This document shows, in pieces, positions 1-64,000 of a DNA stretch of 64,000 nucleotides. Numbering within the stretch: position 1 is the first letter of the stretch; the number at the start of each line of letters is the position of its first letter. The notes beneath the pieces were generated by a model. The model saw only the letters and a list, made by a program, of their open reading frames with translations, made no database searches and had not been told where the DNA came from. Made by a program: the position numbers and the translations under genes. Source of the DNA: Mobula birostris (lineage: Eukaryota); assembly GCF_030028105.1 (NCBI RefSeq), contig NC_092384.1:3763665-3827664 (forward strand), in the 5' to 3' direction.

Positions 1-1165
1 TTCCAGCATGGTTCAATATGCTGACTTCCACAATCATGCGCTCTCAGTCCTCTCCGTCCATCAATCATTTCTTTTTTATTCGTTGACCTGTTGTAATGTT
101 ATTTATTCCGGAATTATCCTTTTACTGCAACTTCTGGAGCCATGCAGAGCCTCTGATGAATTTCGTCCACAGAGCATCTAGGTATGCAGACTCGGGGTGT
201 AGACCAGACAGCCGGGTAGGATCGGTGAATTATTCCCCAGTAAGGATGGAGTTGCGATTTGCAGTGTGTGGATACCTGTATATTTTCTTGAATTGGAAGC
301 CTTTGCTCTACATAGGTTAGGGTTGTAGTGATGACGAAATATCACGGAATATTTTGAGATCTCGTCAAAACACAATCTTCCAGGCCTCTATCAAAGTTTC
401 CCGCAACCTTTGTTTCAAACAATGCAATCACATGGTTATGCTCAGGCGACGCAGAACTTGCAGCGGGTTCAGGGAATTAGAACATAGGGGTAGAACGTTG
501 TGCGTTAAATAAGTAGTAATTTACTCTGACACAACCAAAGAGAGGGGTCGAGTGTTTCGTCACTGGTGAGGGGTTGCAAGGGTTTGGTAGTCACTGAGTT
601 CTGTTCTTGTCTGTGAATGTTACACCTGAACCCCGTCCGGTGAGGAAAATCGCGTACTGTCAGAGAGCAGCAAAATGAATGACGGAAGAAACAGTTTATT
701 AAGGAAATAATGGAAAACCAAACAATAATAATTACAACACCTTATATTCCAAGGCATTATTGAAGGAATGACATTAAATGTCGCTAAATAACTTACCCCA
801 GAACAAGCTCACTACGCTGTGCTTGGATCTTTCATTTTTTTGATCTAGTATTTTACTCTTATTATGGGCAACTGACAACTGGAAGTTTACTTTGAAATGA
901 TTCCCGTCTGAACGAGGTCAGGACAATGACAAATTGCAATCACTTCTTTCTTGTAGTTGCTGAATATGACCTTGCTCTACGAACGCTTGTGCTTCTTCTT
1001 AATTCGGATATTTTTCTTCTTCATAACTAGATCCTGATAAACTCTGCCACGGACGGGCTCTAGAATGCCTGCGAAAGAAGGAGAGTTGAGCATAGGGCTA
1101 GCAAATCCACCCCGTACAAACGCAGAGTTACAGAAATATCGCCAGAGGCCCCAGAGACCATACTG

Positions 1166-1457
1166 CCGCGATAGCGTAGTGCTAGCGTGCTGCGATTTAG
1201 CTTGGGGCGTGCAAGAGTTCGGAGTTAGGTTTCAGTGCCGTCTCTAAGGAGTTTTCTATGTTCTCCGCATGTAAAACGTATGTTTTCCCCAAGTTCTTCG
1301 GTTTCTTCCCACAATCCAACGATGTTCCTGGTACATTAGTTGGTCATTGGAAATGGTCCTTGATTAGTTTAGGGTAAATCAGATTTGACGGGGGCCACTG
1401 AGGCTGACTCGAAGGGTCGGAATGAGATACTTCGTGCCGTATCGCTAATATATAAAT
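1166..1457 (+). mobile_element. Decayed V-SINE/HE1-like SINE (paralog at about 43470-43762)
   Basis: ttcttcggtttcttcccacaatccaacgatgt resembles the V-domain core; tRNA-like head is degenerate. Confidence 0.5.
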
Positions 1458-1869
1458 CCCTTGGATCGGAGAGATCTTCGCTAAGAAGATGTATGATGGG
1501 ATACACCTGGTGAGAATTTGAAGGCCTGCCCCAAGACAGCGGACTTTAGCGATCTGAAAAAGAAAAGGAAAATCTTGCATATTGACAGACAGGAGAGAAC
1601 TTCAGGAAGCATTTTAACCGCTGCAATTGTAAGATTATTAAAATGTACGAAAATAGTTTGAATATTTTCACAGGAGTCGTAGATTTATACAACCTAGACG
1701 TACAATACTCAACCCAAATCTGACATGCCGAACAAACCCCAATATCCCTGACCACATTTTTTTTCAATTCGTTCGCACGTCTGAATGTTTTGTTTATGGC
1801 ATTTTCATTTTATCACGCTTCTTCAGCTTCCTTGTGCATGCCTTTACATGTACCTACTACCAAGTGAGC

Positions 1870-2330
1870 AGAAAAAGGTACCTTTTAAGTTCAATTTAAA
1901 CCTACGCCCATTCATTTTAAGTCCATCCCTCCAGTTGCAGGCACAGAGAATCTGGGAAGAAGACGCTGATTATCCACGTTATCTAGGCCCTTATAACTTC
2001 ATAAGCATCTATAATATCACTCTTCGACCTCCTTCTCTGCAGACAAAGAGTCGTAGATTCTTCATGTAAATGAAACCTTCCAGACCCAGTGCTGCACGCA
2101 TTCGTACCAGATTAAAGACATCTATGCAGTGGCTAGGCTAAGAGAACCACGGACAATATCTCAAGTATGTTCTCACCAACGATTTGTGCAATTTCTGACG
2201 TCCCAATTGCTGACCAGCGCAGGCAGGAATGTCAAATCGACTTCTTCGCCACATTACCCATCTGTGTCACTACTTTAAGGGATTAGCTACTTACGGAACC
2301 AGGGTTCTCTTTATGTCAACCCTCTCTGTG
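1870..2330 (-). mobile_element. Old CR1-type LINE 3' relic (paralog at about 44520-44990)
   Basis: Degenerate match to the CR1 RT C-terminus and 3' UTR seen in younger copies in this window. Confidence 0.5.
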
Positions 2331-4028
2331 GAACTCCCAATTACTATTTAAGCCTTGGTCTAGTTTTATGTAGAAAATAGAGCACATCGCATTGTTAAAT
2401 ATGTCCCGATGGTTTTCGTATTGCAAACAGGTTTGTTCCGGGTAGACATGTTGGAATAAGCAGTGTTAATGCGACAAAGATTAGAACATCGTTGGATAAC
2501 CAATCGCATGTGTGGTGAATTCTGAGATATTTAATTGTTGTCCTTATAGGAATCTGATTAGTTGGAATGTCAATGCCTGTCGATTATACAGAATGATGTT
2601 GTGCCGAACTAATTTCAGCAAAGTTCCATATCCTCTCCATATATACTGATTGCCACCTCCAGTCCATTCAGATTGGTATCTTTAATCCTTTCTCTCTAAA
2701 TACTAACGTATTATTCAGCGAGTTACAGAACAGTTGATACAACACTTTTTCCTGATTTAACTGATAAACTCATCTGTTTTTCTCACTAAACCTAGTGTAG
2801 GATTTACACTCTCCTACAAGAAGGAGATTTGTTCTAACAGCTACTTGGGTTTTTCTGTTGCTGCTGAATCACATTCTCAATTGAACGTTCTTTCCTTAAA
2901 TCGTTTTGATAGTAACACAATCAATGGTATTATGAATTACTCACTGCATCATTTTGCATCACTGTGTCATTAATCAAAATAACGCACGTCCTTCTGCATT
3001 GTAAAATTTTGGCCGTTAATCATACTAGATTATGTAGACCACCTTGAGTGCAAAACCTCCTTCCCTTAAGTTTCCAAAAATAGTTAACCTGCGTTTTGTT
3101 ATCAACTCTTTCCACTTCGTTTTGACTCAGTCGCGCCCACCTGATCGGTTCTGTGGAACCAATACCAATCCGAAATGTGGAACTGGTATCTGCAGTGAAG
3201 GTCGTAAATCCAAGATTCAAGATTGCTTAGTGCAATTTCCTATACCCAATTATAAAGAAGAATGAACTAATCATTACGCAGGATCCGATACAATGCAAAT
3301 AAACACTTGATAATAGCACAATTACAATAAAATACGTTAGCTAAGAGAAGTTTGCTCTACTATCATTTTTTTTTTATATATGTAACACGCTGTAAGGTTA
3401 TTAACGTGACTCAAATTGTATATATTTTCAATCGGTATGGAAAGTCGATGAAAGATATAATGGGATTCAAGCTGAATTCAGCATTTGCAGAAATAATTCA
3501 TTTGTTTGTGCAATAATAGGTAGTGGGGTTCTGTTGTTTTGACGTATAACAATTACGACAAGTAGAATATATGAAGAATTACGAAGACCTAAGCCGAAAT
3601 GTTTTACAGCACAACACATTATAGAACGTGCAGAACGTTCTCACAATGTAAATCCAATAATTTATAAAATGTGAATTTGAGATTAGACAAACTAATCTTA
3701 TTGTAGCTTTTTGCATGTGGAATAAAGAGAAATAAGTAGTGGTCACGGAGTCATTGGGTAACGAAGTAAGCTTTTATGTAATTTATCCGTGATACCTTCA
3801 CCTGAAACTTCAGTGTTCTATTCAATGAAAAAATATAAACTAAGGCGAATGTATATCGCCACATAGAACGTCATGCTAAAATACGTAAACTGCTTGACTT
3901 GGGGTGAATGTTGTCAAGTTAAATTCAAATTAACACCCCAGCTTGTGAAAAATACTTTTCTGTCAGCGATTATTTTCTCTGATAAATGCGCGTTTAGAGA
4001 TTGTAACTCTTTTTTTAATCATTTGCAG

Positions 4029-4307
4029 TTCCGCCGGCGCCGTTGAAAATCACCGAAAAGAACGCTCCTACCGTGACTCTGACGTGCGCAACTGCTGCTT
4101 TTTTCCCGAAGGACTATGAGCTCAGATGGTATAAAAATGAAATCGAAATCACTTCTGGAATACATACCACACAAATACAGAACAAGGAGGGATTATATCT
4201 CGTTTCAAGCTTCCTCAATGTAATAGAAAGCTGGTCTGTTTATACTTGCCAGGTGTTTCATGAATCTATGAAGGCGCCAGCCTCCAAGTCATATACAATC
4301 CGAATGG
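4029..4307 (+). CDS. Gene A (paralog) C1-set exon
   Basis: VPPAPLKITEKNAPTVTLTCATAAFFPKDYELRW...YTCQVFHESM; 279 nt, splice sites intact, 248/279 nt identical to 46720-46998 by hand count. Confidence 0.9.
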
Positions 4308-5503
4308 GTAAGATTCTTATATTCTCAACCACATGTTTTATGTCTGACATATATCAATTCCTCAGAAACGGAGAGGGAGGGAACATATTCAAAGGGGAAA
4401 AGGGAAATGTAGGGCCATGACTATACAAAGAGCATCATATTATACTGCTGCTGTTTCCTGCTTCATGGAATAATATGCAAAAAAAAAATGGCGTAAATCC
4501 TATACTTTTGCAGATCAAGTCTTTTAAATGCCTGTTATCGGCAATACAGACATGCTTTTTTTTTAAATGTTATTTTCTCTGATCTCCACTTTGCACAATC
4601 AGATTCACTGAATTATATGATCACTGAATTAAATGACCTGAAATGTGTTTTTGTTTGGCAGCAGTACAACGCAGTCATCGACCTACTATAAGTTACATAC
4701 ATAAATCAGTAGTGCAAAAATGTACGCTTAAGGAAAGAAAATGTTTCATAATCGGTGTGGGTCTTCAGTCATCTCCTCCACGACGGAGCAAAGTGAAAAA
4801 TGCATGCACTTCGAACTTCATCTCTAACAGAAATAGACTTTCCTGGATCCTCTCTAACGTGTCACAATCTTACTGTAATTGAGCACAATATCGCAATATC
4901 ACAGACCATAGTTTAATGAAAATGCAGCATTAGGGTTCGCTTCACTTCTTTTAGATTCCATATTTCTACCGACGAATGGCATAAGCCTTATTATCAAATT
5001 CGCAACTTAACCTGACATGTTATTATGAATAAATGTAAGCACTTTCTCTCTTCACCTGGTTTAAAACAACATGTTGATATCCCCAGGTCTGAATACCAAT
5101 CTGCTACACCTCATGTTAGCCTGCCTGTTCATTATATCAGCGCTCGGATCTGCTAAGTTTTGCCGGCACAATTCACAACACTACCTAGAAATTCTGTTTT
5201 GCGCTATCATATTCTTTGACCTGAGATCGCTTGCGTATATTTTCTAGCCCTCACTTCAATCCATGCCTTATTCAACAGCAGATAATTATTGATGAAAGTA
5301 AGCGGAATTAAATGTTGATATTATTACTTATTAATGTCCTACGTATAATACACGTTTTATTTCAATTTGTGATTTATTACTAAGGCAATGAGGTCAAGAT
5401 GTGAGAGAAAATATGAATCGGTTTCTTTACGTCCGTGGTGCTCATGATTCATTTGTTTAATCTCAGTAAAATGCTAATGTTTGACTTCTATTGCACACCT
5501 CAG

Positions 5504-5614
5504 ACAGCAGAGACAAGTTCATCTTAATCCTGACGGGTGCGCTTGCACCATGTGGAGTCATTATCCTAGCGCTGTTGTTACTTATCAGGCGCTGCAGAGT
5601 AGACAGGACTAAAG
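5504..5614 (+). CDS. Gene A transmembrane exon
   Basis: DSRDKFILILTGALAPCGVIILALLLLIRRCRVDRTK; 111 nt, phase 1-1. Confidence 0.88.
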
Positions 5615-6114
5615 GTAAGACGTTACATTTGCTTGACCCATATTTAGTTTCACTAGCATATTGCAGTTGAAATGGCTTTGAGAAGGGTAAATCATCCATG
5701 ATGAAAAATAGGTTTAGGTAGATGTGCTTGAGAGTCTATCTAACAGCTGAGTGTTGTGTTCAGAACAAGATTTAAAACGCAGTTTACTTAGTTTACTTTA
5801 CTTTACTTTACTTTAGTTTTTTGAAACAACTAAAAACGGTATTGTTAACTCTGCAAGAAGTGTAGCAAATTTAGAGTGTTTGTTGCCACAGGACAACATA
5901 TGCAACCACAGAGACTGAATAATTTTAGGCAATACACTAAGACAATTTTTATCACCAGTAACATCATCATTGGGTGGCTTGATAAAATGACAAGAATGGC
6001 ATCAGATCACTGACCTATTTCGAACGGATCTGGTTGCTGCTGGAATATTCAATAACATTCGGTGCGCCTGTTCAAATGCTGAGGATGAAATTGGTCACTT
6101 TTTATTTCCTCTAG

Positions 6115-6161
6115 TAGCAGCGGAAAATGATGAGAATTTAAGTCGACAGCTGAAAAATCAG
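6115..6161 (+). CDS. Gene A first cytoplasmic exon
   Basis: VAAENDENLSRQLKNQ; 47 nt, homologous to 48778-48824. Confidence 0.8.
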
Positions 6162-6269
6162 GTAAGATTAATATTATTATGACATATATAGGGGTTTACA
6201 AATTTTGTACATACACCCTATATCAGTAGCACATAATTAGAGCAAAGAATGACTGTCACTTTGTATGTA

Positions 6270-6810
6270 ACACCTTATGTTCTAGGATCGCATGGTTCAT
6301 TTTTGTTTTGTATCTATGGCTTATGTAGTGCAGCATCTTCAGCGATATATTTATTCAGAGGAGGTTCACAATGACGATTCCAGGAATGAAAGCTGTATCA
6401 CACGAGGAAATTTTGATGTCTCTGGGTCTGCACGTAAAGGCCCAGACAAAGTAGATTTGGAAAGGATGTTTCCCGTGGTCGGAGAGTCTCGGACAAGACA
6501 GAAAAGCCTCAGCATAGACGGGCGCCCATAAAGACCGAGAGGTGGAGACTTTTCTTTAGCCGAAAGTCGTGAATTTGTGGATTTTTTTTTTTTTTGCCAC
6601 ATATCGCTGTGGAGGCAATTCATTAGGTGTATTTAAGGCAGAGATGGACAGGCACTTGATTGAACACGGCATCAAAGGTTATGGAAGAAGGCCGGGACCT
6701 GGAGTTTAGGAGAAGAAAATAAAGTATTAGGCATGGTTGAATGGCAGAGCAAACTCGAATGGCCAGATGGATTAATTCTGCTCCTATGTCTGATGGTCTT
6801 CTAGTCTTAG
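6270..6810 (+). mobile_element. Old CR1 3' fragment (paralog at about 48940-49525)
   Basis: Remnant ...MFPVVGESRTRQKSLSIDGRP and typical CR1 3' UTR. Confidence 0.7.
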
Positions 6811-7062
6811 TCAGGAACTCCTTATGTTCTCCAAGACACTGCAATTTATAATTTTACCTAATCATTTTACTTGAGGCGCATAATTTTCTATTTGGGCATT
6901 CGTACTGACAAAATAATGTTTTGGACAGTGGATGGTGCTGATATTTGAGAGATTATGTTGTCGACGTCGTCAGACCCCACGACATGGGAGTCATCTTTAG
7001 AACGTGCCGACATCATAATCTGTCAGAATTCAGCCCTAGACGCTCTTCTATTTATTTCGTTA

Positions 7063-7075
7063 ACACACACACACA

Positions 7076-7114
<39 letters not shown>
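7063..7114 (+). repeat. (CA)n microsatellite; counterparts at 49830-49884 and 51208-51240
   Basis: Direct inspection. Confidence 0.95.
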
Positions 7115-7118
<4 letters not shown>

Positions 7119-7943
7119 ACTTGGAAAGTGTATGGTTATGCACATTGACAGAGGAAATAAACGGACAGACTATTATTTAAATGGGAAGAAAATTCAATGT
7201 TCTGAGATGGAACGGGACTTGGGAGTCCTCGTGTAGGCTACCCTTAAGGTTAAACTCCAGGTTGAGTAGGTGGTGAAGAAGGCGAATGCAATGTTGGCAT
7301 TTATTTGTAGAGGAATAGATTATAGGAGCAGGGATGTGATGTTGAGGCTCTATAAGGCGCTGGTGAGACCTCGCTTGGAGTACTGTGGGCAGCTTTGGTC
7401 TCCTTATTTAAGAAATGATGTGCTGACGTTGGAGAGGGTACAGAGAAGATTCACTAGAATGATTCCGGGAATGAGAGGGTTAACATATGAGGAACGTTTG
7501 TCCGCTCTTGGACTGTATTCTTTGGAGTTTAGAAGAATGACGGGGACCTCATAGAAGCACTCCAACTGTTGAAAGGCATGGACAGACTGGATGTGGCAAA
7601 GTTGTTTCCCATGATGGGGGAGTCTAGAACGAGACGGCATGAATTAAGGATTGAAGGGCGCCCATTAAGAACAGAAATGCGAAGGTTTGTTTTTTTATTT
7701 AGGCAGAGGGTGGTGAATGTATGGAATTTCTTGCCACGGGCGGCAGTGGAGACCAAGTCATTGGGTGTATTTAAGGCAGAGGTTGATACGTATCTGAGTA
7801 GTCAAGGCATCAAAGTTTATGGTGAGAAGGCGGGAGAATGGGACTAAATGGGAGAATGGATCAGTTCATGATAAAATAGCGGAGCAGACTCGATGGGCCA
7901 AATGGACGACTTCTGCTCTTTTGTCTTATGGTCTTTTGGTCTT
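7115..7943 (+). mobile_element. 5'-truncated CR1 LINE, present in copy A only
   Basis: ORF 7270-7554 LVRPRLEYCGQLWSP...ERVQRRFTR; absent after the (CA)n of copy B. Confidence 0.88.
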
Positions 7944-8077
7944 TATCTTTGAGACATTTTTACGCCAACATCTTATCGATGCAATTACAAAGAAAACATG
8001 GCAGAGGCTATACTTGATTTGGAGTTTGAAGAGATTCGGCATGTTATCGAAGACACTAGCAAGTCTGTACAGATATA

Positions 8078-9912
8078 CAGTGCCATGCAAAAGTTTCGGC
8101 ACCCCGGTCAAATTTTCTATTACTGTGCATAGCTAAGCGAGTTAACTATGACACATTTATTTAAAATTTAAACAGGATTACTTTTCATTTCCATCGTTTA
8201 CAGTTTGAAAACAACAAAAAAGGAAAAGGGCCCGAAGTAATGTTTGAGCACCCTGCATGGTAAGTACATAGAAACACCTCCTTTGGCAAGTGTCACAGCT
8301 TGTAATCGCTTTTTGTAGCCAGCTAAGAGTCCTTCCGTTCTTGTTTGGGGGATTTTCGCCAATCCTCCATGCAAAAGGCTTGTAGTTCTGTGAGATTCTT
8401 AGGCAATGGTGCACACGCTGCTCCTTTGAGGTCTATCCACAGATTTTTGATGATATTTAGGTGGGGGAACTGTTAGGGCTATGGCAAAACTTTCAGCTTG
8501 CGCCTCTTGAGGTAGTCCGTTGTGGATTTTCAAGTATGTTTAAGATCATTATCCTGTTGTAGAAAACATCCTCTTTTCATCTTCACCTTTTTTACAGACG
8601 GTGTGATGTTTGCTTCCATTATTTGCTGGTAATTAACTGAATTCATTCTTCACTCTATTCGTGAAACCCTTCCCGTGCCCCCGGCTGCAAAACAAGCTCA
8701 AAGCATGATCGAACCACCCCCGTGCTTAACAATTGGTGAGGTGTTCTTTTCATGAAATTCTGCACCCTTTATTCTCCAAGCATACCTTTGCTTATTGCGG
8801 CAATAAAGTTATATTTTAACTTAATCAGTCCACAGGTCTTGTTTTCAAAATGCATCAGGCTTGTTTAGATGTTACTTTGCACACGTGTGACGCTGACGTT
8901 TGTGGTGAGGATGATGGAAGGGTTTTGGAGAACAAAGGGTGTAGAATTAGATGAAAAGTACCCCTCTCCAACTGTTAAGCACGGGGAGTGGACTAATCAT
9001 GTTTTGGGCTTCTGTTACAGCCAGTGACACGGGGAACATTTCACTGGTAGAGGGAAGAATGAATTCAATTAATACCAGCAAATTCTGGAAGCAAACATCC
9101 CACCGTCTGTAAAAAAGCTGAGGATAAAAAGAGGATGGCTTCTACAACAGGATAATGATACAGGGACTAAGGATCGATTAAGAGGAATCGATCTGTGATT
9201 ATTAGTGCCTGAAATAGCGACCCTGTGGAGTCTGCCAGTGTGTCCAACCCTTTCCAGGGTTGGTAGATTATCACTTGAAGACGGCGCTCTTAAGTTGGTC
9301 ACGTTTGGCCAACTTGGAAGTTTGGGAGGACATCGAAGAGGATGGACGACACCTGTCTACTTGGATTACGAGTCTCTCTCTCTCTCTCTCTCTCTTCAAT
9401 CGCGTGGACAGAACTGAATATCCTTACCACACTATCGTACGACTGTATCAATTACCATTGAAGTTTGAAGAAGTTTGTGTTTTGTATTTAAACACCTATA
9501 AATGAATAAACTCTGCTAACCTGTTTGAATTTCTGGTTTTATGTTACTCTATTACGTAATTACTAATAAAATAGTGTTAGTTAACAGCAAAACCACACTC
9601 CAGGTGTCTTCCATTTTACTGGTTCTTTTAAGCACGTTACGGGCTATGTAACAGTGGATAGACCTCAAAAGAGCAGTGGATGCAAGATGGCCCAAGAATC
9701 CCACATAACTAGAAGTCTTTCGCACAGAAGAATGGGCGAAAATTCCCCAAACAAGAATGGAAAGACTTTTAGCTATCTGCAAAAAGCGTTTACAGGCTGT
9801 GATACTTGCCAAAGGGTGTGATACTAAGTACTGACCAAGCAGGGTGGCCAAACTTCTGTTTCGGGCTTTTTTGTTATTTTGAAACTGTAAAAGTTGGATA
9901 TAAAAAAGTAAT
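8078..9912. mobile_element. Fold-back Tc1/mariner: 3' half inverted then 3' half forward. Interrupted by an LTR fragment 9195-9653; last about 120 bp displaced to 12548-12666 by CR1.
   Basis: TA+CAGTGCCATGCAAAAGTTT terminus at 8076; 8600-8760 is the reverse complement of 8960-9110. Confidence 0.8.
9195..9653 (+). mobile_element. LTR-like fragment
   Basis: Ends ...gggctatgtaaca, contains (CT)n and AATAAA, interrupts Tc1. Confidence 0.5.
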
Positions 9913-12547
9913 ACTGTTACAGCTACGGAAAGGGTGGGTAATGAATCAGGATCCTGTTTTGAGTCAGTATGAGTGGAAGTCAGGAACAGGACGGGAGCAG
10001 TTACTCAATTGGGGGTATTCTATAGACCTCCTGGTAGCAGCAGAGACACAGAGGATCAGATTGGCTGGCAGATTCTGGAAAAGTGCAAATTTAACAGTGT
10101 TGTTGCCATGGGTGACTTTAACTTCCGTAATATTGATTGGCACCTGATTAGTTTCAATGGTTTAGATGGGGCAGAGTTTGTTAAGTGTGTCCAGGACGGA
10201 TTGTTGTCACAGTATGTGGACACGACGACCAGGGGGAATGCCATACTAGATCTCGTACTAGGTAATAGACCGGGTCAGGTCACAGAACTCTCAGTGGATG
10301 AACATCTGGGGGACAGTGACCACCGCTCCCTGGCCTTTAGCATTATCATAGAAAAGGATAGAATCAGAGAGGACAGAAAAAAAAATAATTGGGTTAGGGC
10401 AAATTATGAGGCTATAAGGCTAGAACTTGCGGGTGTGAATTGGGATGATGTTTTTGCAGAGAAATTTAGTATGGACATGTGGTCAATGTCCAGGGATCTC
10501 TTGCAGGATGTTAGGGATAAATTTGTCCCGGTGAGGAAGATAAAAAATGGTAGGGTGAAGGAATCATGGGTGACAAGTGAGGTGGAAAATCTAGTCAGGT
10601 GGAAGACGGCAGCATACATGAGGTTCAGGAAGCAGGGATCAGATGAGTCTATTGAAGAATATAGGGAAGCAACAAAGGAGCTTAGGAAGGAGCTGAGAAG
10701 AGCAAGAAGGGGGCATGAGAAGACCTTGGCGAGTAGGGTAATGGAAAACCCCAAGGCATTCTTCAATTATGTGAAGAACAGAAGGACGACAGGAGTGAAG
10801 GTAGGACCGATTAGAGATAAAGGTGCGAAGATGTGCCTGGAAGCTGTGGAAGTGAGCGAGGTCCTCATGAATGCTTTTCTTCAGTACTCACCAATGAGAG
10901 GGAACTTGATGATGGGGAGGACAATATGAGTGAGGTTGATGCTCTTTAGCATGGTGATATTAAGGGAGAAGATGTGCTGGAGTTGTTAAAATACATTAGA
11001 ACTGATTAGTCCCCGGGGCCTGACGGAATATTCCCCAGCCTGCTCCACGCAGCGAGATGGGAGATTACTGAGCATCTGGCTAGGATCTTTATGTTCTTAT
11101 TGTCCACGGGAATGGTACCAGAGCATTGGAGGGAGGCGAATGTTGTCTCCTTGCTCAAAAAAGTTAATAGTGATAGTCCGGGTAATTATAGACCAGTCAG
11201 CCTTGCGTCTGTTGTGGGAAAGCTGTTGGAAAAGATTCTTCGAGATATGATCGATGGGCATTTAGAGAATCATGGTCTGATCAGGGACAGTCAACATGGC
11301 GTTGTGCAGGACAGATCGTGTCTAACAAACTTGATAGTGTTCTTTGAGGAGGTGACCAGGCATATTGATGAAGGTAGTGCAGTGGATGTGATCTATATGG
11401 ATTTTCGTAAGGCGTTTGACAATGTACCCCACGGTAGGCTTATTCAGAAAGTCAGAAGGCATGGGATCCAGGGAAGTTTGGCCAGGTGGATTCAGAATTT
11501 GCTTGCCTGCAGAGGGTAGTGGGTCGTGGTAGAGGGAGTACATTCAGATTGGAGGGTTGTGACTAGTGGTGTCGCACAAGGATCTGTTCTGGGACCTCTA
11601 CTGTTCGTGATTTTTAATAACGACCTGGAATTGGGGGTGGAAGGGTGGGTTGGCAAGTTTGCAGACGACACAAAGTTTGGTGGTGTTGTAGATAGTGTAG
11701 AGTATTGTCAAAGAATGCAGAGACATTTATAGGATGCAGAAGTGGGCTTAGAAGTGACAGATGGAATTCAACCCATAGTAGTGTGAGGTGGTACACTTTG
11801 GAAAGACAAACTCAAAGGCAGAGTACAAAGTAAATGGCAGGATGCTTGGTAATGTGGGAGAGTATAGGGATCTGATGGTACAAGTCCACAGATCCCTGCA
11901 AATTGCCTCACATGTGGAGATGGTAGTTAAGAAAGGTTATGAGGTGTTAGCTTTCATAAGTCGAGGGATAGAGTTTAAGAGTCGCGATGTAATGATGCAG
12001 CTCTATAAAATTCTGGTTAGGCCACACTTGGAGTACTGTTTCCAGTTCTGGTCACCTCACTATAGGAAGGATGTGGAAATATTGGAAAGGGTACAGAGGA
12101 TATTTACCAGGATGCTGCCTGTTTTAGAGAGTATGCATTATGATCAGAGATTGAGGGAGCTAGGACTTTACTCTTTGGAGAGAAGGAGGATGAGAGGCGA
12201 TACGATAGAGGTGTACAAGATAATAAGACGAATAGATAGAGTGGATAGTCAGCGCCTCTTCCCCAAGGCACCACTTCTCAATACAAGACGACATGGCTTT
12301 AAGGTAAGGGGTGAGAAGTTCAAGGGGGATATTAGAGAAAGTTTTTCTTTTATTCAGAGAGTTGTTGTTGCATGGAATGCACTGCCTCAGTCAGTGGTGG
12401 GGGCAGATACGCTAGTGAAGTTTAAGAGACTACTAGACAGGTATATGGAGGAATTTAAGGTGGGGGGTTATATTGGACGCAGGGTTTGAGGGTCGGCACA
12501 ACATTGTGGGCCGAAGTGTCTGTACTATTCTATGTTCTATGTTCTAT
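9913..12547 (+). mobile_element. CR1 LINE (APE plus RT, frameshifted), copy A only
   Basis: ORFs 9973-10929 (YRPP, GDFN), 11091-11519, 11526-11732 (FADD), 11788-12489; (TTCTATG)n tail; gtaat on both flanks. Confidence 0.92.
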
Positions 12548-12666
12548 GTAATCTTGCTTACAATATTAAAGACATATGTCATCTTTAATTCTATTCCTTT
12601 TTGGAAATCAGGTAATCTATTTCTCGCTCAGCTATTCACATAACAGAAATTTTGACCGGCGTGCAC

Positions 12667-13558
12667 TCGCTGTTAGGGCTATGGCTTGTTCACAATCATC
12701 GTTAGCAAACGCCAGATGATGCAAATGTCAAAGCTTTATAAATACCCTGAGTACTAAATCCTTGTCCCAACAAAAGCAGCCATGGGCTCCTCTAAGCAGC
12801 GACTAAGCACTCTGAAAATTAAAATAATTGATGCCCACAAAGCAGGAGAAGGCCGTTTCCTCAGTTCCTAAAGTAATTAAGAAATAACGGTTAACAGGAA
12901 CGGTGGAGGTCAAGTTGAGGTCTGGAAGACCAAGAAAACTTCCCGAGAGAACTGCTCGTAGGATTGCTAGAAAAGCAAATTAACACTTCCGTTTGACTTC
13001 AGAAGACCTATAGGAAGATTTAGCACATTCTGGAGCGGTGGTGCACTGTTCTACTGTGCAGCGATATCTGCACAAATTATAACGTTCATAGGGAGTCATC
13101 AGAAGAAAATGTTTCCTGCGTCCTTACCATAAACGTCAGCATCAGACGTTTGCAAAGTAACATCTAAACTAGCCTGATACATTTTCAAAACAAGCCCTGT
13201 GGACTGATGAAGTTAAAATAGAACTTTTTGGTCGAAATAAGCAAAGGTATGTTTGGAGTAAAAAAAAAAGGGCGAGGAATTTCCTGAAAGAAACATCTCT
13301 CCAACTGTTAAGCACGGGGGTGGATTGCACATGATTTGAGCTCGTTTTGCAGCCAGCGGCACGGAGACCATTACACTGGTAGAGGGAGGAATGAATTCAA
13401 TTACATGCCAGCAAATTGCGGAAGCAAACATCACACAGTCTGTAAAAAAAAGCTGAAGATGGAAAGAGGATGACTTCTACAACAGGATAATGATCCTGAA
13501 CACACTTGAAAGTCCAAAATGGACTGCCTCAAGAGGCGCGAGCTGAAGATCTCGTCAT
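12667..13558 (+). mobile_element. Tc1 transposase pseudogene fragment
   Basis: Colinear with 51520-52410 (GRPRKL region); ends abruptly at CR1. Confidence 0.82.
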
Positions 13559-16500
13559 TTCTCTGATCAATTGCATGACATTCTGAACTGGGAGGGTGAT
13601 CAGCCAGATGTCGTGTTGCACATCGGTACCAATGACATAGCAAGGAAGAGTGAGGAGGTCCTGGAGAGTGAGTATAGGGAGCTTGGTAGGAAGTTGAAAA
13701 GCAAGACCTCGAGGGTGGTAATCTCAGGACTGCTACCTGTGCTGCGTGCCAGTGAGGGTAGGAAAAGGATGCTCTGGAGGATGAGCAAGTGGCTGAGGAA
13801 ACTGGAGTAGGGGGCTGGGTTTCAGATTTCAGGATCATTGGGACCTCTTCTGTGGCAGGTGGGACCTGTACAAGAGAGACGGGTTACACTTGAACTACAG
13901 GGGGACCAATATCCTTTCAGGGAGGTTTGTTAGTGCTATTGGGGAGGCGTTAAACTAGATTTACAGGGGGAGTGGGAACCAGAGTGCCAGAGCTGACAGT
14001 GTGGCTGGGGTGAAAATAAATGTTGTTAAAAGTTCAAGCAAATCCGCTAATAGAAAGGTTGTGAGTGGTGGTAAAAATATTCTGAGATGTATATACTTCA
14101 ATGCTAGGAGTATTGCGGGGAAGGCGGATGAGTTGAGGGCGTGGAGATTGACACGTGGAATTATGACGCTATAGCAATTAGTGAATCTTGGCTACAGGAG
14201 GGGCAGGACTGGCAGCTTAATATTCCAGGGTTCCGATGTTTCAGATGTGATCGAGGCAGAGGAATGAAAGGTAGGGGAGTAGCATTGCTTGTTAGGGAAA
14301 ATATTACAGAAGTGCTCAGGCAGGACAGATTAGAGGGCTTGTCAACTGAGTCTTTCTGGGTGGAGCTGAGAAACGGGAAAAGGTATGGCCACATTAGTGG
14401 GATTGTATTACAGACCACCCAGTAGTGAACGAGAATTGGAAGAGCAGAACTTCAGGGAGATAGCAGGCAACTGCAGGGAACATAAAGTTCTGGTGGTAGG
14501 GGATTTTAATTTTCCATATATTGATTGGGACTCCCATACTGTTAGGGGTCTAGATGGTTTAGAGTTTGTAAAATGTGTTCAGGAAAGTTTCCTAAATCAA
14601 TATATAGAGGGACCAACTAGAGGGGATGCAATATTGGATCTCCTGTTAGGGAACGAGTTAAGACAAGTGACGGAAGTCTGTGTAGGGTTGCACTTTGATT
14701 CCAGTGATCGTAACACCATTAGTTTCAACCTGATCATGGACAAGGATAGACCTGGTCCTAGGGTTGAGGTTCTTAACTGGAAGAAGGCCAAATTTGAAGA
14801 AATCAGAAAGGATCTAAAAAGTGTGGATTGGGACAGGTTGTTCTCTGGCAAGGATGTGATTAGTAGGTGGGAAGCCTTCAAAGGAGAAATTCTGGGAGTG
14901 CAGAATTTGTATGTTCCTGTCAGGATTAAAGGCAAAGTGAATAGGAATAAGGAACCTTGGGTCTCAAGGGATATTGCAACTCTGATAAAGAAGAAGAGGG
15001 AGTTGTATCACATGTATAGGAAGTAGGGAGTAAATAAGGTGCTTGAGGAGTATAAGAAGTGCAAGAAAATACTTAAGAAAGAAATCAGGAGGGCTAAAAG
15101 AGGACATGAGGTTGCCTTGGCAGTCAAAGTGAAGGATAATCCAAAGAGCTTTTACAGGTATATTAACAGCAAAAGGATTGTAAGGGATAAAATTGGTCCT
15201 CCTGAAGAACAGAGTGGTCGGCTATGTGCGGAACCATAGAAAATGGGGGAGAACTTTTTTTTTTTTGCGTCTGTATTTAGAACATAGAACATAGAATAGT
15301 ACAGCACAGTACAGGCCTTCGGCCCACAATGTTGTGCCGACCCCTCAAACCCTGCCTCCCATATAAGCCCCCACCTTAAATTCCTCCATATACCTGTCTA
15401 GTAGTCTCTTAAACTTCACTAGTGTATCTGCCTCCACCACTGACTCAGGCAGTGCATTCCACACACCAACCACTCTGAGTAAAAAACCTTCCTCTAATAT
15501 CCCCCTTGAACTTCCCACCCCTTGCCTTAAAGCCATGTCCTCTTGTATTGAGCAGTGGTACCCTGGAGAAGAGGCGCTGGCTATCCACTCTATCTAATCC
15601 TCTTACTATCTTGTACACCTTTATCATGTCTCCTCTCAACCTCCTTCTCTCCAAAGAGTGAAGTCCTAGCTCCCTTAATCTCGGATCATAATGCATACTT
15701 TCTAAACCAGGCAGCATCCTGGTAAATCTCCTTTGTACCCTTTCCAATGCTTCCAAATCCTTCCTATAGTGAGGTGACCAGAACTGGACACAGTACTCCA
15801 AGTGTGGTCTAACCAGAGTTTTATAGAGCTGCATCATTACATCGCGACTCTTAAACTCTATCCCTCGACTTAAGAAAGCTAACACCCCATAAGCTTTCTT
15901 AACTACCCTATCCACCTGTGAGGCAACTTTCTGGGATCTATGAACATGTACCCCGAGATCCCTCTGCTCCTCCACACTACCAAGTATCCTGCCATTTACT
16001 TTGTACTCTGCCTTAGAGTTTGTCCTTCCAAAGTGTACCACCTCACACTTCTCTGGGTTGAACTCATCTGGCACTTCTCAGCCCACTTCTGCATCCTATC
16101 AATGTCTCTCTGCAACCTTTGACAATCCTCTACACTATCTACAACACCACCAACCTTTGTGTCGTCTGCAAACTTGCCAAACCACTCTTCTACCCTCACA
16201 TCCAGGTCGTTAATAAAAATCACGAAAAGTAGAGGTTCCAGAACAGATCCTTGTGCGACACCACTAGTCACAATCCTCCAATCTGAATGTACTCCCTCCA
16301 CCACCACCCTCTGCCTTCTGCAGGCAAGCCAATTCTGAACCCACCTGGCCAAACTTCCCTGGATCCCATGCCTTCTAACATTCTGAATAAGACTACATTG
16401 TAGAACCCTGTCAAATGCCTTACTAAAATCCATATAGATCACATCCATTGCACTACCCTCATCTATATGCCTGGTCACCTCCTCAAAAAACTCTATCAGG

Positions 16501-18672
16501 CTTGTTAGACATGATCTGCTCTTCACAAAGCCATGCTGACTGTCCCTGACCACACCATGATTCTCTAATTGCCTATAGATCCTATCTCTAAGAATCTTTT
16601 CCAACAACTTTCCCACCACAGACGTAAGACTCACTGGTCTATAATTACCCGGACTATCCCTACTACCTTTTTTGAACAAGGGGTCAACATTCGCCTCCCT
16701 CCAATCCTCCGATACCATTCCCGTGGTCAACGAGGACATAACGATCCTAGCCAGATGCTCAGCAATCTCTTCTCTCGCCTCGTGGAGCAGCCTGGGGAAT
16801 ATTCCGTCATGCCCCGGAGACTTATCTGTCCTAATGTATTTTAACAACTCCAACACCTCCTCTCCCTTAATATCAACATGCTCCAGAACATCAACTTCAC
16901 TCATATTGTCCTCACCGTCATCAAGTTCCCTCTCATTGGTAAATACCGAAGAGAAGTGTTCATTGAGGACCTCGCTCACTTTCACAGTTCCATTTATTAA
17001 GGAAACTGGCATGAAGTCTATGGAATTAGTGGAAACAAGTAGTAAATCGTGGAAACTGTACAGATCGAAAAGGAGGAGGTCCTTGCTGTCTTGAGGAAAA
17101 TTAAACTGGATAAATCCCCGGGACCTGACAGGGTGTTCCCTCGGACCTTGAAGGAGACTAGTGTTGAAATTGCAGGGGCCCTGGTAGAAATATTTAAAGT
17201 GTCGCTGTCTACAGGTGAGGTGCCGGAGGATTGGAGAGTGGCTCATGTTGTTCCGTTGTTTAAAAAAGGATCGAAAAGTAATCCGGGAAATTATAGGCCG
17301 GTAAATTTAACTTCAGTAGTAGGTATGTTATTGGAGGGAGTACTAAGAGACAGAATCTACAAGTATTTGAATAGACAGAGACTTATTAGGGAGAGTCAAA
17401 ATGGCTTTGTGTTAGGTCATGTGTTAGAAATCTGTTGGAGTTTTTCGAGGAGGTTACCAGGAAAGTGGATGAAGGGAAGGCAGTGGATATTGTCTACATG
17501 GGCTTCAGTAAGGCCTTTGACAAGGTCCCGCATGGGAGGTTAGTTAGGAAAATTCAGTCGCTAGGTATAAATGGAGATGTGATAAATTGGATCAGACATT
17601 GACTCAATGGAAGAAGGCAAAGAGTGGTAGTAGAGAATTGCTTCTCCGAGTGGACGCCTGTGACTAGTGGTGTGCCACAGGGATCAGTGCTGGGTCTATT
17701 GTTATTTGTCATCTATATCAATGATGATAATGTGGTAAATTTGATCAGCAAATTTGCGGATGATACTAAGATTGGAGGTGTAGTATACAATGAGGAAGGT
17801 TTTCAGAGCCTGCAGAAGGACTTGGACCATCTGGAAAAATGGGCTAAATAATGGCAGATGGAGTTTAATGCAGACAAGTGTGAGGTATTGCACGTTGGAA
17901 GGACAAACCAAGTTGGAACATACAAGGTTAATGGTAAGGCACTGAGGAGTGCAGTGGAACAGAGGGATCTGGGAATACAGATACAAAATTCCCTAAAAGT
18001 GGAGTCACCGGTAGATAGGGTCGTAAAGAGAGCTTGTGGTACATTGGCCTTCATTAATCAAGTATTGAGTATGAGAACTGACATGTTATGATGAGGTTGT
18101 ATAAGGCATTGGTGAGGCCGAATCTGGGGTGTTGTGTTCAGTTTTGGTCACCAAATTACAGGAAGGATATAAATAAGATTGAAAGCATGCAGACAGGGTC
18201 TACAGGGTTGTTGCCGGGACTTCAGAAACTCAGTTACAGAGAAAGGTTGAATAGGTTAGGACTTTATTCCCTGGAGCGTTGAAGAATGAGGGGAGCTTTG
18301 ATAGAGGTATATAAAATTACGATAGGTATAGGTGGAGTGATTGCAAGCAGGCTTTTTCCACTGAGGCAAGGGGAGAAAAAAAACAGAGGACATGGGTTAA
18401 GGGTGAGGGGGGAAATGTTTAAAGGGAACATCAGGGGGTGTTTCTTCACACAGAGAGTGGTGGGAGTAAGGAATGAGCTGCCAGACGAACTGGTAAATGC
18501 GGGATTTTTTTTTACATTTAAGAATAAATTTGACAGATACATGGATGGGAGGTGTATGGAGGGATATGGTCCGTGTGCAGGTCAGTGAGACTAGGCATAA
18601 AATGGTTCGGCACAGCCAAGAAGGGCCAAAAGGCCTCTTTCTGTGCTGTAGTTTCTATGGTTTCTATGGTTT
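13559..18672 (+). mobile_element. CR1 LINE with ORF1 esterase remnant and ORF2; split by an antisense CR1 at 15280-16990
   Basis: DQPDVVLHIGTNDI (SGNH esterase), APE ORFs 14141-15239, RT ORFs 17049-18588, (TTTCTATGG)n tail. Confidence 0.9.
15280..16990 (-). mobile_element. CR1 LINE nested in CR1
   Basis: RT ORFs 15996-17246 and 15445-16074; tail agaacatagaacatag; attta on both flanks. Confidence 0.92.
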
Positions 18673-18956
18673 TCTAATTTCACTTGTCACATGACTGAAA
18701 TGTTCCCACAGCATATGGACTTACTTTAAAGGACTTTTCATCTCTTGTTCTCAATATTTATTGCTTATTTATTGTTATTTCTGTCTGTTTGTTTTTTCTG
18801 TCTGATTTTTTTTTAAATTTGGAATTCGTAACTGCTGATCTAATGGTTGTAATTTTTCCCCCCCACTAATTAATATCGGTTACCTTTGTTTATTTAGGCA
18901 TTGATATCATCACGGAATATCTTCGAAGTATTCCGTAGAGAAGATGGAAAGATGGA

Positions 18957-19625
18957 TAATGAAACAGGTATTTATCACAAAGGGGGGGGGGGGCGGTGGC
19001 CTTGATGGCGGGCCCAAATGGAAGACACAGACACTGAAGTACAAGGAAAAGGACTTGACTAGAGCTGGGACGTGGCAGGATACAGATAAGGAGCAGGGAC
19101 AAGAACGCAGACTTGGGCTAGGACAAGGACAAGAAACAGGGAACCCGGATAAGGAACTATAAACTAGGAGCCTGGGCATGGGAAAGCGGGAGCAGGACTG
19201 GGAACCATGGACTTGGAACCTGTGCTTGGACTGGACAAGGACCCAGAACCTCGGTCTTGCTTCGGGCTCGGTCCCCAGTACTAAGCACGGTCATGACATG
19301 GCTACCAGACTGGAGACTGGATCCCTGAGGCTTGAGGCTTGGAGATAGGCTTGGGGTCTTGAGGCTTGAGGCTTGGAGACAGGCTTGGGGTCTTGCGGCT
19401 TGAGGCTTGGAGACGGACTTGGGGTCTTGCGGCTTGAGGCTTCGAGACGGGCTTGGGGTCGTGAGGCTTGAGGATTGGAGACAGGCTTGGGGTCTTGAGA
19501 CTTGAGGGTTGGAGACAGGTTTGGTGTCTTGAGGCTTGAGTCTCGGAGACAGGCTTGGGGCCTTGAGGCTTGAGGCTAGGAGACAGTCCTTGGGTCTTGG
19601 GTCTTGGGTCTTGGGTCTAGGGTAC
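18957..19625 (-). mobile_element. LTR-like element with internal (CTTGAGG)-rich tandem repeats
   Basis: Reverse complement ends gtgtcttccatttgggcc...tttgtgata like 28618; repeats 19320-19620. Confidence 0.55.
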
Positions 19626-19835
19626 TTCGAAGCTTGGGTATGGACTCGCATTAGGGTATTTACTCGCATAAATATCCGTTGCAACTATTTTTTTCTTAAT
19701 GTATCTACAGAAGACCCGGAAATTCTCCTTCACCTTGTCTGCTAGAGCACTCGCGTCTTCCTTAAGCCATCCTCATTTCTGTCTTGAATGTCCCCTTACA
19801 TTTCTTACACTTTTCAAGCACTTATTTCACTCCTA

Positions 19836-20135
19836 CCGTCTCTTCTAGGCCAAAACTCCGTGCTCCCGTCTCTTCTAGTCCAAGGCTCCGTGCTCCCGCC
19901 TCTTCTAGTCCAAGGTTCTGTGCTCCCGTCTCTTCTAGTCCAAGCCTCCGTGCTCCTGTCTCTTCTAGTCCAAGGTTCCGTGATCCTGTCTCTTCTAGTC
20001 CAAGGCTCCGTGCTCCCGCCTCTTCTAGTCCAAGCCTCCGTGCTCCCGTCTCTTCTAGTCCAAGGCTCCGTGATCCCGTCTCTTCTAGTCCAAGGCTCCG
20101 TGCTCCCCTCTCTTTTAGTCCAAAGCGCCGTGCTC
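19836..20135 (+). repeat. 30-bp minisatellite, 10 units (ccgtctcttctagtccaaggctccgtgctc)
   Basis: Direct count. Confidence 0.95.
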
Positions 20136-20572
20136 CTGAAGGCCCTCGTCCAGTCCATGCCTACTCCCGTCCTATCAGAGTCCTGTCCATGTGACTCTAC
20201 CTGTCCTTGTATCTCGCCCTACACAGGTGCTCCTCACCCAAGCCATGTCCAGTCCTGTAGCCTCGTCTTTTCCTCGTCTAGTTCTGGTGTCCGATCCCGA
20301 GTCAAGTCCCAGGTTCTGGGTCCGTATCAAGTCCTGGCTCCGAGATTCCAAGTATCAAGTCCTGGCTCCGGGATTCCAAGTATCAGGTCCTGGCTCCGGG
20401 GTTCCAAGAATCAAGTCCTGGCTCCGGGGTCCGTGTTCCGAGTCTTTGTCCCTTACGCTTATTCCCACTTCCACTTTGCTCTCCTTGTAACGAGCAATGA
20501 ACTCAATTTAGTTAACCCTACAAAACGTGTTTGTGTCCTGTATTTCGGTCCATCCTTGCTCGGCACGTGTAA
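20136..20572 (+). mobile_element. LTR-like element 3' part with 28-bp repeats (about 20325-20430)
   Basis: Ends gtcctgtatttcggtcc...tgtaaca; related to 24990-25880. Confidence 0.55.
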
Positions 20573-20810
20573 CAGAAATGAGATAAGGAGGAATTTCTTT
20601 AGCCAGAGACTGGTGAACATATGGATTTCTTTGCTACAGGCAACTGTGGAGGCCATGTCTATATACATATTTATAGGCAGAGTTTGATCGATCTTATTGG
20701 TCTGGGAATGAAGGGATTTAGGGAGAAGGCAGGAGACTGGGTGTGAGAGGATAATTGGATTAGCCAAGATGAACTAGTGGAGCAGACATGATGATCCAGT
20801 TGCCCGAAAT
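20573..20810 (+). mobile_element. CR1 3' tail fragment
   Basis: EIRRNFFSQRLVNIW motif and CR1 3' UTR. Confidence 0.7.
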
Positions 20811-22182
20811 CTGTTCTATATATTGTGGTCCTAAGACTTACAACTTTCACAAAGGAATACGGTAAAGATTACCAGAGGTAAACCATCCAATCTCGGAACA
20901 AGAAAGTAGGATGTCCTTGGCGATCCCTCATCAGGCTAACAATCTTGATTTGTTTAATAATGACCTGTATTACACCCTGATATCAGTTATGCCCAAATTA
21001 CTCAATTCCATTTACAACTCGTCAGCAATTCTTCACGATAAGCAGCAACTAATAGTTGAAGAATTGCCGGAATATGAAGGTACACAAAACTGCAGCTTAT
21101 AACAACATATCGTTGGAAGAACATGACACTGCAATCGTGTCATCCCCGTCATTAACTGTCACAACAATGGATTCGGCAGCGCAGCAGATTCAGCAATTAC
21201 ACTTGTGAATATGCACGTGTCAGCTAATTATTATTTCATAGTGGTAGCATTTAACTCCATTGATTCCGTCGTAGTATTTGTCCAGCCTTGTACACAGCAC
21301 AGCAAAGCTTGGTTGCCTGTTTGTAATTGGCCTTGCATGAGAAATTGGACGGTCGAGTCAGCTGAATCCGAACACTAGCGTTATTCTATTAATATTTAGA
21401 TGATCTTTTCCGCCGCAGTGTGAGCTTCCTTTTCCATTTGAGGGTTTTAGTTAACGGCCCTGTTTGGCCTAGCGTTTATTGTTTTATTTTCCCTTTAACA
21501 CTCTTTGCATTAAAGTTTGTGAACTATCGTCCCGCTTTAATGTCTCTCACTCCGCACTTTAGCCATATCTGAACCAGGTGAAATTAACTCCCTGATGGTC
21601 ATCAAGAACTATTAATTTGACTGGACTAGCCACATAAATATCATAGCGTTTCAAAACTTGGAAATCTTGGAGTAAGCGACTCAACTCCACACATTGCAAA
21701 ATCTTTCCTCGTTCTCCAAACCATAAATTTGGTGTGGCAGAATTAACTTCACTGCTTCAGGTAAGTGCAGCTTCAACAACTCTCCAGAAAATTAGCACAA
21801 TTCAACGTAAAACAACCCATTTAATTATTATTAGTCTATTGACCTAAGTTTTCATTCTCGTCATGGGAGGTATGAGAAACTCGCACTGCCCTATGTTGGG
21901 TGTATTCCATCATTTTCTCCATCGTCACATGGCATACATTGAAAACTATCTCCCAATAGAGGGTGAAGCTAGCAGATGGATTGTAACTGTTCAATGCGGC
22001 TGCCACCAACACCTACTCAATGGAAATAATAGGCAATAAAGTCTGTCCCGCCCAACGACGTCGAATGGCACCAATCAATTGCAATAAAACTGAAGAGACA
22101 AAGTGAGCGTGTTTAAATGCGCGAGACTGCATTCTGTAACATGGAAAAACACAAAAAACATAAATACAGCAATGATAATTGT

Positions 22183-22353
22183 TTACAAATATTTTATCAT
22201 TGATTTTGCTAGTTCCTCCATGAATTTACTCGTTCTACATACCTGGGCATATATTTTATTCTGTTCAGAATCTCTGACTATAGTGGACGTCTTGGCCCGA
22301 GCCATATTTAGAGTGACGTATGTTAGCTTTTGATCATCTTCGGATTGCTTTGT
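22183..22353 (-). CDS. Orphan terminal exon of a diverged ITIM receptor (or relic)
   Basis: Minus strand gattttcag| then TKQSEDDQKLTYVTLNMARAKTSTIVRDSEQNKIYAQVCRTSKFMEELAKSMIKYL*. Canonical ITIM LTYVTL plus YAQV; same phase and 23-aa Y-to-Y spacing as 53808-53975. Confidence 0.6.
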   Translation of the reverse strand, partial: TKQSEDDQKLTYVTLNMARAKTSTIVRDSEQNKIYAQVCRTSKFMEELAKSMIKYL

Positions 22354-22879
22354 CTGAAAATCATCAACAATTTGTTGTAATTTTTCCACCAATAAAATGT
22401 ATGTTTTTGCAATAAATATTTGGCCATAGCCCAAAAGTTACATCGCACTGGATATGACAGCAATGCACGGAGTGCCAGTAGCTTTGAAAAGTCAGTTATA
22501 ATTTAAATCTTGCGTTTCCTTTGATGAAGCAACCAAACAGTAAAACTGCTTTATCTTCTTCTACCGATCTCTAGTCATAAATGGAGAAACCTGGGCTTGC
22601 GGATCGAAAATAACAAAAAAAAAGTATTGATAACTTGAGTTAATAAAAAAAAAACATTTGATTCCCTGTGGAGATGGTAACGGAGCGCCTCAATTTTGAA
22701 TAAGTCAATTTTCAACAATCTGCTCTATTCGACAAAGAAACCCAGATTTAAGAGTGTGGGGAAATGTTTGGCTGCTCGTGTACAACTTTAGCAAATGAGA
22801 GATCATCAACTTTCAAAGGAAAAAAAATGAATATCGAGTATTAATTATACGTTGAAAAGTTTCAGCATGCGGTTTTCAG

Positions 22880-23450
22880 AGGCCTTGAGAGTCTTTGAAT
22901 GTATCGGAAAAGGTTGGTTACCTGACGAGAGAGGTTATCGAGAAGGCAAACGGTATGGTTTCCTTTGTTGAGAGAGGGTTTGTATTTAACAGCAGTAATT
23001 GCTCATGACACTGGTGCAGACGCACCGGGAGTACACCGTGCAATTGTAGTTTTCTTACTTGAGAATGAATATCCTGGCATCGGAGGCGATTCAATGAAGA
23101 TTCAATGTTTTATTCTAGAGAGGAGTGAATTTCCCCTAGGATAGATCGAGTTGCATGGGAGTTGCATGTACGCTGTAATTCAGAAGAATGGGCTGATATC
23201 TTATGGAAACATACAATATAATGGGAGGGATATACGTAAGGTACAGATAGTGACGAGCTAGAAGCCATAACCCCAATTCGGAGGAGGCATTAAGGACAAA
23301 AATGAGCAGGAACTGCTATTCTAAGAGATTTTTTTTTTTTTGTCGAATTCTATGCTCGGGGATTATTTTCGGCTACCTTATTTAATCTATTTGGGACACA
23401 GTTAATTTTTTGCACAGCGAGAATATTAAGGTTTACGAGAGAAATTAGCT
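22880..23450 (+). mobile_element. Highly decayed CR1 RT C-terminal fragment
   Basis: Degenerate KKANGMxAFI and GGDSMKI-like sequence. Confidence 0.45.
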
Positions 23451-24150
23451 GTATCTGAGATCACAGCCAGAGCAGTCATGATGCTACTGAATAACGCAGT
23501 CGGCTCGACCAGCAAGGTGGCCTACTGCTGCTTTTAACACTTGTGTTCTGGCGAGCTTTTTAAAAATTATTATGTCCTTAGTGTGGATGTAGCAATGGGT
23601 GTTAGAGACGGGCGTGACGGTACCATAATAATCATGCCTGACCTCAATAGTAATATTCCGTAATACAGTAAACGGAGAGTTGCTGGAATGCATTCGTGAT
23701 GGCATAACGAATCCGTTTTTGTCGTAACCGTCCAGAGAATGGAACATTCATGATTCAACGGAATGCAAATGGAACGCAGTAATAGCAGTCGTGTTGTGTG
23801 CGGTCCCGTGTTGAAGGCCCGCCATAGCACAGTCTAACTCTTTGTTGAATTGGAGAATAAGATAACTGATTTTGAGAATAATTTCCAGAGTCTAATACCA
23901 AGAAAGTAAGGCTAGAAAAGCTAAGACAGATTAGGTAACAATTCCAAAAGCGATTCAGAATCTAAGGAGAGCATAAATTTCCCATTGCTGTCCAGAGCAA
24001 ATGGAGCAACATAGTTTATATGGTTCAAATATAGCTCCCTATCATTAAACTGGTAAGTTGGTACATTAGAAAATTATTGTCGCATGCACCGGGCTACTAT
24101 GAAAATAAAATTGTTTTTAGCATGTCAAGAGGGAAAACAGATACAAATGC

Positions 24151-24960
24151 AGAGTAAAGTGTGGGTAATCAACCAGATGCAGAGTAAAGTGCGGGAAAAC
24201 AACAAGATTCAGAGTGAAGTGCGGGCAAACAACAAGATGCAGAGTAAAGTGCGGGAAAACAACAAGATGCAGAGTAAAGTGCGGGCAAACAACAAGGTGC
24301 AGAGTAAAGTGCGGACAAACAACAAGATTCAGAGGAAAGTGCGGGCAAACAACAAGATGCAGAGTAAAGTGCGGGCAATCAACAAGATGCAGAGTAAAGC
24401 GCGGGAAAACAACAAGATGCAGAGTAAAGTGCGGGCAAACAACAAGATGCAGAGTAAACTGCGGGCAAACAACAAGATGCAGAGCAAAGTGCGGACAAAC
24501 AACAAGATGCAGAGTAAAGTTCGGGCAAACAACAAGATGCAGAGTAAAGCGCGGGAAAACAACAAGATGCAGAGTAAAGCGCGGGCAAACAACAAGATGC
24601 AGAGTAAAGTGCGGGAAAACAACAAGATGCAGAGTAAAGTACGGGCAAGCAACAAGATGCAGAGTAAAGTTCGGGCAAACAACAAGATGCAGAGTAAAGC
24701 GCGGGAAAACAACAAGATGCAGAGTAAAGTGCGGGAAAACAACAAGATGCAGAGTAAAGCGAGGGCAAAAGAACAAGATGCAGAGTGAAGTGCGGGAAAA
24801 CAACAAGATGCAGAGTAAAGTGCGGGAAAACAACAAGATGCAGAGTGAAGTGCGGGCAAACAAGAAGATGTAGCGTAAAGTGCGGGCAAACAAACAAATG
24901 CAGAGTACAGTGCGGGCTAACAACAAGATGCAGAATAAAGTGCAGGCAAACAGATACAAA
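24151..24960 (+). repeat. 30-bp minisatellite, about 27 units (cagagtaaagtgcgggcaaacaacaagatg)
   Basis: Direct count; aaacagatacaaatgcagag occurs at both ends. Confidence 0.95.
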
Positions 24961-24989
24961 TGCAGAGATTTTTGGAGTTCAGTATTTTG

Positions 24990-25880
24990 GGAATTTGGGA
25001 GTTTGGGAATGCAGAGTTTCAGGATTCAGCCTCGGTCTTCGGGATTGTTCCTGGCCATACCCTCGTCTGAATCCTTTCCCTTCCTCTGCCTTCTGTTGCA
25101 TCGCTTCGCCTCGGCTGAAGCTTTGTCTCACCTCGCCTCGCCTGAAGCCATGTCTCGCCTCGTCTAAAACCTTGCCTCGCCTCGTCTGAAACCTTGACTC
25201 TCCTGTAACCCTCGCTGGCACTGCTGTCAAGTTCCATCGCCGGGGTAAGAGAAAGAAATGAGTATTGTTGTTTTGAACTGTCTCTGTGTCCAAGCCTTCG
25301 CTAGGTTGTTCCGCCGTCTGCCACTGCCTTTTATTGGGATCCGTCTTGTCGTATTCTGCATTCTGTGTAATGAGTCCCGGCCCTACGTCCTGTACCCAAG
25401 GAGGGGTCTCGGCTCTGTGTTCTGTGTATGAGCCCGGCCCTATGTGCTGTTCCAAGGAGGGGTGCCTGCTCTGTTTTCAATGCTCCTGTCTCTACCTCGA
25501 CCATGGCTCTGCGTTCCTGTCTCTACCTCGACTAGGAGTTCACGTTCCTGACTCTCGCTCGATCAATTTACGGCTTCGGGGTCTCGTTCAATCCTAGTCA
25601 TCAACCAAGAACCTTGTCCTCTCCAAGCCATGGCTTTGTATTCTCGTCTTGTCCATGTCTCTCGCCCAGCCCAGGAGTACCTTGCCCAGCCCCGTGTTGG
25701 GGGATCATGCGTCCTGTGCTGGTCTTCCCTCGGCCTGTGCTGTGGTTCGATTGTCCTGTCCAGAAGTCTCACCTCCAGTTCTGTTGCCACTCCTCTTCCT
25801 GTAGCCACGTCTTGTCCTCGCCTAGTTCTGGAGTCCGAGCCTGAGTGAAGTCCTAGGTTCTGGCTCCTTGCACAGTCTCT
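24990..25880 (+). mobile_element. LTR-like element fragment
   Basis: (CCTCG)-rich; shares cctgtagcc.cgtctt.tcctcg.ctagttctgg.gtccga with 20255-20320. Confidence 0.5.
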
Positions 25881-25889
25881 GGCTAGGAG

Positions 25890-27633
25890 ACCATACCCAA
25901 GAGATAATGGTGGAAAGATGTGTCTGGAAGCTGTGGAAGTGAGAATAATGTTCTTCGGTATTCACCAGTGAGAGGAAACTTGTTGATGGTGAGGACAATA
26001 TGACTGAGATTGATGTTCTGGAGCACATTAATATTAAGGGAGAGCAGGTGTTGGAGTTGTTAGCATACATTAGCATGGTTGAGTCCCCGGGGCCTGACCG
26101 AATATTCTCCAGGCTGCTCCACGAGGCGAGGGAAGAGATGCTGAGCCTCTGGCTAGAATATTTATGTCCTCGTTATCCACTGGAATGGTACTGGAGTATT
26201 GGAGGGAGGTGAATGTTGTCCCCTTGTTCAAAAAAGATAGTAGGAACAGTCCGGGTAATTATAGACCAGTGAGCCGTACGTCTGTGGTGGGAAAGCTGTT
26301 GGAAAAGACTCTTAGAGATAGGATCTATGAGCATTTAGCGAATCATGGTCTGATCAGGGACAGCCAGCATGGCTTTGTGAAGGGCAGATCGTATTTTAAA
26401 AAGCCTGATAGAGTTCTTTGAGGAGGTGACCAGGCATATAGATGAGGGTAGTGCAGTGGATGTGATCTATATGGATTTTAAGAAGGCATTTGACAAGGTT
26501 CTACACGGTAGGCTTATTCAGAAAGTCAGAAGGCATGGGATCCATGGAAGTTTAGCCAGGTGGATTCAGGATTGGCTTGCCTGCAGAAGGCAGAGGTTCG
26601 TGGTGGAGGGAGCACATTCAGATTGGAGGTTTGTGACTAGTGGTGTCCCACAAGGATCTGTCTGGGACCTCTACTTTTGTTGATTTTTATTAACGACCTG
26701 GATGTGGGGGTAGAAGGGTGGGTTGGCAAATTTGCAGACGACACAAAGGTTGGTGGTATTATAGATTATGTAGAGAATTGTCGAAGATTGCAGAGAGTCA
26801 TTGGTAGGATGCAGAAGTGGGCTGAGAAATGGCAGAAGGAGTTCAACCCGCAGAAGTGTGAGGTGGTACACTTTGAAAGGACAAACTCCAAGGCAGAGTA
26901 CAAAGTAAATGGCAGGATACTTTCTAGTGTGGAGGAGCAGAGGGATCTCGGAGGTACATGTCCACAGTTCCCTGAAAGTTGCTTCACAAGTGGATAGGGT
27001 AGTTAAGAAATCTTATGCGGTGTTAGCTTTCATAAGGCGAGAGATAGAGTTTAAGAGTCGCAATGTAATGATGCAGATCTATGAAACTCTGGTTAGGCCA
27101 CACTTGGAGTACTGTGTCCAGTTCTGGTCACCCCACTGTAGGAAGGATGTGGAAACATTGGAAATGGTACAGAGGAGATTTACCAAGATGCTGCCTGGTT
27201 TAGAGAGTATGAATTATGATCAGAGATTAAGTGTTCTCGGGCTTTACTCTCTGGAGAGAAGGAGGATGAGAGGAGACATGATAGAGGTATACAAGATAAT
27301 AAGACGAATAGATAGAGTGGATAGCCAGCGGCTCTTCCCAAGGGCACCACTGCTCAATACAAGAAAACATGGCTTTAAGGTAAGGGGTGGGAAGTTCAAG
27401 CGGGATATTAGCGGAAGGTTTTTTACTCAGAAAGCTGTTGATGCGTGGAATACACTGCCTCAGTCAGTGGTGGGGGCAGATACACTAGTGATGTTTCAGA
27501 GACTGCTAGACAGGTAGATGGAGGAACTTAAGGTGGGAGGTCATATGGGAAGCAGGGTTTGAGGGTGGCACAACTTTGTGGGCCGAAGGGCCTGTTATGT
27601 TCTGTAGTATTCTATGTTCTAAGTTCTATGTTC
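25890..27633 (+). mobile_element. 5'-truncated CR1 LINE
   Basis: RT ORFs 26164-27517 (FADD; HLEYCVQFWSP); (TTCTATG) tail. Confidence 0.92.
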
Positions 27634-27649
27634 GTATCTTCCTTCTCCG

Positions 27650-28200
27650 TCTTCCACCAAACAAAAGACCCAGATTATTTCGGTGTCAGGCACACAGGCA
27701 GAAAAACACTCCCAAAATTGGACGACTCACATTCCAAAGCCTCCGTTATCTCTAACCATAACCCAAACACTACTGCTGCAGAAAGACAGTACATTGGCAG
27801 GGCTGCTCAAGTCAATTACACCAGAAGTTAAACGTTTCGTAGGGTGTTTCGTCTCCCCCCACCAAATTTATTAATGGCCTCACTACATTGAGATAAATTG
27901 CCAACTGTTCATGCAAATTGCAAAGTCCAACCCAGGTGTAAAAGGCAGCGACATAGCTCCCCAAGGTGTTAAGTACCACATTTTGTTCCCTCGGTGCTGC
28001 ATAGACCAGTCTATCCGGTGGTCGTCTGATTGTTTGAGATCTCTGTACCCCCTCATCTACCCCTTCAGGTTCCAACACTACATGGGATACTTCTGGTCTA
28101 CCTGGCAAGGACACTCCTCATCCCCTCCTGCAACTCTGTCCCTTGGCTGAGTATCGCTTCATCTCTTGCATTGTGCCGTTGAATCCCAGTCCCCATGTTG
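27650..28200 (-). mobile_element. Gypsy/Ty3 pol 3' remnant
   Basis: QRSQTIRRPPDRLVY resembles the integrase C-terminal tail of fish Gypsy elements. Confidence 0.55.
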
Positions 28201-28617
28201 TCTACAGATAGATCCCAGCCTTCTTACATGGTAGGTAACACTTGCGTTGTCCTCAACTATGAATTGACATAACAGAGAAAGGCAACTTCCAAAGAATGAC
28301 ACGTGATAAAGAAATTTTCGTGGTGATGTTCATAATTAGCAACCTAATGTCCATAAGGTGCATATTGAGGTATTAAGGATTAAAAGTATTTTTGCCAACT
28401 GTTACTGGAGGCTTTCCTAAACAATGGACAACAGTAGAATAAGAATCAGAATCAGATTTATTATCTCGGGCATGTGACGGGAAATTTGTTAACTTAACAG
28501 CAGCAGCTCAATGCAATACAAAATGTAGAAGAGAGAATAAATAAATAAATAAATAAATAAATAGATAAATAGATAAATAACAGGTAAATCATTTGCAGTA
28601 TACGTATATTGAATATA

Positions 28618-29260
28618 TGTCACAAACGGAGATGCTGGGGACGGACTCAAACTCAAGACACAGGCACTGAAGTAGAAGGAACACGACATGACTAGAGTAG
28701 GACGTGAACACAGAATTGGGCTAGGAAAAGCGGGACCAGGACTAGGAACCATGGACAATAAGACAAGGCTTGGACTCCGAGCCCGCGACTGGACAAGGAC
28801 CCAGAAGCTGGGTCTTGCCTCGGGCTCGGACCCCAGAAACAGGCAAGTAAATGCCATGGCTTGAGGCTTGAGGTCTTGGGTCTTGAGCTTAGCTTGGGGT
28901 CTTGGGTGTTGCGCTTGGCTTGGCATCCTCGGGGCTTAGGTTCTTCGATCTTGAGCATGGCCTGATATCCTCGAGGCTTGGGTTCTTGGGTCTTGAGCTT
29001 GGCTGCGGGATCCTCGAGGCTAGGGTTCTTGGAGCTTGGCTGCGGGATCGTCGAGGCTTCGGTGCATGAGACAGGACAGACCATAGACGCACAGCCAGGA
29101 ACAATCCGAAGACACGCCGGGATTCAACTTCTCCACACCAAGGTGGGACAGGTCCACCTGTTGCATAACGGCAGGACGGCCAGACTTACCCAACAGAGGC
29201 AAAGAGCGCCACACCCCCCCACACCCCGCAGGGCAACGGCATGTAATGTTTGTAATGTTT
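28618..29260 (-). mobile_element. LTR-like fragment, same type as 18957-19625
   Basis: tgtcacaaac...aagacacaggcactgaag; CTTGAGG repeats. Confidence 0.55.
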
Positions 29261-29261
29261 C

Positions 29262-29848
29262 ACTGCCAATGCTAATGTACTGTTGTTGTTTTTTTTTTCT
29301 GTAATGTTCACTGCTGATGTAACGGTTTCTCTGTAGCAGAAATAGTTGGGTTATGGCTGGAGATAAATATGCATGTTAGCCAATCAGGATTCTGTTGCCC
29401 TGTCTGGTGCTTTGGGAAGCTGTTGGTTTCGCGGGCGTTTTCTAGAGAGAGAAACAGGGATGAAGAGAGAAGACGCGAATGGAGAGATTCGGTAGGCCGC
29501 CAGACAGAGTGGACTCCGAGCAGGAGGTCCGAAGGTCGGTCAGACTCGGAGGAGATCGGACGGTGGAAAGAAGACTACTGAGTGAGCTCCAACGATTGTG
29601 CACAGACTGTTTAATAAGATTAGCCCCATTTTCCTCTATATTTTGTTTCTCTACTAACCACATTGTCAAAGTAAGAGTTATAAAGCTTAATCGTTTAATC
29701 GCATTTTGTGTACTGCTTGATATTTGGGGTACTGATTTGTGACAGGGGACACATCACTCAGCATCCACCCAGACGAGATTTCTTAAGTTTGGCCGGGCAG
29801 GGGGGATATCACCCCGAGATCAAGCCGCCAGGCGATCCGAGTGTTACA
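29262..29848 (+). mobile_element. Gypsy-type solo LTR
   Basis: TG...tgttaca ends; shares ataaagct.aatcgtttaat.gcat with 35962-36435. Confidence 0.65.
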
Positions 29849-31379
29849 CGTACATAAACAGAAATACGGTATATTAAAAGAAAGCGTGGTCGTGTCCAGG
29901 GGTTCAGTGTCCATTTAGGATTCGCATGGCAGAGGGAAAAAAGCAGTTCCTGAATCACATAATATGTGTCTTCCGGTTTCTGTACCTCCTACCTGATGGT
30001 GACAATGGAAAATGCCTTGCCTTGGGTGCTGGAGGTCCCTAATAATGGACGCTTTCTTTCTGATATACTAATCCCTGAAGATGTCCTGGATATTTTGTAG
30101 ACTAGTGCCCAAGATGGAGCTGGCTAGATTTTCAAACCTCTGCTCTTATTTCGGTCCTGTGCAGTAGCGCCCCCCACCCCCATACCAGAGAGTGATGCAG
30201 CCTGTCAGAATGCTCTCCACGGTACACAATAGACGTTTTTGAGTGTATTTATTGATTTGCCAAATCTCTTCAAACTCCTAATATAGTATAGCTGCTCTCT
30301 TGCTTTCTTTATAACTACATCGATATGTTGGGACCAGGTTATCTCCTCAGAGATCTTGACAGCCAAGAACTCGAAACTGTTTAATCTCTCCACTTCTGAT
30401 CCCTCTGTGAGGATTGGTATGTGTTCCTTCGTCTTACCGTTCCTGAAGTCCACAATCAGCTCTTTGACGTCGGGTGCCAGGTTGTTGAAGCGGCACCATT
30501 CCACTAGTTGGCATAACGCCGTCTCGTCACCACCCGAGGTTCTGCCAACAACAGTTGTATCGTCAGAAAATTTATAGATGGCGTTTGAACTATTCTTAGC
30601 CGCACAGTCATGTCTATATAGAGAGCAGAGCAGTGGACAAAGCGCACACCCTTGAGGTGCGTCAGTGTTAATCGCCAGCGAGGAAGATATGTTATCACCA
30701 ATCCGCACAGATTGTGGTCTTTCGGTAAGGAAGTCGAGGATCCAATTGCAGGGGTACAGAGGCCCGGGTTCTGCAACTTCTCAATCAGGATAGTGGGAAT
30801 GTTTGCATTAAATGCTCAGCTTTAATCGATGAAGAGCATCCTGACATAGCTGTTTATGCTGGCCAGGTGGTCCAAAGCCGTGTGGAAAGCCAATAAGATT
30901 GCGTCTGCCATTGAGCTGTTGAGTCGATAGGCAAATTGTAATGGGTCCAGGTCAATTGCTGAAGCAGGTGCACAGTATAGTCATGGCCAACCTCTCAAAA
31001 CATTTTATTATTCTCGATGTGACGGCTACGGGGCGATAGTCATTAAGACAACCCACGTTATTCTTCCTAGACACTGGTATAATTGTTGCCTTTTTGAAGC
31101 AAGTGGGAACTTCCGCCTGTAGCAGTGAGATGTTGAAAATGTCCTTGAGTACTCCAGGTAGGTGGGTGGCACAGGTTTTCAGAGCCTTATCAGGTACTCC
31201 ATGCCGACCTTCCGCCTTGCGAGGGTTCGCAATCTTTAAAGACAGCCTCACATCGGCCTCTGAGATAGAGATCACAACAATGCTGCAATTCTCCTGTTTC
31301 TTAGCTATGGCTCAGACTGCCATAAATAGCTCTGCTAAAGCCTATGCGATTCCTGCGATAGTTCTTCACAAGGTCACCT

Positions 31380-32950
31380 TAGAACACAGTACATAGAAAA
31401 GTACAACAGAGTAACATGTCATTATGGCATAATATTGAGCCTATTCAGCAAAAACCAAAGTTAAGAAAACCCTAAAATTAATCCCTCCTATCTACACAAT
31501 GTCCAGATCTCCTCTTCTTCCTCATAATCATATGCCTATCAAGTCGACTCTTAAAAACTTCCAAATGTATTTTCCTCTACCGCCATATCAGACACTGCAT
31601 TAAGGACATCTACCATTCTGCTGGTAAAAAGAAATAACTTTCTCATACCCTTAGATACTATTCTCTCTTACCTTCGATGCATGCTATCTGGTGAATCAAG
31701 AACTTATCTATCTTTGCCTTAAATGCGCCTGATAACTGGCCTCCGCGTCCCATCCTGCCAACGAATTCCACAGATTTACCACTCTCTGACTAAAGTAATT
31801 TCTCCGAATCTCTGTTCTAAATGGATGTCCTTGAATCCTGATATCGTGCCCTCTTGTCCTCGACTCCCCTACCATGGAAAACAACTTTGCCATATCTAAT
31901 CTGTGCAGGTCATTGAACATTCGGAACGTTTCTATGAGATCCCCCCTCATCCTCCTGAACTGCAAAGAATACAGCCCAACAGCTGCCCAGTCGTTCCTCA
32001 AGCGGTAAACCTTTCGTTCCTGGAACCATTCTCATGAATCTTCATTGAACAATCTCCAATGTCGGTATATCCTTTCGAAAATAAGGAGCCCAAATCTGTA
32101 CACAATACTCCAAGTGCGGTCTCACGGGTACCTTACAGAGCCTCAACATCACAACACTGCTCTTATATTCTATACCTCTAGAAATCAATGCCAACATTCC
32201 ATTCGTCTTCTTCACCACTGACTCAGCCTGATTGTTAACATTTAGGGTATTCTGCACAAGGACTCCCAAGTCCCTTTGCACTTCTGCATTTTGAATTAGT
32301 TCTCCATCCATTGTATTTCATTTGCAACTTATTTGCCCTTCCCTCTAAATTATTAAGTCCCTCTGCAGGCTCCCGGTTTTCTCAACAGTACCGGCTCCTG
32401 TACTTATCTTTGTAACATCGGCATATTTAGCCACAAACCAATTAATCCCATAATGCACAGCATTGCCATACATCGTAAAAAAAAAACAGCATTTCATGCT
32501 GGCGTTGGCCGATCTTGTAATGTGCCTCCAGGTACTCCGTAATCTCATCCCTAACAATCAATTCCAACAACTTCTCAACCACTCATGTCAGGATAACAGG
32601 TCCACGCGTTCCTTTCTGCTGCCTTCCACCTTTCTTAAATAGCGGAATAACATTCGCAATTTTCCAGTCATGCAGTATCATGCCAGAATCTATCGATTAT
32701 GGAAAGATCTTATTAATGACTCTGCAATCTCTGCACCTAGTTCCTACTGAACCCAAGGGTGCATTCCAACAGGTCCAGCAGACTTATCCACGCTCAGACC
32801 CTTAAGCTTACTGAGCACCTTCTCAGTCGTAATTTTCTCTGCACATACTTCACTTCCCTGACACGCTTGAATATCCGGTACGCTGCAGATGTCTTTCACT
32901 GTGAAGAGTCATACAAAATACGCATTCAGTTCCTCTGCCATCTCTGCGTT
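31380..32950 (-). mobile_element. Older CR1 fragments
   Basis: ORFs 31708-32001, 32042-32311 (PHLEYCVQIWAP), 32345-32557. Confidence 0.8.
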
Positions 32951-33259
32951 TCTTATTGAAATATCTGCAGCGCCAAAAATACTTCGACTAATAAAAACAA
33001 GTATCACATAAGCCTTGTTAACCACACGATCAGCCTGAAACACCTCACCTTTATCTGGGTAAAAGTAGACACCTTGTCAGCCCTGTGGATTTATCCACCC
33101 AGCATTTCAAGATCTCCTCATTGTTAATCAATTCATGAGCTCATCGTCGTCAATATGAATGCAACGTCGCCAAAGCTTTGTAGGATTTTCCTCATCTCTC
33201 TCGATTCCATGTAAAATTGAGCAATGTGATTATCATGACGAGCAATTTATACTTTATAC

Positions 33260-35107
33260 TGTAGCTCCCGCACACGCGGGACTCGAACCGCCATCGGGCG
33301 CCGACGGCAGACACGCGGTCGCGCGTTTGGAATTACCCGCTCGGGGCGGACCTTCTGGGGCAGTCTGACGTCATGTCCACCCCGCGGGTCGCAGGGGCCC
33401 ATGGGAGCTGAGATTTAAGCGCGCAATTTTGAATATGTAAAGATATTCTGAGTTCAGCTGTCTCTGCCTCCTGTGTTTCTTTAATAGCGCGTTTGCGCGC
33501 GACTACATTGGTGAACCCGACATTCCAGACGGCATCTGGAGCCGGCGACTCAACGACAAGCCATGAGTTCGTGCAACTCGTACAGCCCGGTCTCTCTGAA
33601 GCTCCCGAAATCTGGGCCACTCAGCCCCACGTTTTGTTCGAACAGGCTGAGGCCCAGTTCAATATCACAGACATTATTACAGCCGACGCCACGCGGTAAT
33701 ACTACGATTTCAGCACGCTCGACCAGGAGGCGGCAGGACGGATCATTGACTTTCTACGCTAGCCAGCAATGGAGGACAGGTACACTAAGCTAAAGGTGCT
33801 CCTGATCCGTACCTTCGGACTCTCCCGCCGCGAATGGGCCGCGCAGCTCCTACAGATGGACAGCCTCTGTGACGGCACGCCATCCGAGGTCATGAATGAT
33901 ATGTTGATGCTCATAGACGGCCATAAACCGTGCCTGTTATTTGAACATTTGTTCATCGAGCAGATACCAGAGGAAATTCGCCTCCTCCTCGCGAGTGAGG
34001 ATTTCAGCGACCCACGCAGTGTCGCGGCTAAAGCAGACATCCTTTGGCAGAGCAAGCAACGTGCAGCAGCGTCCAATGGCTAGCCACGATGGCGCACCCC
34101 AAAGCCCAGGCCCCGCAACCGAAGCCGTCGAGACCCACTGGGGAAAAAGAGGAAAGTTCGGAACAATGGTGTTTCTATTACCAAAGATGGGGCTCAGACG
34201 CGCGCCGCTGCCTTCCACCATGTGCTTTTCCGAGAAACGCCGGGGCCAGCCGTCGCTAATGGCTACGACGGCTGGTCACCAAGCGAGCATCCTGTACCTC
34301 TGGGACCGACACACCGGGCGGCGCCTCCTAGTAGACACCGGGGCCGAAGTCAGCGTACTCCCCGCCACACCGCACCATCCGAACATGGACGTTCGTAACA
34401 CGGTCCCAGGCCCCGAACGCATCGCTGCAAATGGCAGCAGTATTCGAACTATCTCACTGCGTTTCGGGTCCAGCCGTTTCACTTGGACTTTCACGTTGGC
34501 CGCGGTGTCACAGCCACTACTAGGAACAGATTTCCTACAAGCCTACTGCCTCCTGGTCGACCTAAAAGGCCGGCGTTTGGTCCACACCGAGACTTCCAGA
34601 CTTTCCAGTTCGGAGTAGCCAAGCTACCGGCCCTCCACCTGGATTCCGTGACCCTCGCGGGTAACGAATTCGCCAGGGTGTTGACGGAATTCCCCTCCCT
34701 AGTCACCATGCAGTTCTCCACGGCTAACCCCAAGCACGGCGTGCAGAACCACATCCCCACGCAAGGACAGCCGCTGCACGCCCGAGCTCGCAGGCTCCCA
34801 TCGGGCAAGATCCACCTCGCCAGGGAGGAGTTACGTAAGTTGCAAGATATGGGAATCGCATGCTGCTCAGACAGCCCGTGGGCATCCCCGCTACACATGG
34901 TGCGCAAGTCTGCAGGAGGATGGAGGCCCTGCGGGCACTACTTAAGGCTCAAAGATGCTAAAACCGCCGACAGATACCCGGTACCCCAGATCCTGGACTT
35001 CACGGCGAACCTGCACGGAGCGAACATCTCCTCGAAAATAGACCTGGTCAAGGAATACCATCAGATGCCAGTGCACCCGGACGACGTGCCCAAGACAGCC
35101 CTCATCG
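33260..35107 (+). mobile_element. Gypsy/Ty3 retrotransposon: 5' LTR 33260-33507, PBS, gag, protease, N-terminal RT (pseudogenised)
   Basis: TGTAG...CTACA LTR; PBS tggtgaacccgac 33509-33521; gag EQAEAQF/LLIRTFGLS; protease LVDTGAEVS; RT SPWASPLHMV, KIDLVKEYHQMPV. Confidence 0.9.
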
Positions 35108-35950
35108 CAGAGAGAGCGATGTTCAGAGAACATCGAGGGATGTTCAGATGTTCAGAGAGAGGTTACAGTAACTGGCTCCTGCAGAGGTGGAAGACGTTCG
35201 GTAGCTTCTGTAAGTTGAAGGAAGCTGAGATCATCATTGAGTCCAGAAGCCCCTGTCCGTCACACAATGGTGGTGGCCAGAAAGTGGAATGGGACGGTAT
35301 GGATATGTGTGGACGACAGCTCTCTGAGCAGGCGTACCGTCTCCGACCAATATACGGTCCCAAGGATCGAAGACGCCCTGGCCTGTCTGGGTAGTGTGAA
35401 TTGGTTTAGTTTGCTGGGCTTGAGGAGCGGATATTACCTGATCCCCATGAGTGAGGCTGACAAAGAGAGTACGGCATTTATATGTCCACTGGGATTCTTC
35501 CAGCTCGAAGGGTTGAGCCGGGCATATCGGGTTTCCCTGCAACCCGCCAGCGGGTCATAGGGGATATGAATTTCCTTGAAGGATTGGTGTATCTGGATAA
35601 CTTCATAGTGTGTAGGTCCACCTTAGGAGAACATGAAGCGGGTCTCAGCCAAGGGACAGAGCGGTCCGAATTGTAGGTAGGGACGAATGATAGGCCAGGG
35701 AGGCCTTGCCAGGTAGACCAGACGTAATCCCAGTACTGTCGGAACATGAAGAGGTAGATGAGGGACTATGCAGGTCTCACAAATCAGGAGACTACCGGAT
35801 ACGTTGGCCTATGTAGCACTGGGGAAACGGAGTGTGGCCCAAATTGCTTTGGGGAGCTATGTCACTGCCTTTAACATCTGGATTGGTCTTTGTGTCCTGA
35901 GGAAGGGTTGGCAAATTCTCTCAATGTCATGAGGACATGACTAAATGTAT
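35108..35950 (+). mobile_element. Second Gypsy family RT fragment
   Basis: DQYTVPRIEDALACL, LRSGYY, TAFICPLGFFQ, LVYLDN. Confidence 0.82.
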
Positions 35951-35961
35951 ATGGGTTAGCG

Positions 35962-36435
35962 TGTCACGCCCTGCAAAGATTTCACTGCTAATCTAATGGT
36001 ATCTATGCAGCAGAAGTGTTTGCATTGTGACTAACATGAGTTTGGAATGTGGGGCGTCCAATGAGGGGAGTTTTTTTTTTCCTTTTTTTGTTCCTGAGTA
36101 ATAGGGAATCGCAGTTTTTATTCGGCGGGGGGTGTAGAGAGAAGATGCCAGATGGGAGACTTCATAGACTACAGGATGGCGTAGACTTGGAATGGGATCG
36201 GGAGTCGACGATGCTCGGTGGCAATGGATGGAGAACGAAGGGACGGGAAAATCGTGAGGTTCATCGCGTGCATTAGACTGCTGCCTTAAAATGGATCTCT
36301 TTTCTTTTTGCTTTCTATACTAACCCTATCGTCAAATTAAGAAATATAAAGCTCAATCGTTTAATTGCATATAGTGTACTGTTCGTGAGTTCCTGGTAAT
36401 GATTTGTAACAGGTGAAAACATCGGGCAGCATACG
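35962..36435 (+). mobile_element. Gypsy-type LTR, 3' end cut by CR1
   Basis: Starts tgtcacg; related to 29262-29848. Confidence 0.6.
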
Positions 36436-38292
36436 TACAACATAGAACATAGAATAGTACAGCACAGTACAGGCCCTTCGGCCCACAATGTTGTGCCGAC
36501 CCTCAAACCCTGCCTCCCATATAAGCCCCCACCTTAGATTCCTCCATATACATGTCTAGAAGTGTCTTAAACTTCACTAGTGTATCTGCCTCCACCACTG
36601 ACTCAGGCAGTGCATTCCACGCACCAACCACTCTCTGCGTAAAAAACCCTCCTCTAATACCCCCCTTGAACTTCCCACCTCTTACCTTAAAGCCTTATCC
36701 TCTTGTATAGAGCAGTGGTGCCCTGGAGAAGAGGTGCTGACTATCCACTGTATCTATTCCTCTTATTATCTTGTACACCTCTATCATGTCTCCTCTCATC
36801 CTCCTTCTCCCCAAAGAGTAAATCCCTAGCCCCCTTAATCTCTGATCATAATGCATACTTTCTAAACCAGGCAGCATCCTGGTAAATTTCCTCTGTACCC
36901 TTTCTAATGCTTCCACATCCATCCTATAAAGAGGTGACCAGAACTGGACACAGTTCTCCAAGTGTGGCCTAACCAGAGTTTTATAGAGCTGCATCATTAC
37001 ATCGCGACTCTTAAACTCTATCCCTCGACTTATGAAAGCTAACATCTCATAAGCTTTCTTAACTACCCTATCCACCTGCAAGGCAACTTTCAGGGATCTG
37101 TGGACATGTACCCCGAGATCCCTCTGCTCTTCCACACTACCAAGTATCCTGCCATTTATTTTGTACTCTGCCTTGGAGTTTGTCCTTCCAAAGTGTACCA
37201 CCTCACACTTCTCCGGGTTGAACTCCATCTGCCACTTCTGCATCCTATCAATGTTACTCCGCAATCTTTGACTATCCTCTACACTATCTACAACACCACC
37301 AACCTTTGCGTCGTCTGCAAACTTGCCAACCCACCCTTCTACACCCACATCCAGAACAGATCTTTGTGGGACACCACTAGTCACAATCCTCCAATCTGAA
37401 TGTAGTCCCTCCACCACCACCCTCTGCCTTCTGCAGGCAAGCCAATTCTGAATCCACGTGGCCAAACTTCCCTGGATCCCATGCCTTCTAACTTTCTGAA
37501 TAAGTCTGCCGTGTGGAACCTTGTCAAGTGCCTTTCTAAAATCTATATAGATCACATCCACTGCACTACCCTCATCTATATACCTGGTTTCCTCCTCTAA
37601 AAACTCTATCAGGCTTGTTAGACACGATCTGCCCTTCACAAAGCCATGCTGACTGCCCCAGATCAGCCCATGATTCTCTAAATGTCTATAGATCCTATCT
37701 TTAAGAATCTTTTCCAACAGCTTTCCCACCACAGACGTAAGGCTCACTGATCTATAATTACCCGGACTATCCCTACTAACTTTTTTGAACAAGGGAACAA
37801 CATCCACCTCCCTCCAATCCTCCGGTTACATTCTTGTGACAACGAGGACATAAAGATCCTAGCCAGAAGCTCAGCAATCTCTTCCCTCGCCTCGTGGAGT
37901 AGCCTGGGGAATATTCCATCAGGCCCCGGGGACTTATCTGTCCTAATATATTTTAACAACTCCAACTCCGCCTCTCCCTTAATATCAACATGCTCCAGAA
38001 CATCAACCTCACTCATATTCTCCTCACCATCATCAAGTTCCCTCTTATTGGTGAATTCCGAAGAGAAGTATTCATTGAGGATCTCTCTCACTTCCACAGC
38101 CTCCAGACACATCTTCCCAACTTTATCTCTAATCGGTCCTACCTTCACTCGTGTCATCCTTTTTTTCTTCACATAACTGAAGAATACCTTAGGGTTTCCC
38201 TTTACCCTACTCGCCAAGGCCTTCTCATGCCCCCTTCTTGCTCTTCTCAGCCCCTTCTTAAGCTCCTTTCTTGCTTCCCTATATTCCTCAAA
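36436..38292 (-). mobile_element. CR1 LINE immediately upstream of the gene B promoter
   Basis: ORFs 37744-38352 and 36695-37807 (RT); tail aacatagaacatag. Confidence 0.92.
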
Positions 38293-38559
38293 CGAGATTT
38301 CACCACTTTGGAGGGCGCGACAATTGTCTTCTCCCAAACTAAAGCAGTCCACTGAGCCTGGGGTTACATGTGATTTAAATATTTATCCCAAGGAACAAAA
38401 ACCTATATTTTCGCCTAATTATAATCAAACTAATGGAATTATCGTCAGATACAATTTTTCACCAGATACATTTCTGTTACATGCCCTGTCTCGTTTCGTA
38501 TCCTCCTGATAACATCTGTACCATTAGGTCGACCTGTTATTTTAAATGTCTGCATATCG

Positions 38560-38717
38560 CCACAATGACGTCAAAGTGAAACCAAGATGTAGGGGTGTGC
38601 AGTCTATTTGCAAATCCATTTCCACACGACTCTCTGAAAAGCTTCTCATCACTGTGCTATGTGATTGAACGTTTTATATACAGTTAACACTGCCTGATTT
38701 CATCACTTTTATTCAAA
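38560..38717 (+). promoter_or_regulatory. Putative promoter of gene B
   Basis: CRE TGACGTCA 38566-38573, abutting IRF-type AAAGTGAAACC 38573-38583, octamer-like ATTTGCAAAT 38606-38615, TATA-like tttatata about 38673. Confidence 0.5.
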
Positions 38718-38772
38718 ATGCATATATTTGATATGCTGCTTCATTTCTTCGTCCTGCAGTTTACTGACACAG
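38718..38772 (+). CDS. Gene B exon 1, signal peptide MHIFDMLLHFFVLQFTDT
   Basis: ATG at 38718 in aaaATG context, hydrophobic core, phase-1 donor G|gtatgt, 245-nt intron to the V exon. Confidence 0.8.
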
Positions 38773-41700
38773 GTATGTATACTTTCCGTCGTTAATCCGG
38801 AATGACGAGTTGTAAGATATTCATAAATAGTTTGTGACGAGCAGCTGCCCACGTAGTAAACCACAGTTTTGTTATTTTAAATTGATATACTTTAGTCAGA
38901 GTGGTATCATTCTATTTCAGTCACAGTGATATTAATTATGCGTATTTTTATTTTAATATTTTTTGTCAATAAAGCCAACCATTATACTCTGATGACGATT
39001 GTTTTTCATTCTGACAGTTGCTGACAGGGCCTCGTTTACAGTGCGCCAGATTTCTGGGCAGGTGACAAAGGCAGAGGGTGCAAATGTATCAATCAACTGC
39101 ACCTACCCAGTCTTCGCTCAGAACACACTGATGGCTGTTTATTGGAGGAAAGTGGGACAACGATTTCTTGATGCCACTGCAAGCAGAAGGATAACTATAA
39201 ATTCAGAGCAAGGGTCTACCGAACTCCATATCTTCGGCGTGAAATTTGGTGACTCTGGAATCTATTATTGCTGTGCGAAAGAGTGGACAGGAAAGATTTC
39301 CCAAGGCAATGGCACAAACGTTATTGTACACGGTAATTCTCACTCATAATGTCTTAGACAAATGCAATCACTAAATTAAATGGACCGCGTTAGATATTTA
39401 TAAAGTAGAATAAGAGATCGCCTCTCCATCTACAATAGTTTTCTTCCTTTCGGGTTTGAATAACTGTTGTTTACTGTTAGAACAGTGGAATCTCGGAAAG
39501 AACATTGTTCTCTAATTACATGTAATTTTATGCTCCGTTTTCTCTGGAGATTTGATTCCTGGGGTGTGCATATAATGAAGGACTTTACGACGTTAGATAG
39601 GCAGTTAATGAAATAGAATGTTACATGTGTTAACTGAAATAATTTAATCAGATTCTAGTTCTGTGAGGTACAGATGATGACGTGCCCTACGTAAAATAAG
39701 AGTTCAGCCATTACCTGCAGAATATCAAATCGACTCTGGAAAAAAGGGTCTGTCGTTTTGCCGGCATATACGACGAATTACATCTTCTTGAGTTTCCAGC
39801 CGAGTACAGATATGAATTGTAATCGATGTCTCGATCGCATACTCAGCCATCTTCAGAAAAGCCGAAGAAGAGTTTATTTGCAAACTCGAGTCTGTCTTTC
39901 CCTTTGCAAATAGAAAGAAAAAAATGAATAAATGTTTGTTGTGTGTAGTTAAATAACTTGGGACTAAAGAACGCATTGTGTTCTAAACAGAATCAGAATC
40001 AGGATCAAAATCACCGGCATATGTCGGGAAATTTATTAACATACCGGCACCAGTTCAACGTAAAGCACAATAGAAAATAATAATTTAGGGAAAACAGAAA
40101 ATAAGTAAATAGTTTAAAATAAATCACCAGTTTATCATATACTGTATATACATCCATATATATGTATATATATCACATGTAGTTGTTGTTCAGTCGTTAA
40201 GTCGATTCCGATCCTTCGTGACATCCTGGACCAGGCGGTCTATAATTTTTTCATGGCAGGATACGGAAGTGGATTGCCAGGAATTTCTTCCGCGCAGATA
40301 CTGCTGCTGTCCAGGTTAGGACCCGGCTGGGTTTGAACTCAGTTCCATCCGCCTTGAAGTTCAGTGCCAATGCACTGAGGTAGTGTACGTTGGTTCATTA
40401 CCCATAAGGAATCGAATGGCAGAGAGAAAGAAAAAGTCTTTTTGTTGAATCGCTGAGTGTGTGTCTTCACGCTTCTTTTCTTCTTTCCTCACGGTAATAA
40501 TGAGAAGAGGATATGTCCTGGGCAATATAGGTCCTTAATGATGGACGCAACTCTCCCTAGACACTGCTCCTTCAATATGTCTTGGACACTGCGGATGTTA
40601 GTGCCCATGATAAATCAGCCTTATTATATAACTTACTGTAGCTTCTTCCAATCAGCAAAGTAGTCGCTCCCCAGCATACCAGACGGTGATGCAATCCGTC
40701 AAAGTGCTCTCCTGGTACATCTACAGGAGCTTTCGAGTGTTTTAAGTGACAAACCAAATTTCCTCAAACTTCGAATGAAATATAACCGCTATCTTGCCCC
40801 CATTATAGCTACATCGATATGTTAGGACCAGGTTCGATACTCATATATATTGACACCCAGGAACTTGAAATTGCACACTCTCTCCAAATCTGAGGATTGG
40901 TTTATGATCCCTGTCCTACTGTTTCTGAAGTCCTGGTCAACATTTTGGTCTTACCGACGTTGAGTGAATTGTTGGTGCTGCAACGCCGCTCACCAGGCTG
41001 ATATAGCTCGCTCATGTCCACCCTCCCCTCTCCATATCAGATTCTGCCAACAATTGTTGCTTCTTTACCAAATTTATATATCGTTTCTTAGCTATGCCTA
41101 GGCACATAGTCATGGATATAGACTGAGTAGAGAAGCGGCCTAAAGGACACATCCCAGAGATGCGCCAGTGGTAATCCTCAGTGAGGACGAATTATTAATA
41201 TAAAGTGTGGTCTTCAGGTTAGCAAGTCGAGAACCCAATTGCAGAGGGAGATACAAGGACACATAGCTGATCAGTAAGACTGTAGGAATCATGGCGATAA
41301 ACGCTGTCGTCAACGAACTGCAAACAGCATCGTGGCAAGGTGTCGGCATTGTCCTGGTGATCTAAGGCCGTCTGAAGAGCCGGTGGATGTGATTTTAGTC
41401 CTGTGACCTACCATATCGGCTGCCGTATATTCTGATTCTGAAAAACACAGCCGCGTACACAATATGAATTCCTCCGTCAATAACTATTAGGAACTATTAC
41501 ACAGTTTTCCTGTACCGTAGTGGTATTGAAAGCATTCTAGTTTGTTGTCTGTTTTATTTAAAAACGTCGTTTATTACTCAGTTTAGAGAAGTTAATCTGC
41601 GCAATTCTCTGCCCAATGAAACAGCGGAGGCTACTTCAGTTTAAGACAAGGTCGGGTAAGATTTTTGCATAGTAGGGAATAAAGACTTATGGGAGAAAGT

Positions 41701-44700
41701 CAGGTAGGTATGGAGATGAGTCCACGACCAGATCAGCCATGATCTTATTGCATGATGTAGCAGGCTCGACGGGTCAGATGGCCTACTTTGGTACTATTTC
41801 TAATGTTGTTATGCACTGAGTTAAACAGTAGAAAGTGTAAAAAAAACAAAATAATGCTGATAATAATTTTAAATATATTAAGGATTCCATAAACTGTTGC
41901 GAGTTTCAGTGGTGAATGCAGTACAGCATGTAATATCAGTTTGTCTTGGAGGCAGTGATTGCTAAAATAAATGACAGTATGTTTGCACAGGATGGAGGAC
42001 AGAAGACATTAAATCACACAATTGAGCATTATACATATAATTAATACAACTAGTTACAAAAGATGGATGCAAAGGAGTTAAAAATAGAATTGCTTGTTAA
42101 ATTCAGGATTCCTAAATATTTAGCTGTTGTACCCCTCCTTCCGATGACATGTCTGTGTTTAACAGCGCGGGGCATGGACTGTGAACGGAAGAACTGCCTG
42201 TCTAAATTGTCAATGGGACATTTATAATTTATTTTGCTTATCGATGAAATTCACAATTTCTGGTCATCATTCAACCATGCATTGGAGGCATATTTTTAAA
42301 TTATGTGCCCTCTTTTCACATTAAGTCTGAATTACTGCGTCAAGCTAGATTGTGAATCACTATAGTACTATATTGCCCAAAAAAGGACTGTATTATTCTT
42401 TTTGTTCCAACATCATTTTCAAGCCTTTCCCTCAACTTAGAAACTTTAGCCTTAAAAAAATACCTTCTTTATATTCCTCACTGAACTGCAGGGAATTTTC
42501 ATCATCTTGTCATAACTTGCTGCAGCCTCAGAGACAAATCAAAGGCATAAAGCGTCCAGCACAGCAGACAAATAATAATCCGTGATAATTAAAAAAAAAT
42601 CACCAGATCCATTCACAATAATGGAAAATCGTATAATAGCTCTGGCACATTTGTTCTACAAATTCTGTTCTGATCACAAGAGAATCATATACCTTAGCTT
42701 TATTCGTTCACTCTTACAGCAATCCCTGCCTATTGTTTTCCTCCTGTTACTTATTCTTTTTTCATTCTCCCTGGTTGCCCCTGATTGCAGCATGGTCCAA
42801 CATGCTGTCTTCCACAATCATGAGCTCCGGATCCTTTGTGTCCATTAACCATTTTTTGTCACTGGTGAGGGGTTGCAAGGCTTTGGTAGTCACTGAGTTA
42901 TGTCCTTGTATGTGAATGTTACACCTGAACCCCGTCCGGTGAGGTACCGCATAATGTCAGACAGCATCAAAATGAATAACGGAAGAAACAGTTTATTAGG
43001 GAAATAATGGAAATTCAATCATTATAAATTACAACATCTGATACTCAATGGCATTATTGAATGAATGACATTAAATGTCACTAAATACCCTACCCCGGAA
43101 CAATCTCACTACGCTGTGTTTGGTTCATTAATTTTATTGATGTGTTAATATATGCTTGTTGTAGGCAACTGAGAACTGGAATTTTACTTTGAAATGATTC
43201 AGGTCCTAACGAGCTCAGGACAATGACCCAATTACCATCACTTCTTTCTTGTTGTTGCTGAATCTGACCTTGCTCTACGAACGCCTGAGCTTCTTCTTAA
43301 ATCGGATATTTTTTCTTCTTCATAACTAGATCCTGATAAACGCTGCCAAGCACGGTCCCTAGAATGACTACGAAAGGAGGAGGGTTGAACAAAGGACTAG
43401 CAAATCCACTCCGTAAAAACGCAAGAGTTACAGAAATATCACCAGAGGCCCCAGAGACCATGTTGGGTGCCGCAATAGCGTAGCGCTAGTGTGCTGCGTT
43501 TTAGCTTGGGGCGAGCAGGGGTTCGGGGTTAAGTTTCTGTGCCGTCTGTAAGGAGTTTTCAGTGTTCTCTGCGTGTCAAACGTGAGTGTTCCCCAGGTTC
43601 TTCGTTTTTATTTTCCACAGACCACCGATGTTACAGGTACGTTATTTGGTCTTTGGAAATGGTCCTTGACTAGTTTAGGGTAAATCAGATTTGACGGGGG
43701 CTACTGAGGCTGGCTCGAAGGGTCGGAATGGTACACTTCGTGCCGTGTCACTAAAATATAAATCTCTTGGAGCGGAGAGATCTTCGCCAAGAAGATCTAT
43801 GATGGGATACACCTGGTGACAACTTGAAGGACTGCCCCAAGACAGCGGACTCAGGCGGTCTGAAAAAGAATAGGAAAATGCAGTAAGCCAGTGACAATAA
43901 TCAATTGGGTGACAAATACATTCCGCAACATTCTTCGTGCGGAGTTGTGCCTTTTTATTCTCCCAGCACGGTTACTGCGGCAAACATGAAATAATATTTA
44001 CGTTAATTTTGACTCAATTTCTTACATCTCTGTTTTGTTTCCTTTTCCATTGCCCATCATAATCAATTCCCACTCTAAGCCGATTTAACAAAATTTTATC
44101 TCCCCGGCGGCAGAGTCATGGGACATCTTACCTTCCAATTTGAAAGTGCAAATGCAGATCTGCCATGATCTTTCAGTCTGTTAGAAAACAAATTGTTGTT
44201 TTTTCTTGCATGTTGACAGGCAAGAAACAACTGCAGGAAACCATTTAACCGCTACATTTGTAGGGTTATTAAAATGGACAAAAAATAGAATTGATTTTTT
44301 TTTTGACACAAGTCATAGATATATACAACATTGACGTACACTTCTCAGCCCAAATCTGACATGCCGAACAAACCCCAATATCCCTGAACACTTTTTTTTT
44401 GTCCTATTCATGCGCATTTCTAAATGTTTTTTTTTCTTTTGGCATTTTCATTTTATTCCCCTTTCTCAGCTTCCTCGATCATATCATTGCATGTATCTAC
44501 TGCCAAATCTGTAGAAAAATATACCTTTCAGGTTCAATTTAAGCCTGTGCCCATTCATTTTAAGTCCATCCCTCCAGTTGCAGACACCGAAAATCTAGGA
44601 AGAATACGCTGATTACCCACGTTATCTAGGTCCTTATAACTTTATAAATATCAATAAGGTCACCCTTCAACCTCCTTCTCTGCAAAGAGTCGTAGTTTCT

Positions 44701-47700
44701 CCATGTAAATGAAACCTTCGGGACCCAGAGCTGCACGCACTCATTCCAGATTAATGACACATCTATATGCAGCTAGGCAAGAGAACCACGGACAATACCT
44801 CAAGTATGTTCACACAAACGACTTGTGCAATTTCAGCCTGACGTGCCAATTACTGACCAGCACAGGTAGGAATGCCAAATCGGCCTCTTCACCATATTTC
44901 CCATCTGTGTCACTACTTTAAGGGATTTGGTACGTGTGGTAATAGGGTTCAGTTTATGTCAACACTCCCTATGGAACTCCCAAATACTGCTTAAATCTTG
45001 GTCTGGTTTAATGTAGAAAATAGAGCACATTGCACTGTTAAATATGCCCCTTTTTTCGTATTACAAACAGGTTTGTTCCGGGTAGAGCTGTTGAAATAAG
45101 GAGTCTTAATGCTACACAGATTACAGCACTGTGGATAAACAATCGTATGTGTGATGAATTCTGAGAGATATAATTATTGTTCTTACAGGAACTTGATTAG
45201 TTGGCAATTGAATGCCTGTCGGTCGATTATGCAGAAGGACGTTGTGCCGAACTAATTTCTGCTAATCATTGCAACACGCACAAGTTCCATATCCTCTCCA
45301 TATATACTGATTTCCACTTCCAGTCCATTGAGATAGGTATCTTTATCCCATTCTCTCTAAATAGTGGCATATTATTAAGCGAGTTACAGAATAGTTGACA
45401 AAAAACTTTTCCTGCCTTAAAAATGCCATTTTTATTTCATCTTATAAATTGATCTGTTTTTCTCACTAAACTTAGCGGAGGATTTACATTCTATACAAGA
45501 AGGAGATTGGGTGTCAAAACTTCTTGGGATTTACTATTGTTGCTGAATTACATTCTTAATTTAATGTTCTTTCCTTAAATTGTTGTTGATGGTAATACAA
45601 TCCATTGTATTATGAATTAGTCAATGCATCATTTTGCACCACTGCGTCAGTAATCAAAATCTCGGACGTCCTTCCGCATTGTAAGATTTTGGCCGTTAAT
45701 CATACTAGATAGTGTAGACCACCTTGCGTTCAAAATCTCCTTCCCTTAAGTTTCTCCAAAAATGGTTAACCTGCGTTTTGTTAGCAACTCTTGCCACTTT
45801 GTTTTGAATCAATCTCGCCCACCTGATTGGTTCTGTGGAACCAATACCAATCCGAAATGTGGAATTGGTATCTGCAGTGAAGGTGCAAAATTCAAGATTC
45901 ACGATTGCTTCATGTAATTTCCTGTACACATGTATAAAGGAAACAAAATAATTATTACGCAGTATCCGATACAGTACAAAGAGATACTTAATAACAACAC
46001 AATTACAAAAGAACTCACGATAAATGTAATTGCATACGTTAGCTACGATAGATTTGCCCTACCATTAAATTATTTTATATGCAATACGGTGTAAAGTAAA
46101 TGACGTCACTAAAGGTGTATATGTTTTTAATCGGTATGAAGAGTCGGTGAATGATATTATGGGATTTAAACTGAATTCAGTATTTCCAGAAATAATTCAT
46201 TTGTTTGTGCAATTGGTAGTGGGGTTATGTTGGTTTGACGTATAACAATTACAACATATGGAATATAAGAGGAATTACGAAGACCTAAGCTGAAATGCTT
46301 TACATCACAACACATTATAGAACGTGCAGAACGTTCAATAATTTATAAAAGGTGAATTTACGATCTAACAAAAACAAACTAATCTTATTGTAGCTTTTTG
46401 CATGTGTAATAAAGACAAATATGTAGTGGTCACGAAGTCATGGGGTAACGCAGAAAGGTTTTATGTAATTTATCCGTGATCCATTCAGCCGAAACGTCAG
46501 TGTTCTAATTAAGTATATTAAAAAAACACTCAAGAAAATGTATACCGCCATATAAAACGTCTCGCGAAAATATTTAACCTGCTAGACCTGGGATTAATGT
46601 TTCCAAGTTAAATTCAAATTAACATTCCAGGTCGTGAAGAAAACCTTTCTGTCAGCGATTATTTTCTCTGATAAATGCGCGTTTAGAGATTTTAGCTCTT
46701 TTTTTTAAATCATTTGCAGTTCCGCCGGCGCCGTTGAAAATCACCGAATGGAACGCTCCTTCGGTGGCGCTGACGTGCACAACTGCTGCTTTTTTCCCGA
46801 AGGACTATGAGCTCATGTGGCATGAAGATGAAATCAAAATCACTTCAGGAATAAATACCACACAAATACAGAACCAGGAGGGATTATATCTTGTTTCAAG
46901 CTCCCTCAACGCAATAGAAAGCGGGTCTGTTTACACTTGCCTGGTGTTTCATGAATCTCTGAAGGCGCCAGCCTCCGAGACATACAGAATCAGTTTGGGT
47001 AAGAGGCTTATATTCTCAACCGCTTGTTTTATGTCTAGTATTTATCAATTCCTCATAAACGGAGATGAAGGGAACATATTCAAAGGGGAACGAGAAACGT
47101 AAGGCAGTGGCTATACAACAGCAGAGTTGGATATCATATTATACTGCTGCTATTTCCAGCTTCAAGGAATAATATGCAAAAAAAAAGGCGTAACTCCCTT
47201 ACTTTTGCAGATCATGTCTTCCTAATTCCCTGTTATCGGCAATGCAGACTTGCCTTTTTATGCAATTTTATCTGATCTCCACTTTGCACAATCAGAATCA
47301 TAGAATTATATGACCTGAAATTTGTGGTTGTTTGGCAGCAGTACAATGCAGTCATCAAACTACTATAAGTTACATATATAAATCAGTAGCACAAAAAAAT
47401 GTTCGCGTAAGGAAAGTAGTTTCATAATCGATGAGTGTGGGTCTTCAGGTATCTTCTCCACGGCGGAGGAGAGTGAAGAATGCATGCACTTTCGACTTCA
47501 TCTCTAACAGGAATAGATATTCTTGAATCCTCTCTAAAGCATCAAAATCTTGCTATAATTGAACACAATATCACAGTGCTAGACAGACTATAGCATAATG
47601 AAAATGCGGCATGACTTCACTTCTTTTAGATTCCATATATTTACCGACAAATGGCATAAGCCTGATTATCACTTTCGGAACTGATCCTGACATGTTAATA

Positions 47701-49826
47701 TAAATAAATGCAAACTTTTTTTTCCCTTCATCTGGTTTGAAACAACAAGTTGATATCCCCAATTCTGCACACCAAACTGCCACACCTGATGTTAGCCTGC
47801 CTGCTCATTATATCAGAGCTCGTATCTGCTTAAGTTTGCCGGCACATTTCACAACACAACCTAGAAATTCAGTTTAGCACCATCTTACTCTTTGGCCTGA
47901 GATCGCTTGCGTATATTTGACAATCCTTGCTTCAATCCATGCATTATTAACTTATTCAAGACGACATAATTATTGATGAAATAAGCGGTATTAAATTTTG
48001 ATATGATTACCTATTAATGTCCTACCTATAATCCAAGTTTTATTTCAAGTTGTGAATTATTACTAAGTCAATGAGGTCAAGACGTGAGAGAAAATATGGA
48101 TCGGCTTCTTTACGTCAGTGATGCACGTGAATCAATTGTTTATTCTCTGTAAAATGCTATTTTTTAACTTCTGTTGAACACCTCAGAAATCAGGGACAAG
48201 ATCAACTTAATCCTGACGGGTGTACTTGCAGCATGCGGAGTCATTATCCTCGCGCTGTTGTTACTTATCAGGCGCTGCAGGGTAGACAGGACTGAAGGTA
48301 AGACTTTACAATGCCTTGGCCCATATTTAGTTTCACTAGCATATTGGAGTTGAGATGGCCGTGAGAAGGGTAAAACATCCATGATGAGAAATCGGGCTAA
48401 GTAGGTGAGCTTGAGTCTATCTGACAACGGAATGTTGTGTGCAGAACAAGATTTAAAACGCATTTACTCAATGTTGCTGAATTTTGCAACGACTAAAAAC
48501 GATATTGTTAGCTCTGCTATAAGTGTTGCAGAGCTGGAATGTTTGTTGCCACACTACAACATATGCAAAATAGAGAGTTTGAATGTTTCTGGGTAATACA
48601 ATAGGTCAATTTTTATCACCAGTAATATCAGCATGGGATGGTTTGATCAAATGACGAGGATGGCATCATATCAGTGGCCTATTTCGAACGGATCCGGTTT
48701 CTTCTGGAATATTCAATAACATTCGGTGCACCTGTTCACATACTGAGGATAATTCGGTCACTTTTTATTTCCTCTAGTAGTAGCCGAAAATGATGAGAAC
48801 TTAATTCGCTACCAGGAAAATCAGGTAAGATTAATATTACTATGGCATATATAGGGGTTTACATATGTTGCACATACACCCAATATCAGTAGCACGTAAT
48901 AGAGCAACAGAATGGCTGTCAGTTTGCATGTTAACACCTTATGTTCTACGATCGCGTGGTTCATTTTTGTTTTGTATCTCTTGCTTACGTAGTGCAGTAT
49001 CTTCAGCGATTTATCTATTCAGATGAGTTTCACAAGCACGATTCCAGGAATGAAAGCGGTGTCAACGAGGAACGTTTGATGGCTCTGGGTCTGTACTCGC
49101 TGGAATTCCAAAGGCTGAAGGGGATCCCATTGTAACATTTCGAATGTTGAAAGGCCTAAACAGGGTAGATGTGAAAAGGATGTTTCTCATCGTCGGAGAG
49201 TCTCGGACAAGACGGCAAAGCCTCAGGATAGATGGGCGCCCTCTCAAAACAGAGCTGCAGAGATTTTTTTTTTTTTTTAGCCAAATGTTCGTGAATTTGT
49301 GGAAGTTGATGCCACTTATAGCTGTGGAGGTCAAGTCGTTGGGTGTATTCAAGGCAAAGATGGATTGGTTCTTGATTGAACATGGCAGCAACAGTTACGA
49401 GGTGAAGGCCGGGAACTGGATTTGAGGAGGAGAAAATAAAGGATTCGCAATGATGTAACGGCACAGCAGACCCGATGGGCCAGACGGCTTAATTCTGCTG
49501 CGATGTCTTATGGTCTTATGGTCTTATTCAGGAACTGTTGAAGTTGAAGCTCTCCACGATACTGCATTTGATATTTTTACCTAATTAGACTGAACCTGCG
49601 TGAATCATTTTATTCGAGGCCCATCATTTTCTAATTAGGCATTAGTACCAACAAAATAAAGTTTAGGACAGTGGCTAATGCTAATATTTGAGAGATTATG
49701 GTGTCGACGTCGTCAGAGCGGACGAATTGGCCGTCAGCTTTAGAACATGTCGACATCATAATCTGTCAGATTTCAGCACTGGACACTCTTCCATTTATTT
49801 CGTTAGTACACAGACACGCACCCACA

Positions 49827-49889
<63 letters not shown>

Positions 49890-52800
49890 CGTTGAGGTAT
49901 TATCCTGCCCACATCATATCGATGCATTTACAAAGAAGGCATAGCAGATGTTATATTTGATGAGGAGTTTGAAGAGATTCGGCATTTTATCAAAGACACT
50001 AGCAAGTCTGTACAGATATAGACTGGCATTCAAAAGTTTGGGCACCACTGGTAAAAATTTCTGTAACTGTGAATAGCTAAGTGAGTTAAAGATAACACAT
50101 TACTTAAAAAAAAAAGTAATCCTTCTTAAATTTTAATTTCCATCGTTTACAGCTGCAAAATAACAAAAAAAGAAACAGGGCCCGAAGCAAAAGTTTGGGC
50201 ACCCTGCGTGGTCGGTAATTAGAAACACACCCTTTTGCAATTACCAATGCTTGTCAACGCTTTTTTATAGCGACCTAAGAGTATTTCCATTCTTGTTTGG
50301 GGGATTTTCGCCAATGCTCCTTGCAAAAGGCTTGTAGTTCTGTGAGATTGTTGGGCCGTCTTGCATGCACTGCTCCTTTAAAGTCGATACACAGATTTTC
50401 GAAGATGTTTAATTCAGGGGAATATAAGGGCCATGGCAAAACTATCTGCTATTCCTCTTGAGGTAGTCCATTGTGGATTTTGAGGTGTGTTTAGGATCAT
50501 TATCCTGTTGTAGAAGCCATCCTCTTTTCATATTCAGCTTTTTTTACAGACGGTGCGATGTTTGCTTCCAGAATCTGCTAGTATTTAATTGAATTATTTC
50601 TTTCCTCTACTACTGAAATCCTCTCTGTGCCACTGGCTGAAACACAAGCCCAAAGCATGATCGATCCACCCCCGCGCTTAACAGTTGGTGCAGCGTTCTT
50701 TTCATGAAATTCTGCACCTTTTTTTCTCCAAACATACCTTTGTTTATTGCAGCCAAGCTGTTCTATTTTAAATTCATCAGTTCACAGGAGTTGTTTTCAA
50801 AATGATTCAGCTTGTTTAGATGTTACTTTGCAAACGCCTGACGCTGACGTTTTTGGTGAGGACACAGGAAAGGTTTTGGAGAAAAAAAGGATGCAGAATT
50901 TGCTTAAAAGAACCCCTCTCCAACTGTAAAACACGGGGGTGGATTGATCATGTTTTGGTCTTATATTGCAGCCAGTGACACGGGGAACATTTCAATGGTA
51001 GAGGGAAGAATGAATTCAATTAAATACCAGCAAATTCTGGATGCAAACATCACACCGTCTGTAAAGAAGCTGAAGATAAAAAGACGATGGCTTCTGCAAC
51101 AAGATACTCATACAGGGACTTAGGATCGATCTGGGCGTCCTCCTTCGTAAGTGCCGACATCATAATCTGTCAGATTTCTGCACTAGACCATCTTCACTTT
51201 ATTTCGTACACACACACACTCACACACACACACACACACCCGCGGCATGCCACACCGACATGCACATTTTGAGCTTTGCTGGCCAAAATTTCTGTTACGG
51301 TGAATAGTTAAATGAGTAGAAGATGAACTGATCTCCAAAAGTCATGAAGTTAAATAGGAAACATTCTTTTCAACATTTCAAACACGACTAGTGCATTTTT
51401 TTTTTGTTTTGTACAATTGTAGAGTGAAAAAAGGAAAGGAGCACCATATAAAAATTTGGGCATCCCAGAGTTTGAGCTCTCAGGTAACTTTGATCAAGTT
51501 CTCCGGCCTTAATTAGCTTGTTAGGGCTATGGCTTGTTCACAATCATCGTTAGGAAAGGCCAAGTGATGAAAATGTTAGAGCTTTACAAATACCTTGACT
51601 CCTGAATCCTTGTCCGAACAATCAGCATCCTTGGGCTCCTCTAAGCAGCGACATAAAACTCTGAAAATTAAAATAAATGATGCCCACAAAGCTGGAGAAG
51701 GCTATAAGAAGATAGCAAATCGTTTTCAGGTAGCTGTTTCCTCAGTTCGTAATGTAATTAAGAAATGACAGTTAACAGGGAAGGTGAAGTTCAAGTTGAG
51801 GTCTGGAAGACCAAGAAAACTTTCCGAGAGAACTGCTCGTAGGATTGCTAGAAAGGCAAATCAACACCCTCGTTTGACTTCAAAAGACCTTCAGGAAGAT
51901 TTAGCAGACTGTGGAGTGGTGGTGCACTGTTCTACTGTGCAGCGACACCTGCACAAATATGACCTTCATGGAAGAGTCATTAGAAGATAACCTTTCCTGC
52001 GTCCTCCCACAAACTTCAGCGTCAGAAGTTTGCAAAGTAACATCTAAACAAGCCTGATGCATTTTGAACACAAGTCCTGTGGACTGATCAAGTTAAAATA
52101 TAGTTTTTTGGCCGCAATAAACAAAGGTAAGTTTGGAGAAAAAAAATTACAGAATTTCATGGAAAGAACATCTCTCCAACTGTTAAGCACTTGGGTGGAT
52201 CGATCATGCTTTGGGCTTGCGTTGCAGCCAGCGGCACGGGGAACATTTATTGGTAGAGGGGAGAATGAATTCAATTAAATACCAGCAAATTCTGGAAGGA
52301 AACATCACACCGATCTGTAAAAAAGCTTCTACAACAGGATAATGATCCTAAACATACCTCAAAATCCACAACGGACTACCTCAAGAGGCGCAAGCTGAGG
52401 GTTTCGTCATGGCCCTCACAGTCCCCCGACCTAAACATCAACGAAAATCGGAAGAGCAGTGCATGCAGACGGTCCAATAATCTCACAGAACCAGATACCT
52501 GTCAAAGGGGTTGTTGCTAAGTACTGCTATGCAGGGTGCCCAAACTTTTGTTTCCGGTCCTTTTCTTTTTTTGTTATCTTAAAACTGTAAAAGATGGAAA
52601 TAAAACAAAAGTAATTATGCTTAAAATATTAAAGAAATATGGACATCTTTAACTTCATGCCTTTTCGAAATCAGGTCATCTTTTAATCGCTTAGCTATTC
52701 TCAGTAACAGACATTTTGACCGGGGCGCCCAAAGCTTTGCATGCCACTGTATATTAGATTAGATTATGAAGAAACGCAGTCCTCTTTTATTGTCCTTTAG

Positions 52801-53975
52801 TAGAGCATGCATTAAGAAATGATACAATATTCCTCCGGTGTGATATCACAAAAAAAACACAGGACAGACCATGACTGAAAAACTAACAAAACCACATAAT
52901 TATAACATGCAGTTGCAACAGTGCAACAATGTCATAACTTGACGGAGAACAGTCCATGGCACAGTAAAAACGTCCATCGTTTTTCGAAAATCCCGCATTT
53001 CACGCATACGGGAGAGGGAAGAAAACTCTCCCTGCCATGCCCGACCACAGTCCGACTCTGAGTCGTCCGAAAACTTCGAGCTCTGATCAGCCCTCCGACA
53101 CCGAGTACAGAGCACTATCTCTGTCCGAAAGTTTCGACCTCAGCCTCGTCGCCAGCAGCCGGCAAAGCTGGGGAATTAGGGGCCTACCCTTCGGAGATTC
53201 TCCATCGCACCGTAACAACAGCAGCGAGCCAGGCATTCCAGAAATTTCTCCAGATGTCCCTCTGCTTCTTACGTCCGTCTTCTGCAAATCAGAATTGTCC
53301 CTGATCCCTATTTAACACAAACGATATAATTTTCACCGGACAGCTGCGCGCGCCCGTCGCGCTGCCATCTTCTCCTCCTGCCTCGTGTATATACACATAC
53401 ACGAGCTCACTAATTGTTTGGGAAAATCAGACAGACTGGAAATTATTCCTTTTTTGTCCGTTTACATTTACTTTTTCCAATTTCCGTCATGGTGATGTTG
53501 CGCTTTACAGGAATACAATACACTGGGACCCAGAGAAGGTACGATTGAACTTGTTTTCTGATCCACAGTGTGGATCACAGTAACTGAGGTGTAAAAATTG
53601 CTTTTTCTCAGGCTGCAGAAACACAGGATGTCGGCAGTCCTTCTTATGCGGATCTAAACTTTAGAAGGGATAATAAGAGCAAAAAGGTAAGATATGAACC
53701 CGAACTCACTAATATACTGGTAAGATAAAAGGGAGGGTTCACCGCCCAAATCAGTTTTCCAAAGAAGTGGATCAGCAGCTCCTTATCTCTAACTATTGTT
53801 TCCATAGATCATACAAGGAACTGAGGAGAAACTTATGTATGCATGTGTGGATCTCGCTGCTTCTCAGAAAAACGCAAGAAGAGTGCAGAAGACTCATGGG
53901 ACCGAGTATGCAGGAATAAAGATAAAGGAAGAGGCAAGAAATCTGGAAACGACAGGAGCACCATATAGCCGTTGA
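38718..53975 (+). CDS. Gene B: spliced SIRP/NKp30/PRARP-like inhibitory IgSF receptor (leader-VJ-C1-TM-ITIM/ITSM). Exons 38718-38772, 39018-39332, 46720-46998, 48187-48297, 48778-48824, [53511-53538], 53612 or 53619-53686, 53808-53975
   Basis: All exons have GT-AG boundaries with compatible phases (1,1,1,1,0,...,0) and join into one open frame ending at TGA 53973-53975. Domain motifs are listed per exon below. Confidence 0.88.
39018..39332 (+). CDS. Gene B exon 2, V-set Ig domain with germline J-like G strand
   Basis: VADRASFTVRQ...EGANVSINCTYP...VYWRK...LHIFGVKFGDSGIYYCCAKEWTGKISQGNGTNVIVH. Has canonical C, W, DSGxYYC and GxGTxVxV motifs; ctgacag| acceptor, G|gtaatt donor, 315 nt, phase 1-1. 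Confidence 0.93.
39988..41390 (-). mobile_element. Decayed Rex1/Babar-type LINE in the V-C1 intron
   Basis: Colinear with 29850-31000; aatcagaatcag tail. Confidence 0.8.
40182..40385 (-). mobile_element. tRNA-head SINE with BovB/ART2A-like tail
   Basis: Reverse strand has a B-box-like gagttcaaaccc, then tggcaatccacttccgtatcctgcc...cgacttaacgactgaacaacaac. Confidence 0.55.
46720..46998 (+). CDS. Gene B exon 3, C1-set Ig domain
   Basis: LTCTTAAFFPKDYELMW...GLYLVSSSL...YTCLVFHESL matches the C1-set pattern; tttgcag| acceptor, G|gtaaga donor, 279 nt, phase 1-1. Confidence 0.93.
48187..48297 (+). CDS. Gene B exon 4, transmembrane
   Basis: EIRDKINLILTGVLAACGVIILALLLLIRRCRVDRTE; cctcag| and G|gtaaga; no charged residue in the hydrophobic span. 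Confidence 0.9.
48778..48824 (+). CDS. Gene B exon 5, cytoplasmic
   Basis: VVAENDENLIRYQENQ; polypyrimidine tract plus ctag|, CAG|gtaaga, 47 nt, phase 1-0; open and bounded identically in paralog A. Confidence 0.82.
50021..51115. mobile_element. Fold-back Tc1 fragment (counterpart of 8078-9180)
   Basis: 50550-50700 is the reverse complement of 50910-51060. Confidence 0.8.
51246..52749 (+). mobile_element. Tc1/mariner element with transposase pseudogene
   Basis: HKAGEGYKKIA, RSGRPRKLS, VHCSTVQRHLH, VLWTD with stops; ends gcatgccactg+TA. Confidence 0.9.
52752..53385 (-). mobile_element. Unclassified retroposon-like interspersed repeat
   Basis: Reverse strand begins ggagaagatggcagcg, CpG-rich body, (TAATC)n-like tail. 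Confidence 0.45.
53511..53538 (+). CDS. Candidate 28-nt cytoplasmic micro-exon (EYNTLGPRE)
   Basis: ctttacag| and AAG|gtacga; encodes YxxL in phase 0; in frame downstream only if the 53619 acceptor is used. Confidence 0.5.
53612..53686 (+). CDS. Gene B cytoplasmic exon with ITIM-like YADL
   Basis: AAETQDVGSPSYADLNFRRDNKSKK; ttttctcag| and AAG|gtaaga; 75 nt, phase 0-0. Confidence 0.85.
53808..53975 (+). CDS. Gene B terminal coding exon with ITIM (LMYACV) and ITSM (TEYAGI)
   Basis: ttgtttccatag| then IIQGTEEKLMYACVDLAASQKNARRVQKTHGTEYAGIKIKEEARNLETTGAPYSR*. Confidence 0.87.
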   Translation: MIQGTEEKLMYACVDLAASQKNARRVQKTHGTEYAGIKIKEEARNLETTGAPYSR

Positions 53976-54619
53976 TAATTGTATTACACGTTACGGGCCA
54001 TCGTGGTGTCCCAAGATCAATCATACCCTGATACTGTTTCGTAACATCTGTGGAGTAAGGACAGGATTTTACTGAGAAATCACCAAGTCCAACAAAACAA
54101 AAGAGCTGCGTTTAATGGACCATTGCATCGGAGATGGTATTCAGCTCAACAAGTGTACAGAAACGAAAGCCCTATTAGTAGCCTTGGGTCCGCATCATAC
54201 GACACTATCTTATATAATCGTTAGTTCAAATACATTTAAAGTGTTGGCTGTATCTGCCTCCACAACCTTTCGGGCAGCTCACTCAAAATAAACGACACCC
54301 TATTACCTAAATACGCACTTTTCTTTTAAATTTAAACACTCTCATTTCGAACGGTTGTTCTCACGTTCTGGACTCCCCCGCCGTAGTAAAATTACACTGT
54401 CTATCTGCCTTACATGTGCCTCTCATACGTAAATAAACTTCCACAAAGTCATCCTCAACTTTGTAATACCAACCTATCCAATTGCTCACAACAATTACAT
54501 TTTAACATTTGAGACAACACCTATGATTCCCTTCTGCGATTTCAAACCCTTCCACGTCATGCGGAGAACGAAATTCTTCAGAATGCATTAGCATATATTT
54601 TGTCCCCCGCAAAATGACG

Positions 54620-55500
54620 TTGACACGAAGTAAGCTGGAGAGGTAGGTAGTGTTGAGGACGTAATGAAATTGCAGCAGAATATAAACAAATTGGGAGAAT
54701 GGGCAAAACAGTACATTATTGGGAAACGTATGATAATGCATTTTCGTAAAAGGAACAAAACTGCGGACTATAATCTAAATGGAGAAACGTTTCAAACCTG
54801 AGAGGTGCAAAGAGATTTCGGAGTACTCGTGCAAGACTTCCAGGTTGAGTCTGTGGTAAAGAAGGCAATTGTAATGCTGCCATTTATTTGAAGGGAGTAG
54901 AATAAAACAACAAGGAGATAATGCTGAGCCTTTATGAGACTAGTTCGATGGCACTTGGAGAATTGTCAACAGTTTTGGGCCCAATATCTCCGAAAGCATG
55001 TGGTGTAATTAGAGAGAGATTAGAGGGTGTTCACGAGAATGAAGGGGTTAACGTATAAGGAGCGTTTGGTGGCTTTGGCCTGTACTCACTGGAATTTAGA
55101 AGATTCTGTGTCTGTGTGTGGGTGGAGGGAGCTGGTGGTGGGTGATCTCATTGCAACCTACCGAATGTATGGTAATATAGAGAAGATGAGTCCTATGGTG
55201 GGGGTATCTGGAACTAGAGGGCATAGCCTCAAGCATGTGAGACGACCCTTTAGAACAGAGGTTAGGAGGATTTTTTTTTTTCCAGAGAGTAGTACATCTG
55301 TGTAATGCTCTGCTACAGACTGGGGAAGAGGTGAAGTTCGTGCAAACATTTAAGGTGGAAGTTAATCGTTAGTCAGGACATCAATGGATATGGCGAGAAT
55401 GCAGATGATTGCGGTTGAGTTTGATCCAGGATCAGCTATGATGGAATGACAGAGCAGACTCGATGGGCTTTATGGTCCACTCCTGCTCCTTTGTCTTATG
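54620..55500 (+). mobile_element. Old CR1 3' fragment
   Basis: Degenerate RT C-terminus and 3' UTR. Confidence 0.7.
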
Positions 55501-58500
55501 GTCGGGATGTGGATTAAAAAGTGCAGCAGGAGGTGGGAAAGACGTGTCTGAAAGGCAATGTCTTGATAATCGTTAGGAATTTGAACATGAAAGTGGTTTG
55601 GGAAACTTGGTCAGTACTGGACATTTTAGAATGTCTAAAGAAGGACTTTTTAGAACAGCTAGTCGGTGAGCCCACTAGGTGATCGGCCGCGCTGAATTGA
55701 CAGTTGTGCAATGCTCCAGAGATAATAAGAGAGCTTATGGTTAAGGAACCCTCAGGGAAAAGTGATCGCAATATGATGGAGTTCACATTGAAATTTGAAG
55801 GGAAACATAAAATCCAATGTGTCGGTATTTCAGTGGAATAAAGGAAATTCCAATGGCTTGAGAGGGGATCTGGCCGTAGTTGACTGGATAAGGACAATTG
55901 CAGGGAAGGCAGCAGAGCAACAATGGCTGAAGTATCTGTCGAAAATGAGGGAAGTGCAAAACATGTACATTCCAAATAAGAAATTTTCAAGGGAAGGAGG
56001 ACACTACCGTGGCTGACGAGTGCACTCAGTGGCAAGGTAAAAGCAAAAGAGGGTGTAAACAAGCAAACCAGAGCTAGTGGGAAAATAGAGGATTGGGGAG
56101 TTATTAAAATCTTGCAGAGGTAAACTAAACGGGTCATCAGGAAGGAAAAGATGAATTCTGAGAGGAAGTTGGCAACTAATATCAAAGAAGATACGGAAAG
56201 CTTTTTTTTAGTTATATAGAAACATAGAAAATAGGTGCAGGAGTAGGCCATTCGGCCCTTCGAGCCTGCATCGCCATTTATTATGATTATGGCTGATCAT
56301 CCAACTCAGAACACCGCCCTAGCCTTCTCTCCATACCCCCTGACCCCCGCAGCCACAAGGACCATATCTAACTCCCTCTTAAATATAGCCAATGAACTGG
56401 CCTCAACTGTTTCCTGTGGCAAAGAATTCCACAGATTCACCACTCTCTGTGTGAAGAAGTTTTTCCTAATCTCAGTCCTAAAAGGCTTCCCCTCTATCCT
56501 CAAACTGTGACCCCTCGTTCTGGACTTTCCCAACATCGGGAACAATCTTCCTGCATCTAGCCTGTCCAATCCCTTTAGGATCTTATACGTTTCAATCAGA
56601 TCCTCCCTCAATCTTCTAAATTCCAACGAGTACAAGCCCAGTTCATCCATTCTTTCTTCATATGAAAGTCCTGCCATCCCAGGAATCAATCTGGTGAACC
56701 TTCTCTGTACTCCCTCTATGGCAAGGATGTCTTTCCTCAGATTAGGGGACCAAAATTGCACACAATACTCCAGGTGCGGTCTCACCAAGGCCTTGTACAA
56801 CTGCAGTAGTACCTCCCTGCACCTGTACTCAAATCCTCTCGCTATAAATGCCAGCATACCATTCGCCTTTTTCACCGCCTGCTGTACCTGCATGCCCACT
56901 TTCAATGACTGGTGTATAATGACACCCAGGTCACGTTGCACCTCCCCTTTTCCTAATCGGCCACCATTCAGATAATAATCTGTTTTCCTATTTTTGCCAC
57001 CAAAGTGGATAACTTCACATTTATCCACATTAAGTTGCATCTGCCATGAATTTGCCCACTCACCCAACCTATCCAAGTCACCCTGCATCCTCTTAGCATC
57101 CTCCTCACAGCTAACACTGCCACCCAGCTTCGTGTCATCCGCAAACTTGGAGATGCTGCATTTAATTCCCTCATCCAAGTCATTAATATATATTGTAAAC
57201 AACTGGGGTCCCAGCACTGAGCCTTGCGGTACCCCACAAGTCACAGCCTGCCATTCTGAAAAGGTCCCGTTTATTCCCACTCTTTGCTTCCTGTCTGCTA
57301 ACCAACTCTCCACCCACACCAATACCTTACCCCCAATACCGTGTGCTTTAAGTTTGCACACTAATCTCCTGTGTGGGACCTTGTCAAAAGCCTTCTGAAA
57401 ATCCAAATATACCACATCCACTGGTTCTCCCCTATCCACTTTACTAGTTACATCCTCAAAAAATTCTATGAGATTCGTCAGACATGATTTTCCTTTCACA
57501 AATCCATGCTGACTTTGTCCGATCATTTCACCACTTTCCAAATGTGCTGTTATCACATCCTTGATAACTGACTCCAGCAGTTTCCCCACCACCGACGTTA
57601 GGCTAACCGATCTATAATTCCCCGGTTTCTCTCTCCCTCCTTTTTTAAAAAGTGGAGTTACATTAGCCACCCTCCAATCCTCAGAAACTAGTCCAGAATC
57701 TAACGAGTTTTGAAAAATTATCACTAATGCATCCACTATTTCTTGGGCTACTTCCTTAAGCACCCTGGGATGCAGACCATCTGGCCCTGGGGACTTATCT
57801 GCCTTCAATCCCTTCAATTTACCTAACACCACTTCCCTACCAACATGTATTTCGCTCAGTTCCTCCATCTCACTGGACCCTCCGTCCCCTACTATTTCTG
57901 GAAGATTATTTATGTCCTCCTTAGTGAAGACAGAACCAAAGTAATTATTCAATTGGTCTGCCATGTCCTTGCTCCCCATAATCAACTCACCTGTTTCTGC
58001 CTGCAGGGGACCTACATTTGTCTTTACCAGTCTTTTCCTTTTTACATATCTATAAAAGCTTTTACAGTCCGTTTTTATGTTGCCTGCTAGTTTTCTCTCA
58101 TAATCTTTTTTCCCCTTCCTAATTAAGCCCTTTGTCCTTCTCTGCTGAACTCTGAATTTCTCCCAGTCCTCAGGTGAGCCACTTTCTCTGGCTAATTTGT
58201 ATGCTTCTTCTTTGGAATTGATACTATCCCTAATTTCTCTTGTCAGCCACGGGTGCACTACCTTCCTTGATTTATTCTTTTGCCAAACTGGGATGAACAA
58301 TTGTTGTAGTTCATCCATGCAACCTTCAAATGCTTGCCATTGCATATCCACCTTCAATCCTTTAAGTGTCATTTGCCAGTCTATCTTCGCTAATTCACGT
58401 CTCATACCTTCAAAGTTACCCCTCTTTAAGTTCAGAACCTTTGTTTCTGAATTAACTATGTCACTCTCCATCTTAATGAAGAATTCCACCATATTATGGT

Positions 58501-61165
58501 CACTCTTACCCAAGGGGCCTCTCACGACAAGATTGCTAATTAACCCTTCCTCATTGCTCAAAACCCAGTCCAGAAATGCCTGCTCTCTAGTCGGTTCCTC
58601 GACATGTTGGTTCAAAAAACCATCCTGGCATACATTCCAAGAAATGCTTTTCCTCAGCACCTTTACCAATTTGGTTCACCCAATCTACATGTAAATTGAA
58701 GTCACCCATTATAACTGTTGTTCCTTTATTGCACACATTTCTAATTTCCTGTTTAACACCATCTCCGACCTCACTACCACTGTTAGGTGGCCTGTACACA
58801 ACTCCCACCAGCGTCTTCTGCCCCTTAGTGTTATGCAGCTGTACCCATATCGAGTCCACATCTTCTCGGTTTATATCCTTCCTTTCTATTGCGTTAATCT
58901 CTTCTTTAACCAGCAACGCCACCCCACCTCCCCTTCCTTCATGTCTATCCCTCCTGAATATTGAATATCCCTGAACGTTGAGCTCCCATCCCTGGTCACC
59001 CTGGAGCCATGTCTCTGTGATCCCAACTATATCATAATCATTAATAACAATCTGCACTTTCAATTCATTCACCTTATTACGAATGCTCCTTGCACTGACA
59101 CACAAAGCCTTCAGGCGCTCTTTTACAACTCTCTTAGCCCTCATACAATTATGCTGAAAAGTGGCCCTCTTTAATGCTTGCCCTGGATTTGTCGGCCTGC
59201 CACTTTTACTTTTCTCCATAGTACTTTTTGTTTCTACCCTCACTTTACACCCCTCTGCCTCTCTGCACTGGTTCCCATCCCCCTGTAGTGAACTAACCTC
59301 CTCACGCCTAGCCTCTTTAATTTGATTCCCACCCCCAACCATTCTAGTTTAGAATAGAAGAGAGTCGAGGGTAGATATAAGACCAAAATAAAATGATACT
59401 GGAGATACTGTTATCAGAGATGCAGAGATGGCAGAGGAACTGAATGCGCATTTTGCATCCGTCATCACAGTGGGAGACGTCTGCAGTAAAGCGGACATTC
59501 AAGAGTGTCAGGGAACTGATGTATGTGTAGTGAAAATTATGTATGACAACGTGCTCAGGAAGCTTAATGGTCTGTTGGTGGATAAATCTCCCGACCCCGG
59601 TGGAGTGCATCCTCGGATTCAGAAAGAAGTAGCTGGAGAGTTAGTGGAGGCATTAACAATGATCTTTCAAGATTTGATACATTATGTCATTGTACCTGAT
59701 AACTGGAAAATTGCAAATGTTACTCTGCTATTTAAGAAGGATGGGAAGAAGCAGAAAGGAAACCACAGACCTTCTAGCCTGGCATCAGTGGTTGAGAAGT
59801 TGTTGGAATCCATTGTTAGGGATGAGATTACACAGCACCTGGAGGCACATGACAAGATAGGCCAACCCCAGCATGGTTTTCTAAAAGCAAAATTCTGCCT
59901 AACAAACCAGCTGCATTTATTTGAGTACATTACAAGCAGGGTAGACAAAGGAGATGCAGTAGAGGCAGTGTACTTGGATTTTCAGAAGGTCTTTGAGAAG
60001 GTGCCACACATCAGTCTGCTAAGCAAGATAAGAGCCCATTGAATTACAGGGAACTTAATAGCGTATGGGGAGTATTGGCTGGTCGTCAGAAAACAGAGAG
60101 TTTGAATAAAGAGATCCCATTCTAGCTGGCAGCCAGTTACGACTGGAGTTCTACAGTGGTGTTTATTGGGACCGCTGCTTTTTAAGATGTATGTCAATGA
60201 TTTGGAATACGGTATTAATGGATCTGTTGTTAAATTTGCCGATGAAACAAAGATAGGTGGAGGAGAGGGTAGTGTTGAAGAAACAGAGAGCTGCAGACAG
60301 ACTTAGGTAGTTTAGGGGAATCGGCAAAGAAGTGGCAAATGAAATACAATGTTGGAAAGTGTATGGTCATGCACTTTGGTGGAAGAAATAACCGGGCAGA
60401 CTATTATTAAAACGGGGAAAGAATTCAAAATACAGAGATGGAAAGGGACTTAGGAGTCCTTGTGCAAGATACCTTAAAGGTTAACCTCCAGGTCGAGTCG
60501 GTTGTAAAGAAAGCAAATGCAACGTTGGCATTGATATCTAAAGGTATTGAATATAAGAGCAGGGATGTGATGTTGAGGCTCTATAAGGCACTCGTGAGAC
60601 CACACTTGGAGCATTGTGTGCAGTTTTTGGGATCCTTATTTTAGAAAAGATATGCTGGCATTGGAGAGGGTTCAGAGAAGATGCACGAAATTGATTCTAG
60701 GAATGAAAGGGTTACCGTATAAGGGACCTTTGGCAGCTCTCGGGATGTATCACTAGAGTTCAGGAGAATGAGGGGGCATCTTATAGAAACATTCCGAATG
60801 TTAAAAGGACTGAACAGATTCCAGATTAGATATGGCAAATTTATTTCCAGTTGTAGAGGACTCTAGGACAAGAGGGTACAACTTCAGGATTGAAGGACGT
60901 CCTTTTAGAACTGAGCTGCGGAGAATTTACTTTAGTCTGAAGGTGGTAAATATGAATTTTGTTGCTACGATCGGCTGTGAAGGCCAAATCATTGGGTGTA
61001 TTTAAGGCAAAGATAGATAGGTCTTTGATTAACCGAGCCATCAAAGGGTATGGGGTGTAAACAGGGGGAGAGGATAACTGGAAGAATTGCATCAGTCTAT
61101 GATTTAATGGCGGAGCAGGCTGCATGAGCCTAATGGCCTACTTCTACTCCTATATCTGATGGTCT
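55500..61165 (+). mobile_element. Older CR1 LINE split by a young antisense CR1 (56218-59350)
   Basis: APE remnant 55500-56217 continues at 59351; RT ORF 59428-60042 and later fragments. Confidence 0.82.
56218..59350 (-). mobile_element. Young CR1 LINE, complete ORF2 with a single +1 frameshift
   Basis: ORF 58587-59342 (APE: ITETW, YRPP, GDFN) overlaps 787-aa ORF 56306-58669 (RT: PQGSVLGP, FADD). Confidence 0.95.
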
Positions 61166-62274
61166 TATTTCACTATCATGTCCTATGAAGCAAACCTACC
61201 AAGTGCCTCCTTCACTACCCTGTCCAACAGTTTCAACATGGTTTAGCGAAGTATGGATTTGCAATGAAAGATGAAACTTCCAAAGGTTCATACATTTGCT
61301 GTACTTCTCATACAAGAGGAATAAGCCCGAAATGTAGATGTCAGACATTTATGGCTGAATTTCCAGTTCTGTTCTGCAATGTCAAAGGAAATTCTTATTC
61401 ACTATTTACAACCCCACCAATTATATAATTAGGTATCCATATTGCAGTCGCAACTTGCCAAAAGCGAACATCCCGAAAAAAAAAATCCAGTATCAACGTT
61501 TGACTCCTATCAAGAAAACAATTTAAATCCAGCTTGCGAACACCGTTTTCCTTCGTACTTTATCGTACCTACCGGAAGGGGAGACAATTTGAAATTTTGT
61601 CAAAAGTATTACAGGAGTTAATGTAAACTAATCTACTGCGTCGTTATATCCCATTTTCTAAGCTCCTTATATTACAGTGTGAACACTCTGCTGCACAGAA
61701 CCGAGTCATTCGGCTCGTCTAGCTTACTCCATTGGCCACTGTTCACCCATGTCATCAGCAAATGTTCAAATTATTCTTCCGTGTCTCGAGGCAAAGTAAA
61801 TAAAATAACTGGTCGACAATGTTTTATTCACTCGCTGTGTGCATATGCTGTAGAGAATAATTTTAAAAAGTCTAAATTTGCGGGAGTCTCTGTATTTTCT
61901 TTCCGCATTTGACCACATTTTACACCCTCCACCTATCAACTTCGGCAGCATTTTTAAATTCTCCCACGGATGGTCGACGTTCTACTAATAGTCATGATTT
62001 CTGCAATATAACAAGCAGATTTAGAAATGCCAATCGTCTTGCAGTAATGTCTAATCCCATTGCGCTTTGATTTATTTAAATAATTTCGGAATGTTGATAT
62101 TGCATGCGCATTTGTGTACAGGATTCGGGCTGTAAGCAATTTATGAGCAAGAGAGAATAGAAATCGGGCAAGTGCAAGCGGAGTAGACATTAGTTTGAGT
62201 GCGCCAGTGTTTAAAGAGGCTTTAGCTCATTAGTCTTGGGCGAACTAACGTATCTGGTGAGTTTAGAAACGGAG

Positions 62275-62630
62275 AATGTAGAAACTTACAGCATATTACA
62301 GGTCCTTCTGCCCACAATGTTGTGCCGACCATTTAACAGTCTAGAAACTGCCTGGACTTTCCCTGGCGCATTGCTCTCTATCTTCCTAAGCTTCATGCAC
62401 ATATCTAAAAGGCTGTTAAAATGCCCTATTTTAGCCGCGTCCATCACTGTGGCCGGCAGTACATTCCACGCACACACCTTTCTCTCTGTGTGAAATACTT
62501 AGCCTGGGCATTTCCACGGGACCTGTTTCCAAGCACCTTAAAACTATGCTTCATCGTGTTAGCCCTTTCAGGCCTGGGAAAAGACCTTTGGCTATTCACG
62601 ATCAATACCCCTCATCATTTTTTTTCTTCT
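62275..62630 (-). mobile_element. CR1 3' end fragment
   Basis: AWNVLPATV motif; ggcccacaatgttgtgccgacc-type 3' UTR. Confidence 0.65.
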
Positions 62631-62639
62631 TATTTGTTC

Positions 62640-64000
62640 ATTCCTCCACGGTTAGGACATAGTAGTGCAATGGGAATGGCTCCAGGGGCAGTGTTTTACA
62701 TTGTGTTTGGGATGTAGGAGGTCTTGGATACCCACAGTCTCGCGGATGAACATATGGGCACCAGGTGCACCGAGTTGCTGAGAAAACGTATTAAGGAACT
62801 GGAACTGCAACTCTGTGACGTTCAAATCACACTGAAGAATGAGGAGCTGTTAGATAGGAACTACAGGGAGGAAGTCACTTCTATGTTGCAGGAGTCAGGG
62901 AACTGGACACTGTTAAGAGAAGGAAGACAAATGAACAACCAATGCATAGTAAGCCTGCGGCCGTTTTTTTTCCCCCCAATAATAAGTACACATATTCAAA
63001 TACTGTTAAAGGCAACGTCGGCTAGGAGTGAGCCACAGTGACCGGGTCTCTGGCACTAGCTCTGCTGTTGTATCTCAGAAGAACAGAGAGGTGAACAGGA
63101 CTGCAGTGCTGATAGGAGATCCCACAGTCAGAGAGGCAGAGAGGCGATGCTGTTGGTGTGTTGGAGACACCCGGAATGCATGTTGCCTCTTCACTGACAT
63201 GATCATCGATGTCTGAGATCGGGCCCATGGCATTCTCAAGGACGACTGCGCGGAGCCAGATGTCTTGGAGCACATTGGCACCAATAAGATAGATGACAAA
63301 GTCAGGCGGTCCAGAGGTGCAAATTTAGGGAATTGGGTAGAACGCTGAAAACAGGACCTCCCAGAAAGTGATCTCTGAATTGCTGCCTGTGCCACGTGCA
63401 AGTGAGAATAAAAATAGGACGATTTGGCAGGTGAATGTTGTGGCTAAGGAACTGGTGCAGGGAATATGGGTTCAGACTTATGGTCATTGGAATCTCTTCT
63501 GGGGTAAAGGGACAGGTTACACATGAAACCAAGGGGTCCCATAATCTTGCGGGTAGGCTAGTTAGAGTTGATCTGGTGTAGTAAGGATGCGGTCTACAAG
63601 TCACAACGGGAGAAGGAAAATGCAACCAGAAGTTAAATGTTGCAAGAGTCATGGAGGATTTCAATATGCAGGTAAATCGGGAAAATAAGTTTGGTTCTGG
63701 AATCCAAGAAAGGAAATTTCTAGGAAATCTACGAGGTGGCTTTTTAAAGCAACTAGCTATTAACCATTTCGAGCAACTAACAGGAAAATTAACTATTCTG
63801 GACTGGGGGTTGTGCAGTTAACCGGAATGATGAGAGAGCTTAAGGTAAAAGTACTCCTGTTGGACAGCTGTTATAATATACCAGAATTCACGCTGAAAGC
63901 TAAGCTAAAGTCAAAGGCATTGCAAGGCAATTACTGAGGCATGAGAGAGCAGTTGGTCAAAATCATTGGAAAAGCAAACTGGCAGGAATGACGGCTGAGC
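62640..64000 (+). mobile_element. Decayed CR1 with ORF1 (coiled-coil/esterase) and APE start
   Basis: RIKELELQL, VLIGDPTV, HIGTN remnants. Confidence 0.75.

Follow-up and report, generated by a model that had tools for sequence, protein, structure and literature searches.

A solitary inhibitory-tail exon in a Mobula birostris receptor cluster is very probably an inert copy of one exon of a minus-strand receptor gene

The window considered here, a stretch of 64,000 nucleotides of contig NC_092384.1 (C19) from Mobula birostris, raises the question of what a single minus-strand exon with a two-tyrosine, inhibitory-type tail is doing among receptor genes of the opposite strand. Read on the minus strand, gatgattttcag, which contains the acceptor gattttcag, is followed directly by ACAAAGCAA, and the first codons after the acceptor, from 22353, are ACA AAG CAA. 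The frame is open for 56 codons (22353 to 22186), translates to TKQSEDDQKLTYVTLNMARAKTSTIVRDSEQNKIYAQVCRTSKFMEELAKSMIKYL and is closed by TAA at 22185-22183. It carries KLTYVTL at 22309-22329 and KIYAQV at 22240-22257, and the last exon of gene B, on the plus strand, carries KLMYACV at 53829-53849 and TEYAGI at 53901-53918, with 22 residues between the tyrosines (a Tyr-to-Tyr distance of 23) in both cases. The acceptor, the open frame, the four motifs, this distance and the position of a donor inside the frame were all read correctly in a preliminary description of the sequence. It took the interval for a 56-codon exon and offered three origins for it: the end of an opposite-strand receptor whose long intron contains gene B, an inverted relic of an older paralog, or a tail with unrecognised upstream exons.

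In a HMMER pass over 1.84 billion representative proteins, the translated frame had a single match, XP_072135201.1 (E 7e-13, residues 234-273 of 293), and a six-frame peptide search of the 4.0-Gb assembly located three copies, all on one contig and one strand and within 202 kb; a nucleotide search of the assembly gave the same picture. The genome search that had been proposed for paralogous tails thus yielded three copies and a parent gene with its upstream exons. The two results named beforehand as fatal to a receptor tail, namely no homologous tail anywhere or assignment to a known repeat, were not obtained, as there is an annotated homolog and there are three genomic copies. A dispersed repeat or transposable element was rejected as an identity for the interval on this count of only three in 4.0 Gb.

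XP_072135201.1 belongs to an annotated minus-strand gene on the same contig and strand, ~140 kb further along (C19 about 3,911,211-3,938,552), here called the parent. RefSeq lists two products. The longer, isoform X1 (325 aa), bears the name 'natural cytotoxicity triggering receptor 3 ligand 1-like' (NCR3LG1-like); isoform X2, of 293 aa, is recorded as 'uncharacterized protein isoform X2 [Mobula birostris]'. The window was joined to the next 200 kb of the contig, giving 264 kb in which a "big" coordinate is the C19 position minus 3,763,664, and both isoforms were mapped onto it. Seven GT-AG exons spliced on the minus strand reproduce isoform X1 exactly (Table 1). The protein has one V-set and one C1-set domain, and the V domain is of the VJ type, closing with the J-like GTGTKLMVY. 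Isoform X2 uses an internal acceptor within the C1 exon and lacks the first 32 C1 residues, half of the domain. As a splice form it is probably minor or spurious. A record search for contigs encoding the isoform X1 protein gave no match.

Table 1. Positions of the stray exon, its duplicated surroundings, the parent exons and the genomic copies (window numbering unless marked C19, for the contig, or big, for the joined 264 kb)
Feature	Position	Strand	Remarks
Solitary ITIM exon copy	22243..22353	-	111 nt, 37 codons, phase 0 to 0; peptide TKQSEDDQKLTYVTLNMARAKTSTIVRDSEQNKIYAQ
Intact acceptor gatgattttcag	22354..22365	-	same as acceptor used in parent gene
Intact donor gtatgtag	22235..22242	-	same as donor used in parent gene; CAG/gtatgt at 22243/22242
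Frame read-through past donor, VCRTSKFMEELAKSMIKYL, then stop	22183..22242	-	corresponds to parent intron
Sole exon difference from parent	22256	-	ACA to AAA, Thr to Lys, two residues before second tyrosine
Duplicated block	20325..24570	-	~4.2 kb; 92.6% identity over 4272 aligned columns to C19:3924481-3928736 (big 160817-165072)
30-bp minisatellite, 27 copies	24143..24952	.	homology to parent stops here
Rearranged, partly inverted, satellite-rich pieces of parent intron 3	18806..20344	.	match big 167295-168407; abut block directly
Parent exon 1, leader	big 174843-174888	-	46 nt
Parent exon 2, V	big 174337-174645	-	309 nt
Parent exon 3, C1	big 171739-172041	-	303 nt
Parent exon 4, TM	big 166346-166444	-	99 nt
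Parent exon 5, mini-exon	big 165784-165821	-	38 nt
Parent exon 6, ITIM exon	big 162754-162864	-	111 nt, phase 0 to 0; acceptor gatgattttcag, donor gtatgtag
Parent exon 7, last exon, TIHGQNESQTEEINVNADYSIKT, then stop	big 147547-147618	-	72 nt, 15 kb downstream of exon 6
c1, window copy	22243..22353	-	query copy
c2, parent copy	C19:3926376-3926528	-	94% aa identity; DNA 95% over all 561 bases queried, flanks included
c3, third copy	C19:3987677-3987823	-	55% aa identity, two stops

The stray exon and parent exon 6 are identical at 110 of 111 nucleotides (97% amino acid identity) and share acceptor, donor, phase, strand, the LTYVTL motif and the 22-residue spacing; unlike its parent, the stray exon stands alone, has one Thr changed to Lys, and has no RNA of its own seen. 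What is bounded by AG and GT at 22243-22353 is therefore a 37-codon exon of phase 0 to 0. The frame is indeed open for 56 codons as first described, but its homologous part is 37 codons and the last 19 correspond to parent intron. Openness over all 56 codons is peculiar to the window copy, because one extra A in the run 22204-22207, seen as a 1-base gap in the alignment of copy and parent, is specific to it; at the equivalent place the parent frame shuts earlier, reading ELANQ and a stop. The CAG/gt site, first considered a possible internal donor, is a donor but not an internal one, since it is the true exon end in the parent RefSeq models and matches the ends of RNA contigs (see below).

The first tyrosine lies in L-T-Y-V-T-L (22309-22326), which satisfies the ITIM consensus [ILVS]-x-Y-x-x-[ILV]. 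The second does not fit the ITSM consensus T-x-Y-x-x-[VI], as the window copy reads K-I-Y-A-Q-V, and even that only if the donor is ignored; in the parent the same motif is T-I-Y-A-Q-T when spliced and would be T-I-Y-A-Q-V unspliced. Two positions ahead of the second tyrosine, the parent, the third copy, Hypanus and unit 1 of Heptranchias all have threonine, and unit 1 of Heterodontus keeps the Thr and has no Tyr; the pattern T-I-Y-[AS]-[QE] is thus broken in the window copy by its Lys. The ACA to AAA change also generates an AATAAA hexamer within the stray exon (22254-22259, minus strand).

Six other open stretches of the window match a loose ITIM...ITIM/ITSM pattern that KIYAQV itself fails owing to its Lys, so that the pair of tyrosine motifs is, by itself, within chance expectation. 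The feature is real by homology, through its 97% identity over 37 residues to an annotated manta protein. A chance open frame, or membership of a dispersed repeat, might be argued from these six other stretches and from the LINE fragments and minisatellites around it; its identity to an annotated exon, the presence of orthologs in a stingray and two sharks, and the occurrence of only three copies in a 4-Gb genome leave that explanation a negligible probability.

No companion exons of the parent's kind were encountered. Parent exons 2, 3, 4, 5 and 7 with 100-150 nt of flank had no match in the window by blastn at word size 7, and tblastn of the parent protein from 22.4 kb of the window to big ~147 kb gave no minus-strand V, C1, TM, mini or last exon. 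A pattern for the Ig F-strand motif likewise found nothing on the minus strand of the window, which, together with tblastn, bears out the earlier statement that it contains no minus-strand Ig-type exon. The suggestion to look for such exons beyond 64 kb had a mixed outcome: none occurs up to 147 kb, and the complete parent gene lies beyond. These searches support neither an opposite-strand receptor spanning gene B nor a tail with unrecognised upstream exons. The window copy does not belong to a gene with leader, V, C1, TM and terminal exons on its own strand; it is not a terminal exon, and it is not part of any gene at the locus.

The exon did not arrive by itself. It sits in a duplicated block (Table 1) that contains the counterpart of parent exon 6 with ~1.9 kb of downstream and ~2.2 kb of upstream intron. 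At one border the homology ends in a 30-bp minisatellite whose array at the same place in the parent is shorter, about 14 copies (big 164641-165072). At the other, rearranged pieces of parent intron 3 directly adjoin the block, and the TM and mini exons, which separate these two parts in the parent, are missing from the window. The ends of the duplicated block fall inside minisatellite arrays. Minisatellites of 22-56 bp flank the stray block at 24143-24952, 19326-19614, 19836-20136, 20324-20428, 25106-25562 and 28866-29038. Open frames for reverse transcriptase/endonuclease occur at 15996-17246, 36695-37807, 56306-58669 and 58587-59342 on the minus strand and at 9973-10929 on the plus strand; these are LINE-type retroelement fragments between the receptor genes.

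An assembly artefact or haplotig was rejected, as a divergence of 7.4% over 4.2 kb, together with differing flanks, exceeds that of allelic copies. DNA runs from the same species contained 0.69-0.95 of the words of the stretch, all from one sample that is possibly the source of the assembly and so not independent; runs from two other organisms contained 0.22-0.26 of them, and the source of these words may be the stray copy or the parent alone. The neighbouring plus-strand gene duplicates are ~85% identical, against 92.6% for the stray block, and by this comparison the block looks younger than the plus-strand gene duplications. The earlier idea of an inverted relic of an older paralog can thus be kept in part: the exon is a relic of a paralog, but it lies on the same strand as its parent and is not older.

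The exon is very probably an inert, single-exon pseudo-exon of parent exon 6, left behind by a partial duplication and now drifting. A partial and rearranged duplication would have placed the 4.2 kb around exon 6, with scraps of intron 3, between two plus-strand receptor genes. The copy is most likely inert because no promoter, leader, V, C1, TM or terminal exon goes with it and no transcript derived from it has been seen. Its splice sites and frame would still be intact only because too little time has passed for changes to build up.

Expression was considered with three small RNA runs of the same species, of tissue not known, at the level of contigs, which lose rare variants and show presence, not absence; they were aligned to window 19400-25300 (5.9 kb). 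One contig per run covers the exon, at exactly 22243-22354 (22243-22343 in the third run). These contigs have full lengths of 1574, 454 and 447 nt, and their remainder matches nothing in the 5.9 kb; as it falls outside, they represent spliced RNA in which the exon runs from the acceptor to the CAG/gt donor. Each shows exactly one mismatch to the window, and c1 and c2 differ once in that span, at 22256; the mismatch was not itemised, and its match to this position follows from the counts. Two intron contigs of low depth (22387-22608 and 23604-23810) carry the parent letter at 18 of 18 listed places, and the 12 and 8 differences that they show in all are as many as separate c1 from c2 over those spans. 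The parent letters in the intron contigs and the single exon mismatch therefore indicate that all of the RNA signal is cross-mapped from the parent, and none of the contigs in these three small contig-level runs was specific to the window copy. A short element at window 20582-20778 has a summed RNA-contig depth of about 5800-16900 in all three runs, with many loose ends at 20573-20586 and 20617 and a repeated skip of 112-114 bases at 20605-20721. The probable identity is an abundant, transcribed, SINE-like repeat within the duplicated block.

These RNA data bear directly on the possibility that the copy is in use. An unannotated minus-strand transcript might include it as an alternative cassette or as a terminal exon; such a transcript could be a chimera or read-through product of the receptor cluster, or a non-coding RNA that has borrowed the splice sites of the copy. 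In favour of use, the acceptor, donor and frame are intact and identical to those of the parent, a phase 0-0 exon can be inserted into any phase-0 intron, and the flanks have diverged more than the exon (p 0.009-0.027, see below). Such use is nevertheless very unlikely, given that all informative RNA letters are those of the parent and no contig is specific to the copy, that no minus-strand partner exon of the receptor family occurs within 125 kb upstream, and that no protein containing ...NKIYAQ... was returned by either library search.

The low divergence of the exon deserves separate attention. Mismatches to the parent number 1 in 111 in the exon and 248 in 3747, or 6.6%, in the rest of the block (Fisher p 0.009); against the 850 bp on each side, with 93 mismatches in 1685, p is 0.027. 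This near-identity, with the intact acceptor, donor and frame, could reflect constraint or gene conversion. From the same rates, a Poisson estimate of our own that allows constraint on the parent alone gives ~3.8-4.6 expected differences and a probability of 0.06-0.11 for one or fewer, and for this reason drift of the stray copy is not rejected. Identity also rises to 95-98% along ~1 kb of intron downstream of the exon. The Thr to Lys change fits relaxed constraint, as far as one event may be so read.

Gene conversion is active in this receptor family, as indicated by the V exons of c2 and c3, which are identical at 308 of 309 positions within flanks of 73-93%. It is accordingly conceivable that the silent copy swaps sequence with the parent exon, as donor or acceptor of tail variants, and the contrast between the exon and its more divergent flanks would be explained in this way. 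Regional variation in rate could explain much of that contrast, however, to judge from the similar identity of the downstream intron; one difference where 4-5 are expected is no longer significant if the parent is taken to be under selection; and the sites are too few to place the boundaries of a tract. Exchange of this kind is regarded as improbable.

The third copy lies in a second full copy of the minus-strand receptor gene, at big 224000-236100 (C19 about 3,987,660-3,999,760), for which no RefSeq protein turned up. Compared with the parent, its V exon is identical at 308 of 309 nt and the adjoining 1 kb of intron at 96.7%, while the other flanks are 73-93% and the C1 exon 94% identical; the pattern suggests a conversion tract covering the ligand-binding domain. 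An in-frame TAA interrupts the ITIM exon of this gene. The TM exon reads ...GYLARGVMFFLILTFIVTG, Arg included, the GT of the aligned donor is gone, and read-through ends in RVKL and a stop. From these features the gene is a candidate for a tail-less or activating partner of the inhibitory gene, or for a pseudogene.

For annotation, the consequence is that the proper label for the interval is gene fragment or pseudo-exon, assigned to the annotated minus-strand V-C1 receptor gene, and not hidden receptor. Reads and contigs of RNA-seq that derive from the parent cross-map onto the stray exon and could pass for its expression. A symmetric ITIM exon of 37 codons that can be copied as a separate unit in a still-duplicating cluster is of modest evolutionary interest, and the more interesting object, the parent V-C1-TM-ITIM family, is already predicted in databases. 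In a bolder proposal the solitary phase 0-0 ITIM exon would serve the cluster as a signalling cassette on stand-by, held near-identical by constraint or conversion and open to capture by, or exchange with, neighbouring receptor genes. This is doubtful to a high degree; if true, the exon would be a visible intermediate in the shuffling and multiplication of inhibitory tails, for which the two or three tandem units of sharks may be compared.

The likeness to the tail of gene B, with which the locus was first described, requires a more distant view. BLASTP of the 56 residues against the last exon of gene B gave no alignment at E up to 100, and direct pairwise homology to that exon was accordingly rejected. 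A profile was then built from six ray and shark units of 37 residues, excluding the window copy and gene B, and compared with the 8539 open frames of the 264 kb. It ranked c1 with E 2e-19, c3 with E 0.002, the last exon of gene B with E 0.0044 and that of the next plus-strand gene with E 0.012, and no other frame fell under E 0.6. The likeness therefore escapes BLASTP and gains weak support from the profile and from the 22-residue spacing, which is invariant. It probably represents distant, not recent, homology of a common signalling cassette, and these scores hint weakly at one ancestral tail cassette common to the plus-strand and minus-strand receptor families. The last exons of gene B (about 53808-53975, +) and of the next gene (big 98356-98535, +) resemble the stray exon in being phase-0 exons with an ITIM, 22 residues and a second tyrosine; unlike it, they are terminal, carry a canonical ITSM (TEYAGI) and lie on the opposite strand. 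The V and C1 domains of the plus-strand genes are just 30-37% identical to those of the parent.

Closer relatives of the exon are found in other elasmobranchs, under RefSeq names that conflict within the receptor family. The 37-residue unit of Hypanus sabinus 'tapasin-related protein-like' is 78% identical and gapless; that of Heptranchias perlo 'SIRP/PTPNS1-like' is also gapless, with 38% identity (30% to unit 2) and the same tyrosine spacing; and Heterodontus francisci 'Ig lambda-1 light chain-like' aligns without gaps at 35% identity over 34 residues, its unit 1 being without the second Tyr. With the 97% of the parent, the BLASTP identities of the window copy are thus 97%, 78%, 38% and 35%, beside its profile E of 2e-19. 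Wherever both tyrosines occur in these ray and shark units, 22 residues lie between them. All of the ortholog units belong to complete receptor proteins, unlike the window copy. Units of 37 residues occur in tandem, three in Heptranchias and two in Heterodontus (residues about 265-368), and singly in rays. The arrangement suggests that the shark tandem units arose from a duplicated symmetric cassette exon; separate copying of the ITIM exon agrees with them and with the weak profile link to the plus-strand tails.

No description of this shark and ray receptor family was met in a literature search, which returned only reviews of SIRP and papers on unrelated receptors. In SIRP-alpha (PTPNS1/SHPS-1), a V-set domain precedes the C1-set domain(s) and a TM segment, and paired tyrosine motifs in the tail recruit SHP-1/SHP-2 (PMC12975943). 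The parent resembles it in combining V-set and C1-set domains with an ITIM and a second tyrosine. SIRP-alpha has two C1 domains, the parent has one, and the window copy is without an ectodomain; members of the SIRP family are described with one V-set and two C1-set domains (PMC12975943), an arrangement that the parent does not have and of which the window copy has neither domain. The likeness to SIRP-alpha is one of domain layout, with orthology not established. In the parent, exon 6 provides the canonical ITIM (LTYVTL) and the second conserved tyrosine (TIYAQ) and is spliced at CAG/gt to the last exon. By analogy with SIRP-alpha and other ITIM receptors, the tyrosines of this tail, when phosphorylated, would recruit SH2 phosphatases of the SHP type (PMC12975943).

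The stray exon, for its part, is an ordinary by-product of segmental duplication. Partial segmental duplication in clusters of immune-receptor genes leaves gene fragments and pseudo-exons, as exemplified by the KIR and LILR pseudogene fragments of mammals. The case described here is similar in that a partial receptor copy is stranded amid intact paralogs in a repeat-rich, still-duplicating cluster, and it differs from the KIR and LILR fragments in that the stray copy keeps one symmetric signalling exon intact.
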